NCBI GenBank assembly: GCA_965644265.1
Contig: OZ286477.1
Location: forward strand, 20,026,001-20,090,000
Direction of reading: 5' to 3'
DNA: 64,000 bases
DNA from: Glycera tridactyla
Lineage: Eukaryota
Shown here: positions 1-64,000 of the stretch, one piece after another
Position numbering within the stretch: position 1 is the stretch's first letter
How the letters are laid out: every line of letters starts with the position of its first letter
The notes under the pieces: model-generated
The model's input: only the letters and a program-made list of their open reading frames with translations
Database searches by the model: none
Told to the model about the DNA's origin: nothing
Translations under genes and position numbers: made by a program

Positions 1-650
1 GGGCAGGTTTGACCGTATTCATCCATTTATCAAAACTGAAATCTTAGAATGCAGTCCTTGTGTATTTTTGCGAGATATAGTTAGTGATGATTCAAGCTTT
101 TTCCTAGAAATACAGTCTGTGTCTGACATGCTGGAGGGGGGGGGGGGGGGGGGTGAGTTAGTTCAGATCAGGGTGTCAGAATTGAGGGAGACTGGCTTCC
201 TCATTGAAACATGAGGTAAAATAAACGAGAATATGTGTTTAACATGACCACCGCAAGGTCACTCTTCACTTTTCACACATTAGAGGTGGCCATTAATTGC
301 AGGTTTGACTGAGGTTGCTTAAATCTTGCATTATTCTCTAAAATCAAACAGTGATTTCACTTCAAACACAGTTTGCCCCCATGCTTCAGGTTACAGCTGA
401 GTCATGCAGTGACCATAAACACGTCTCCATAAAATTTTCTCTTAGTTTCTGTTTCATTTTCATCAACCATGTACAGACTTTGATAAAATGAACATTTTTT
501 CTGTTTCTCTTCCAGGTATGAGTCATTCACAGTGCGCATTTATTGTATGCAGCATTCATTGTGGGAATGAGTACATGTGATGGGAGGAGCATGGCAGTAT
601 GCAGATAACTCTGATGCATTGTTGAATATGTGTTTGATTCTGTTTGGTAG

Positions 651-773
651 ATGAAGATCCCGAGTAAAGCGCCGGTGTACAGTCGTGGTTACATGGAGGT
701 GGTCGTCAAGAAACCAATCACTCATGAATACAAAAACCAGCCCCGCTTCACAACCTATGAAATAAGCATGGAG
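651..773 (+). CDS. SNX10/11: SNX10/11-like coding exon 1 (MKIPSKAP...YEISME)
   Basis: tag|ATG start, GAG|gtgagt donor, 41 codons. Confidence 0.8.
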
Positions 774-779
774 GTGAGT

Positions 780-815
<36 letters not shown>

Positions 816-3800
816 TGTGTGTGTGTGTGTGTGGGGGGGGGGGGGGGGTATGTGAATGTGTGTGTGTAGGTGTGTGCAAGCATGTATGTGCTTTTCCAGC
901 TATAGATGTTTCTTTTCCAATGATGGTTGGGAAGATGAGGAAACACCCACGATGGTGGCTGACATGGATATCTGCAGCGAAACCTGTGATGACCAACTGT
1001 TGCCAAATATGGTTACTTTTCCAAGGTATTTGTCTATATCAAATGGAAAAGCTACCCCGAGAAAGTAATATCTCATTGTAGATGGTCTCATTGAGGGGGT
1101 CTCTTGTCACAGGTTCTATTGTCTGGCTTCACTCTAGGATGGGGAATCAGAAAGCCCTTCATTGAATCAGTTCACCAAAACGAAGAATTAATAAGATTCT
1201 CATGCTGGCTCAATTTCTATTGCTTTTTTCTACCAAAACAAATGAAAATAGGAAAATTCCATGTACAATGAACCACCGCTTTTGTGCCATCAAGAAAGAA
1301 AATTACTTAAGGTAGATCAATTAAGCAAATCCAAATTTTCTTTAGCATTTGACAGATTAGCTATAGCTAAAACACTAATCTATAGAGAGAAACCCTGCTG
1401 TATCACACATGTATGACCAGATGGATTTATTACTGTCATCCAGCAGTAAATAGCTGTAAATAACCGGCCATGTCAGCCAGCCGGAGTCTTTGTCTTATCC
1501 AAGTGTTATACCATTGTCTGTGTTCCTGCTGAGTGACTCATCACATGATTCTATAAATGTGTCAGTCATCTTGACTTTGTTGGCCGATCTCTGTCCACAT
1601 CCTACTTGTTATCCTGTCAATTGAGCCTCAGTGGTTAAACTGCTTTCATTCAGATGTGACTCTGGGATTAATTGATTGATTGATTAATTGACTGAGGCAG
1701 GATTATTTGACAATGAAGTTGTGGTCGCTTCTAAAATATTGTCTCGACAAAAATTGAATTGGAAAAAGGATTTGATGTTCATATTCATATATTTGTTTGT
1801 ATTTTTATTTTGGTATTTTCTCTTTGGGAAATAACAGGGTGGATCTTTTATATGCATGCAGCATAGACACTAACTCAGGCAGCCAGCCTTTTGATGAACC
1901 AGTCGGCATGCACTTGATATGTGACTCAAGGAAGAATGGATTAACATATTTAGTACTACGGTGAAACCTGTTGTGAGAGACGACCCTTAATGCCATTAAA
2001 AACTAGTGTTCATACAGGGAAGGTAGCCTACCATAGTTAAATAGACAAAGGGACCATAGAAGATGGTCCCACAAGAGAGGTGGTCCCTCATTAGGGTGTG
2101 TCTCATAGCTGGTTTTACTGTACTAGTTTGATTGACTGTGGCCTGTATGACTCGGCCTGTTTGTTATCAAACCCACTCTAATATATGGAAACACTGATCT
2201 CTCTAGAGATCATTTGAAAAAAATCTACCTCTCTTGTTATTTGTTGCTCCATGCAAATTCAGCCTGCCTCCATCATACAAGCATTCTATTTCTGATCTCA
2301 GCAAATATAGCTAGTAACAGGAAAACATTCTCAAGAACTGTACAATTATTTTTTCATTTTAAAGGAATAACTTGATAACATCTCTATCAGTCTTGTGATA
2401 AAATTGATGAATTCTGATTTTCTGCCAGTAAATGACACATAAATTGGCCAAATGGATTTGGAATTTCTCCCTTGGTTTGTCCTGGCAGATTATCATTTTG
2501 TAGAAATCAGACCAGTTCTTACCAGTTAGACAGAGATGACACAACAAATCTGTCAGGTCACAACCTGTGTTTGGCTGTCATTGTGGCAGACAGCCGAGAC
2601 AAAATACACCTAATGACAAACAGAAGAACTGTTAGGTTAAAAATGAACAGAATGAGGTCTGACGTATTCAATCTGATTGCTGGTATATGTACATCTGGAA
2701 CAGATAATCATGGATGACACCTCGTTTTTCTGATCACAGGGATGGGATTGTTCCGCGGATCCACTGATCTCCAAGTCTTTGAACACAGATGCCGCAATTC
2801 CGCAAAACAGAAAACATATTTCATGCTGATCATTTTGGCTCTTAGATCATGAAAATTGGACCAGAACTAATGGAAACAGAGCACAGAGTTTGAATGCAGT
2901 TGTAGCATCCATTAGTGAGCAGTTGTTGTCGCTGCTCGGTCCTCAAAATCTTGGTGAAAAGGTGTCCCTGGTCTGATTTCTAGGATTTTTGTTTCAAGCC
3001 AGTCAGATCCCTATTATCACTACTGGCTAAAGAATGAAACAGAAACAAATTTTCAACTTAGTAATTTGATTGGTAGCTTCATTGAGTCTTCTGCCATTCA
3101 GTCCTATATTAGTTATATTTGATACGTTTGTTTGCAGACCAACAACCGAGCGTTCACGCTGCAGGCGGCGTGTGTGAGGCGGCGGTTCTCTGAGTTTGAC
3201 TGGCTGAGGAAGCAACTGAGTGCTCATTTCCCAGACATGTAAGTCTCGAACCAAGACAATGCTGGCCGCATACTTCACTTGTCAACCTTCACACTTGATA
3301 GTCTCATCACAATCAGGCCTGGAGAAGGCACTGGACAGTCGGCCAAATGTAGTTGTATTCAAGTATCTACGTGATCACAGTTCAAGTGAATGATTAGGGT
3401 TCTACATTGTTCAGGATATTTAGAAGCCAGCTGGCAAGTTGGAACCTTTGGTAGCCGGTGCAAAAAATTGGTAGCCAGTCGATATATTGTCAATTACATC
3501 CTCTCAAAATTTTAGAGTTGGCTGGCTCATAACTTTTGAAACATGGTAGCCAGAGGGTAAGTTTGGTAGCAATTGGCTACCCACAGGTAGCAACGTAGAG
3601 CCCTGATGATAGATAGGTGTATACGTCACATGTGCCAGTTGTTATTTTGATTTGAAATATGAGAACATTTAAAATCAATTTTCTTGGAGTATTCAAGATG
3701 GGTGGGTTCACTGGCAGTCATGCTTGTTTTCTATCAATACCTTCAATGAAACAGGCGCTCAGTCAGAGAAAGCTCAGTCCAGTAGAGATGGTCCTGAATA

Positions 3801-6800
3801 GTTGTCATATGAAACAGGTTCTCTCGTGGCGTATTGGGTAATGTAAGATTGGTGTTTTGGGGAGTTGGTCTTCCTGAGGAGATGGGCTCAATTAATCTTG
3901 TTCTCTCAAAATTAACATTTACATTTTCTTTGTATTGGTGCTGGTAAGTTGATTTTGTGTATAAATCGTGGATATTATTGTCTATTAGCTCTTAATCCAT
4001 TCCATCTGTATTAGTTGTCCCAACCTAATCTATATCCATCCATGGACGCCAGCTGCACCAGGCAGATTTGGCCAAGTCGGCCATTCATTTGGAGATTATC
4101 TGACTTGTGTAATGCTATCACATGGCCAGATCTCATAACTTCACTGATCCCCCTCTCCTGCCACGTCATCATGTGCAGGAATCCTGCCTTGCTCATAATT
4201 ATGATGACGTGTTTAGAGATCATGGTCTGGTATTGATCTCAGGATATTTGGTCAGATGTTGGGGTACTCAAATGTCCCAGAACCTGCCCAGAAATAGCAC
4301 CAGAGACATCTGGGAAAGTTGCCCAGATATGATGGTTGCTTTTAATGCAGATAATGTTTGGGTGTGGTTTGACTTGATGGTGACCTAGTGCTGTACCTGC
4401 ACCAGGAGATTTCTCGTGAGAAGATCCTTGATTTTATCTTTGATAGTCACTGTCAGCACTATATATATCACCAATTCTTGGTATACATGAAAGGAACATT
4501 GAAAATCCTGATGTAATTTTTAACAGCATATATTGGTATTATTGGGAATGGAATGAGCAGATTAGTCTTTCATAACACATCAAAGTTAGAATCATACAAG
4601 ATCTGAATGACGTAATAAGGATTGTGACAGCTTTCTCGCTGACAGGTGTTATGATTTGGCATGATTACTGAACTTGTCACTTTCTCTCTTTTTCAGTACA
4701 CCCCCAGCTTTGCCACCCAAAAAGTATTTTGGAGGAAAGTTTGATGCTGCTGTCATTGAATCTCGAGTGTTGGGCTTGGAGAAATTCCTCACCTCGTAAG
4801 TGAACAATTACAATTTGTCTCTAGCATTGAATGATGGAGAACTGGAATTGTCTGGATGATCGGAAATCTTTCCACACCTCGCTAATTTAATCATCCGAAA
4901 TCATATATGATTTTCCTTAATTTTCAAATCTGGAGCTTTCGGAAGTATCAGGGCTTGACATTAACAGTTGCCTGACTGCCCGGGGGCAAGTGAACAATGA
5001 TGTCAGGCAAAGAGAATGTTCATTGAGGCTGCCAGATGGGCAAGACACCAGAAAACCTGGTGTCTGGCACTTGTTAATAATCATTCAAGTTGCTTGACTT
5101 TATTTTCGGTTTTTCCCGAACACGCTGTCAGGAGCCTACTGCCCTTCCGGCAACAGTGCAGTGATCGGGCCCACCAACTGTGGCCTGCTTCCAGTTATCT
5201 GGGACTCCACCCTTCTGTGAAAATGATTATCTTGATACTTTTTTCAACCTTTTTGGGCAAGTAAAAATTGTTCCGCGCAAGTAAAAGTATTTCAGCACTT
5301 GCCCGAAGTGCAAGTAATCAACAAACCTTTGCGTCAAGGCCTGAGTATTTAGGGTAGGTTTCAGGAAATCATGCCTCAATGCTGTGGCATCACTGTATAT
5401 ATGAACACAGTGAAAAGCTATTGTGTTATTTCTGTTGAAATTTCCTGTTTTTTTAATATATATATATATATATATATATGTCGAAACGGCAGACAAAAGT
5501 CACGCCTCACAAGGCAAAAGGTCTTCCGGGGGTCATATATATATATATGTGTGTGTGTATATCTCACCACTGCTGCCAGTTATTTCCTCGTGCAGTTCTA
5601 TATCTGTAGGTGGGAAGTGTCAGCTGGAGGGTCAGCTGATGTCAGTTGACCTCATTAGAGATTATGATAAGAGGAAGTGGCCATGTGACGGGAGAAAGTC
5701 CCCATATCCACCCATGCGCCTCCACATGAAGATATCTGCAGCGTTCCTTCATCCAGCAGCACCAGCAGACACACCATGTAGCTATTCATCCCTATGATAT
5801 GAAAAATGAGGCTTGTCTCTTTTAGTTATGTGTAGTTATTGGTGGCTTTCTTGTAGAAGCATGCCAGAGAGTTTTCTTCATAAACTTGCAGCAGTTGGAA
5901 GTGTTGAGCATTACATAAGAGAGTCAATGAGTACATGTGTTCTTGTGGTGGGGGTCACCCCTCCAGGATATAGAGTTAGACCTGGATCAGCGCATGACTC
6001 CCAGCCACAGCGACTTTTGTTTACATTCAACGATAGACTTGGCAAAATGAATGGGTCTTTTTGGCACATTGACACATATTCCCTGCGCTATATTGCATTT
6101 TGTGTGTCCTAAATTATGTGCTCTCATGACAAGTTGCATATGACTGTTGGCCCCATCATACATGGCTGTATGTGCCTCGTTCAGAACTCAAGTGCGTTTT
6201 TCCATAAGCCACAGACTCAGGCTACCCTTAATTATTCATAAGCAGACAGAAACTCCTTGGTTCATATATATCCATGTACAGTCAAACCTGCTCGCGAGAC
6301 TACCTCTCTATAAAGACCAATTGCCTATAAAGACCACCATGAGCTGTGACCATGTTAGTGTTTTAAACAGTATAACACCTTTCTATAAAGGCCACCTGCC
6401 TATAAAGGCCATTTTTTGATGTGACCAAAGTTGGCCTCTATAGACAGGTTTGACTGTATTAATTCACATTCGCCAAGATAGATACATCTCATCAAGTTGA
6501 GACATCTTGATAGGCTGTACTCAACTCCACTGTCTTCATTCTTGGGCAGTGGTTAATCATCTACGAGTGTCCTTGCTCTCATGTCCTCTTGAAGGAGAGG
6601 TTTCTGTGAGAAGTCCATCATCCTCTATGGTTGCCTTTTGCTATCTTATTGTACAGATGATGGTTTTTTTTTACAATGTGTAAACCATAGCTTCTGAAAT
6701 ATTTCATCCATACCAACAGAACATTTTTTTGTGGTGATGTTTATTTTACGATTCAAGATGCTGTCATGACATTACAGCGGGAGGTCCCATGTCATAATGA

Positions 6801-9526
6801 AATGAAATTATCTGGAGTATGTGCGTGCAGCACCACTCTTGACGCCCACCGTCACCAACTCCCAACTCAATGATATCTTCATTGATGTACCAGTATAAGC
6901 ACGACAGTTTACCCTTCTTTACCAAACTGAAATGATGAGTCCTTATATGATTGTAATTTTCCAGCTTTATCAGTCACGTAGGAGTTAAAATTTAGATAGC
7001 AATAGTTCACCTTGATATACCTGTTATCAAATATTATACATGGCTGTAGTGGTGTGCTACTTGAGGAGAAGTTAGATTACTGCATCTGTACATGCACACT
7101 TGGCGAGGTAGAGGGTGGGTGGGTGGGTGGAGACTTGAAAACAGCAGGTCTCACTGTCTAACTGACATATCAGGCCGCCACACTTGCATCATGTGACACC
7201 GAGTGGCGCTTAATGAGGTCCTCCTGATAAAGCTCACATGTCCATGAGCGGCAACACTTATCTACTCGACCAGTTCAAGTGGCTTACTTGAGTTATAAAT
7301 ACAGACAGCTGCTGAGTGCTTCGTGTTTGATATGTTACTTGTAGTCTGGATGCTAATGGAATATCCCAGCAATGCACACAAATCTCAATTATAGCCATCA
7401 GCTCGGGCTACTGATACCCTGGTATATGTGTCTATGGCCATCAGAGAAAGATCTCATCTGCTATCAACTCGGAAATTTCATCTCCTATGTTTTGATCCAA
7501 CACAAGTTTGTTCTCTCTATCATCGGGTGGAGTCGTGACAGTGTCTAATCTCACTTCTTTGTTTCTACACCTGTGTTATAAAACAGGACATACTGTTATC
7601 AACAACGCTTCAGGCCTTTGAATCATCCTCATTAGAACTGATAAGAGTTGGGTCAAATACCCTCACATTTTCATAAGAAACTTAAGCATATAACAGCTGG
7701 TGAAAATGTAAATCTGATGACCATTATCAGGGGGTGAGAGGTCTGGATCTTTCATTGATGTGGCCAGCTCACAAGTGGGGTCTATATCAAGGTCTTACAG
7801 ATAGCATGGATATCCTCATTTGACTATGTTGAAGTCTTGTTTGCCAGCTGCATGTTTATTATGCCCTGTGGTGTGTAACACCGGAGGGGCATTATGTTTT
7901 CGAATCGACCCCGGTGTGGGTGTGTGTTTGGCTGGGTGGGTGTGTGGCTGGGTGGGTGTGTGGCTGGGTGAGTGAATGATGGTGTCCGACCGATAACTCA
8001 AAAACTTTCAGGGCTAATCGTTTCAAACTTGGTATACAGACTCCCCCAGGGTCTAGTAAAACACATAATGATTTTGGGGCAGCCATGCTGAATTTCAAGG
8101 TCACTAAGTGCAAAAAGGTCAAAACGGATTCCAACCTATAACTCAACAAAGTTTCAGGACTAGCCTTCTGAAATTTGGTGTACAGACTCCCCTGGGGTCT
8201 GGTGAGACACCTATTGATTTTGGATTTCAATTGAAGTACAAGGTCACTGAGTGCAGATAGGTCAAAATGGTTTCTGGTACTCCTTTTGTTCAATCGTCCT
8301 GTGACAAGCATCCACTCAGCGGGGCATTCGCACTCACTGAGTGCATCTAGTTGTGCTAGCCTTCTGTTTAAGTTTGTTTGTTTGTTTGTATGTTTGCAGG
8401 GTGCTGGATGAGGTGGTATATCTGTCCGACAGCGTGCTTCACCTCTTCCTCCAGTCACCACTCTCCATTCAGGAGATTCTCGATTGTATCCAGGGACGCT
8501 CAGAAAAAGGTGTTCTAGAAACCATCCTCGATTCACAGCACAAAATGTAAGTCCACAATATTCCTCATTCACCTTCCATAGATTTCAGAATAGGCATCTT
8601 GAGAGTGTGATAATTTCACAAATTCTCAACTTCTGGCGTTGCTGATGTGACAAATACTTCAAACAGACCAAACAACTCAATGTATCTATATATATCTGAA
8701 CTATGGTCAGGTGGGTCATTATTTAGGTGGATAAAAACACCATTCAACCGTTCCCCAGTTCAACCCCCATCTTAGCTGAATCTCTGAAGCACTTCTTGGG
8801 GGCAGTATAATTGTTGTAGAGAGATGCTACTCTTTTCAGGCCCAAATACTTGCACTTTATGGGTGATGCTACTCTTCAAAATAGAGCTATTTATTGTTCC
8901 ATTGCAAATACTGGCACTGCCACTGTTTAACATTGGTTCTGTCAAAGGTTGGCATCTATGGTTGTACCTATGTGATGGTGCTAGCTCTTATAATAGAAGG
9001 TATACATCCTTGACAATTGTATTCAATTTCTCTTCACAGTAGAGAGCCATGTGAGGATGATTTTGGTGAGCTTTGTTCCAAGTCTGAGGACATGCATGCC
9101 GGCAGCCCAGCGGTGATGTCAGCACAATTATCCACATCCCCCTTGAAAGGCTCGCCTGGTATGTGCAGCATCAACTCTGACCCGAGTGATATTGTTGGAG
9201 CATGTTCTTTTGATGAGAGGAACGCGTCACCGATGTGCACCGGTACGCCCACCGTGGTGTGTCTGCGACGTTCACCCATGGGACGTCATGCCTCCGATGT
9301 CAGCGTCATATCCCAGCAGTCAGACAACGACTCGGCTTTCGGTAGTGATCGCTCGGGACAAAACTCTCCGGAAGTCGATGCTGCAGGGAAGAAAAAGGCA
9401 AGACGGGTAACATTCTCATCAGAGGTCACTGTTGCAGAGGTCATTGATAGATTCGAGCGATCACCCCGAGCAGTGAATCTCAGCAGATTACCATCTGCTG
9501 CCATCGCAAGCACGGTGGCGTATTGA
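651..9526 (+). CDS. SNX10/11: Sorting nexin 10/11-like PX-domain protein, 5 coding exons, 318 aa
   Basis: Exons 651-773, 3138-3238, 4697-4795, 8400-8546 and 9040-9526 have GT-AG ends, compatible phases (0,2,2,2) and total 957 nt. The protein carries the PX motifs YEISME-TN..AF....[19 protein letters not shown] and R..GLEKFL, then [12 protein letters not shown], which is the PXe signature of SNX10/11. An upstream exon may lie outside the window. Confidence 0.9.
782..870. repeat. (GT)n microsatellite plus G run
   Basis: Read directly; another (GT)n at 34575-34660. Confidence 0.95.
1959..2120. mobile_element. Tc1/mariner-pogo-like MITE
   Basis: Imperfect TIRs CGGTGAAACCTG / CTGGTTTTACTG, TA on both sides. 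Confidence 0.7.
3138..3238 (+). CDS. SNX10/11: SNX10/11-like exon 2 ([27 protein letters not shown])
   Basis: tttgcag acceptor, gtaagt donor, PX RRF/Y motif. Confidence 0.9.
3395..3605. mobile_element. hAT-like non-autonomous element with 5-bp TSD
   Basis: TIRs TAGGGTTCTACATTG / CAACGTAGAGCCCTG (12 of 15 match), flanked by ATGAT...ATGAT. Confidence 0.7.
4697..4795 (+). CDS. SNX10/11: SNX10/11-like exon 3 ([13 protein letters not shown]...GLEKFLT)
   Basis: Polypyrimidine tract plus cag, gtaagt donor, PX proline loop. Confidence 0.9.
4949..5343. mobile_element. hAT-like non-autonomous element with 5-bp TSD
   Basis: TIRs CAGGGCTTGAC / GTCAAGGCCTG (10 of 11 match), flanked by AGTAT...AGTAT. 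Confidence 0.72.
6279..6456. mobile_element. Tc1/mariner-pogo-like MITE
   Basis: Perfect 12-bp TIR CAGTCAAACCTG, TA TSD, internal ctataaagacca repeats; partial copies at 1-15, 59766-59820 and about 61886-61933. Confidence 0.85.
7855..8352 (+). mobile_element. Helentron-associated interspersed element (HINE / DINE-1-like)
   Basis: 5' atgccc...ggggcat hairpin, GGGT/GT microsatellite, two diverged core repeats of about 140 bp (ataactcaa...aaggtcact), 3' ggggcatt plus palindrome GCACTCA-C-TGAGTGC, ends in T-rich flanks. Confidence 0.8.
8400..8546 (+). CDS. SNX10/11: SNX10/11-like exon 4 ([21 protein letters not shown])
   Basis: tttgcag acceptor, gtaagt donor, phase 2-2. Confidence 0.9.
9040..9526 (+). 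CDS. SNX10/11: SNX10/11-like terminal exon, Ser-rich low-complexity tail
   Basis: tcttcacag acceptor in phase with exon 4; open to TGA at 9524-9526. Confidence 0.8.
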
Positions 9527-12500
9527 GGATGAAACAAACGCTGTGATAGATGGTGGAGCAGTGAGCGGGGGTGTGATGGAAGGTTGCTGCATAATAGGGC
9601 ATCATTCATAAGACTGTACAACCATGGGTGGCCTGATCACATTATAAGTGTGAGATATGCCCCAGAGGCAGGCGTCAATGAACTGTTGCAAGGTTGCCAC
9701 TTCTGCTGGTTGGGAGGGGCAACAGTGATGTTTGATTGCCAGTTTGTGCTGGATTATATAATCAGCTCATGATGTGACAGGTAACGGACTGTCTCCTACT
9801 CGATGTAGGGCAGTGTAGAGCAGTGTAAGCTCGGTCGTAATCCTACTCATCTACAAGGAAGAAGAGTGAAGCGGTAAAGAAGAGGTTGGGGTCTCTTGTC
9901 CTGCACGTGTTGGGGGGGGGGGGGGGGGGGGGGCTGAAAGTACTTGGATGCCAACCTTTGCGGGTGATGCTACTCTGCAAAATCAAGATATTTTTTATTA
10001 TTTCATTGCAAATACTTGCACTGCTACCCATTGAAATTGCCACTTCTTCCCTGCTGCTAGTCTGCCAACACCACCGGAATGCTAATTGATGAATAGCAGA
10101 AGAAGAATCAAACCACAGCATGAATGATGATGAGTATCAATGCAGTGCTGCTGACCTCTACTGGATAGTTTCAGTCAAATCAAATGGCGATCATATTTGC
10201 AGTTAGTCCTGATACTTCTCACTACATGAGATGTGATACCAAATTACTGAGATCTCATTCACCCATGAGTAAATATCTCGCGTTTCTATATTGATGATTT
10301 TTAAGTTAACGCAAACTGATAGTGAGAGAACATTGAGTTACTCATGTATGCTATTATCACCATTGTTATCAAGTTCACAGTTGAGTAATTTGAGCTATGT
10401 GTCCCATGAAGAATTTTGTTAAGTGTCTGAGATAGATATATGAAAATTGTTCTTGTTATGCTCTGACTCATCTCTGCACTTATCAGTTTCACTTCCCTAT
10501 AAAGAAATCTGACTGATAGTGTTGATGTCAGAGGGTGTGATAAGTACATTGTTGTTGATTAGTGAGTGCTGTATTGTGTGGGAAGGCCAAATAAGGGCTT
10601 TCCCATCTTGTCACCGCATGATCGCTCAGTGAATCCCCCCAGGCACATTCATATCGCAAATATATTCTCAATGCTTCTTTACCAGATCTGTGTTTGATAA
10701 AGAAGTAGTTCTGCCAAGGGTCAGACGTGCCCCAAATTATCACCTGGTCAGAGTGCTAGGATTGATTAGTGGTGAAAAAGTGGCCATGTTTGAGAAAAAG
10801 GTAGACAGTCTTAGAGACGATGCAGTCAGTGGTGTGAGAGCCCTGTACCAATAACCCCATGTTTCAGCTCTTCATCACACATGAAGTTGACTCTCTTGAT
10901 CAGGAATCAGTTGTTACACTGAGTCAACATTGGACACTTCACCAAATAATGGACTAGCTTCTCAGACTTATGTTTGACTGTATTATGGCAAGAAAATATG
11001 ACTGTGAAGTAAATACGCGTAAAAGGTAGTACCAATCGAGATGTGGATTTTGCTGGATGCCACGAGGCTGAAGACCAAGTGAAGAATGTTGAAATTCACA
11101 TAGTTTGGTATTGTGTATTTACCTCATGGCCATATATTCTCACTTTCATAAGATGGATTAGGAGAGAAATCTCTACAATGCAGTTCTCAGCCAGCTGTGA
11201 AGTATCACACACTATCACTTAACATGTGATACCTCATTGAGGATGTCTCCCCCATGTGATAATGGAGTAGGTGTTGCTGGTCTGGCAGTGTGGGGGAGGA
11301 GTTGAGCTACCCCCTGCACCTTCCATGTTTGTATCCACTCCATCCCAGGGTAAGAATTACTGGTTGCCTGACTTAAACCATGTCTGCATATCAATCGATG
11401 TAGAAAAATCACAATCAAATCTTGACGATGATCACTGCAAACCAAAGATGATGTATGATGATTTTAAAACATTCTTTTTGTTGATTTACACAAATTTTAT
11501 GATGATGTCTTTGTTTATTTTAAGTTTATAACACTTGAGGGATACCATCCATCAATTTGGTTGCTGGATTACTTTGTTGTTGGATGACATCTGATGACGT
11601 CGATGATGTACGCCAAAATGAGGCTGGATCAGACTTGTTTGCTGTGCTCGTCTTGTTACGAGATTATGATTATGTTGATATGAGAGTAACGGGACTTGAC
11701 CGACTCATGAATATTGATCTCCTGTTTGAGAATGAGGAATCCAGTATTTGACTGCTGAATTCACGCATTTTAACAAATTCTTTAGAAAATTTCATGTGTC
11801 TCAAATGATGACATTTGTGAATGGATTTCCTCTTCTCATAATTTCCTCTCAGGTCATTATATGTGTATCATCTGTCCAAATGGCTCTTATTCACTCATTC
11901 CAGTATATGTAGACAAATAGAAGAAAAGCAGCCTGATTTATATCGCAGAGACCTGTAAGATACAGACAACTTTGAGCTGATGCATGCTGTTGAACCTCAA
12001 ACAAACAAACACACAGACAAACTTGCAGTGTGCCAACAACTAGATTTCTGGAAATGTTGTTGGTATGTTTGTATGAAGCTCGTGAAATCACCTTTATATA
12101 CAGTGTCAAGTCTGGAGGTGGTACTTTCTGAATGAAATTATTGAGTTTGACTCGAATATTGATTCTCATCATGCCAAAGGTGTAAATTTAAGATTCAAGC
12201 CGGCATATGATCAGGGTTGCATCCAGAGCTGAGAGTAGATCTCAGCCAAGGGCATGAATGAGCTTCTGTCATGAGTGCAGCTTCACATATTCTTATGTGT
12301 TTTATCTAGAATTATTGACTCAGGGTTTGTCCACTCTCATGCAGATTCATCTTCATCATGATATAGTACATAGAGGAGTTCTTGTCATCCTTATATTACT
12401 CGGGAAATTGCATCAGCACCAAGACTATTTTGACCAACTGCCACTCTAACTTGACAAAGAGTCAGGCATGCCATCATTTGTGTTGAGGGTGTATGAGAGT

Positions 12501-14649
12501 TACTCATAGGGTCCATTATATGCAGCTACTGTACACTTGAAACAAACAGCACACATTCTGGACTGAGATACCGTAAACATCATCAACAAATTGCACAAGT
12601 GTGCTCTGAATTTCCGTCAATTTCCATCAGTCTAGAAAGCCTTGTCCAAATATCAAGTTCATTATTCAATGTCCGCATATTAAGTTGCTCAATTGATGTG
12701 AAACAGACGAAATTTGAAATGTGGGTGAAATGAAAAAAAGTGATTTCAACATTTTTGGACCTGTGTCTCCATGTGTCTCCATGCCAAATTTACACAATGA
12801 TCGGGTCTCCTCTTCTCCCTATTTGCTGTGTTCCGCTACACTTTATGTCATGAGATGGTTTCATTTGTTGATGGTTTGTTGTCACAGCATTATCCTTATG
12901 CACATTGCTGAGTGACTATTGTCAGCTGGCCTGAAGATGACAGTCTTGTATATCCTCATGTTATCAGACTTGGCTGTCAGCTTCCAGCCAGTCATAAGGC
13001 TAGCTAGACCATACTTCACTTTCTCAGCTGCCTGTTAGGAAAGTAGAGGTGTGTACTGTCAGCTACTTCTACTTCACAACATCCCTCCTTCCTCATACTC
13101 TTTGTTCAGGGTTTGTTAGAGTGATGCCTGCAGGGGATGGAGTATCCTGCCCCATGAAATTCAGGAACACACAATATGGGTAATCATTTGGATTGATAAA
13201 TTCTGTTAAACATCAATCAATCGAACAATCTCAGCCTGCTCATGCTGAATGAGTACCACATTACTGGCATACAAATGTTTTATTATTTGGAGTGAGTGAA
13301 TATTGATGAGTGTAAATCAGTCCTCAGTTGAAATCAGTGACAACAACTGTGGCAATGTTGAAGCCTATTTTTAGTTACCATATCTTTCATTTGAGGAGAT
13401 TTAACACTTAGTTGTGTTGAAATGTAGAAGTCTTTTTTTCACATTGAATCTTCATACAGACCAGATTACACTAAATAATGGCTGAATGGAGAATAATTTT
13501 GATGTCTACTCAGTTTGAAAATAGAATATGTGGCCACATTTATACTCCTTTGATGTATCAGGTTCGTAATTTGCAAATTCGCGGCCAAAATGGCCAAGTG
13601 GAGAATAATTTTGATGTTCATCCTGTTTGGAAGTAGAATATTGGGCCATATTTATACTTCCTTGATGTATTATGTTTGTAATAGACAGCCTAGAATGGAG
13701 GGATGACCATATTGCCAAACTGATCTCAGCTGAGTGATTGTTGGCTTGGTACAGCAGGTGGTCACTAATCACCAATTATCTACTTCATATACTTCATATA
13801 CAAGGTCATCTGCTGTACAAGACATCATATACTATGTCCATGTTGCTTACTGCATTTGTTGGAGTGAAATGTTAAAATGTTTGGTTTTTGTCAGGGAAAC
13901 AAAATCTGTCAAATATGGCATGTGTATGTGGTCAAATGAACAGAAAGTCTGCCAGATTATTGAGGGACTTTCATTGCAGAAATTTTTAATATCAGTGTAT
14001 TNNNNNNNNNNNNNNNNNNNNNNNNNNNNNNNNNNNNNNNNNNNNNNNNNNNNNNNNNNNNNNNNNNNNNNNNNNNNNNNNNNNNNNNNNNNNNNNNNNN
14101 NNNNNNNNNNNNNNNNNNNNNNNNNNNNNNNNNNNNNNNNNNNNNNNNNNNATAATAAGTGATATTGTGCCATATCTGTATTTATTCTGGGTAACTCAGA
14201 TCCAAGGCTGATCTTGACTGGTTTTATTCCTGCATCCATTTGCATCTTGTGACTGACCATTCTTTGTTTTTGTTCACCATGTGTTTATGTATTCATAACT
14301 ATCTGATAAAAATGATACATTCTATGAAGTATTTATAGGCAATAAACATTTTCTTACATAAATTTTCCTCGTTGATTTGTGGTTGTTGATGGTGTTGCCG
14401 TGCATATTTTTCTGGTTAGCATATGTCATTACTCCGGTTCATTTTGCTTCAACAGCGATGGGACTTTCACTTGACAACCTTCTTGACTCTGCATCATCTT
14501 GTGTTCAGGGTCTGTAAGAGTGATGCCTACAGGGAAGAATGCATCCACACTCATGTATCTTGATTACATTGCAATCATAAGACCGGATATTTTAGCATTT
14601 TTTTGGACATAAATTAAGTGATGAGTGTGTCTATGAAATATTCATAACC

Positions 14650-15530
14650 CCAGAGATGTATTTTAATGTCTATATCAAAGATTGACTCATTACTCTCGAC
14701 TATGCCGAACCCTATTTGAATGTGGACGATACAGCTATCGTGGTAAAATGCAAAAATCCTGAATTATGGCATCAAAACTTAATCATGTTCGAAAACTGAA
14801 TGAAATGCTTAAAGCAAAACAGCTGACGCTTGATAGCGAGAAAACCGAATTAGTTTACTCTGCAACTAGATCAGATACTCGTGGGTATAAAGGAATGAAT
14901 ATCATCTGGAACCATGACCAAATTATTCCACTTCTGATCAAATACCTAGCAAGCACACACTCGGCCATACATTGAATTTCTATAAACGTATTCGTGAAAT
15001 TGTGAATCAGATTGAATATAAGACGAGGCTACTGTGGAATATTAGACGCTTCATCAGTTTTAAAATATCAATCACACTATTTAGGACCCATATTAGACCA
15101 CACTTAGCACTATTGCATAAGGATTTACGACGCCCTTAGTATTACAAGTTAAACAAAAACCATGCTTTGCGCGCAGTTGGGCATTGATGGCCTGGCTCCG
15201 GCCGTTTTCTTTTGATCAGGCTGTGGAGTCTGATAATTCCGGTGAGACGTGGATGGTGCAGTGATGGTCATTGTTGGATGGTGTCACCCCGCCATCAGGT
15301 GTCGCCAGTCAAAGCAAACTATCCTGTGTCTTATTTTGACGCATATTATAAAGTGGAAGACAGCAAATCGCTAATCGCTGAACTTGAAGAAAACTAAATT
15401 AATGGTAGTTGGAATGTCAGTACGACGCAATGAATTTAGTGATTCATCTCCATCTCAACTACTGAAGATAATGTGACAATAAAAACAGTTGACAATATGA
15501 GGTATTTAGGCGATGTTCAGGGCACTCTCT
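14650..15530 (+). mobile_element. Degenerate CR1/L2-type LINE reverse transcriptase fragments
   Basis: NVDDTAIV (YADD-like), LTLDSEKTE and LFRTHIRPHL, then a second piece W..NR*SLNLKKTKLMV...TVDNMRYLG; stops and frameshifts throughout. Confidence 0.7.
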
Positions 15531-15624
15531 AAACTCGTCATCATGAAAGGTATATTTGAGTTACTATTACTTGCACTGAGACTGATGATCTCCGTTCACA
15601 CATGATGCCTACCAGTAAAAGAAA

Positions 15625-15955
15625 TGACACCACTAAGCCCCCCCCCCCCCCCCCCCCCCCCCGTGGGGTGCCCGGGGAAGAATTGGCCACACGCTTCCCT
15701 GCGTGTCGTAAGAGGCGACTAAATGGACATCGCAGAAATGGCGCCCTTGAGTGTCTGTGAATTTCATGAATTTTTCCCTTCCATTTGGGACCCAGAATGA
15801 GGAGTCTAGGAAGATCCCACCCATGTCCATTGTGCAGCGCATTTGGGACCCAGAAGGAGGAGCCTTCAATGACTTCAATGTCCATTGAATAGGCATCACA
15901 ATGTAGCACAAATGGAGTTGACGTGACGTTAAACCAGAACCAACCAAGCAACCAA
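15625..15955 (+). mobile_element. SINE-like element
   Basis: Core GCGTGTCGTAAGAGGCGACTAAA (recalled as the conserved Nin/Deu-type SINE domain, unverified), tail gacgtgacgttaaa plus (CCAA)n; the tail segment recurs at about 62320-62370. Confidence 0.6.
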
Positions 15956-17560
15956 CCCGTTGTTTACCCCAATGTCCCTCGGCGATACCCGGTCATGATA
16001 AGTTATTTGCTATGAACTTTATTTACACTCGAACAACAGTATGCTGGGAAAGCTATATGTCTAGATTACATCCTGTATGCAACTTGCACTTTCTATCACG
16101 TTGTTAGATTATTTACATACACGATTGTGCAGTTTTTGCAGTATGGGAGGATCTCTGTGTGGTAGAGACAATCCTATATAATATTACTGCAGCAGTCAGA
16201 CACGGAGCTGACAAATGACACACATATACACCATCCCTGTACTGTGTCCACTTATGACACTGGCTAATCTACCCAATAATCTCAATTTTTAACGATTTTT
16301 ATCCGGGTATATTCATATGGTGCTCAAATATCAGACACAACTCTATTTTTCCACCGTGGTATGTAGTAAGAGGCACCTGTTTCATTTGGTCACCCCCATG
16401 TATGATCTTCATATCATGATTGATTCTGGAGTCGAATAGCATATAGGTCGTCTCGTTATCTTCAGAGAAAGCCTGCTTGTCATTAGCCAATGAGACACTT
16501 TTTAAAAATTCGTCGTTGGTTTCCAATTCTGCTGGACTGTCATCTGAAAATTGCCGTGTCATCTGCACACAAATTCATCCATTATTCTCTAGAGCTAACG
16601 GTAGATTATTCATGTATAGGGTGGAAACATCGGCCCTAAAATGGACCCTGGGCGTACACCACGCGCACAAGTAAATGGTACTCTTCCGGGCGGATAGGAA
16701 TCCACTTACAACTTTTCTAATTAAACGAGCGTCTCAACATAACTCAAATGGTCCTCACAAGGCCTTGAACAAACAAACAACCATTGTCATAATTTACCTC
16801 TCCCTTCATCTCGAAGGCCAGGATATCCAGTTGAACCTGTATCAAACAGTCAACTTCTATGAGCAGTAACTTATGAATCCTAGCTTGAAATGTTCCCTAT
16901 ACCTTATATGTATCTAATAACCACATGTCTTATTTAGTTTGTTCAAAAGCATATTTACGTTTGGCAATACAATCAAAAACTGTCCATCATATCCGTCTTC
17001 GGTTTAACTATATCAGCAACCACTGTCTGCCTGTCCGATGGCCGTTGTAACGAAATGAAATGAAATGAATTGGACAGGCTCATAACATATAAGTGTGATT
17101 AGCTGAAATCTTTTTTTCTTCTAACAAATACACACACACATGCAGTTATGAAACTGAAGATATTTGTACATCTTGAATGTCAGTGATGTTTTCTGCTGCT
17201 TGCTTTACGGTAGAAGTATATTTATTACATTTGCATCTACACCCACATTCATACGGAGGATAAAATGATCCACAAGTACTCATGTTCGGCCTTTTCATGT
17301 AAGAATACTGCCTGGTAAACGACCATATACATATCCACCTGGCATGTGTCAAACAAATCATCATCAGTATTTACACTAGTGTATGTGTTTCTATGGTCAT
17401 AGTTGGGGGAGGGGGGGTATTATCTGCAACATATGCCCATTTGATGAGTAAACTCACACCTTGTGAGCTCGGCACCAGGTCAGTAGCTAAATATTATGGT
17501 TAACCCTTCGTTCATTGAGACCAGTTGGACGATAGCTATTGAGGGTTCAGACCATGTATA

Positions 17561-18470
17561 GAAGTTGCCAGGTTCAAGCCACTGCACCTAGTGGCCATAG
17601 TACACTTATCTCCCCGGTCTGGCCTATATAGAAGCTGCCAGGTTCATGCCACTGCACCTAGTGGCCATAGTACACTTATCTCCCCGATCTGGCCTATATA
17701 GAAGCTGCCAGGCTCAAGCCACTGCACCTAGTGGCCATAGTACACTTATCTCCTCGATCTGGCCTATATAGAAGCTGCCAGGTTCAAGCCACTGCACCTA
17801 GTGGCCATAGTACACTTATCTCCCCGATCCGGCCTATATAGAAGCTGCCAGGTTCAAGCCACTGCACCTAGTGGCCATAGTACACTTATCTCCCCGGTCT
17901 GGCCTATATAGAAGCTGCCAGGTTCAAGCCACTGCACCTAGTGGCCATAGTACACTTATCTCCCCGATCTGGCCCATATAGAAGCTGCCAGTTTCAAGCC
18001 ACTGCACCTAGTGGCCATAGTACACTTATCTCCCCGGTCTGGCCTATATAGAAGCTGCCAGGCTCAAGCCACTGCACCTAGTGGCCATAGTACACTTATC
18101 TCCCCGATCTGGCCTATATAGAAGCTGCCAGGTTCAAGCCACTGCACCTAGTGGCCATAATACACTTATCTCCCCGATCTGGCCTATATAGAAGCTGCCA
18201 GGCTCAAGCCACTGCACCTAGTGGCCATAGTACACTTATCTCCCCGATCTGGCCTATATAGAAGCTGCCAGGTTCAAGCCACTGCACCTAGTGGCCATAA
18301 TACACTTATCTCCCCGATCTGGCCTATATAGAAGCTGCCAGGCTCAAGCCACTGCACCTAGTGGCCATAGTACATTTATCTCCCCGATCTGGCCTATATA
18401 GAAGCTGCCAGGTTCAAGCCACTGCACCTAGTGGCCATAATACACTTATCTCCCCGATCTGGCCTATATA
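17561..18470. repeat. Minisatellite, 70 bp x 13
   Basis: gaagctgccaggttcaagccactgcacctagtggccatagtacacttatctccccgatctggcctatata. Confidence 0.97.
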
Positions 18471-18887
18471 CAGGCAACTGGTAAATCATTCGAGAGCTTG
18501 CTTGCTCTAACGTAAGGTTTGCCTGTGACTTTTATCTCAAAAGTTTATCATGCAAAAGTCAATAGACCCCGAGAGGTCATATTACATGCTATTGCAAGCC
18601 TAGCGGCTGCCTGATTGATCAACAGAGCATAAAAAGAAGAAAATCACAATCCACAACATACAGTGTGCAATAATCACAATATATATAGCATCCCAATTGG
18701 AGCTGCTTGGCAGCTGGCCGTCAGGTGGCAGGTGGCTGCATGATATGCACAGTGGGAATAGTTCCCTGATATACATTTCCTGTAACCTGATTCCTGAAGA
18801 TCTGTATTTACATATATTATTGAGACGTGTCCGAGAGTCAAGTGGCACATTAAAAAACATTGCTATCAGGCTTGTTTTTCATGCGCC

Positions 18888-18998
18888 TGTCAGCTACTTC
18901 CACTTGATAACCTTTCAGGTTCCCCATCATCTTGTGTTCAGTTCACAGTTCGTGAGAGAGATGTCTAGCTTTCATTGACCAGGAACATACGGCATACA
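18888..18998 (+). repeat. Dispersed repeat family (copies at about 13057-13175, 14480-14560, 18888-18998 and 51246-51368)
   Basis: Shared tgtcagctacttc...catc.tcttgtgttcagg...gagtgatg.ctgcagg...ccaggaaca. Confidence 0.75.
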
Positions 18999-20234
18999 CT
19001 CTAGAGTTGATACATGCCTTTGAACCTAACAAGCAAACACGCATCTTGGTGACTATCCTTCAGACGGAGGCTGGTGGTCAGATGGCTCATCTAATAAATA
19101 TATTGGTGGAGGCATCTGGTGGTCAGATGGTTCACCTTGGTTACTTTGGTCCTACAGGGGTCACTATTACACCGACTAATGTCATCTGGTGGATAGGTGA
19201 TATCCAACACTAATTTGGATCCTGTTGAATTTTCCAATCGTGCCTAGCGGTTAGGCTGGATGCACAGGCTGCACTATAGAACCGAAGGCTGCAAGTTCAT
19301 GTAAATTTATGCAAGTTCAGCGAGGTGATACATCTTGAGACAAGTTTCCTTTAAAAAGGGGGCCGGCGTGAAGTTGAATAATGGGTGGTGATGCCAGTGG
19401 TATTGTAGTGGTGGTGGTGAAAATGGCGGTGGTGGTGCCAGGCGGGCTCAGTCCTCTCTTCCATCTCTCTGTTGCGCTGACAGTTCAGGAACTGGGTAAG
19501 AAATCAACCAATCCATCAGTAAATCAATCATCGATCGATCAATCCATTCATCAATCAATCCCTGAACATGCATCCTTTCTCATGGCCTACAGGCCTGGTT
19601 TTTCATTCACCAATCTCCGTCAATCCTTCACCCGTCATGCCCGACGGAGTAAGTAAGTGACTAAGTAATCCATCCTTCCATGCATGTATCTACATCCACC
19701 CCCTCACTCTGCCCCTTAATCTCTCCCTCTTATATCTCCCCTTTCTAATCAAATGTCCATGCGTCATAGTTTATCAATTACTGTGTCTCTCTGCCGGTCA
19801 CTAGTTGGTCAATATCCGCAGATGAGCTGTAGCCGTGGTCGTACATCCATCTGTCGGGGTACTGGCCAGACGGGCTTCACTTCCACCACCTTATTGCAGC
19901 TCGTCTGAGATGACAGCCTGCTTATCTGTGACTTTCATATCATGTGCTCCTAGGAAGCACATCAGTAGTGGCACGTGCTCAAATATATGAGCTACAGCAT
20001 AGGGCCATTGACTGAGTGTTGACTGCTAATTAATCAACAAAAGAGAAATTGCTTTCGTTTACTCGTTCCATTTATTCCCTCCTTCAATAGGTCCTGAACA
20101 CAGAATTTCAAGCCGTTGGAATCCGGCAGAATTGATGTCATACCTGAATAATGGGCGTGACATTCCACCTAGGTGCTCACTTTCCGACTCCCATTGGAAG
20201 AGTTCATGTGTATCCGAGGGGAGATAGCAAAGCC

Positions 20235-20520
20235 CACGTGAGTCAGCCAATCAGAGAAGACCTCATATATGGATTATCATGGACTATCTTAATTTGCATA
20301 TTACATGACTTGGTAAACCAATGAGACTTCACCAAGGGGAAGTACTGAGCGACAAAGTGGGTTAGATCAGACCCTGAACTGAGGTAAGCTATTCCTTTGC
20401 TTCTTGAGTGGACCACCTCGCTACTCAACCCATCTGACGCCTGGTTCGTCCCGTTCAATCAATCAATGAATCAATCAATCAAATTGCTAGTGACGTCATC
20501 TAGCGTGCCATTTGACGTCA
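20235..20520. promoter_or_regulatory. Cluster of transcription-factor consensus sites (candidate enhancer or promoter)
   Basis: CACGTG at 20235, TGAGTCA at 20239, AGCCAATCAG at 20245, ATTTGCAT at 20292, TGACGTCA at 20491 and 20513. Confidence 0.4.
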
Positions 20521-20849
20521 CAGCGGATCCTGCAGATGGGGTGTGCGACTTCACCTACTATTCAGCAGGGAATCAGCCCTGTAGTGCCGCAAACTGCAAG
20601 TTATCCAACCTAACATTAGCTCTCCAACCGATCTGCATCTCACAGTCAAACATTTATTGCTCGACTGTAGAAAACTATCGCAAACTAGAGTAAGGTATTA
20701 CACTGGTGAAAATATGACACAACTTTTCATGAAGGTCGATCCAACAGACATATTTGATTATTTGCATGAATTGGGAATATTTAGACAAATATGAATCGTG
20801 TGCATGCTGACTCAGTGCATGCCGACTGGGATATCAAAGGCCGGCCGTG

Positions 20850-21020
20850 TATTTAGGAGCCTTTTCCTTTACGCACGTTAAAGATCCACTGCTGTCTTTC
20901 GCAAAGAGTAGGGACGGCCCCTGGCAGGCAGTGACTCTTTTCTTCAGCATTTTCAGTTTTTTCAGTCCGATATAACCCAAGCGGGTTTAAGTGACGTTAA
21001 ACTCAAACAAACAAACAATC
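20850..21020 (+). mobile_element. SINE-like element 3' half
   Basis: gcacgttaaagatcc...gcaaagagtagg core, tail gtgacgttaaa plus (CAAA)n. Confidence 0.5.
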
Positions 21021-22424
21021 ATGTCACGGGGAAGTGTTAGATTGGATGATATCGAGACGGACGGTCTGATGTGTGGACGGATATATTTACACATACATCT
21101 TCCGAGATATTCATAGAGCAATTCAACTGAGGCTGGCTGTCTATCCACCCGTCCATCAAACCATCCAGCTACCTATCCATACACGCATTTGGATCAGAGC
21201 TCACGATTATATAATGAACTGAAGTCATCGAGTCAAACGCATGAAACATATACATGAATGTATCGATGAACATTCTCCATCACTGCGTTTTCGTGGAGGT
21301 TGTATCTGAACAGGGTATCACAAATAAGACGTATGATGTCATGACTAGTACATGTAGTTGATGGCTTATGCACTCGGTATAGAACATGGACAGCGATTAT
21401 TCCTCACCTCCTAAGATCTCTTAAGGAATGAGATCCACCGATTCCGAGAGGTGTCCCAACGATATTTTTCAGAACCGTGGTGGTTGTGGTAGTGATAATG
21501 GTAGTAGTGGTGGTGGTGGTAGTGGTGGTGGTGCTGGCAGTGCAGGCAGAAGTCACTCGAAATACAACAAATTAATACTGACTGAGAGTTGGATTTCCAA
21601 AATGGACTTTTTAAATGAAACACGAAATACGAAATAAATCTGTATTAGTCATGGTAGACATTGATGAACTGAACAATCATGAAAATGGTTTAACTGCCTT
21701 AAATGACAGTGGCTCAAAATATGGATCATTTCATGACGAGGTCTAGTGACTTGAACTATGATAGTCCAAAATATGAATTATCAAATTGGGGGCATTTTCT
21801 AATGGAACTATCAATCGACCACAGTGGACATACGAGCACATGAACATATTAATAATCCATACAAAGCGGATAGACCTCCACAACATCCCTACCAGGTTAC
21901 CATCTATCGGCACGCCGAAGAAACTCTTAAAATATGTCCTTTTTTGTCATCTTAACTGCAGTCCCAAGCGGGAGTGGTAAGAAGAAGGCAGCCTTGCAAG
22001 GCAAGCATCCTTAAATAGCGATGGGAATATATTGTGAAAAATATTGTTCATAAAGGTCATAAAAAATGTTGCTAATTGAAAATATGTATGAGTCTTCTGA
22101 AAAATGGAGTCACTTATGACGATGACGAAAGTGAATACATGANNNNNNNNNNNNNNNNNNNNNNNNNNNNNNNNNNNNNNNNNNNNNNNNNNNNNNNNNN
22201 NNNNNNNNNNNNNNNNNNNNNNNNNNNNNNNNNNNNNNNNNNNNNNNNNNNNNNNNNNNNNNNNNNNNNNNNNNNNNNNNNNNNNNNNNNNNNNNNNNNN
22301 NNNNNNNNNNNNNNNNNNNNNNNNNNNNNNNNNNNNNNNNNNNNNNNNNNNNNNNGCCCCTAAGGTCATCCCCCATAATGTCTGGTCAGTATACATGATC
22401 ATGGCAGAATCTCTAGCACCAATG

Positions 22425-23343
22425 TCACGTTATGTTCATCTCTATTATACTACTGACCAGATTAGTAGATGGGAAATCCATGACCACAAAACCGATACAA
22501 GTCTTCCTACTCTGGACGTACGTCTGTAGTTTGCGGTTGATCTTGACTGCAATATCACTCGGATGAGCTAATCTTGAAGCACAGCTGGTGAATGTAGTGT
22601 ATATACCTGGCACTCCACTGGCCTTCTCCTCCAGATGGTTGAGAACTAATGTCCATTTCTGGTTGATATGGTAGTCACGTGATGTGAGAATGTACCAGGT
22701 GTCCTCCAGGTTCATGCGGTCATAATCCACACCCAGTGAAGCCCAGTAATACCGCTCTACCACAACTAGCCGCCCTCGCACGTCTCGTAGCGTCTCCGGC
22801 CATCTCCTCTCCGTCCACAGGCGGTCTGCTGGACAATCTTTTAAATATTTATTGAGGATCTCGTCAAAGCTGTCCCCGTCCCCCTCTCGCAGCCATTCCT
22901 CTTGAATCTGCATGAAGACAGTCTCCGAGGAGTGTGATTGGAGGAAGTGTAGGGTGTCGTTGAGCACGTGGTCAAACGTGAGATGCTGGGAGAAGACGCC
23001 GTGGTGCAGGACAAACTCGTTATTGACGACGCGGCAGCGGATGTCGACATAACGCACCCCTGCCAGGTATTGGTCAGCCAGCGACCAGGCCTGTGTGCGC
23101 ACGAAGCCACCGCCATACCCCATATAGGTCATAGACTGGTGAGTCCCGGGTACACTCAGATCATCTATCCGGGTAGAGTCACTCACTTTACTCATCCACG
23201 ACGGATTCAGACCATCTGGATTCGGTGTAGAACTTGGTGTTCGCACAAATGGATAGCTCCTCTGAATAAATGTCCTCAATTTATCGGTGGATTCGGTCAC
23301 ATTGATCGGGGAGGCCTCGGAGATTAGCGTCAAACAGGTAGCT
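22425..23343 (-). CDS. PI-PLC catalytic exon (whole domain, no introns)
   Basis: Corresponds to the 302-aa ORF 23333-22425, which starts at a TTG; the real boundary is the acceptor at 23344. Confidence 0.92.
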
Positions 23344-24819
23344 CTGAAACAGACAAAAAATCCAGTCGTAATAATCGGAGAATTCCATTACATGGCTCAT
23401 GGTGATTCAACAATATTGAATTTCATCAAGGCGATTCCAAAGTTGTGCGCCACTGACAAAAATATTCTATACTGGATTCATATATAACTCAAAGTATTGT
23501 CGCGTGGATATGCCAGTGGGTGAGCGCATGTAGATTCTGTTAATTGTTAGCGGGGGAGCACATTGATGTAAGTTGTTTGGCTACATTAAGAGACTCATAC
23601 AACTGGTGGGATCATTCAAGGCTCCCGCTTCTGGGTCCCCAGGGGACGGTGAGATGATATGAAATTTGCAGAAACACATTTGATCGAGGGTCAGACATCC
23701 TGATTTCACAAAGATATATATCTAGACCCGTGATCCGAAAGAAAGGATACATGGTAAAAGGATCGATTGATTACCCTGTATATGACCTGTCTGCGCGAAC
23801 CTGGGATGTGATATACCTGGTCATGTATTCAGGAGCATGTGAGAGACAGTTGCTGTATCCCCGTGGCATAACAAAGACGGACCTTAAATACAGATGGTGG
23901 GGGAAATTCTGACAAACGGTTCGGCAGCTGTCACGAAAAACATGAATTGAGAAGATATTTCTAAGACCCTCCACTTCCAAAAAAAGACGAAGAGACATTC
24001 CCAGTCCGAGGAAGCATAATACAATCAATGTCTGCATATTCTCCTGCATCATTTATCTATTCATTCATTCATTCATTTATGATTCAATTTGTCTAATCGT
24101 TCCTTTGTTTATTCGTTTGTTCGATCGTTTATTTATTGATTAATTGGTTATCTCCTTTACTCATCAATTGATCTATTAATTGATTTATTCCTGCATAGAT
24201 GCAAGCATCCGTCCGTCCAAACATTCATTCATCCATCCATGCATCCAAGCATTCATTGATTCATTCATTCGTTGGTCTATACGTTCATTCGTTTATCTAT
24301 TTATCTATTCAGTTATTTATTTATTTATATATTCATTTATTTATGCATACATTTATTTATCTATTCTTTCCATTCATTCATACAACCATTTATTTATTCA
24401 TCCATCCACCCACCCACCCACCCATTGATCCATACANNNNNNNNNNNNNNNNNNNNNNNNNNNNNNNNNNNNNNNNNNNNNNNNNNNNNNNNNNNNNNNN
24501 NNNNNNNNNNNNNNNNNNNNNNNNNNNNNNNNNNNNNNNNNNNNNNNNNNNNNNNNNNNNNNNNNNTCCGTCGATCTGTCTGTCNNNNNNNNNNNNNNNN
24601 NNNNNNNNNNNNNNNNNNNNNNNNNNNNNNNNNNNNNNNNNNNNNNNNNNNNNNNNNNNNNNNNNNNNNNNNNNNNNNNNNNNNNNNNNNNNNNNNNNNN
24701 NNNNNNNNNNNNNNNNNNNNNNNNNNNNNNNNNNNCCTCTATCCATCCATTCATTCATTCAAAAATGCCAGGTGGCCAGCAGGGCCAACCTATCCAACTC
24801 ACATCATGAGGCGAAACAT
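22425..24819 (-). CDS. Secreted bacterial-type phosphatidylinositol-specific phospholipase C (PI-PLC X domain), about 311 aa
   Basis: Exon 24819-24803 (ATG TTT CGC CTC ATG AT|gtgagt) joins exon 23343-22425 (ttttttgtctgtttcag|A GCT ACC) to give the signal peptide MFRLMIATCLTLISEA/SP. Motifs: LSVPGTHQS (His32 equivalent), GVRYVDIRCR (Asp67/Arg69), LHHG (His82), ETVFMQIQEE, RGRLVV, FTS, GFVVMDFP (Asp274). Confidence 0.88.
24050..24765. repeat. (ATTC/ATTT/ATCC)n low-complexity tract with gaps, in the PI-PLC intron
   Basis: Read directly. Confidence 0.9.
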
Positions 24820-26977
24820 TCTCAGACTGGCCCCCTTCACACAAAGTCGTCGGCTTCCCAGTTGCGTTGAGATCAGGTGCAGCACACATCCGGTGTACAT
24901 CTACTTCCGCTTTTAGCACATGCGAGCCTCTTGCTGAGAAGTGTAGTGCGTGTGTGTCAAACTGCTGCCTCACACCGCATCCAGGCCTAGCTCACCTGCA
25001 ACACATGATATCCCCCTGTTTGTTTTGAATAGTTTATTATGAATGCAGCGACAAATGTCAAATCACATNNNNNNNNNNNNNNNNNNNNNNNNNNNNNNNN
25101 NNNNNNNNNNNNNNNNNNNNNNNNNNNNNNNNNNNNNNNNNNNNNNNNNNNNNNNNNNNNNNNNNNNNNNNNNNNNNNNNNNNNNNNNNNNNNNNNNNNN
25201 NNNNNNNNNNNNNNNNNNNNNNNNNNNNNNNNNNNNNNNNNNNNNNNNNNNNNAAATACACTTGTAAATATTAACTCCTAAGCTCCCATTGATTTGTAAT
25301 TCATATGCGTTTTAATTCATTCATTCGTTACCATGAAAATGAGTGAATTCCGTGAATCTTGATTGTTATGACGAAATAAAAGAATGTGAAAAAAAATCGG
25401 ACCGGTTGGACAACCTCGATAGATGCCGTCGTACGGTAGTGATGAAATGAACTCTTCCTTTTTGGAAGTGATGCGTCCAAAACAGCAGGTTGTCTGATAT
25501 GGCAGCGACGGAACTTACCTATCGTAAATTTCAATATAATCCATCCACTCCATGATTCATCGCTCCCAAGAATCTCTCCGACGCAACTCTCCGATAAACG
25601 CGTGTCACAGACTCGACCACAACTGGTTTTGTATTTATTTTTATGAAGCCGAATGACGGTTAGATTGTTTGCATACTAACGACGCCTACCAAACAATGGA
25701 GGGATTTCTGGCAAGTAATCAGATCATGCAGGATCCATACTGTGACCCCGCCCCCCCCCCCCCCCCCTCCCCCGACACTCAGGCACTCGGGCTCCAGCCT
25801 TTTAATGCCATAATCCACGATCTCCATCTCATTCAACGATTCTGGATTATGAGCGAATGGGAACGAACTAGTTTCTCCCAGAATGCATTGCTGCGACTGT
25901 GCACGATTAGTTGATATAACCCATCGTTAATCGCTATCGTCCACGTCTTTTCCCTCCATCTGCAATCGCTCCAAGAACAATAAAATGAAATTTGAATTTT
26001 TCCGTACATTCGACGCACTCGACAAATTACGGATTTCAATAAAGTATACACGAGATGAATAGTTCTGCCATCTAGCGGCTACATTGTGATACAGTGATAC
26101 GGCGACCACCACCACCACCACGTCCACCACCACCACTACCACCATCACCACTGCCCTCACCACTCCATCGCTACCATCACCACAACTACCACCTGGTCCA
26201 CCACCACTGCATCATATATTCGCACACATTTGGTGAGGAGGACTCATCCCTCTATCGTTTTCTTTACCAGTGTTCTGGGATGATTTGCTAGCGTCGAATC
26301 CGACCTCTGCAAACTCACCGCCATCTGAGCTTTATCCTGGTTATTTCATTGATCTGGGATGAAAACTTCCTGGTACCTGTATCTAGTCTGGTTTGTCAGA
26401 ACAATTTTATATATCATGGAAATTGAGCAAAGATGCAATTAAAGCAATTCGACCAACTGAGTATCTGTTTTCTGCTGAAACCGACCAATGCAGCTGTTTT
26501 AATTAGTGTCACTGCTCAAACAAGTGAACTATGCTTTATCCCGCTCAATCTCCGTGGATTCGTGCTTTTGTAAGCTATTTTCAACACCATTTCAACCCAT
26601 GTCCTCTTGTATTAGGTTTTTCCATCGGCGCGTGTGTTGGAAATGATATTGGTGGTGGTGGTGGTGGGGGGGGGGGGGGGGGGGGGTCCACACTGTCCAG
26701 CTTGACTAGAAACTTGGTCGGTCATTTTCTGTTTGGTCAGCAACACCTTGCTATATTGATATACCCATGCAATTGGCATGGTTGGAGTACACCCCTCAGG
26801 CCCAAACGAAAGGAGAAATATGATGAAATTACCACACTCAATGTATCATTCATGTCACTGACTGACGGCGAAGGCAAAACTCTGTGCCACACGAGAAATA
26901 TATCCCGGTGTCTTTCACTGACCTTGCTCCTAAGTATATCCTCAACCTTATGTGTACCAGACGCACTCTGAGCCACT

Positions 26978-27022
<45 letters not shown>
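26978..27022. repeat. (CAG)n trinucleotide repeat
   Basis: About 15 units. Confidence 0.95.
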
Positions 27023-27024
<2 letters not shown>

Positions 27025-27139
27025 GACAAGCTGTGACTGACTGCCCTCTTGACTGTGATATACAAACTGACTACATCAATTGATCTGATTGTGTTTAGCA
27101 CCCCTGACCCGATTCTCATGTTCACCTAGACCAGGAGAA

Positions 27140-27400
27140 ATTCCCGAATGGCCTATATTGTGATGGTCTGGGCAGCAGTGAACTGGCCGCCATTAATGAT
27201 GCACCACATAACATCCCCATGTTCTTGACAGGTCAACACCCAAGCAGGTTAAGAGTCAGATAATTTCTTCGAGGATCTCGGTCTTCTTGTCATCGAAAGG
27301 AATGTTCCACTATCTGGGATCCTGATTTGATTTTGGCTTTTCATGCAAAAGCATCGCCGGATGAGCAACCTTGACTTGGTGAGCTCCCCATCAAAATGAT
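27140..27400 (+). mobile_element. Possible decayed Tc1/mariner transposase fragment
   Basis: IVMVWAAV and a frameshifted P.S.PDL..DFWLF-like stretch. Confidence 0.35.
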
Positions 27401-28769
27401 AATCCTTCTGGCCCTTGCCTCGGGCCAACACACGCATACTTTACTCGCACTTTTGTTGATGACCAGGTTATACCTCAAATAACAAGAAATGTGGTTACGA
27501 GGAAGTTAATTTGTATCTTTCACCTCAGCGTGCCGAATATGTCGATCTCACGCTGTTTCAAAGCTAATTTGGCGGTTGATTGGTTCTAATTATACGTCAC
27601 GTCAGCTCCATTCGTGCTATATATTGTGACACCAATGTCATGGACATGAGAGGGATCTTTCAAGACTCCTCCTTCTCGGTCCCAACAGAAGGTGAAAATG
27701 TATGACATTCACAGTGTAAAGGTGTCATTTCTGTTATTAAAAGTGTTGACTACAGCATTCCCCAGTGAACATGGGATTTATTTTCGGCCACTGTGTCACG
27801 CAGTGAACACGGGGATGTCCCGGCCATATCTCCATTGCTTCACATAGGCAGAATCAGCCGATAATATCGGCAGTTTCGCCGTAAAAATGCAATTAATTCC
27901 AAGCGTATCCTCTTCAAACGCATGCAGACAACCCGAAATAAAGTTCGATGATTGGCCGAAGTTCTACACATTTCATTCGTACCATTATTACTCAACTCGG
28001 GTGAGAAATGACGACTGGAATGTTTGAAACGTTACCGTCATATTGGACCTGTAAATTGGGACCACTTTCTTTTGTTTATGTTTGTTGCATTCGCCGTACG
28101 CGATTTGTCGTAAATTCAATCAACTCATGAACAATTTCATTCAACAGAAATATGGCGAAACATTAAAGCAGCATGTTTGGTACATATTTATAAGCGGCGA
28201 AACATTAAAGCAGCATGCTTGGTACATATTTATAAGCGGCATTTGTGAGAATATAATGCAATATAATTGACACTTGTCATCAAATGACGGCATGGCAGCG
28301 TCCTGCTTGATTCGTATCGTTCGTACACGCTGCCGGGTGAGCCGCGTCCCAACTTTGCGCCTAATTACCTTGACCTAATTAATGAACTAATTAAGCGAGC
28401 TCGACTTCAACAAGTTCGCACCGCAACGTCTCCTGTAGATTTCGACAATTCATCTACCAACAACGTCGTCATTATTTGAGGTATGAAAGCCAGAACCCAT
28501 GGGTTTGGCAATAATGGCAATATTCAGCTCGCTGATTACATTCTTAGAATTGCGGCCTCGTGCAATCCCTACGCCGGAACTACCTCCCAAAATATTGTGA
28601 TTAGATCCCGAAACCATGAGTTCTTGCTATATAGTATTTCTTTTCACATTACTGAGCCATTGAAGACCACAAGTTCCACTCGTGTCACGCCCTTTATCGA
28701 CATTTCTGCGTTCCCTAAAGATGAATTACGTTGTTAAGACCAGCTACTGCCGAACATAAGTGATGGGCT

Positions 28770-29290
28770 TGAATGAATTGAATTTAATTTCTTTATTCAT
28801 AATTCATATGGCAAGTGTGCATATTGCACACTAATAATTATTCAAAGAAGTCATTAAAAAAAGAATACAAATAATAAACAATATGAAAACAAAAATCAAA
28901 CATCGTTAAAACACAGTACTTAGTAATAAAAAGTGAATGATACATTTTGACCTAAGCTTGATATGAACAAGACGAACCCATCAGGTATGACATACAAGGA
29001 ATCCAGTGTTTATTCTCGATATATAAACTGGTGAATTATGACGCCTGTTCTCTTATGTTAAGACAAGTAGATTTATTAAGACTTCCAGAATCATTTCAAT
29101 CATTGAACATATATGTCAACTGTCTGCTCCATATGTTGACACTCTTTCTAAAGGACTCAATAATTTCAGCACTTCTACTGGCCATTGGAAGATCATTCCA
29201 TGACTTTGCCCCGTATATCAATGTTTGTCGAACCAAAGACGGTTTTTGTCCGTATGACACCAAGGTCCCTCCTCGCCCTGGTAGGTTGCC
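28770..29290 (-). mobile_element. L2/Crack-like LINE 3' end
   Basis: TLIYGAKSWNDLP..RSAEIIESFRK C-terminal motif, AT-rich 3'UTR, AATAAA then an (ATTCA)-type tail. Confidence 0.7.
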
Positions 29291-32200
29291 TCGTTTGTCG
29301 CCTTGTCAGTGTTCCCCGGAACTAGTGTCGCCTTTCTAGAGATTAGGCTTAGATTATTTACCAATGAGAAGTGCTGGTGTCCTACCTTGCCATACCTCTC
29401 ACTCTTCTTGTAGTGCGTCCACTTCCAGAGATTCCACAGAGCAGCAGCTGACTCGAATTTGAAGCGTACTTTTTCCCATGTTCAATCTGACACTAGTCAT
29501 GTCGCGGCCCGAGTTCCGACGCCATCACACACGCCACCAAGCGGGCACCATGCAATCCCATAAGTCATTATGCGCCCATCTATGATTTTCTGGAGTGGAT
29601 CTTTGGTACCGTGGTCCCCCCCCCCCCCATTCCTCTCTCATACCACCATAATCAAATATGTTCTTGGCAAAACTAACACCAATCCGAACACAGGCAAGAG
29701 CATTTCACCGACGTGAGATTATGTTTGAGGCACCTTTATCTAAATAATGTCATTACCAATACAAAATTTCCCCTCATATTTGCGCCATTGGGGCCTTGTG
29801 AAATTACACAGAAACCCATCAAATGGAATATGATTCAGTCTACTTACTCTCCGTGTATTCTCACTATTTTATCACAGATAATGGAATATGATTCAGTCTA
29901 CTTACTCTCCGTGTATTCTCACTATTTTATCACAGATAACTCCTGTGTGGACACTTTGTCGGTGCATACTTTGACTGGGTGGAAATCGTGCTCTCAGCAG
30001 GTGTATGAATACAGAAACCACTAGTGTTATGCGCTGCCTTCAAGTATTCGGGCACAGCCCACTCTTTCTGTTGGAAGAGTTATCCAAGTGCTTGTCTAAT
30101 GAAAATTTTGTACGTTTTGAGGCGGGATAGCTTCATTGTGAGTATTCGGCACATTTCCATTCATGGAAATGCAGGTCTTCGAGGTAGCCTATTGATCAAA
30201 TTCTCCAATATGTGCCTTGGTGCTTTTGTGTCATACGTCGCTCCGAAAACGAATTTTGTATATGTGATTGAGTTGGTGGAGTTAGATAGAGTGTATCATG
30301 CTGCACCATATAAGGTTAGGGACCACAACCACCACCACCACCACCACCACCACCATCACCGGACCACTGTTACCGTGACGTCGATATTTGACTACGTACC
30401 ATCACTGGAGTTGGCCTATGTGGTTCGGTCTGTGTCCAGGTTCCATCACAAGTGCCATTGCCCAACTTGACCTGAACCAACTGTTATCGCCGTTCTTAGA
30501 TTGATGATGACTGACCGTCTTTCTTAGATTCTAGTTCGTATACAGTTTCATGGTACCTTTCGAGGACACGCGGGTGATTGTGTTACCAGGGTACGATCCC
30601 CGGGGTTTCTGCTGTTTGCATTCTCTAATTATCGCGTCCACGGATTTTGATATTCAGGACTAAGTACAAACTGTACGATTATGTTCACTAAGGCACGAGC
30701 ATCAAATACATGACATCCTTGTAGATCACCATGTACTGTTCTCGACAAGCTTCTGATGGAAGAGATAAATAGTGTGTGGCCAAAACATTCCTTGTAACAA
30801 ATTTCAATCCATAGATGTCACTATACAATCATGGCCAAGGCTGGATATCTTATAGGGGTCGTCTGCGGCACCCAAGTTGAAGATCCAAACATAGCTCTGC
30901 TAACGGAAAGTAGGTCATGACCTACTTGATTGATGTAGGGTAAAACATACTAAGGAAGGTCTGAACTTCATCAATGGATTAGCATGACCGTTGTCCCAGT
31001 TTATCGGAGCTAATGTATGCCATCCGGGGTTATAGCACCGACTCACCCTGGTTTAGCCCAGCCAGTCAGCTCTGCCTACCGAGTTGGCTGGGCTTGGAGA
31101 CGACACTTCAGATGCTGCTGTATGTCTCATTCCTTCCACGTCTATACAGTAGCTCTGTTATACAACGACTGCGATCATGTCATTTGATTAATGAAGTTTA
31201 CCCTCATACTTTCACCCCTTACTTTCTGTACTGTACCCCAGTAAGTCCTGGAGGTCGCAGGTAGTTCCATGACCCCCGCCAATCATTCTATGTCACTAAT
31301 CACATGCCTGATTTGCATGTCACAGCGACTGCGACCCTTTCTTTGTGAATCATATATATCATATTGTGAAAAATGCAATTTGAGTATTAAAATACTGGCG
31401 ACCACAATACACGTGTAACATTACAACATGTTTATTTCGTACAAACAGATAACATGGTTCAACATACATAACATAGTTCATAGAAGGCTAACATTTGCAT
31501 CTTTACATGGATTTGTGACTATACACAGACTGCACACCTAGCATCCCACATACTTCTCTAGTATAATCATAAGCGTAGAACAAGGCATCACTTCCAACCC
31601 CAACATTGTCTTGAATATATTGCATACATTTAGTCTTTCATGCGACTCTTTTGGATTCAATGAGTTTGGGTGACAGAATCCGTTGAATGAATTTGCTGCC
31701 TGGATTAAACATTATCGAACCTCCTGACAACGACTTTCATTGATCGAATTCAGCGACACACATATGGTACTCTTCAAAAGAGAGAGTACTAGCTCCCAAT
31801 ATGGCGACAAGCCGGACCATGTTGAACTCTGATTTGACAGCGCCTTTTCCCCGGTGATTATGTTTGCTGTATGTTTCAGACGTGTCAGTGCTGAAGGTGT
31901 TGTCCCACTGACTAAACAGACTATAGATAGTTCTGTACAATTCTAGTTAGATACATTATGAAGCCCACCCAAGCTTCACAAACACATGTTGGCAGGCGGT
32001 AGCGAGCCAAGCAGCCATACAGTACGCGAAAGTCCTAATCAAATGTTGACTTTCCACCATCATCAGTCGTTTGATATGAGTCTGTGAATATGTGATGACA
32101 TAACACAATGTACGGAATAATGCAAGTGAACACCTCAGATAATGAATGGTAATATCCAGAAGCCGAAGTTATTATGTATGGCTGATGGTGGGTGAAGGTG

Positions 32201-32635
32201 TGCCACNNNNNNNNNNNNNNNNNNNNNNNNNNNNNNNNNNNNNNNNNNNNNNNNNNNNNNNNNNNNNNNNNNNNNNNNNNNNNNNNNNNNNNNNNNNNNN
32301 NNNNNNNNNNNNNNNNNNNNNNNNNNNNNNNNNNNNNNNNNNNNNNNNNNNNNNNNNNNNNNNNNNNNNNNNNNNNNNNNNNNNNNNNNNNNNNNNNNNN
32401 NNNNNNNNNNNNNNAACAGCAAAGATCCAGCATTATTGACAATTCTAGCCACGACAGAAATGCCGCTTTGCAATATATCATAGACTCCCAAAGAACATAA
32501 ATCTACCGACTTCGAAATGTGTCTATGCTCCACCACCACCTCATGACATCCTCACATCCTGAAAGCAAGCAGCACTTAATAAGGTGACTCGTGCAACCGA
32601 CAGCCTATTAGATAATGACTGAGCAGAATTAATTC

Positions 32636-33920
32636 ACATGGTTTCAAACTGTTATACCAATATAAATATTGCTCGATCCCCACCCAGACACATGGATTCA
32701 AACTGTTATACCACCCAGACACATGGTTTCAAACTGTCATACCAATATAGATATTGCTTGACCCCACACAGACACATGGTTTCAAACTGTTATACCACCC
32801 AGACACATGGTTTCAAACTGTTATACCAATATAGATATTGCTTGACCCCCACCCAGACACATGGTTTCAAACTGTTATACCAATATAGATATTGCTTGAC
32901 CCCCACCCAGACACATGGTTTCAAACTGTCATACCAATATAGATATTGGTTGACCCCACCCAGACACATGGTTTCAAACTGTTATACCAATATAGATATT
33001 GCTTGACCCCACCCAGACACATGGTTTCAAACTGTTATACCAATATAGATATTGCTTGACCCCCACCCAGACACATGGTTTTAAACTTATATCAATATAG
33101 ATATTGGTTGACCCCACCCAGACACATGGTTTCAAACTGTTATACCAATATAGATATTGCTTGATCCCCACCCAGACACATGGTTTCAAACTGTCATACC
33201 AATATAGATATTGGTTGACCCCACCCAGACACATGGTTTCAAACTGTTATACCAATATAGATATTGCTTGACCCCCACCCAGACACATGGTTCAAACTTA
33301 TACCAATATAGATATTGCTTGATCCCCACCCAGACACATGGTTTCAAACTGTTATACCAATATAGATATTGCTTGACCCCCACCCAGACACATGGTTTCA
33401 AACTTATACCAATATAGATATTGCTTGATCCCCACCCAGACACATGGTTTCAAACTGTTATACCAATATAGATATTGCTTGACCCCCACCCAGACACATG
33501 GTTTCAAACTTATACCAATATAGATATTGCTTGATCCCCACCCAGACACATGGTTTCAAACTGTTATACCAATATAGATATTGCTTGACCCCCACCCAGA
33601 CACATGGTTTCAAACTTATACCAATATAGATATTGCTTGATCCCCACCCAGACACATGGTTTCAAACTGTTATACCAATATAGATATTGCTTGACCCCCA
33701 CCCAGACACATGGTTTCAAACTTATACCAATATAGATATTGCTTGATCCCCACCCAGACACATGGTTTCAAACTGTTATACCAATATAGATATTGCTTGA
33801 CCCCCACCCAGACACATGGTTTCAAACTTATACCAATATAGATATTGGTTGACCCCACCCAGACACATGGTTTCAAACTGTTATACCAATATAGATATTG
33901 CTTGACCCCACACAGACACA
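32636..33920. repeat. Minisatellite, 54/52-bp units, about 25 copies, partly a 106-bp higher-order dimer
   Basis: cagacacatggtttcaaact(gt)tataccaatatagatattgcttga(c/t)ccccacc. Confidence 0.95.
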
Positions 33921-34596
33921 TAAGATGAGAGTTTCAGCTATGACGGGAACCGTCAAGCGTTGGCAGTTGACAGTTCAATACACATCTACACATTCACATA
34001 AACCTGATGGCCCCAACACTGGCATATATGAATACGCGGCTGGTTGGAAGCGATTTTGATATTTTGAGCGAAGCGCAGTACCTGAAACAATGTAATGCAT
34101 TAGGTTCAGAGAATACTCAAGCAATGTGTCCGCTATGATCTGCAAGCTTCGTACCAGCTTTATAGTCATGGATGTCACATACTTCCAGTACAATGCGTCC
34201 ACACCTCCCTGTGCATAGTGACTCTACTGCTACAGGCAAATCACCAGACACTCATGCGTGACTGCAAGCTCTCCTCTAACGCCAATTGGCTGTGATTGAT
34301 GAGTGCCTGATTGGTTAACAAAGTCTTACCCAAGCAAAGAATTAGGTTAACTTTAAGCACTTTTCAGCTGTACCACATAACCTGCTTTAGTTAGATGACT
34401 GTTGTAAGAAGCATGCTCGCATTGGCAGCCATATATTCTACTCGGATTTATCTGTCAAATGAAATATCGATTAGTACATAATCAAATTCATCGGATCGAT
34501 TCGCAGTATTGTAGACATACACAATGAGTCATATGCAGAGAATTAAAGCAATATATACATATTTACACATGGTCATGTGTGTGTGTGTGCCAGTGT

Positions 34597-34662
<66 letters not shown>

Positions 34663-34881
34663 CCATATGTATTCAGACAATTGGAATGACATTGTAGTTT
34701 CAGACAAATACACACTTGTTCACTTCTGTAGTCCGACCATAAAGAAGGGAATAAATAAATACATGTATACAAGCAGGTCTAGTGGGATACGCGCGACGCA
34801 ATGAGTATATACTGCAAGGCAAATGTCCTCCTCGTTGGTGGCCAGGGATGGACAAAGTTGGCCCAGCGATGAGGATAGATG

Positions 34882-37800
34882 TTAAATCCATAAGGATGTG
34901 ATGGAGATGCAGCTGGTCCCTGCCTCCGCGACATTCCGCTCCTCATCCGACATCCCAGCATCATTCTCAGCCGACATCTCAGTATCGCTGTCAGCCCCAG
35001 CCAATGCCACAGCATGCTGGATCCGGCACCATGGTACAAGAGGCAGAGATAGTCACACAGTGCGACAGCTGTCACCTGGCGCATCCCAGACACCATGGTA
35101 CAAGAGGCAGAGATAGTCACACAGTGCGACAGCTGTCACCTGGCGCATCCCAGACACCATGGTACAAGAGGCAGAGATAGTCACACAGTGCGACAGCTGT
35201 CACCTGGCGCATCCCAGTCACCATGGTACAAGAGGCAGAGATAGTCATCACACAGTGCGACAGCTGTCACCTGGCGCATCCCAGACACCATGGTACAAGA
35301 GGCAGAGATAGTCCCACAGTGCGACAGCTGTCACCTGGCGCATCCCAGACACCATGGTACAAGAGGCAGAGATAGTCGTCACACAGTGCGACAGCTGTCA
35401 CTTGGCGCATCCCAGACACCATGGTACAAGAGGCAGAGATAGTCACACAGTGCGACAGCTGTCACCTGGCGCATCCCAGACACCATGGTACAAGAGGCAG
35501 AGATAGTCACACAGTGCGACAGCTGTCACCTGGCGCATCCCAGACACCATGGTACAAGAGGCAGAGATAGTCACACAGTGCGACAGCTGTCACCTGGCGC
35601 ATCCCAGACACCATGGTACAAGAGGCAGAGATAGTCACACAGTGCGACAGCTGTCACCTGGCGCATCCCAGACACCATGGTACAAGAGGCAGAGATAGTC
35701 ACACAGTGCGACAGCTTCCACCTGGCACATCCCAGTCACCATCATCAATTCAACACGACCAGCCTCAATCAGTCCTCATCAGTTCAAATGATGTATGTAC
35801 CCTCTTGGCAGCATCTCACAAACCCCACCTTCTCATCTTCTACCCACTGACGAGAAAATACTAACCTCAACATGCAGATTGTTGAATTGGCAGTCAGGAG
35901 ATATTCTAGAAGTCATGAGATGTACGCGAGGTACCTCAGAGGTTCTTATCTAATAGTCTTAGGCTCACTCGCGGTTTGATACTCAGACTATTCATCCACT
36001 CATGGACATATAACAAATCGAATTTTGGCAATATCATTTTAGATACTGTTTTAGAATAAATGCGTTACTGGCCAACACGTTAGAAGATACAAGCAAGCAT
36101 ATTTCTTACATGATGCCCTTCACATGTATGACCAGACACTTCGCATTTTATAGATTCCATCGTTATACCGTCTGTACAATTCAAGTTCTAGTATGTCAAC
36201 TCAACCAACTGTGAATTACGCGGGCATTTATACTGGCCTGCTTGTACCCAGCTACAGCACTACCCGTGCGCTAAGTTCCGACTTGTACGAGTGTAACGGC
36301 TAGCCTTGTAACAACTGAGATGTGAGATAGCCTTCTGGTGGTTTGACTGGTATATTGACTGGTTGCTTGCTCTAGGCCCATCAACATACCTCAACATACT
36401 AGGGCTATGTATCTATGAGAGAAGTATGTTGTCTTCTACGGGCATTACATTCAGTCTCCCTGAACGCTGATGATGACAGGTCAGACAGATATATATACAC
36501 ACACTATAGTCACGGGCTGCAGGCTGACACTCCCACAAAAAACAGATCTCAAACTGAGTGAGTGCAGAAAGGCGGTCATTTGGTGGTGGAAGGAGGACCA
36601 ATACAGACAGCGTGAGAACTCATGATGCTTACTGAGACAACTACCCAGGTACACTATGCTGCCCAGCAGACTGGCTTCTATCCATGCGAACACACCCACA
36701 CTAACTCATGCCCAGTTATATACAGAGTTACATACATGACAAATATACAATCAAAAGTGATACACCTTTACTTTGTCACACATATACGATACCCCCGTAT
36801 CGTGATAAAGACACACATTTAAGCTCGCAGCTGAACACATTTACAGGCAATTTCTCTTATTTCGTTATTCGTATTCCGAGATATTTTCTGGATCAATACA
36901 GCGTTAGCCCACCCGCCCTCATCCCAACGTACACGATGACAATAGGACATCAATACAATATTTGCTTGATGTTTCAAGGTTCTATGATTGCTGATCCCTG
37001 TTTGATGACATCACAACAGACATGCCTCAATCGACATATGCATATGTGGAAGAGGGGCACATTTAAAACCACCTCTTATTACTGATGCGACAGTCTTCAT
37101 TGCGCCAGTCTACATGCAAACACTAAAGAGTCCACCTACTACATTCATTGAGAGTGCGCTAAAGAAAGGGTTGAGGTCGGAAGGAATGTGAACTCGGCTG
37201 TATCCGTCTGCAGAGCGCCATATTTTCCGAGAGGTTAGTGGGCCCATATGGCTAATGAATTAGAAATACCATGAGCCATAACTTGAAATTATGGACCACC
37301 TCATATCTATCAATGACTTGAGATGAAATAGAATACTGGGCCAGTGGACCCATACATGGCAATATCGAAGGGCCAAGAAGGCAAAAATGATGGCCCAGGG
37401 CCCGGGCCCACCAATAATCTGAAGCTATGCGCAGGGCATGTAGTTTTGGGCCAACACTGCTCCAACGCTCCAATCAACCAACAATATCACCACCACCACC
37501 GCCACCACAACTCCCATCAACGAACATCATCGTCATCCCTCCCAACCCCCTTCACTACCACCACTGTCACCACCCAACACCCATCAACACAATTAGCACC
37601 ACCTGTTGGCCTATTGTGAAAATTACCCTAAATTATTTTGTATGTCACAAAATTACAGCGTATGGGAGGGATCTATCATGATTATCTCGGATTCTTGTGA
37701 AAATTGAGTTTTGACATTCTATCATACCTGCCACTAGTGCTGCTTGAAGATTTGTTGCCAGAAATGAGAACAGGACTTTATACCATTGTGTAGCTAGGAT

Positions 37801-40022
37801 GCACGCAAATATTCAGTTCAAAACATTGTAATTCCACATCTGTGCAATCTAACAATGTAGGAGTATATGCAACAAATATGTACAGGGAGATACATATCAT
37901 GAGCTCACGAAAGATGGGATCAATGACACCCATGCTTTTAGCACACCAGCCTAAAACTTGAATTCTTGCAGGGCTAAGATAAAACTCACATGGGCGAAAG
38001 TAATCGTTCGATCCTAAGTAAATACACTAGGATTTCCAGCTAATACAATGTACATTCCGAATTGACATGATCACAAGTAAGAGGTATAGAGATAGAGATA
38101 GAGAGCATCTCCACTATTTCCGAGTGAGCGGGCTGTGTAAAAAGAAACGCATCATGGCCATCATGGACTCGTTTACAAAATACACGGTGGGGGGTAAACG
38201 GTTGAGAAGAAGCGAGCAGCAGGGTAAGTTGTAGCAGGAGACGAGTAGGAGGTGGAGACCGACTTTACCTTGTGGCCCCTAGCAGCCCCCGAGCCGTGCA
38301 TGGCTACCTTGTGGCCCCTGGCAGCCCCTGAGCCGCTGGAGGTGCTCAGAGCTGGCTCATAGTTACCATGCCTTGTCCTAGAGTACCGCACTCTCCCACC
38401 ACCACTGGCCACCTACAATGCCGAACAGTTACAATACCCAGTCTAGGCCACTAGCGCTGTATACCCAACCACACCCACGCACGCTATACTCTCACGTATG
38501 CAATACTCGCACCCATGGACTCTCTACCCACACCCATGCACGCTACATTCACACCCATGCATGCTGCACTCACACCCATGCACGCTACACTCACACCCAT
38601 GCACGCTACATTCACATCAATGCATGCTACACTCACACCCATGCACGCTACACCCAAACCCATACATGGTACACTCGAACCAATGCATGCTACACTCACA
38701 CCCATGCACGGTACACTCACACCAATGCACGCTGCACTCACACCCATGCACGGTACACTCAAACCCATGCACACTACATTCATACCCATGCACGCTGCAC
38801 TCACACCCATGCATGCTACACTCACTCCCATGCATTCTACCCAGACCAATGCACGCTACACACACACCCATGTACGCTACACTCACACCCATGCACGCTA
38901 CACTTACACCCATGCATGCCATACTCACACCCATGCACTTTCTACCCACACCCATGCACGCTACACTCACACCCATGCACGCTACACTCACACCTATGCA
39001 CGCTACACTCACACCCATGCATGCCATACTTACACCCATATACGGTACACTCACACCCATGTACGATACACTCACACCGATGCACGGTACACTCACACCC
39101 ATGCACGCCATACTCACACCCATGCACGCTATACTCACACTCATGCATGCTACACTCACACCCATGCACGCTATACTCAAACCCATGCACACTACACCCA
39201 AACCCATGCATGGTACACTCACACCCATGCATGCCATACTCACAGCCATGTACACTACACTCACACCCGTGCATGCTACACTCACACCCATGCATGCTAC
39301 ACTCACACCCATGCACGCTACGTGACAGCCTGCAGGAAGCAACTGCAACAATTTGCTGTAGGAGAAAATGATGGCAGAAGCTACATCAGATGGAAGCGAG
39401 TCCATGTCCCAGCTCAAGTTTATTCTTGCATTCATTACAGGTGGGGATGTTTCTGTAGTGTCCTGGTCCCTTGGGATATCGCTCAGCCTGCCCTCCCTTA
39501 CATGCGATAGCATTGTTCTTACCGCTCAGGTTGGGAATTCTTGCATTTATGCCACATTTAAACTAGTTTCTTCCATCTGATTAAATTCTGTTCTTGTATT
39601 TCACTCTATTGAGGGACAGCTATTTTCTACAGGCTTTTCTGTATGGTGCACCTCACTGCACGACTCACATATCCAGACAGTGTCAGATATGAAGACACCG
39701 ATTATTGAATAAAATTTTCTGGTATCGGACCACCGCTTCAAAAACACTAGAATGATGGGAGAAGATTATAGATTTTCAAGAGAACTGTAGGCTTCCAGCA
39801 AGCATAATATGAGAGCGAAACACTTCACTGTTACCTAGGCAACACAACACATGAGAGCAACAGGACATATATGATGGTATACTTGAGTAAGACTTTCCTT
39901 ACTTATACTACTACCAGAGAGAGATGTGAGATGGCTACTATGTTGGTGGGAGAAGGGTGACTAGCATACTTACATTCACCTGAATGTCACGCAATCGCAA
40001 AACAGCGCCAGCAGGGGTGGCT
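34882..40022 (-). CDS. Candidate unannotated multi-exon gene (3' part), product unknown
   Basis: Exons 40022-39974 (gtaagt donor), 38412-38269 or 38412-38308 (AAG|gt donors) and 35016-34882 join in phase: ATPAGAVLRLRDIQVN-VASGGGRVRYSRTRHG...GHK-HAVALAGADSDTEMSAENDAGMSDEERN...SLWI*. No family recognised. Confidence 0.4.
35027..35740. repeat. Minisatellite, 64 bp x about 11
   Basis: caccatggtacaagaggcagagatagtcacacagtgcgacagctgtcacctggcgcatcccaga. Confidence 0.95.
38470..39321. repeat. Minisatellite, 21 bp x about 40
   Basis: cacccatgcacgctacactca; explains the 275-331 aa His/Thr-rich ORFs. Confidence 0.95.
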
Positions 40023-41002
40023 CTATCAATAAGATGGTATCAAACATGATTGGAGGGGCCTGCTAATGTCATATCTACATAGTATGTGCGCCAGCAGGGG
40101 TGGCTCTATCAATAAGATGGTATCAAACATGATTGGAGGCTCCTACTCATGTCACATCTACATAGTATGTGCGCCAGCAGGGGTGGCTCTATCAATAAGA
40201 TGGTATCAAACATGATTGGAGGCTCCTACTCATGTCACATCTACATAGTATGTGCGCCAGCAGGGGTGGCTCTATCAATAAGATGGTATCAAACATGATT
40301 GGAGGCTCCTACTCATGTCACATCTACATAGTATGTGCGCCAGCAGGGGTGGCTCTATCAATAAGATGGTATCAAACATGATTGGAGGCTCCTACTCATG
40401 TCACATCTACATAGTATGTGCGCCAGCAGGGGTGGCTCTATCAATAAGATGGTATCAAACATGATTGGAGGCTCCTACTCATGTCACATCTACATAGTAT
40501 GTGCGCCAGCAGGGGTGGCTCTATCAATAAGATGGTATCAAACATGATTGGAGGCTCCTACTCATGTCACATCTACATAGTATGTGCGCCAGCAGGGGTG
40601 GCTCTATCAATAAGATGGTATCAAACATGATTGGAGGCTCCTACTCATGTCACATCTACATAGTATGTGCGCCAGCAGGGGTGGCTCTATCAATAAGATG
40701 GTATCAAACATGATTGGAGGCTCCTACTCATGTCACATCTACATAGTATGTGCGCCAGCAGGGGTGGCTCTATCAATAAGATGGTATCAAACATGATTGG
40801 AGGCTCCTACTCATGTCACATCTACATAGTATGTGCGCCAGCAGGGGTGGCTCTATCAATAAGATGGTATCAAACATGATTGGAGGCTCCTACTCATGTC
40901 ACATCTACATGGTATGTGTGCCAGCAGGGGTGGCTCTATCAATAAGATGGTATCAAACATGATTGGAGGCTCCTACTCATGTCACATCTACATAGTATGT
41001 GT
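40005..41002. repeat. Minisatellite, 83 bp x 12
   Basis: gtgcgccagcaggggtggctctatcaataagatggtatcaaacatgattggaggctcctactcatgtcacatctacatagtat, nearly identical units. Confidence 0.97.
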
Positions 41003-44000
41003 GTTAGTCTGACTCTTGAGTAGGGCGAAGCATGCAGGATATGAAGCTGCACACTGCAGACCTGCATGACTCTATATTGGAGAATGACACAGGTGATCCA
41101 CTCATCAACCAATCCGACCAGCTCGGTAGATAGGACCACATCTATGAAATACTCTCTCAGCACATGACATGACCAATCTTATCAGGGGGCCCCTGGTCCC
41201 TCTTCATGCTTCTCCCCTCGTGTCCGCCCTCTTCATTAACTCAAGTAGCATGTAATTTAGGCATTGCGCAGTAATCAGAAGGCAGTGTAGAGTAGTTATC
41301 AGCAGTAGAGATATAGCAGGATGATCACTAAGACAGGCAAGCCAAGCTAGAAATACACGCTGCCACCTCACCGCAAAACCTGAATCAAAGAAAAACTTAT
41401 TCATTATTTGATAGAAGAGCATCTAGCGAGGTGACACAATGGGTCCCGTCCTAAACTCGGAACACCAGTAAGCTGATCGAGAAGGCACACCAGGACCAGG
41501 AAGGGGAGAGTAGCCCACCTCTACCCAAGAGTGACTTGGTAATCATGGCACGAGATGCCACCAATGTCTGATAATCTTTCTCCACTATGATAATATAATT
41601 GACTTTGAGATATGATTTCGAGCGCATTTTAACGATCAATAATGAAGTGCAATAATACACCTTACATGCTCGAGATATGAATAGGACAGAATCAGTGAAG
41701 AATGTTTTACTGAGAAATCATTACCATGGTTCATAGATTCTGAGCAAATGAAGCTCAACCATCATTTTCATTAGTCGCCACCAGTTGTCACTCTACCTAA
41801 TAGGCAGCTCACTGAGCTGAACCCTTTGTGTCACCCCAGAAGCTTCCAGAGAGTGCAGCTAAATGTGCAGCAATACGCGAGCCTCTCGTGCGTTGACAAC
41901 CAAAACAAGGATTGAATAGGATCACAAATGTCACCAGGTTTACCTGCCACACTCACTAACATCGCATAGACGGACAATTTGACATTTAACAAACTGATCT
42001 GAAAATCATCCCATATCACTAAACTATAAAAAATGGTAGTGAATCAGGATATTGTAGGCTTCCATGTTGTTGCATATATGTGAATGCACTTATTGCGTGT
42101 ATGACTATATTCAGCTAGTTCCGCCTTAGTCGATCCACTTATCAATCTTATCATTACATCATGCACCACTGTATGACTACTAACATCATTCATTCATTCA
42201 TTCATTCATTCATCCATTCATCCATCGATCCATCCATTCATAAATGGAGTCAGTATCCAAGACTGAGGCCCTATCCACGATATACAAGTCCGTCAGCGTG
42301 AGGACGATCCATTGTTGTTGGAGTTTTGAATGAAGGTGCTTATTGTAGCATTGCAATCAGATATAAGTCCCACCATCTAGATGTTCGATGCTACAAGATA
42401 CGGGGTGATGTCTCAAGATAACAATCCCAGGCCAAGAAGAATATACCCTCAAGATCTGATTGGGGATAGAGATCGAAAGAATATCCCATTTTTCTAGTCT
42501 TAGCCTGTGTCAATTGAGAAGATAAAACCGGAAGTCATTGGACAGGAGTCATGACGATGATTCAGTATTATAAAGATTTCAGATTTGTTCTTCCCACATG
42601 ACATGGACACGTAGTCATATTATATACATTTGTGGACATTTGAATCAGCAACAAAAACTACTGAAACATTACAGAAGAAAGGAAAAGAAAATGAGGACAT
42701 AGGAAAATATCAATGTATCTTTACATCATAGTGACTATTCTTGCCGAATTTGTCATGTTCCCAGAAAACACATAAATCATTGCTTCTGTTTATGTGGTGT
42801 TTGAGCAGCTAGCCAGCTGATCAGATCAGGTGATCATTCAAGAATCACCCTGTTAGTTTGTCCCATGCGCCACTTTGCAGCATCTATTCTGTAGATGATT
42901 AGCAAATAACAGCCTCATTGACAGCTGACTGACTACAATGAGGGGTAAAGGTAAGATGTACTTGTGACAAACCGACCTCTAGCCGCCCTCTAGCCGCCCT
43001 CTAGCCACCTTCTAGCCGCCCTCTAGCCGGCGGTGGGGGCACACTCACCCTGTTCTCACTTCATCCAGTCCTCACACTCCTCTTATTCAGGCTGAAGCAA
43101 AACGACCAGGCATACACAAATAATACATACATATATGCAACTTGGAACCAGGCAACATACAGTTTAACTATGGGTGAATTTCAGGCAAATCGTGAATATT
43201 GCTGATTTTTTTGTCCGAAGTATTTCAGGGGGAAATCACTTTGCATTGAGTATTTGGCAATACATATCGAATTACTAAAATAAGTCAAAGGACTGTTTTC
43301 TGTTACAAATAATGTTCCCCTTCTCTTGTGTTGTGGTGGTAACAGCGATTCGGGCATCTGCATCGGTCTGCAAACATACATGAAAACAAGGCCACATTTA
43401 CACGTGTTCAATGACTGGACATACCCTTCATATCGGGAGATTATCGATAAACTTAAGACTGACACAGCGCATTCTGCCAAATAGATGCACCTGCACCGAC
43501 AGAAAGGAATCCAAACTGATATGCCCCACATCTCGCCGATAAATCAATTCACGGCAGTCATACCTCCACATATTTCAATCAAACTGCCAGTGAAAACGAC
43601 AGTTTCATACATGTAAAGAGACATCTTCAATGGTGCGAGGTGAAGGATTCTATGTGCTGTACTAATATGAGTTACCGCATACTCTTTCACAAACGAATCA
43701 ACTTGGAAAACATCCTCTTGGCCCCGACACTGATTGCATGTAAGACTGGCAAAATCACCCTTACACTTGCTATGCAAAGCACCTTCAACATATCATCCAT
43801 CAATGGTACATCAATGGTTCTTCCTGACTGGAAACAAGATCGGCGGGTAGCACTACTGAATGCTGACTTTATATCGCCCACGTGTCTAGCCATTAGGTGT
43901 GTCATTCAGAGAAGGGGAATGCTCTCGCCAACACATCCGCCCCCTCCCTTCGTAAGATTGGTTCCTCCATTCGATGGTGCGTCTATTTGGCAGAATACGG

Positions 44001-45050
44001 TAATATCAACTCACATCTCTATCGCATGCATAATACTCATCACGATGTTTTCTGAATTGACAGGATTGTGCGTCGTATTAACATTGCTCCATAAGACACC
44101 GGCACTGCAGTCTCAGCCAGCACAAATAGTCACCACACACTCGTGGTTCTACATCTCAGATGGTGTATTGTTATTGCTGGTTATTCACATGGCTATCGGT
44201 GTTGTGCTGATTAATTGGTACTACTGTATTAACTCTACTATCATGAATCTACGCTGCTACCAGCAGACCTAACAAGCCAACAAATTCAAGCACCACATAA
44301 TCATCTAGGACACAGGTAAGTGAATACGACTAAACATCTCAACTATGAGGTGAATGTAGGTCAAACTATTATCTATCAAGTACAATACACTACTCTCTTT
44401 GGACGTAGAAAGAAATTGTCCGAAAGCAGTGAGTAAAGAAACAGGATGTTCAGGCAGGAGAAACATATAGGGTCTTGTGTTTGACTGCTTTGTTTACGAT
44501 CCTACTCCACAGTCACCATGTGAACAAACGCTGTTATAGATCGGAGGACACTCCCCTTCTTTCATAGTTCGCTCGACATCGCACAAAGTCAATCAATTCA
44601 ATAATATTGGGAATGGAATACCACGGTACATATCCTCCGTAAATGTGAAGGTGCAGGTGTGTGTTTTGCCTGGGAAATAGATTTCGAACGGCAGCGACCA
44701 TTAGATAATGTCCACATATGGAGATGCATCGAAAGTCCATCAATTGAATAATGGGAAATATTGGTATGAGGTCACCGAGGTAACTATCTCCCTCAGTGCT
44801 TAGTCTGGAAAAAGCACAAAGGTACATCTGATCTCATGAAATTTACTGGATATTCGATATAATGATTTCTTAGGATTCCAGTGATATAGACGGAGCTATA
44901 CTTCACCGAACTGTCACCATGATGATAGTACTGACAATAATGTTAATAATAATCCTGGCATCCTAAAGCTTTTTTTAAACAGCCAACACGCAGTTCTGAT
45001 GACCTGACAAAACAAAACAACAACATAAGTTTTGCCATGCGGTGTGTATG

Positions 45051-45565
45051 TGTGTCTTTGTGACCGCATGTAATCGCTTGGGAATAACGTGTGTCTTTGT
45101 GACAGCATGTAATCACTTGGGAATAACGTGTGTCTTTGTGACAGCATGTAATCACTTGGGAATAACGTGTGTCTTTGTGACAGCATGTAATCACTTGGGA
45201 ATAACGTGTGTCTTTGTGACCGCATGTAATCACTTGGGAATAACGTGTGTCTTTGTGACCGCATGTAATCACTTGGGAATAACGTGTGTCTTTGTGACAG
45301 CATGTAATCACTTGGGAATAACGTGTGTCTTTGTGACAGCATGTAATCACTTGGGAATAACGTGTGTCTTTGTGACAGCATGTAATCACTTGGGAATAAC
45401 GTGTGTCTTTGTGACCGCATGTAATCACTTGGGAATAACGTGTGTCTTTGTGACCGCATGTAATCACTTGGGAATAACGTGTGTCTTTGTGACAGCATGT
45501 AATCACTTAGGAATAACGTGTGTCTTTGTGTGTCTTTGAAACAGCATGTAATCGCTTGGGAATAA
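45051..45565. repeat. Minisatellite, 39 bp x about 13
   Basis: gtgtctttgtgacagcatgtaatcacttgggaataacgt. Confidence 0.95.
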
Positions 45566-47165
45566 CTGATTACATATTTCATCATACGTAACTGGGGATG
45601 AGGTCAATGGTCACTTTAGTATCCCGGTATATTACTGAAGTGTCTCTCCTTCAATTTCAGTCACCTGGTATTGTTGAAATTCATATCTAGATAAGATCAC
45701 ATACAGTATCATGCCAGCAGTACATATGCATCCATATATACCTCTACGTACCCACTGGATTCCGTATACAAATTTGACCCATTTAACTCAGTGCAGTGGT
45801 TTGATTTGCACAATGCCTTACCAAGCTCAAAAGTATACAAAGCATAATCCTAGCACAGTGCTAATACAAGAGAAATGTGATATTCGATGGATGCAAAGTG
45901 ACGTCGTGAAGTAGTGGACGCACATCATGTCCCCACCGGCCCACATCACATACAACGAATACCAAGAGCAATGGACACCATCTTTCTGCCCATACCAGAA
46001 TGCACTAAGCTTGATTTGCAAAGAACTAGCAAGCTGGAAGAAGCAAACGTGTGAATCTAGTGAAGTATTTCTATCCATAATTAGAAATCAGGGATTGTTG
46101 TGATGGATTTAGTAAGACCATCCTCGGAGACACTCTCACATCTGCCTGCCAGCTCTGACTACTGCGCCCTTGGCCTACTGCTACTGCTTACCTTGTCTTG
46201 CAAAACGTGCTTCAATCTACTTTAGCCAGAATCTGACGTACTGGTGGGGATGTTAAGATACCCACACTGGAATAGAGGCACTATGTAGACAACCGACATA
46301 ATAAGACAATGTTCCAGGTGCTGGCATCTGTTTTAAACTGAACTGGGTGAACACGGTTGATAAGATGGTTGATACCATTCCAATATACAATTCATATGAT
46401 GCATTCCTATATTTCATCTGGGAGGACAAGAAGAGTGAGCAAGACAATACTGTCAGTATGTAGATAACTTCCAGGGACTGATGGAGGATGAAGAAACCAG
46501 AAGGGACTATAATGCTATCATACATTCACCATTCACTAAAACCATGTACATTCCAACCTGTCTACAAAGACCAGACCTGGTTGCATGGAAAAGTATATTT
46601 TAGAAAATTCCACCATGATGGCGGCTCAATCTGGCCTTTGCAAGCAGGTGATCTTTGTATGGAGGTGATTTCGAACAGGTCCGACTCTGTTAACTTGTCA
46701 TCATGCGAGCATTCCCTCTTACTTAAGAAAGGATACTCCAGATAAAGAGGCAGACAGTGCTTCTTGACAAAAGAAGAGCTTTCCTTTGTCTCTCTTTCCT
46801 CTCTCCCTTTCTCTCCCTCTCTATCTCTCACTCATACTCCATCTTCATCTCTCTAGGTGCAGGTGAGCTCCATGCATGATCAATAACAAACATATCCATC
46901 AGGTGAAAGACACACAAATATATCTCACTACTCTATCGGTAACTGCCACAATGGGAAGCAGGTACACAACTTGAAATTTAATTTCAAGCATTGCAAATGT
47001 TCGGAACACAATCACCAAGAATAGACAAATATGTTGTTGGCTACTCTCTCAGAATGCAAAATTGTAGAAAAATACGAAAATAAGTAAAGTCTCTTCCGAA
47101 CGTGAGTATATGAGAATAGTGTAAAAATATTTCTGATGTGAGAGGAGAAGACTTGAGCTATTAGA

Positions 47166-47297
47166 TCAATGATTGGATTCAGGTTGGAGATAGCCACCTT
47201 CATCTTCAGATACATCTCCCGTCTTCTGGCTCTTGCTGGCGTTCCGGCTGACAGGACGTGAAGCACCCGTCCTTCCCGCACACGCGTTTGTACACCG
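47166..47297 (-). CDS. SLC6: SLC6-like probable terminal exon (RCTNAC...GGYLQPESNH*)
   Basis: tttctttgcttttag acceptor, phase 0, 44 codons to TGA. Confidence 0.65.
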   Translation of the reverse strand, partial: RCTNACAGRTGASRPVSRNASKSQKTGDVSEDEGGYLQPESNH

Positions 47298-50200
47298 CTA
47301 AAAGCAAAGAAACATTGCAACTCTCACACTCCCCTCATTAAATCGAATGATTAGATTGATTGATTGGTATTACTTTATTTTATATCGTCACATGTACAAA
47401 ATACATATACCATTACCCCTAGTTAAGGGCATATCCATGTGCATGATAGCAACGAATTCAAGCATTACAAATATCATCAATCATAAGTATATAGAGATGA
47501 GATGAAGAAAAGTGCGTCGAAAGAAAGAAATATGGTATGAAAATGAACATGTAGATAAGGGTAGGTCGAGTTAAAATACACGATTGAAGAGATATGGCGA
47601 CAATGGACAAGTCAAGCGGAGTTGTCACATATTGTGGTGGTCCACTTGGGAGGTCGCTCATCAACGAGGACAATTGTAAATGCTCGGGATCAATAAACAA
47701 CCAACACCCAGCTGACTGGAGCGACACCGGACACCGACATCACCAGCACTGATATCTTAGTGCTGATGTAGATACACTGTCAAATCTGCCTATAAAGACA
47801 GCCTTCGGTCTCATCAAAAAGTGGCCTTTATGAACAGGTAGCCTCTACAGAGAGGCCATTTGATGTTGAAATTACTATCAGGGTGAGGATGGCCTCTATA
47901 GGCGGGTGGTCTTTATAGAGAAGTGGTCTATCGAGCAGGATGAACTGTAACTGCTGAAGTGAGAGCTAACTCTGGTACACTCCCTCCCACCTCAGTCACA
48001 ACCCACGTGGAGCAAATGATCTCCCAACTCATATTTTGCGCATGGGTAAATTGTGATGTGGCTGAAAGTGCCAGCAATGCAATACCGAGACTTGCAGTCT
48101 GCCAGACGGGAATACCATTATCTTGCAAGTTAGAAGGACATATTTACGGATTGTACATGGTACGGAATAATATGCAATATTCTGACCGAAGTTGATATTC
48201 TTCGTTGACCTCATACATGGAAGCCAAGTAAATGAGAGCGGAAATGTATGCTCCTATCTAGTGAGTAAATTTACGGACAATTTAATCGTGATGATCTATT
48301 TAGAACATGTGAGACCATGAAAATGTATAAAATCGCACATTGCCTCTCATTAAGGGCTAGCACAATATGATGCTAAACTCACCATCGTATTTGCCCTCTT
48401 GCAACTCCCTACAGTATTAAGCTTGCCTGCTCTGTGTATTTTCTCAATATTGAGATTCAACCACTTGTTGCAGAACACGGGGTTCGGCGGGTGCGCACTT
48501 GGGACGATGCTCTGCCTTCCCGTGTTCCTACATCTGACTGCTTTTCATGGACATCTGATAATCTGACACCACTTCTAATTGGTACAAATAGCTGGAATAT
48601 TCTTATTGCTTATTCGTACTAACCTCGCAGCCGGCGCCGTCGGCAGCACCGATAGCATGCATGGCGCCAAACAGCATGCCGACCACGATGAAACCGCCGG
48701 CGATGAACCAGCCCAGTACCACGGCCCACGGAGGGTACTCGAACTCCTCGCCGTACTTGATGCCCCGGGAGAAGGAGGCATATTCCTTCAGCACTCCACC
48801 CTTGTAGATGCATAACAATACCTGCAACAACCAGGACACTCTCAACTCGACCGTATTGTTGGTACATTGACAGATGAAGTTCGTCCTCTTGTTTGATGTG
48901 TATCGTGGGGTTCAATATTCACTGCCCGACTTTGATACCTGATCAGTTTTTGACACGTGTCCCTGTTTCCCAAGCAATTGATTCATACTGGCGGAGGGAG
49001 GGGAGAATGTTTGGAGATAGTACAGCCACTACTTACTATCACTTTGAAATCAGATCTGTCTGCATGGGGTTAAAATAAAGCCTGATTCAAAGAACATATG
49101 AAAATAGGAGGGACGTATAAGTTATGCTGAAACTGGCATGTCCCTGGTTGTTTTGGATGTCTGGAGGCAAATGGAGATAGGAAGGTGCTGACCAATCCTG
49201 CGCACAGCTACCGCCATGGCTGTATACTAGTGTCGCACTTACCGTAAAGAGGCCTGACAGCACAAACCACACTGAGAATGCCACTCTGTTTGCCAGATGG
49301 TAACGCTGTTTGGCTGCAACACATGTCAAAACCAAGCCTTATTTTACGCCAATACAACAAGTGTACCCCAGTATACATGAAATGATCGGTCTAATTGTGG
49401 TCTAATATCTGCTCTGGTTTCACTGGAACTAGTGCAATGCAAGGCTGGTCATTCATCGTGTGTCACTGCAGAATCCTTTAGACAATCTTTGACCACTCTT
49501 GTCCCAGTTGACAGCAGTACATTGAATAACGGGCGGATGAAGGTATTGTAACTTTGTGTATTGTGCGGACCTCAACCAGAAAATCCCACATGGACAATAT
49601 TTGATGGGTTTGTTCAATTGTAACATATTTAGGGAGAACTAGGAAGCTTCGGATGAGCTTAGGATTGCATTCAGAATGACAGAGAGAAATTCAAGTTGGA
49701 TATTGCATGAGGTGAGCATCGGGAGTCATGGAGTATACACGAGTCTTAAGTCTACTAGAAATGATAGAAGGAAAATGACCTACCATAAGATATCGTAAAT
49801 GCAATGAAACTGAAGAAAACGACAATACACATAAGTTTGTCGATCCACCCCATGACAAGCATCACCACATACAGGCCTCCCTATACAGAGAAACAAAGCA
49901 CACATAATGACAACCTGACAGAGTACCTACTACATGTAGAACACATTCAACATCACAGCTGAGTACACAATAAGAACATCTACCTAGTAGGAAGGCAAAA
50001 TCGGGGTTAGCGACGGACACTCTTGGATACTATAGCAAGATCCCCTACCTGAGGGACACGGGTGTCACCAGCTCCAGAATGCTGTTATACTCTCTCGAAT
50101 CCGAACGTTGGCTTTTTAAGAGGATGGGCCCTCATATTTTTGCGTTTTTACGACGAATCCGCCGGCATTGTCGGCGATTCCCTGTATGTGAATTAGTGGA

Positions 50201-53200
50201 GATACAACCGCCACACTTGCCGTGAAACCAGCGTGAAATCGACATATTTGGCGTTCTGAGGTAAAATATTCACGGGAACTACGCCTTCATTTCTAGTCGC
50301 TAGAGATGTTGACAAAGTCTGTCAGTGAGTTTCATTTCGATCCGATGCAAATTGGCGATGCTAGAGTGAAGAGCATCCCGGTCAGTGCCGTCACGATTGA
50401 ACTTGACATACTTTACCAGGTCTCGAAGGTCAATATTATTGGTCTTCGAATTTAGTAACTCCCCCGAATCCCGAGGAGACTGAATTTTGTTTCGAGAGGG
50501 TGGAAGACCCAACTCAGTCTCTCGATGGGAGAGTGCATTTTGCAGTTGATCAGAACGTAATACTCCTACAAAAACCCCTTTTCTCGGCGAGATGACATTG
50601 CATATACATGCACATGTTTGATTCTGGAGAACGAACCTCAGCAGAAAATGGGTTGGCGTTACTTAGCTGGTCACTCACATGATGGATAGGTTGGAATTCA
50701 CGTCATGATGAGGCATTCACTCACATTAATGTCTTGCTCTCAAGATAGCCTCGTTTAAGCTTGTGTTCCTTGTACTTTTTAAACAAATTCGGGAGAGTGA
50801 ACATTTCTCGGGAGAGTGATTTTCTCAGTCTGCTCCTCCGATGGTAGGGTTGCTGACAGTATTTTTAGTGAGGCCTGGGTGTAGAGTGGTTGATGTGGCG
50901 GTACTACTGACCTGGGTGACCATGGGTATGCCGAGGATGAAGCCGGCCAAACAGAAGAGACCTGCGGTGAGCAGGAACCAGCCGGGCTTCTTACAGCCAC
51001 ATTTCCCCACCACCACGATGTGCTTCACCCCGTCCACGATATTATCCACAGCCACGATGGAAGACAGAGCCTGCAACAGATCAACTCATAATCACACCCA
51101 CCATCCAACCTACTGCCTCTCACTGTTACAAGTACTGCACTTTCTTCATGATGAAGCATTGCCAGCATCCAGCCAGACACATAGCTACACATGCCATATT
51201 AAGGTTCACCATGTTCATATTAGATACTTGGAGGAGTGTCTGAACTGTCAGCTACTTCCACTCGACAACCTTTCAGGTCCCCATCACCTTGTGTCTAGGG
51301 TTTGTGTGAGTGATGTCTGCAGGGTAGAGAAAACATCTAGCGTTCATTAACCAGGAACACACGACATACATAATCCCCTGCGAGGATACATGTCAAACAG
51401 TCAATCATTCCATCGATACAATGGACAGCTGGGGCAATACCAAGGTGAGATCGGTGGAACTATATCATGACAGCAAGGACAGGTGTCATCGTACTGATGA
51501 TGCAGGTCGTGGTGGAGGGGAGGGGGAGGGGGTATCGAAGAATGGCTATGACACTGATGGTTTTGTGAGGTGATATTGATATTATTGTTGGTGGAGTTGA
51601 TGGTGTTTGTTTTGGCGGTTCAGGGGGTGTTCGTGAAGGTGGTGATGGTGCTGGTGGTGGTGGTGGTGAAGGCAGTAGTGGTGGAGGAGGCGGTTGGGGT
51701 GTAGATATTGGTGTCGGGGATGGTGGTGTTGGTGTTGGTGTTGGCGGTTCAGGTGGTGCTGGTGAAGGCGGTGGTGAGAGCGGGAGTAGTCTAGGCGGCG
51801 GCGGTGGTGGTGGTGATGCAGATGGGGTTGGTTTGGGTTTTAGTATTGGTTTGATATCCTCTTCCGGGTGAAGCCTCGAGTTAGAGTAAATTTTTTGAGA
51901 CTATTAAATAACCATCGGATCCAACTAAGTGTGGAGTATGTAAGAAGAGAAAAACATCCTTGTGGCCAATTTTTCATGACCATACACGACCTACCTGTGC
52001 TTGCAGGGTAAAGAGTGTCATCGTCAAGTAGAAGATGAAGGCTACACCTCTCTTGATCTCCAGGCGATGGAAAACGGCAGGAAAGTTGATAAATAACAGC
52101 GAATGACCTGAGACAGAATCCCAATGTCTGGATGAGCAGGGATGTTGTGGGATAAAGGATGACATCAGTGTGACTCAGGTTGATGTCTGGATGAGCAGGG
52201 ATGTTGTGGGATAAATGATGACATCAGTGTGACTCAGGTTGATGTCTGGATGAGCAGGGATGTTGTGGGATAAATGATGACAGCAGTGTGACACAGGTTG
52301 ATGTCTGGATGAGCAGGGATGTTGTGGGATAAATGATGACATCAGTGTGACTCAGGTAGATGTCTGGATGAGCAGGGATGTTGTGGGATAAATGATGACA
52401 GCAGTGTGACACAGGTAGATGTCTGGATGAGCAGGGATGTTGTGGGATGAATGATGACATCAGTGTGACTCAGGTAGATGTCTGGATGAGCAGGGATGTT
52501 GTGGGATGAATTATGACATCAGTGTGACTCAGGTAGATGTCTGGATGAGCAGGGATGTTGTGGGATAAATGATGACATCAGTGTGACTCAGGTAGATGTC
52601 TGGATGAGCAGGGATGTTGTGGGATAAATGATGACATCAGTGTGACACAGGTAGATGTCTGGATGAGCAGGGATGTTGTGGGATAAATGATGACTTCAGT
52701 GTGACTCAGGTAGATGTCTGGATGAGCAGGGATATTGTGGGATAAATGATGACATCAGTGTGACTCAGGTAGATGTTGTCTTGTTGTATTATTAAAGGCC
52801 TCTCATCATTATGATATGNNNNNNNNNNNNNNNNNNNNNNNNNNNNNNNNNNNNNNNNNNNNNNNNNNNNNNNNNNNNNNNNNNNNNNNNNNNNNNNNNN
52901 NNNNNNNNNNNNNNNNNNNNNNNNNNNNNNNNNNNNNNNNNNNNNNNNNNNNNNNNNNNNNNNNNNNNNNNNNNNNNNNNNNNNNNNNNNNNNNNNNNNN
53001 NNNNNNNNNNNNNNNNNNNNNNNNNNNNNNNNNNNNNNNNNNNNNNNNNNNNNNNNNNNNNNNNNNNNNNNNNNNNNNNNNNNNNNNNNNNNNNNNNNNN
53101 NNNNNNNNNNNNNNNNNNNNNNNNNNNNNNNNNNNNNNNNNNNNNNNNNNNNNNNNNNNNNNNNNNNNNNNNNNNNNNNNNNNNNNNNNNNNNNNNNNNN

Positions 53201-56200
53201 NNNNNNNNNNNNNNNNNNNNNNNNNNNNNNNNNNNNNNNNNNNNNNNNNNNNNNNNNNNNNNNNNNNNNNNNNNNNNNNNNNNNNNNNNNNNNNNNNNNN
53301 NNNNNNNNNNNNNNNNNNNNNNNNNNNNNNNNNNNNNNNNNNNNNNNNNNNNNNNNNNNNNNNNNNNNNNNNNNNNNNNNNNNNNNNNNNNNNNNNNNNN
53401 NNNNNNNNNNNNNNNNNNNNNNNNNNNNNNNNNNNNNNNNNNNNNNNNNNNNNNNNNNNNNNNNNNNNNNNNNNNNNNNNNNNNNNNNNNNNNNNNNNNN
53501 NNNNNAGACACGCTCAGCTGAACTCCAGAAGGTCAACTCAGAGGGAAAGCATGGCTGTGCCAACACACCTACCAACACTGATTGGCAGGTTCGCAGAAGT
53601 TACTCCCCATTTTCATGATTCAACTGATGAGTGTGCAGGAAAGTGCAGATGGAAGATCACATGACCACATGAAACATCCAGCAGGGGGTGGGGACACGGG
53701 CATAATCAGGGGTATAACAAGCCCGATCGAAATACAGAAAATCCACTGGATCCTGGATGCCGCTTTTCCCCCATGGCCACTTGTCTCGTCTTTTTTTGCC
53801 ATTGTGGGTCATTAAAACTGTTGAAGTCCACTTTCGCCTCACATTTATCGCCAGCCGATCCTGAGCTCATAATTATCACAACCCAACACCTGTATCATGT
53901 GGCTGATAATTTGATGTTCATATTTTGATACTATGTGTCGATGTAATCAGTGGAACAACTCTTCATTCTGAACCAAGCCTACTCCCCACTTATCAATTTT
54001 TATCAAGAAATATATGACTTTGTCGGCTGCAGTGCCATTTTGAGTGTCTGTGATTTTCAGGTGTGACTGTGAAAGCTGACCAAACTGATGAGGTGGTAGT
54101 GTTCACAGGCGGGTATTTGAAATGTGGTGGAGATGAGAGGGAGGGGGAGGAGAGTCGTCTTACCTTCTGTGAGTGTTGCCCTGAGGTCTGTGCCGAGGGC
54201 GGTGGCCAGGGCGTTCATGTAGCAGCTGATCATGAAGATAAACAGATGCGGCAAGATACATAGGGCCACGAACAAAAACACCCACCGGCTGAAACATGGG
54301 ACGTGAGACAGGTTGACAATACATCATATTAGGTAATTATCCAAGTGCACACTCGGGGTATAGGCATGAAGAGAATGAGTCTGAGAGGTCGCTATCAATA
54401 CAGTTTGTCTACATGACTGCGCTACTTCAGTTTTGTCAAATGATTGATCCACCATTAGCATTAACGTTTGCATCCCCACATACCATTACATTATGAGGCC
54501 GATACAAGATATCAAACACTACATCAACTGTTTGTGACATTTTGGAGATTCTTCACCGACCTGGATTGAAATGCACATGCAATCGAACTACTCGAGGATC
54601 AATGTCCATTTTATTTCGGTCCATGTTGACGCCAACGAAGCCCCATGGATATTTTCGTATCACCTGGACATTCACTGATCGGCGGGGAAGGGGGGGGGGG
54701 GGGGTGGTGATGTCTACCTGTTTGTGACTAATCTTCCTCTTCCACTGTACTTGCCGAGGGTGGGTAATAATCCATCCCATACACGAGACATGAGAACCGC
54801 CCAGTAGATGCCCTGTAACCACGGCTGAAACAATAATAATCTCTGTCAATAGCTTGCCCCCCTGATCCAGTTTACCACATGACGCACATGTAGAAGCCAG
54901 TCCTTATATTGACTTATGTGAGTGTCGGTGTGACATGAGTAGGTTATTCCATATGCCTCAACCAAGACGGACACAATCTCAACAAGCAATACCTTCTTGA
55001 CTTGTAGGAGGTCGTGTCTTGCCAGGGTGAATCTCCATGACAATGAATAGGGTTGACATCAGGGCGAAGGTGGGGTAGACACGAATGCAGATCCTCTACA
55101 GAAGAGCTCAGGATTTGAACAGGAAGGAAATGTGAAAGATGAAGACGATGAGACGAGAACGTCGGCGGTGATCGCGGAGAAGGAGAAAAGTGGAGAAGGA
55201 AAGAAACGGAAAGGNNNNNNNNNNNNNNNNNNNNNNNNNNNNNNNNNNNNNNNNNNNNNNNNNNNNNNNNNNNNNNNNNNNNNNNNNNNNNNNNNNNNNN
55301 NNNNNNNNNNNNNNNNNNNNNNNNNNNNNNNNNNNNNNNNNNNNNNNNNNNNNNAACAAGAAACAGAAGATCAACAACACCAACAACAGCCATCGACAGA
55401 AGAAGACCATGCAAAATAAAAGGAGAAAGGATAATACGAATTAACTATAGAAGAAGCAGAAGAAGAAAAAGAAGAGAAAGAAGAGGAAGAAGGGTGAGAA
55501 GGAGAGGAAAAGAGACGGAAAAGGAGAGGGCTGAGGAGAGGATGAAGGAGGAGAAAAAGAATAGTAGAAAGTGGAGGGGGAGAGGATATGAGTGAGGAAA
55601 GAAAATAGTAAAGGAAGGTATATGAGAGAGATTGTTAGTGTGAGAGTTGTGCGTGGGACATGACGAGTGTGGGGGTAGACGTGTGTAGAAGGCTCCCGTT
55701 CTGACTGTGCCTACCCCGACGAAGGCTTCCACGGCATCAGGGATGGTGATCTTGTCCCAGTCAGCCGAGTAGATGTTATATTCGGGAGAGCCGTGTTTGA
55801 TCTCCTCGCGACCGTACGCCAGCAGGGCCACCGTTAATGTGGTACCCAGACCTCCAAACACGAACATCACCTGCAACACCACAACACCAGCCTTCTTACA
55901 CTCCATGTCTTCCTCGTGGATGACTGTAATATTCACACGATGAGACAATATGCTACAATATGCTACACTATGCTACAAGGCTTCACTACTTTATTTTTCT
56001 TCAGAGGTGTATTCCTGACACATCTCCCCCTCTACAACGTTTGACATCAGGAAGAGTATATCACATCGCAATTCTATTACAGAATACAGACTATTGAACG
56101 GGAGACGGACCATACAGATACCATCATCCACCTAGCGACCCCTCTTTAAATCTATATGTTCAGGTACGGCCACAGAACTAAACCTAAATTCTGTACACCA

Positions 56201-59200
56201 CATGTGCGATCAAGCCATCGAATTATAGCAAATGATAGCAGCTGGCATGATATAGACAATAGACAACAGACACTTTTTTCAGATATGAGAGGCGGTACAG
56301 GGATTACTTGCATACAGATGATATATAATGTCAAATATGAATCATTAGGCTATTGGCCTACTCTCCTACAAGTGGTAATATTTAATCATTCAAGAGAGGA
56401 TCATGCCTGCAGCACCACCTCTCAATGTCCTTCACGTCTGCCTGATGGTGTCCGTGTCTGACTGCCTATGTGTAACAAGCATAACGTACCCATCCAAACC
56501 ATCGTATACCTCCGCACATACACAGGAAGGTCAGCACCCACGATCCCAGCAGACACAGAAGCAATTTCCATGGCAACGTCCCCTCGCTAGCGATCTCATC
56601 TGATATCATCAAGACGTCATTCCTTGAAGAGCATCAGACACAGGATTAGGTGATGTAGGTGTATGTGTGTGTGTGGAGTGGGGGGGGGGGGGCAGTCAGT
56701 TTATATCAGTCATGTGGGCGTGGTCGGTGTTGTTATTGGGAGGAGAGCATGCCACCTAAAGACTGTGGTTATTTGAATGTCATAAGGCAATTTCAAGAAC
56801 GATGAATCAAATTCGCCATTAGTGATATTCTCATGAGAAGCAAACATTGTATTCACGTTACCTATGAGTGACTGATCTCAACTGGCTTTTGGTGGCTTCT
56901 TGTTTGGTTTCACCTCATATGGGGCAAAGTTCTGTCTTTTGATACGTCAGCCCGAAGCCCAACTACAGTTCTTGCCTATGAATGGTACCGAGGAGACTTT
57001 TACATTGAACAAATAAGAGGTCAATCAATCCAGCAAGCAACTTGCCGACCAGTCGTCACGCGGTATGTGTAGTGAGGACTTACTGGAAGAATTCAGCTTC
57101 AACCGGCACATCCGATCCCGAGAAGGCCGACCTACATTGAAACAGAGATGTCAACAATATTGGCTGGCTCTACCTGAAGATGGGTGAAACTGAGATGTAT
57201 CCTGACCCATATGGAAAGTAACCCCCCCCCCCCACTCATCTGTTTTACGCACTCGCTATATATCCTCGGCTGATGTCTATTCAGATATGCAAGATATATA
57301 TATTTGATCTGACAAATCTACCAGTAGACGGTTTCTTCTTGAACCTCTTTGTTAAAACAACGACGACAACAACAACAACAACAACAACAACAGCAAAGAG
57401 TCCTATTGCTGCTGCTACCAATAGCAATAGTAGTAATCGTAAAAGTAGTAGTAGTTTCCTGGCAATTACCTCGCTCTGCACTATGAATGAAGGCGACAGA
57501 ACACATAAACATGTCGATGGCTTTTTGTTTTGTATGAGAAGTACAAGTGCAAAGGATGGGAAAAGGGNNNNNNNNNNNNNNNNNNNNNNNNNNNNNNNNN
57601 NNNNNNNNNNNNNNNNNNNNNNNNNNNNNNNNNNNNNNNNNNNNNNNNNNNNNNNNNNNNNNNNNNNNNNNNNNNNNNNNNNNNNNNNNNNNNNNNNNNN
57701 NNNNNNNNNNNNNNNNNNNNNNNNNNNNNNNNNNNNNNNNNNNNNNNNNNNNNNNNNNNNNNNNNNNNNNNNNNNNNNNNNNNNNNNNNNNNNNNNNNNN
57801 NNNNNNNNNNNGCTTGGGACGAAGATGCGATGGCCGTATTTCTAATTAATGTTTCATTAATGGCGGCTAATACATACGTGGAATTGTCACATTTCTCGGT
57901 GGCCCAGCTGTTGTTGCAGGAGCTCCAGGGATAGGGTTGAGTTAGAGACTGTGCCGCATAGAATATATTGTAGGCAACAAACACATTATAGGCGATGGCT
58001 AGTAGAAACAGACGGATCATATTGGCCACCCCGACACCTGCAACAAGACAAGGTAACACACACATTGTAAGCGATGGCTAGTAGAAACAGTCGGATCATA
58101 TTGGCCACCCCGACACCTGCAACAAGACAAGGTAACACACACTCACTCACATCATAGAACTCAATTTTTGAAACAAATTAACTTTGGGCATCTGACAAGA
58201 TCGGGGGTTTATTTGAAATAATGATTTTTGAAGGAGCTTAACATGATCGATCATGCGTTTCCTCGTGGCCTCCCTACTTATTCAGTCTACGACATGAAGA
58301 AGAGTATCTATCTTAACAGGCTGTAAGAAATCAGCCAAATCCATATAGCGGTGCTGCCTTTGAGTATCACGAGATCGAAACATTTTTCACTTGTGAGTGT
58401 TACTAGGCTGAAATGCTATGTATGTTAGTCAAACCAATTAAACAAACAAACAACCGATTAATACATATATGTATTATTCGATCTTTCCGGTGCTGCAGTT
58501 TTTTTTAATTTTGATCGAGAGGTATATACTTGGTAGGGTGCAATGCACTACCTGTGATTGGATCTTGACCCCCCTCTCTTGTGCTTGCTNNNNNNNNNNN
58601 NNNNNNNNNNNNNNNNNNNNNNNNNNNNNNNNNNNNNNNNNNNNNNNNNNNNNNNNNNNNNNNNNNNNNNNNNNNNNNNNNNNNNNNNNNNNNNNNNNNN
58701 NNNNNNNNNNNNNNNNNNNNNNNNNNNNNNNNNNNNNNNNNNNNNNNNNNNNNNNNNNNNNNNNNNNNNNNNNNNNNNNNNNNNNNNNNNNNNNNNNNNN
58801 NNNNNNNNNNNNNNNNNNNNNNNNNNNNNNNNNNNNNNNNNNNNNNNNNNNNNNNNNNNNNNNNNNNNNNNNNNNNNNNNNNNNNNNNNNNNTGACTGAT
58901 CTGTGGTCACTTTTCGTGGTGCCACCGCTAGCCTGTGATCATTCGATCAAGATTTCTGATAGGCACTCATGCGATCACCCGACCTTAGAGGAACGTGGCT
59001 CATGCCTGTTTCTGCATTTCCAGATCAACTTATATATTGTGTTTACTAGCAATACAGGGTGCCCTTTGAGTATAGGTACGTATTGTGGATACCTGTAATG
59101 CAGGGTAACCTACGAGTGCATGTGCATATTGTGGCTACCTCTAGTCCTGCTCACCTTTGAGTATGGGAACATATTTGGAGAAGATAGAGACGATGTTGCT

Positions 59201-60465
59201 GTGAGTGCTGCCACCTAGCCGCATCTGGACGTAAATGACTGGCATGACGATGATGAACATCCCCACGTAGAAAGGGATGAAACCAGCAGCTGTAGCAAGA
59301 AACCACAAACATGACTGCAACACTGCAACACTGCAACACTGCTCACATACAGCATGATGCACCTCACTGGCCTCATTCACATCTACACTGGCGTGGTGGC
59401 ATTATGAAGCCGCTTCATATTTTGCCCTGCTTCGATGAATTTTCGTACCATTGTTTTGAGATGTCTACATGAATACCTGCTCCTAGAAATCGTTGGGATC
59501 TGATTGACCCATGTAAGAATGCTATTCCCCGATCCTTGCGTTATGGAAATAACTCATTTCTGCTAATGATCATGTCTGTGACATACGTCTGATATTGATT
59601 GTGAGAAGAGCTTGTATCACGAGGATGTCCTCAAGTCTAGATTTGTCAGATGCTGGCCTGAGACACCTGTACGGAAGTAACTCCATGCCAGGATAAAGCG
59701 GGACACACTGCAATGTGTGTTGACTGAGACATCTCCAGCAGAAATACTTTGCAAAACATGATATACAGTCGAACCTGCTCTGAAGACCACCTCTCTATAA
59801 AGGCTACCCTGAACTGCGACCGTGGTAGTATTTTCAACATTAAATATCCTCTCTGTGCCTGGTGAAAACAAAAAGGTGTACAAGGATTCTAACTCAGAGC
59901 CGGACGTCACCCAACACCAAACCCGATCTTCATCCACCCTCAACATGCATCAAATACACATGGAGTAGTTAATAATCGGCTAACCTCAATAACTCTGTTC
60001 GAGTGAAAATGAGTTCTACTCAATACCTGCAGAATACATGATGTATAACCCTGAAACTCACAGGCAGAGAAGAATCAACACACTACGTCTTGTACCACTG
60101 TTTATTTATTCACAGCTGGGTGTGGGGGAGCAGTAGTGTACGGAGGCTCCACTTAGCCCCACCCCCCCCCCCCTCTCAGTTTTCTTCTTCAACGAGTGCG
60201 AACGATAGATTGTATGTCCATCGTAGAACTGCACTCATTTGACTAAACGCTTCTCACTACCAGACAACTTGATACTTAGCTGCAAGATGTAATACCAAGG
60301 AAAAATCTAATTTGTCTGATATTATAAAATATCAAATTTCTTACCCGATTTCTCGAAGATGAATCGAGGAAACGACCAATACATCTGAAGGCCGACGAAG
60401 CAGGCGGAGACTCCCATGAACTGCAGGATACCCCAGGCGGGTTTCTTGCCATTTATCGACGCCAT
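47166..60465 (-). CDS. SLC6: Divergent SLC6 / neurotransmitter:sodium symporter family protein, 13 coding exons
   Basis: Exons: 60465-60345 (TM1), 59289-59155 (TM2), 58037-gap (TM3/EL2), 56622-56490 (TM4), 55870-55715 (TM5), 54824-54718 (TM6), 54288-54164 (TM7), 52107-51995 (TM8), 51070-50912 (TM9), 49880-49784 (TM10), 49313-49243 (TM11), 48821-48624 (TM12), 47297-47166 (tail). Visible junctions are GT-AG and phase-compatible; the exon 3 donor is in a gap. EL2 motif PWSSCNNSWATEKC and EYPPWAVVLGW are present. Confidence 0.88.
47775..47947. mobile_element. MITE of the same family as 6279-6456, opposite orientation
   Basis: Degenerate TIRs, shared gcctataaagac and tggcctctata blocks, TA flanks. 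Confidence 0.75.
48624..48821 (-). CDS. SLC6: SLC6-like exon, TM12 (EFEYPPWAVVLGWFI)
   Basis: 198 nt, phase 0-0, gttagt donor. Confidence 0.9.
49243..49313 (-). CDS. SLC6: SLC6-like exon, TM11 (shortened)
   Basis: 71 nt, phase 1-0, gtaagt donor. Confidence 0.75.
49784..49880 (-). CDS. SLC6: SLC6-like exon, TM10 (GGLYVVMLV...ISY)
   Basis: 97 nt, phase 0-1; not in the ORF track. Confidence 0.87.
50088..50632. mobile_element. Possible non-autonomous DNA transposon
   Basis: Degenerate TIRs tactctctcgaatccgaacg / tgtttgattctggagaac, CpG-rich interior inside an SLC6 intron. Confidence 0.35.
50912..51070 (-). CDS. SLC6: SLC6-like exon, TM9 (...GFILGIPMVTQ)
   Basis: 159 nt, phase 0-0. Confidence 0.88.
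51995..52107 (-). CDS. SLC6: SLC6-like exon, TM8 (GHSLLFINFP...TLQAQ)
   Basis: 113 nt, phase 1-0, aligns to GP.L.F..YP. Confidence 0.87.
52124..52775. repeat. Minisatellite, 59 bp x about 11
   Basis: gatgtctggatgagcagggatgttgtgggataaatgatgacatcagtgtgactcaggta. Confidence 0.95.
54164..54288 (-). CDS. SLC6: SLC6-like exon, TM7
   Basis: 125 nt, phase 2-1, gtaaga donor. Confidence 0.85.
54718..54824 (-). CDS. SLC6: SLC6-like exon, TM6 (PWLQGIYW...GLLPTLGKY)
   Basis: 107 nt, phase 0-2, aligns to W..A..QIFFS..G.L.A..SY. Confidence 0.78.
55715..55870 (-). CDS. SLC6: SLC6-like exon, TM5 (VMFVFGG...YSADWDKIT)
   Basis: ttgcag acceptor, GGG|gtaggc donor; the donor position is less certain. Confidence 0.78.
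56490..56622 (-). CDS. SLC6: SLC6-like exon, TM4 (NDVLMISDEI..GTLPWKLLLCLLGSW)
   Basis: 133 nt, phase 2-0; not in the ORF track. Confidence 0.85.
57812..58037 (-). CDS. SLC6: SLC6-like exon, TM3-EL2 (3' end in N gap)
   Basis: GVGVANM...PYPWSSCNNSWATEKC. Confidence 0.9.
59155..59289 (-). CDS. SLC6: SLC6-like exon, TM2 (GFIPFYVGMF...PILKG)
   Basis: 135 nt, phase 1-1, gtgagc donor. Confidence 0.88.
60345..60465 (-). CDS. SLC6: SLC6-like exon, TM1 (MASINGKKPAWG...YWSFPRF)
   Basis: Acceptor at 60486, in-frame TAG before the ATG, G|gtaag donor. Confidence 0.75.
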
Positions 60466-60899
60466 GATTTCCCGCTAGGTGTCACCTGCAACCAGATCAG
60501 AAGAACACCAGAGTCAGTGGCCGTGGCGATGCCTGACGTACACGACGGACGTGTGATACTTATTCAGTGTGCATTTCCCCGATTAAAGATTCATTGTCCA
60601 TTTCCTGGATCGAAGAAAACTGATTTAAACAGCAATCAACTTTTATCACATGACTGTATTTTTTCCGCATAGATGGCGACAATCGTGATTCCCACAGGTT
60701 AAAATGTCTACAGATAAGGAGGAGTCACAATTTACATGCACTCATCACCCTGGGGGCTGAACCCAGTCCCAGGTATGGAAGCTCTCGCCTGGTAGTAGGA
60801 ATACCCGTATCTTTGCGATGTAATACCCCTATATAGCAGCCAATTGTTCACGGGGCTTCCTGTGATTTACTTGTCATCTAAAGACTACTGTCTTTACTG

Positions 60900-61118
60900 A
60901 ACCGCCCAACCAACCCACTGACCAACCGACTAACCACCCAACCACCCAACCAACCACCGACCCAACCAACCAACTGACCAACCACCCAACCACGCCATCG
61001 ACCAACCGACCAACCACCCACCCAACCAACCAACCAACCAACCAACCGACCAACCAACCAACCAATCAACCAACCAAAACAACCAACCGACCGACCAACC
61101 ACCTAACCAACCAACCAA
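60900..61118. repeat. (CCAA)n microsatellite
   Basis: Read directly. Confidence 0.92.
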
Positions 61119-64000
61119 TTAATCATCCCTGCAGGCAACCATTCCTGATTGCTGGCATTGCTCTTGCCCCGACCAGGATTGGAAGTGGTGTGAATATGGG
61201 TGAGATGAGCAAACATTGGAGGCGACCAGCATGAGGCGAGCAAACAATGAGCAGCTTCACCAGATTAGCACCATTAAAGTAATCCGCACTGTCTGCTGTG
61301 TATCCTGCCGGTTGGTCGTGACAAGTCCGCGTCTCTCCTTGTACAAGCCGTGACGAATCCGCGGCTATCCGTCCACAAACCGTACCAGTCACTTCAATCA
61401 GATCAAGCAGTAACAAGAGCGCCAATACACATATTGGAGAATTTGCTCATCGACTGTCTCAAAGACCATTTGAACGATAATTCAACTATTTCAACCAAAT
61501 CCCACGTCAGTCATGTGGACATAAGCAGTCACACAGAATTATCCCCCGAGGTTTGGCTTGTCACGCAGATGGCAATATCATCCGCATCAATGGAAGGGCA
61601 CTCACTGAGAGGGAAATTGACTGTCAGTACATGACATCGTGACTGGCAAAGAGCCATTTCATTCATCAGTAATTTGGAATCAGGTTTTGAGACACATTGC
61701 AGTGTAGTTGAACCTGCCCAAGTTCACCTCTTCAGAGGAACATAACAATTGACTGGCAACAGGGACGTTTCTTCAAAATGTAGTTGTAGGGTGGGTTAAA
61801 GGGGTTGTCGGTTCAAGTGATACTTCCAGTAATCTGCACAGTGGGCATGACAATATTCTATACTGAACAGATTCTCAAGAAATGCCACTTTTAGGTGGTT
61901 TCAACCGTGGTCTTTGTAGACAGGTGTGCCTGTATGCAGCATCTTGGGGAAACATGAATATCGACTGACGAGATGGTCGCTCCTACAAAGTGTAGTTGTA
62001 GGGTGAAGGTATTGAAGTGGTGGGTTCAGGTGCTACCTCTTTTCATTGGTATATCTCATTTGAAAAGGATACCACAACATTTGTTCAGTAGATGGGTGAT
62101 GTTACATAGATATTCTTCTCAGAAGCATTCGTTGTGATGACTAAAAAAGTAAGATTCTGTCAGTGATTTAACATGTCCAGAGAGAAGCTGATCAGCCGAA
62201 GATAGTACTAATATGAATTTGTGACCCGCCTGCATCGTACCAGCTCAAATGCCACCCATTTACCCAATCATTGGTCACCCACCTGACCTACCCATCAGCC
62301 CAGTAACTAATCCTCTCATGTCCATTGCATAGGCATCACAATATAGCACATATGGTGCTGGCGTGACGTCGAGCTACGTTCACACTTATATAGTTTCAGA
62401 GGTGACCAGACGTGGTGAGCAGGTCGGGCGCACACCTGGAGGGTGTTCCCATCTCAGCCACTGTTCATCATATCAGGTCGGGACTGTAACATTCCAACCA
62501 TATCTCAGCCACATTTGATCAGGTAAGACCATGGGAACATGGGTACAGGTAGAACAGCAATGGTTTCTAAGCAGGGCTAGGTTATTGCATGAGACCAATA
62601 TTTTCTGGATGGGTTGGATGTGGATAATTCCGACAGGGCAGAGACATGCCTGGCTTGTCTTGACCGGGGTGGAGTCACTGTCGAGCCATGATTCTTTTGT
62701 TCATTATTTGTCATGTGGTCAGTCTGTCTGGTTGGTCAGATTAGTTAGGTGGTTGGTTGGGTGCCGTTGTATCGGTGGTGATGATTGGTTGGTCGGTTGT
62801 CTCGCGAATGCCATCTGGGCTGAAATGAGTATTGATATAGGTCTGATCACTCCTCCTTCTTAGACTACTAGCATGAGTCGTTGGTGGTGGTCATGGCAGT
62901 GGTGGTGGTGGCAGTGCTGGTGGCAGTGGTGGTGGTAGTGCTGGATGCGGATGCGGTTGCGGTGGCAGCAGCGGCGACGGTGGCCGTGGCAGCGGCGGTC
63001 AAACCATATATGTGAGAAAGTGCATTGGGCACAACATACATGGATGGAAGATGATCAAGAGCTTCGTCAATGCCTCTGTTCTGAAGTTTGAAGGCAACTT
63101 GCGGTGGCTCAGGGCTCAGGTGTCCATATGGCCACACCAGTCAACACCGCCTGCTTCTGTCATACCTGAACCTCAGCAAAACCATCTCTCAACCATCACC
63201 CAACCATGTACAGATTCCCCAGACTGCCTATAGGTGTACCCCACCCATATGTGATGCAGAGATCACCACAAGTCAACCACGAGCCGGCCGGAACTAAAAC
63301 ATGCTGATGACACTCCAAACTCTTTAATAAGCAGCAATGACCATGTGCCCTTTCAACATGCAAGAAGACGATGTCACAGTGTTGCTTCTGATTCGACGGT
63401 ACGTGGTCAGGCAAACTGCCATAAACACGATAATGCTTTTGTGTCAGCAAGATCTCTCTGTCACTCTCCCCCACCTCTCCACGTGGTTTTATCACCTGCG
63501 TATTATGGGGCTACAGGCCTCAAAGTTGGCCATCAACGTTCCATGTGGTGTCCACTTAGGTTATAGGGGCAGCTCTATTTTCAGGTCAACTGAAACTTTG
63601 CTGTCATTAAGGAATCATGTGCCTGATATATCGAAGTACTTTCTATGGTAAACCCTGTTCAATACGCAAGTGTCAGGACATAACTACACATGGGAGCTCT
63701 ATATGTCCTCGGAAAGTCTCGAGAAAAACCAATGCAGCCAGTAGTGATGGAATACTGCCTACATGTAACGAACAGTAAAATTGTTACATGTGGTACGAAA
63801 CCTTGAAAGGAATTCAAGACGGACGCAGAGCAACTCTTACTAGAAAGAAATATCGCCGTCCAAACATGCGTCTTGCGGCAGGAAATATGGATACGGCCGA
63901 GTTCTCTTTTAACGAGTCAGAGATGATATCCTGATGAGTTCTCTCAATACCCCTGCACCAGGACAATCAGGAAAACAACCTCCTCATTTCAGCATGGCTA

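Follow-up and report, generated by a model that had tools for sequence, protein, structure and literature searches.

Secondary transport coupled to Na+ and Cl- is classically exemplified by the SLC6 family, in which, to our knowledge, the residues that effect coupling hardly vary between bacteria and man. Among carriers with the LeuT fold, vSGLT and Mhp1 are examples that have a Na2-equivalent site only, and ApcT, CaiT and AdiC are sodium-independent (APC) members without the canonical Na1/Na2 side-chain ligands.

The locus described here was found in a window of 64,000 nucleotides from Glycera tridactyla (contig OZ286477.1 of assembly GCA_965644265.1, positions 20,026,001 to 20,090,000), the whole stretch of DNA that was analysed. 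At positions 47166-60465 of this window, on the minus strand, an exon chain was read from the sequence that encodes a 581-aa protein of the SLC6 fold. An earlier note on this DNA had proposed that the gene may be functional, for an ion-uncoupled carrier, sensor or scaffold, and that its product appears to have lost the sodium sites and the outer gate.

Structure and Transcription of the Gene

The chain spans the ATG at 60465 to the TGA stop codon at 47166-47168, all exons are bounded by AG/GT and their phases are consistent. It comprises 14 coding GT-AG exons, not 13 as first counted: a 48-nt microexon (57084..57131) had been missed and was revealed by RNA contigs. The original numbers 1-13 are kept below, with the microexon as an extra one. 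Spliced transcript contigs of 2230-3765 nt, from four runs of one study, joined exons 1-6 exactly with 0-2 mismatches per exon, which shows transcription of the gene and splicing according to the model over this part; the RNA joins cover exons 1-6 including the microexon, and exons 7-13 rest on splice sites and phase.

Exon 1 (60345..60465) carries the start codon, with an in-frame stop 4 codons 5' of it, a very short N-terminus with a tail of about 10 residues, and TM1; its donor reads G/GTAAGA and RNA joins 60345 to 59289 in 4 runs. Exon 2 (59155..59289) encodes TM2 and IL1 with the approach to TM3, ends in ...PILK(G), and has splice sites and RNA joins on both sides. Exon 3 (57878..58037) encodes TM3 and the cysteine pair of EL2. 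A 79-bp tandem duplication of 2.2 copies (57972..58142, minus strand) takes in the end of intron 2, with the acceptor, and 57 nt at the start of exon 3; RNA joins to the downstream copy (58037), and the upstream copy, which would run into a stop, is unused. The microexon, flanked by AG/GT sites, lies between exons 3 and 4 and adds a piece of EL2 (...VEAEFFQ); in 4/4 runs RNA joins 57878 to 57131 and 57084 to 56622, and an exon of the same size exists in a partial relative (L001). Exon 4 (56490..56622), with RNA joins, completes EL2 and encodes TM4. Exon 5 (55715..55870; RNA joins 56490 to 55870 and 55715 to 54824) encodes TM5 and EL3 and is 47% identical to the corresponding exon of a homologue (L002, see below). 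Exon 6 (54718..54824, matched by an RNA piece of the same limits) encodes TM6 with the subfamily motif WLQG...VW(D/E)G..PT.GKY; it has 107 nt in both genes, with 47% identity.

Exon 7 (54164..54288; AG/GT sites and phase) encodes TM7, and the L002 exon also has 125 nt. Exon 8 (51141..51244), which encodes EL4 and the first half of TM8 and ends in ...FIMKK, has a weak acceptor and was placed by phase; with it the spacing between TM7 and TM8 is 54 residues, vs 55 in canonical proteins, and the L002 exon likewise begins with (x)VQ. Another candidate for a TM8 exon, at 53623-53808, was rejected, as it has no usable acceptor and is not required for the length. Exon 9 (50912..51070; acceptor TTGCAG/GCT, donor CAG/GTCAGT) encodes the second half of TM8 (ALSSIVAVDNIVD) and TM9, and its stretch VAVDNIVD is identical in L002. 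Exon 10 (49784..49880), with TM10, and exon 11 (49243..49313), with IL5 and the start of TM11, are both delimited by splice sites and have counterparts in L002, the first of 97 nt as here and 55% identical. Exon 12 (48624..48821) encodes the end of TM11, EL6 and TM12 (YPPWA..GW); it has splice sites, a profile match and a 44% identical L002 counterpart. Exon 13, the 14th coding exon (47166..47297; acceptor TTTTAG/CGG), holds the C-terminal tail and the stop codon.

All four N gaps are intronic. Three of them (58590-58892, 57568-57811 and 55215-55354) are skipped by RNA joins, and the fourth (52819-53505) lies within the intron between 54164-54288 and 51141-51244, two exons that were joined by phase. 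The gap at 57568-57811, where the earlier note had allowed for a hidden stop or frameshift, is one of the three skipped by RNA. The same joins exclude a hidden exon there, as well as one in the read-through that follows exon 3; the missing piece of EL2 is the microexon.

A Divergent Member of the SLC6 Fold

The exon chain belongs to a genuine gene, which is transcribed and encodes a protein of the SLC6 fold with 12 putative helices. The spliced model matched a profile of 101 canonical SLC6 proteins with 140 bits (E 4e-45), and hhalign gave a probability of 100% across 529 columns. The hydropathy plot has 11 strong hydrophobic segments and a less hydrophobic TM6, at the expected places. The EL2 pair C-x8-C was confirmed in exon 3 (CNNSWATEKC), as the earlier note had stated, and is kept in L001, L002 and another partial relative, L003. 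Of the other SLC6 motifs, TM1 retains W-x-F-P, the EL2 cysteines are preceded by PW, TM10 opens with GG-x-Y, and YP-x-WA...GW stands before and in TM12.

Of 200 columns that are highly conserved in canonical transporters, only 58 are retained, and the closest full-length relatives in the databases share about 25-32% identity with the protein. Exons 3 and 4 scored above the curated cut-off of Pfam PF00209 SNF (50.7 bits, E 1.6e-13, and 28.9 bits, vs 27); since standard domain scans detect 2 of the 14 exons, such genes are easily mis-annotated or missed. The nearest SLC6 neighbours differ from exon to exon and no single known subfamily fits. Among solved structures, GlyT2 (SLC6A5) and PROT (SLC6A7) were the best matches of the TM3 exon (E 1.5e-9), and GAT3 (E 2e-4) and PROT those of the TM4 exon; exon 2 gave a weak match to TM2 of BGT1. 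The TM1 exon alone had no match in Pfam or PDB, and a PDB search with the TM8/9 exon returned nothing usable. In an exhaustive representative search with exon 3, the best match was a 100-aa fragment with 57% identity, and neither the protein itself nor a close relative of full length was found; two top matches of this search were spurious bacterial repeat proteins. A word search with the exon 3 ORF found no close relative of 48-154 aa in the collection searched. A MAFFT alignment of 13 exon peptides with a full-length homologue, tried as a search profile, misplaced the fragments and was discarded.

Sodium, Chloride and Gate Residues

In TM1 (...ACFVGLQMYWSFPR) the motif GLQMYWSFPR (residues 25-34, 60364-60393, exon 1) was aligned to GLGNVWRFPY of the family by hmmsearch, hmmalign and hhalign alike. 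The Na1 Asn of canonical SLC6 proteins is Met here, the preceding Gly is Gln and the gate Arg is Ser; these three replacements, first read by eye as N101M, G100Q and R104S, were borne out by the three independent alignments, none of which restored the Na1 ligands. The canonical QIFFS of TM6 is replaced by another, conserved motif. Depending on the register, which is uncertain in TM6-TM7, the serine position of 'FFS' holds Met, Ala or Trp; the alignments and a gap-free count give no Ser or Thr there in any register. The exact register, and with it the proposed change of FFS to WAV, cannot be fixed. TM7 (residues 289-309) has no Asn, as had been claimed.

At the chloride site, the TM2 Tyr is Phe (Tyr in L002), the Ser residues of TM6 and TM7 are missing, and the TM6 Gln is retained in 2 of 3 alignment registers only. 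The Glu of TM2 is Gln, a change also shown by the match to BGT1. The extracellular gate pair, a salt bridge of Arg in TM1 with Asp/Glu in TM10, is Ser/Met here and His/Arg in L002.

The Na2 site gave a different picture. The earlier reading of LDS to LQA in TM8 was an artefact: its L and Q are the translated intron acceptor TTGCAG, and the exon starts at 51070. After splicing, exon 9 follows ...FIMKK of exon 8 and TM8 reads KK/ALSSIVAV, so that the Na2 Ser position, or the one beside it, still holds a Ser; the second ligand comes out as Leu or as Ser, according to a shift of one residue. At the same place L002 has LYVS. At residue level the alignments thus support the loss of the Arg/Asp pair of the outer gate and of the ligands for Na1; the part of the original proposal that concerned Na2, which relied on intron read-through, lacks support in the form in which it was made.

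Relatives and Selection

The only near-full-length relative found, either an orthologue or a paralogue, was L002 (contig JARPMW010000512.1 of assembly GCA_029980185.1, unannotated; the same gene, L004, is on JAAUXT010037428.1). Its 13 exons are collinear with those of the present gene, 6 of them being equal in length, and its ORF of 473 aa is intact, with 40% identity. L001 and L003 are partial, and the sample of L001 is a marine biofilm metagenome (PMC6355793).

The exon/intron layout is common to the gene and its own relatives. The replacements of the TM1 Asn by Met and of the TM2 Glu by Gln recur in L002, as do the short N-terminus beginning ...KKPPW and the subfamily motifs in TM6, TM8 (VAVDNIVD) and TM10. 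Altogether 31 derived residues are common to both genes at columns at least 95% conserved in canonical transporters. L002 differs in its gate positions, in an intron between TM4 and TM5 that lies 7 codons further on and in two exons that are split by additional introns. At the gate and in TM8 the two members have different residues, so that no single replacement pattern holds for the subfamily there; the substrate-site Tyr of TM3 also varies between members.

Against L002, dN was 0.59 and dS about 2.1, which is saturated, and for exon 3 plus the microexon against L001 dN/dS was about 0.29. With dS saturated, the omega values are rough, and the ratio averages a long history and does not prove present-day constraint in this species. 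A literature search turned up no account of an SLC6 branch of this kind. As judged from these genes, this is a small, very divergent SLC6 subfamily, so far in a few marine-invertebrate sequences.

Discussion

The intact, transcribed gene and the relatives with several of the same replacements point to a protein that probably works with changed ion coupling, rather than to a dead gene. We consider it probable that this is a selected, lineage-restricted SLC6 gene whose functional product does without the canonical Na1/Cl-coupled cycle, most likely as a carrier with changed coupling. The gate pair, the Glu of TM2, the Na1 side chains (TM1 Asn, TM6 Ser/Thr and TM7 Asn) and most residues of the chloride site have been replaced, and several replacements (Asn to Met in TM1, Glu to Gln in TM2, and the subfamily's own TM6, TM8 and TM10 motifs) are conserved among the members. 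The protein would then be held by purifying selection, a canonical cycle would not be possible, and the carrier would use at most the Na2 site, or be proton-coupled, or work by uniport or exchange; a role other than transport would be less likely.

A farther-reaching version can be put forward only tentatively, namely that a conserved marine-invertebrate subfamily has abandoned Na1, chloride and the gate bridge and may act without sodium, as a uniporter, an exchanger or a proton-coupled carrier, or else may sense a ligand, with a new conserved set of residues evolved in TM1, TM2, TM6, TM8 and TM10. If true, this would be the first case of an SLC6 branch that couples by another principle.

Sodium coupling through Na2 alone, in which the loss of Na1 and Cl would alter the stoichiometry and not the principle, seems rather unlikely. 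It would agree with the corrected TM8, where ALSS still supplies a Ser for the Na2 Ser position or its neighbour, with a site that consists largely of backbone carbonyls of TM1 and TM8, and with vSGLT and Mhp1, which work with the equivalent site alone. However, LYVS in L002 means that the Ser position is not conserved, and in place of the second side chain of Na2 (Asp/Thr) there is Leu or Ser, by the shift of one residue.

It is improbable that transport has been lost altogether and that the protein now works as a scaffold, as a sensor or in partnership with another membrane protein. The replacement of both extracellular gate residues and of several intracellular gate partners, the TM3 Tyr that is not fixed among members and an N-terminus of only about 10 residues would suit such a role, but the 12 putative helices and the discontinuous TM1/TM6 are strongly conserved in the subfamily, beyond what a scaffold would appear to need.

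A transcribed, decaying duplicate, a young pseudogene that has as yet no stop, is hardly credible, because, for all its extreme divergence (58/200 columns) and the single exons, such as that of TM1, unmatched in Pfam and PDB, neutral drift to this extent would not leave a 1.7-kb, 14-exon ORF and its splice sites intact, the 40% identical L002 also has an intact, collinear ORF and dN between the two is well below dS, and the derived residues shared with it are not random. The earlier suggestion of a functional gene rather than a pseudogene is supported on the same grounds, together with transcription.

If the preferred reading of a selected carrier with changed coupling is right, a branch with the fold kept, in which Na1, the outer gate and the site for chloride are replaced, would serve as a natural experiment, separating the parts of the machine needed for alternating access from those needed for ion coupling alone, and it may have a new substrate or mode of coupling in marine invertebrates.

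Among the known parallels are ApcT, CaiT and AdiC, which belong to separate families and in which a Lys/Arg or a proton replaces Na2. No conserved basic residue was found at the Na2 position here: the Lys pair at the end of exon 8, before ALSS, is not conserved, L002 having Thr-Gln in its place, and was for this reason rejected as a stand-in for Na2. The likeness to these carriers, drawn from established knowledge of them, would lie in the same overall fold and in the absence of the canonical side-chain ligands of Na1 and possibly of Na2.

Gene Structure and Transcription

The exon chain of the divergent SLC6 gene (minus strand, 47166-60465) was derived by eye from stop-to-stop frames and splice sites; it starts with the ATG at 60465, ends with the stop codon at 47166-47168 and first comprised 13 exons. 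AG and GT border each exon and the phases are consistent along the whole chain, in agreement with the earlier note, which had described the frame and visible splice sites as intact. Contigs of four sequencing runs from one study, mapped to 54700-60470, confirmed exons 1-6 and revealed a 48-nt microexon at 57084-57131 that is absent from the by-eye chain, raising the noted count from 13 to 14 coding exons (581 residues). The microexon fills the EL2 piece (...VEAEFFQ) absent between Pfam positions 139 and 161. Exons 7-13 are modelled from splice sites, phase and homology rather than from RNA; the exons at 54164-54288 and 51141-51244, on either side of the gap 52819-53505, are compatible in phase with each other and set TM7 and TM8 54 residues apart, versus 55 in canonical proteins. 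A second gene copy was not found within the 64-kb window.

The spliced contigs (2230-3765 nt) carried six exact joins, 60345 to 59289, 59155 to 58037, 57878 to 57131, 57084 to 56622, 56490 to 55870, and 55715 to 54824, with 0-2 mismatches per exon, and every skipped part was bounded by CT..AC, that is, GT..AG on the strand of the gene. Of the words sampled from 50900-60470, the runs contained about 11-12%, near the exonic share of ~15% of the non-N bases of this interval. The RNA label of the runs is a guess, and contigs of four samples with six exact intron removals are most simply mRNA. Since the spliced contigs join the exons exactly, the gene is transcribed, and the expression check proposed beforehand had a positive outcome in all four runs. 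The gaps 58590-58892, 57568-57811 and 55215-55354 are intronic, because the joins skip across them; a stop or frameshift hidden in 57568-57811 would thus lie outside the coding sequence, and all four N runs are intronic in the gene model.

A 79-bp tandem duplication at 57972-58142 (2.2 copies, 94% alike) takes in the end of intron 2 with its acceptor, together with 57 nt from the start of exon 3; the downstream acceptor alone is used by the RNA, and the upstream copy would hit a stop. Just inside the next intron, at 59063-59089, is a degenerate copy of the final 26 nt of exon 2. The intron that separates exons 7 and 8 carries a minisatellite with a 59-bp unit (52124-52776, at least 11 copies, 96% alike), which reaches into the assembly gap at 52819. 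The intron 1 stretch 59758-59845 was found in hundreds of transcript contigs, with summed depths of 20,000-35,000 and many loose ends, and probably belongs to a mobile element that is transcribed and present in very many copies. Just upstream of the 5' end, a simple repeat at 60874-61118 reads as (GWLV)n in several minus-strand frames.

SLC6 Family Membership

When exons were scanned singly, Pfam SNF matched the TM3 exon (50.7 bits, E 1.6e-13) and the TM4 exon (28.9 bits), and no other exon, TM1 included, gave a Pfam match; the gene has therefore diverged far. The spliced protein scored 140 bits (E 4e-45) against a canonical profile built from 101 GABA/betaine/taurine/creatine-type transporters, and hhalign gave a probability of 100% for an alignment of 529 columns with 23% identity. 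Strong hydrophobic segments lie where TM1-5 and TM7-12 are expected, and a weaker one at TM6, which is usually weaker in hydropathy. The motifs kept are the EL2 C-x8-C, already recognised by eye, the TM1 W-x-F-P, the PW before the cysteines, the TM10 GG-x-Y and the TM12 YP-x-WA...GW. As judged by homology, the protein is SLC6.

Ion and Gate Sites

The canonical TM1 motif GLGNVWRFPY is GLQMYWSFPR in the Glycera gene. Hmmalign, hhalign and the profile alignment all replace the Na1 Asn by Met, the preceding Gly by Gln and the gate Arg by Ser, bearing out N101M, G100Q and R104S. In TM2, LE.ALGQ becomes VQMRLGG, with the conserved Glu changed to Gln, and the chloride-site Tyr is Phe. No counterpart of the TM7 Na1 Asn occurs in residues 289-309 by hmmalign or hhalign, as had been noted, and the TM10 gate Asp/Glu is Met. 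The change of FFS to WAV read by eye in TM6 stands as to the missing hydroxyl and not as to its exact register: the serine corresponds to Met in an ungapped alignment that uses the Trp and the SYN-type Tyr as anchors, to Ala by hmmalign and to Trp by hhalign, and no hydroxyl residue was found there in any of these three registers.

The earlier reading of TM8, LDS to LQA, has to be withdrawn: LQ is the translated acceptor TTGCAG, and it is the exon that starts with ALSSIVAV at 51070, after the exon ending ...FIMKK. In the profile alignment, Leu-Ser falls opposite the Asp-Ser of LGLDS; with a shift of one residue, Ser-Ser would stand there. The claimed Na2 loss rested on this read-through and is not established, since a TM8 Ser remains at the Na2 Ser position or beside it.

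Relatives and Selection

The TM3 exon was searched exhaustively against 1.84 billion representatives, among which no close full-length relative was found; the best match was a 100-aa fragment, 57% identical, and full-length matches were 25-32% identical overall. Two fragments have SL-x-QPY-x-W in place of the usual ...ELPW. The first (L001), from a metagenome of marine biofilm (sample named in PMC6355793), is on a contig of 763 nt and has the 160-nt exon 3 and the 48-nt microexon, with phases as in the Glycera gene. The second led to L002, a homologue on contig JARPMW010000512.1 (GCA_029980185.1), in which collinear exons could be followed through exons 1-11 of our numbering; the 13 found are all GT-AG and in frame and give 473 residues, and six of them are exactly equal in length to those of Glycera. 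The dN/dS comparison suggested in the earlier note gave ~0.29 over 68 codons against L001, and dN 0.59 versus dS ~2.1 (saturated) against L002, which is 40% identical over 467 residues. The L002 gene was found again on JAAUXT010037428.1, and exon 3 of a further member on JAAUXW010336928.1.

The Glycera gene and L002 have in common a short N-terminus (...KKP-x-W), the TM1 Asn to Met change and the TM2 Glu to Gln change followed by Arg; identical or similar stretches are WLQG...VW-D/E-G..PT.GKY in TM6, VAVDNIVD in TM8 and FFSF.AFT.SYAKQ in TM10. Among 200 canonical columns at least 95% conserved, 58 are kept in the Glycera gene and 56 in L002, and 31 changed columns hold the same new residue in both. 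They differ at the outer gate (TM1/TM10 Ser/Met versus His/Arg), in TM8 (ALSS versus LYVS) and in the two residues before the TM8 motif (Lys-Lys versus Thr-Gln).

The TM4/TM5 intron (55870/56490) lies 7 codons further downstream and in another phase in L002 (4439/4902), the protein length across the site being equal. L002 has extra introns within the TM8/TM9 exon and before TM12; its exon 2 end with the donor (...EYCPILKG followed by GTGAGT) forms several tandem repeats at 2852-2935, and its TM12 exon start is also tandemly repeated (9237-9620).

Functional Interpretation

The protein is predicted to have the SLC6 carrier fold and to be under selection; canonical Na1 and chloride binding would be impossible, and the Arg-Asp outer gate appears to be absent. 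Most likely it is a carrier whose coupling has changed: it might use Na2 only, be proton-coupled, or work by uniport or exchange. Within the subfamily, TM1 and TM6, the two broken helices that form the substrate site, rank with the best conserved parts. A non-transport role is less likely. Decay into a pseudogene is improbable, because the 31 shared derived residues and the intact, collinear L002 form the pattern of what appears to be an old, selected subfamily.

No description of such an SLC6 branch was found in published full text, which is weak evidence of absence. Altered site motifs also occur in other database SLC6 proteins (P0131 and P0076, from the exon 3 homologue search), for example in a protein of the springtail Allacma fusca with LSYGNIWRFPY in TM1 and, in TM8, LGTH in place of LGLDS. 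Invertebrates may commonly have divergent orphan genes of the SLC6 family. The nearest solved structures are GlyT2 and PROT for the TM3 exon (E 1.5e-9) and GAT3 and PROT for the TM4 exon, with a weak match of BGT1 to the TM2 exon. Since they vary exon by exon, the protein is placed in no known subfamily; by its sequence it belongs to the SLC6 homology family and fails the residue tests of the functional class "Na+/Cl--dependent".
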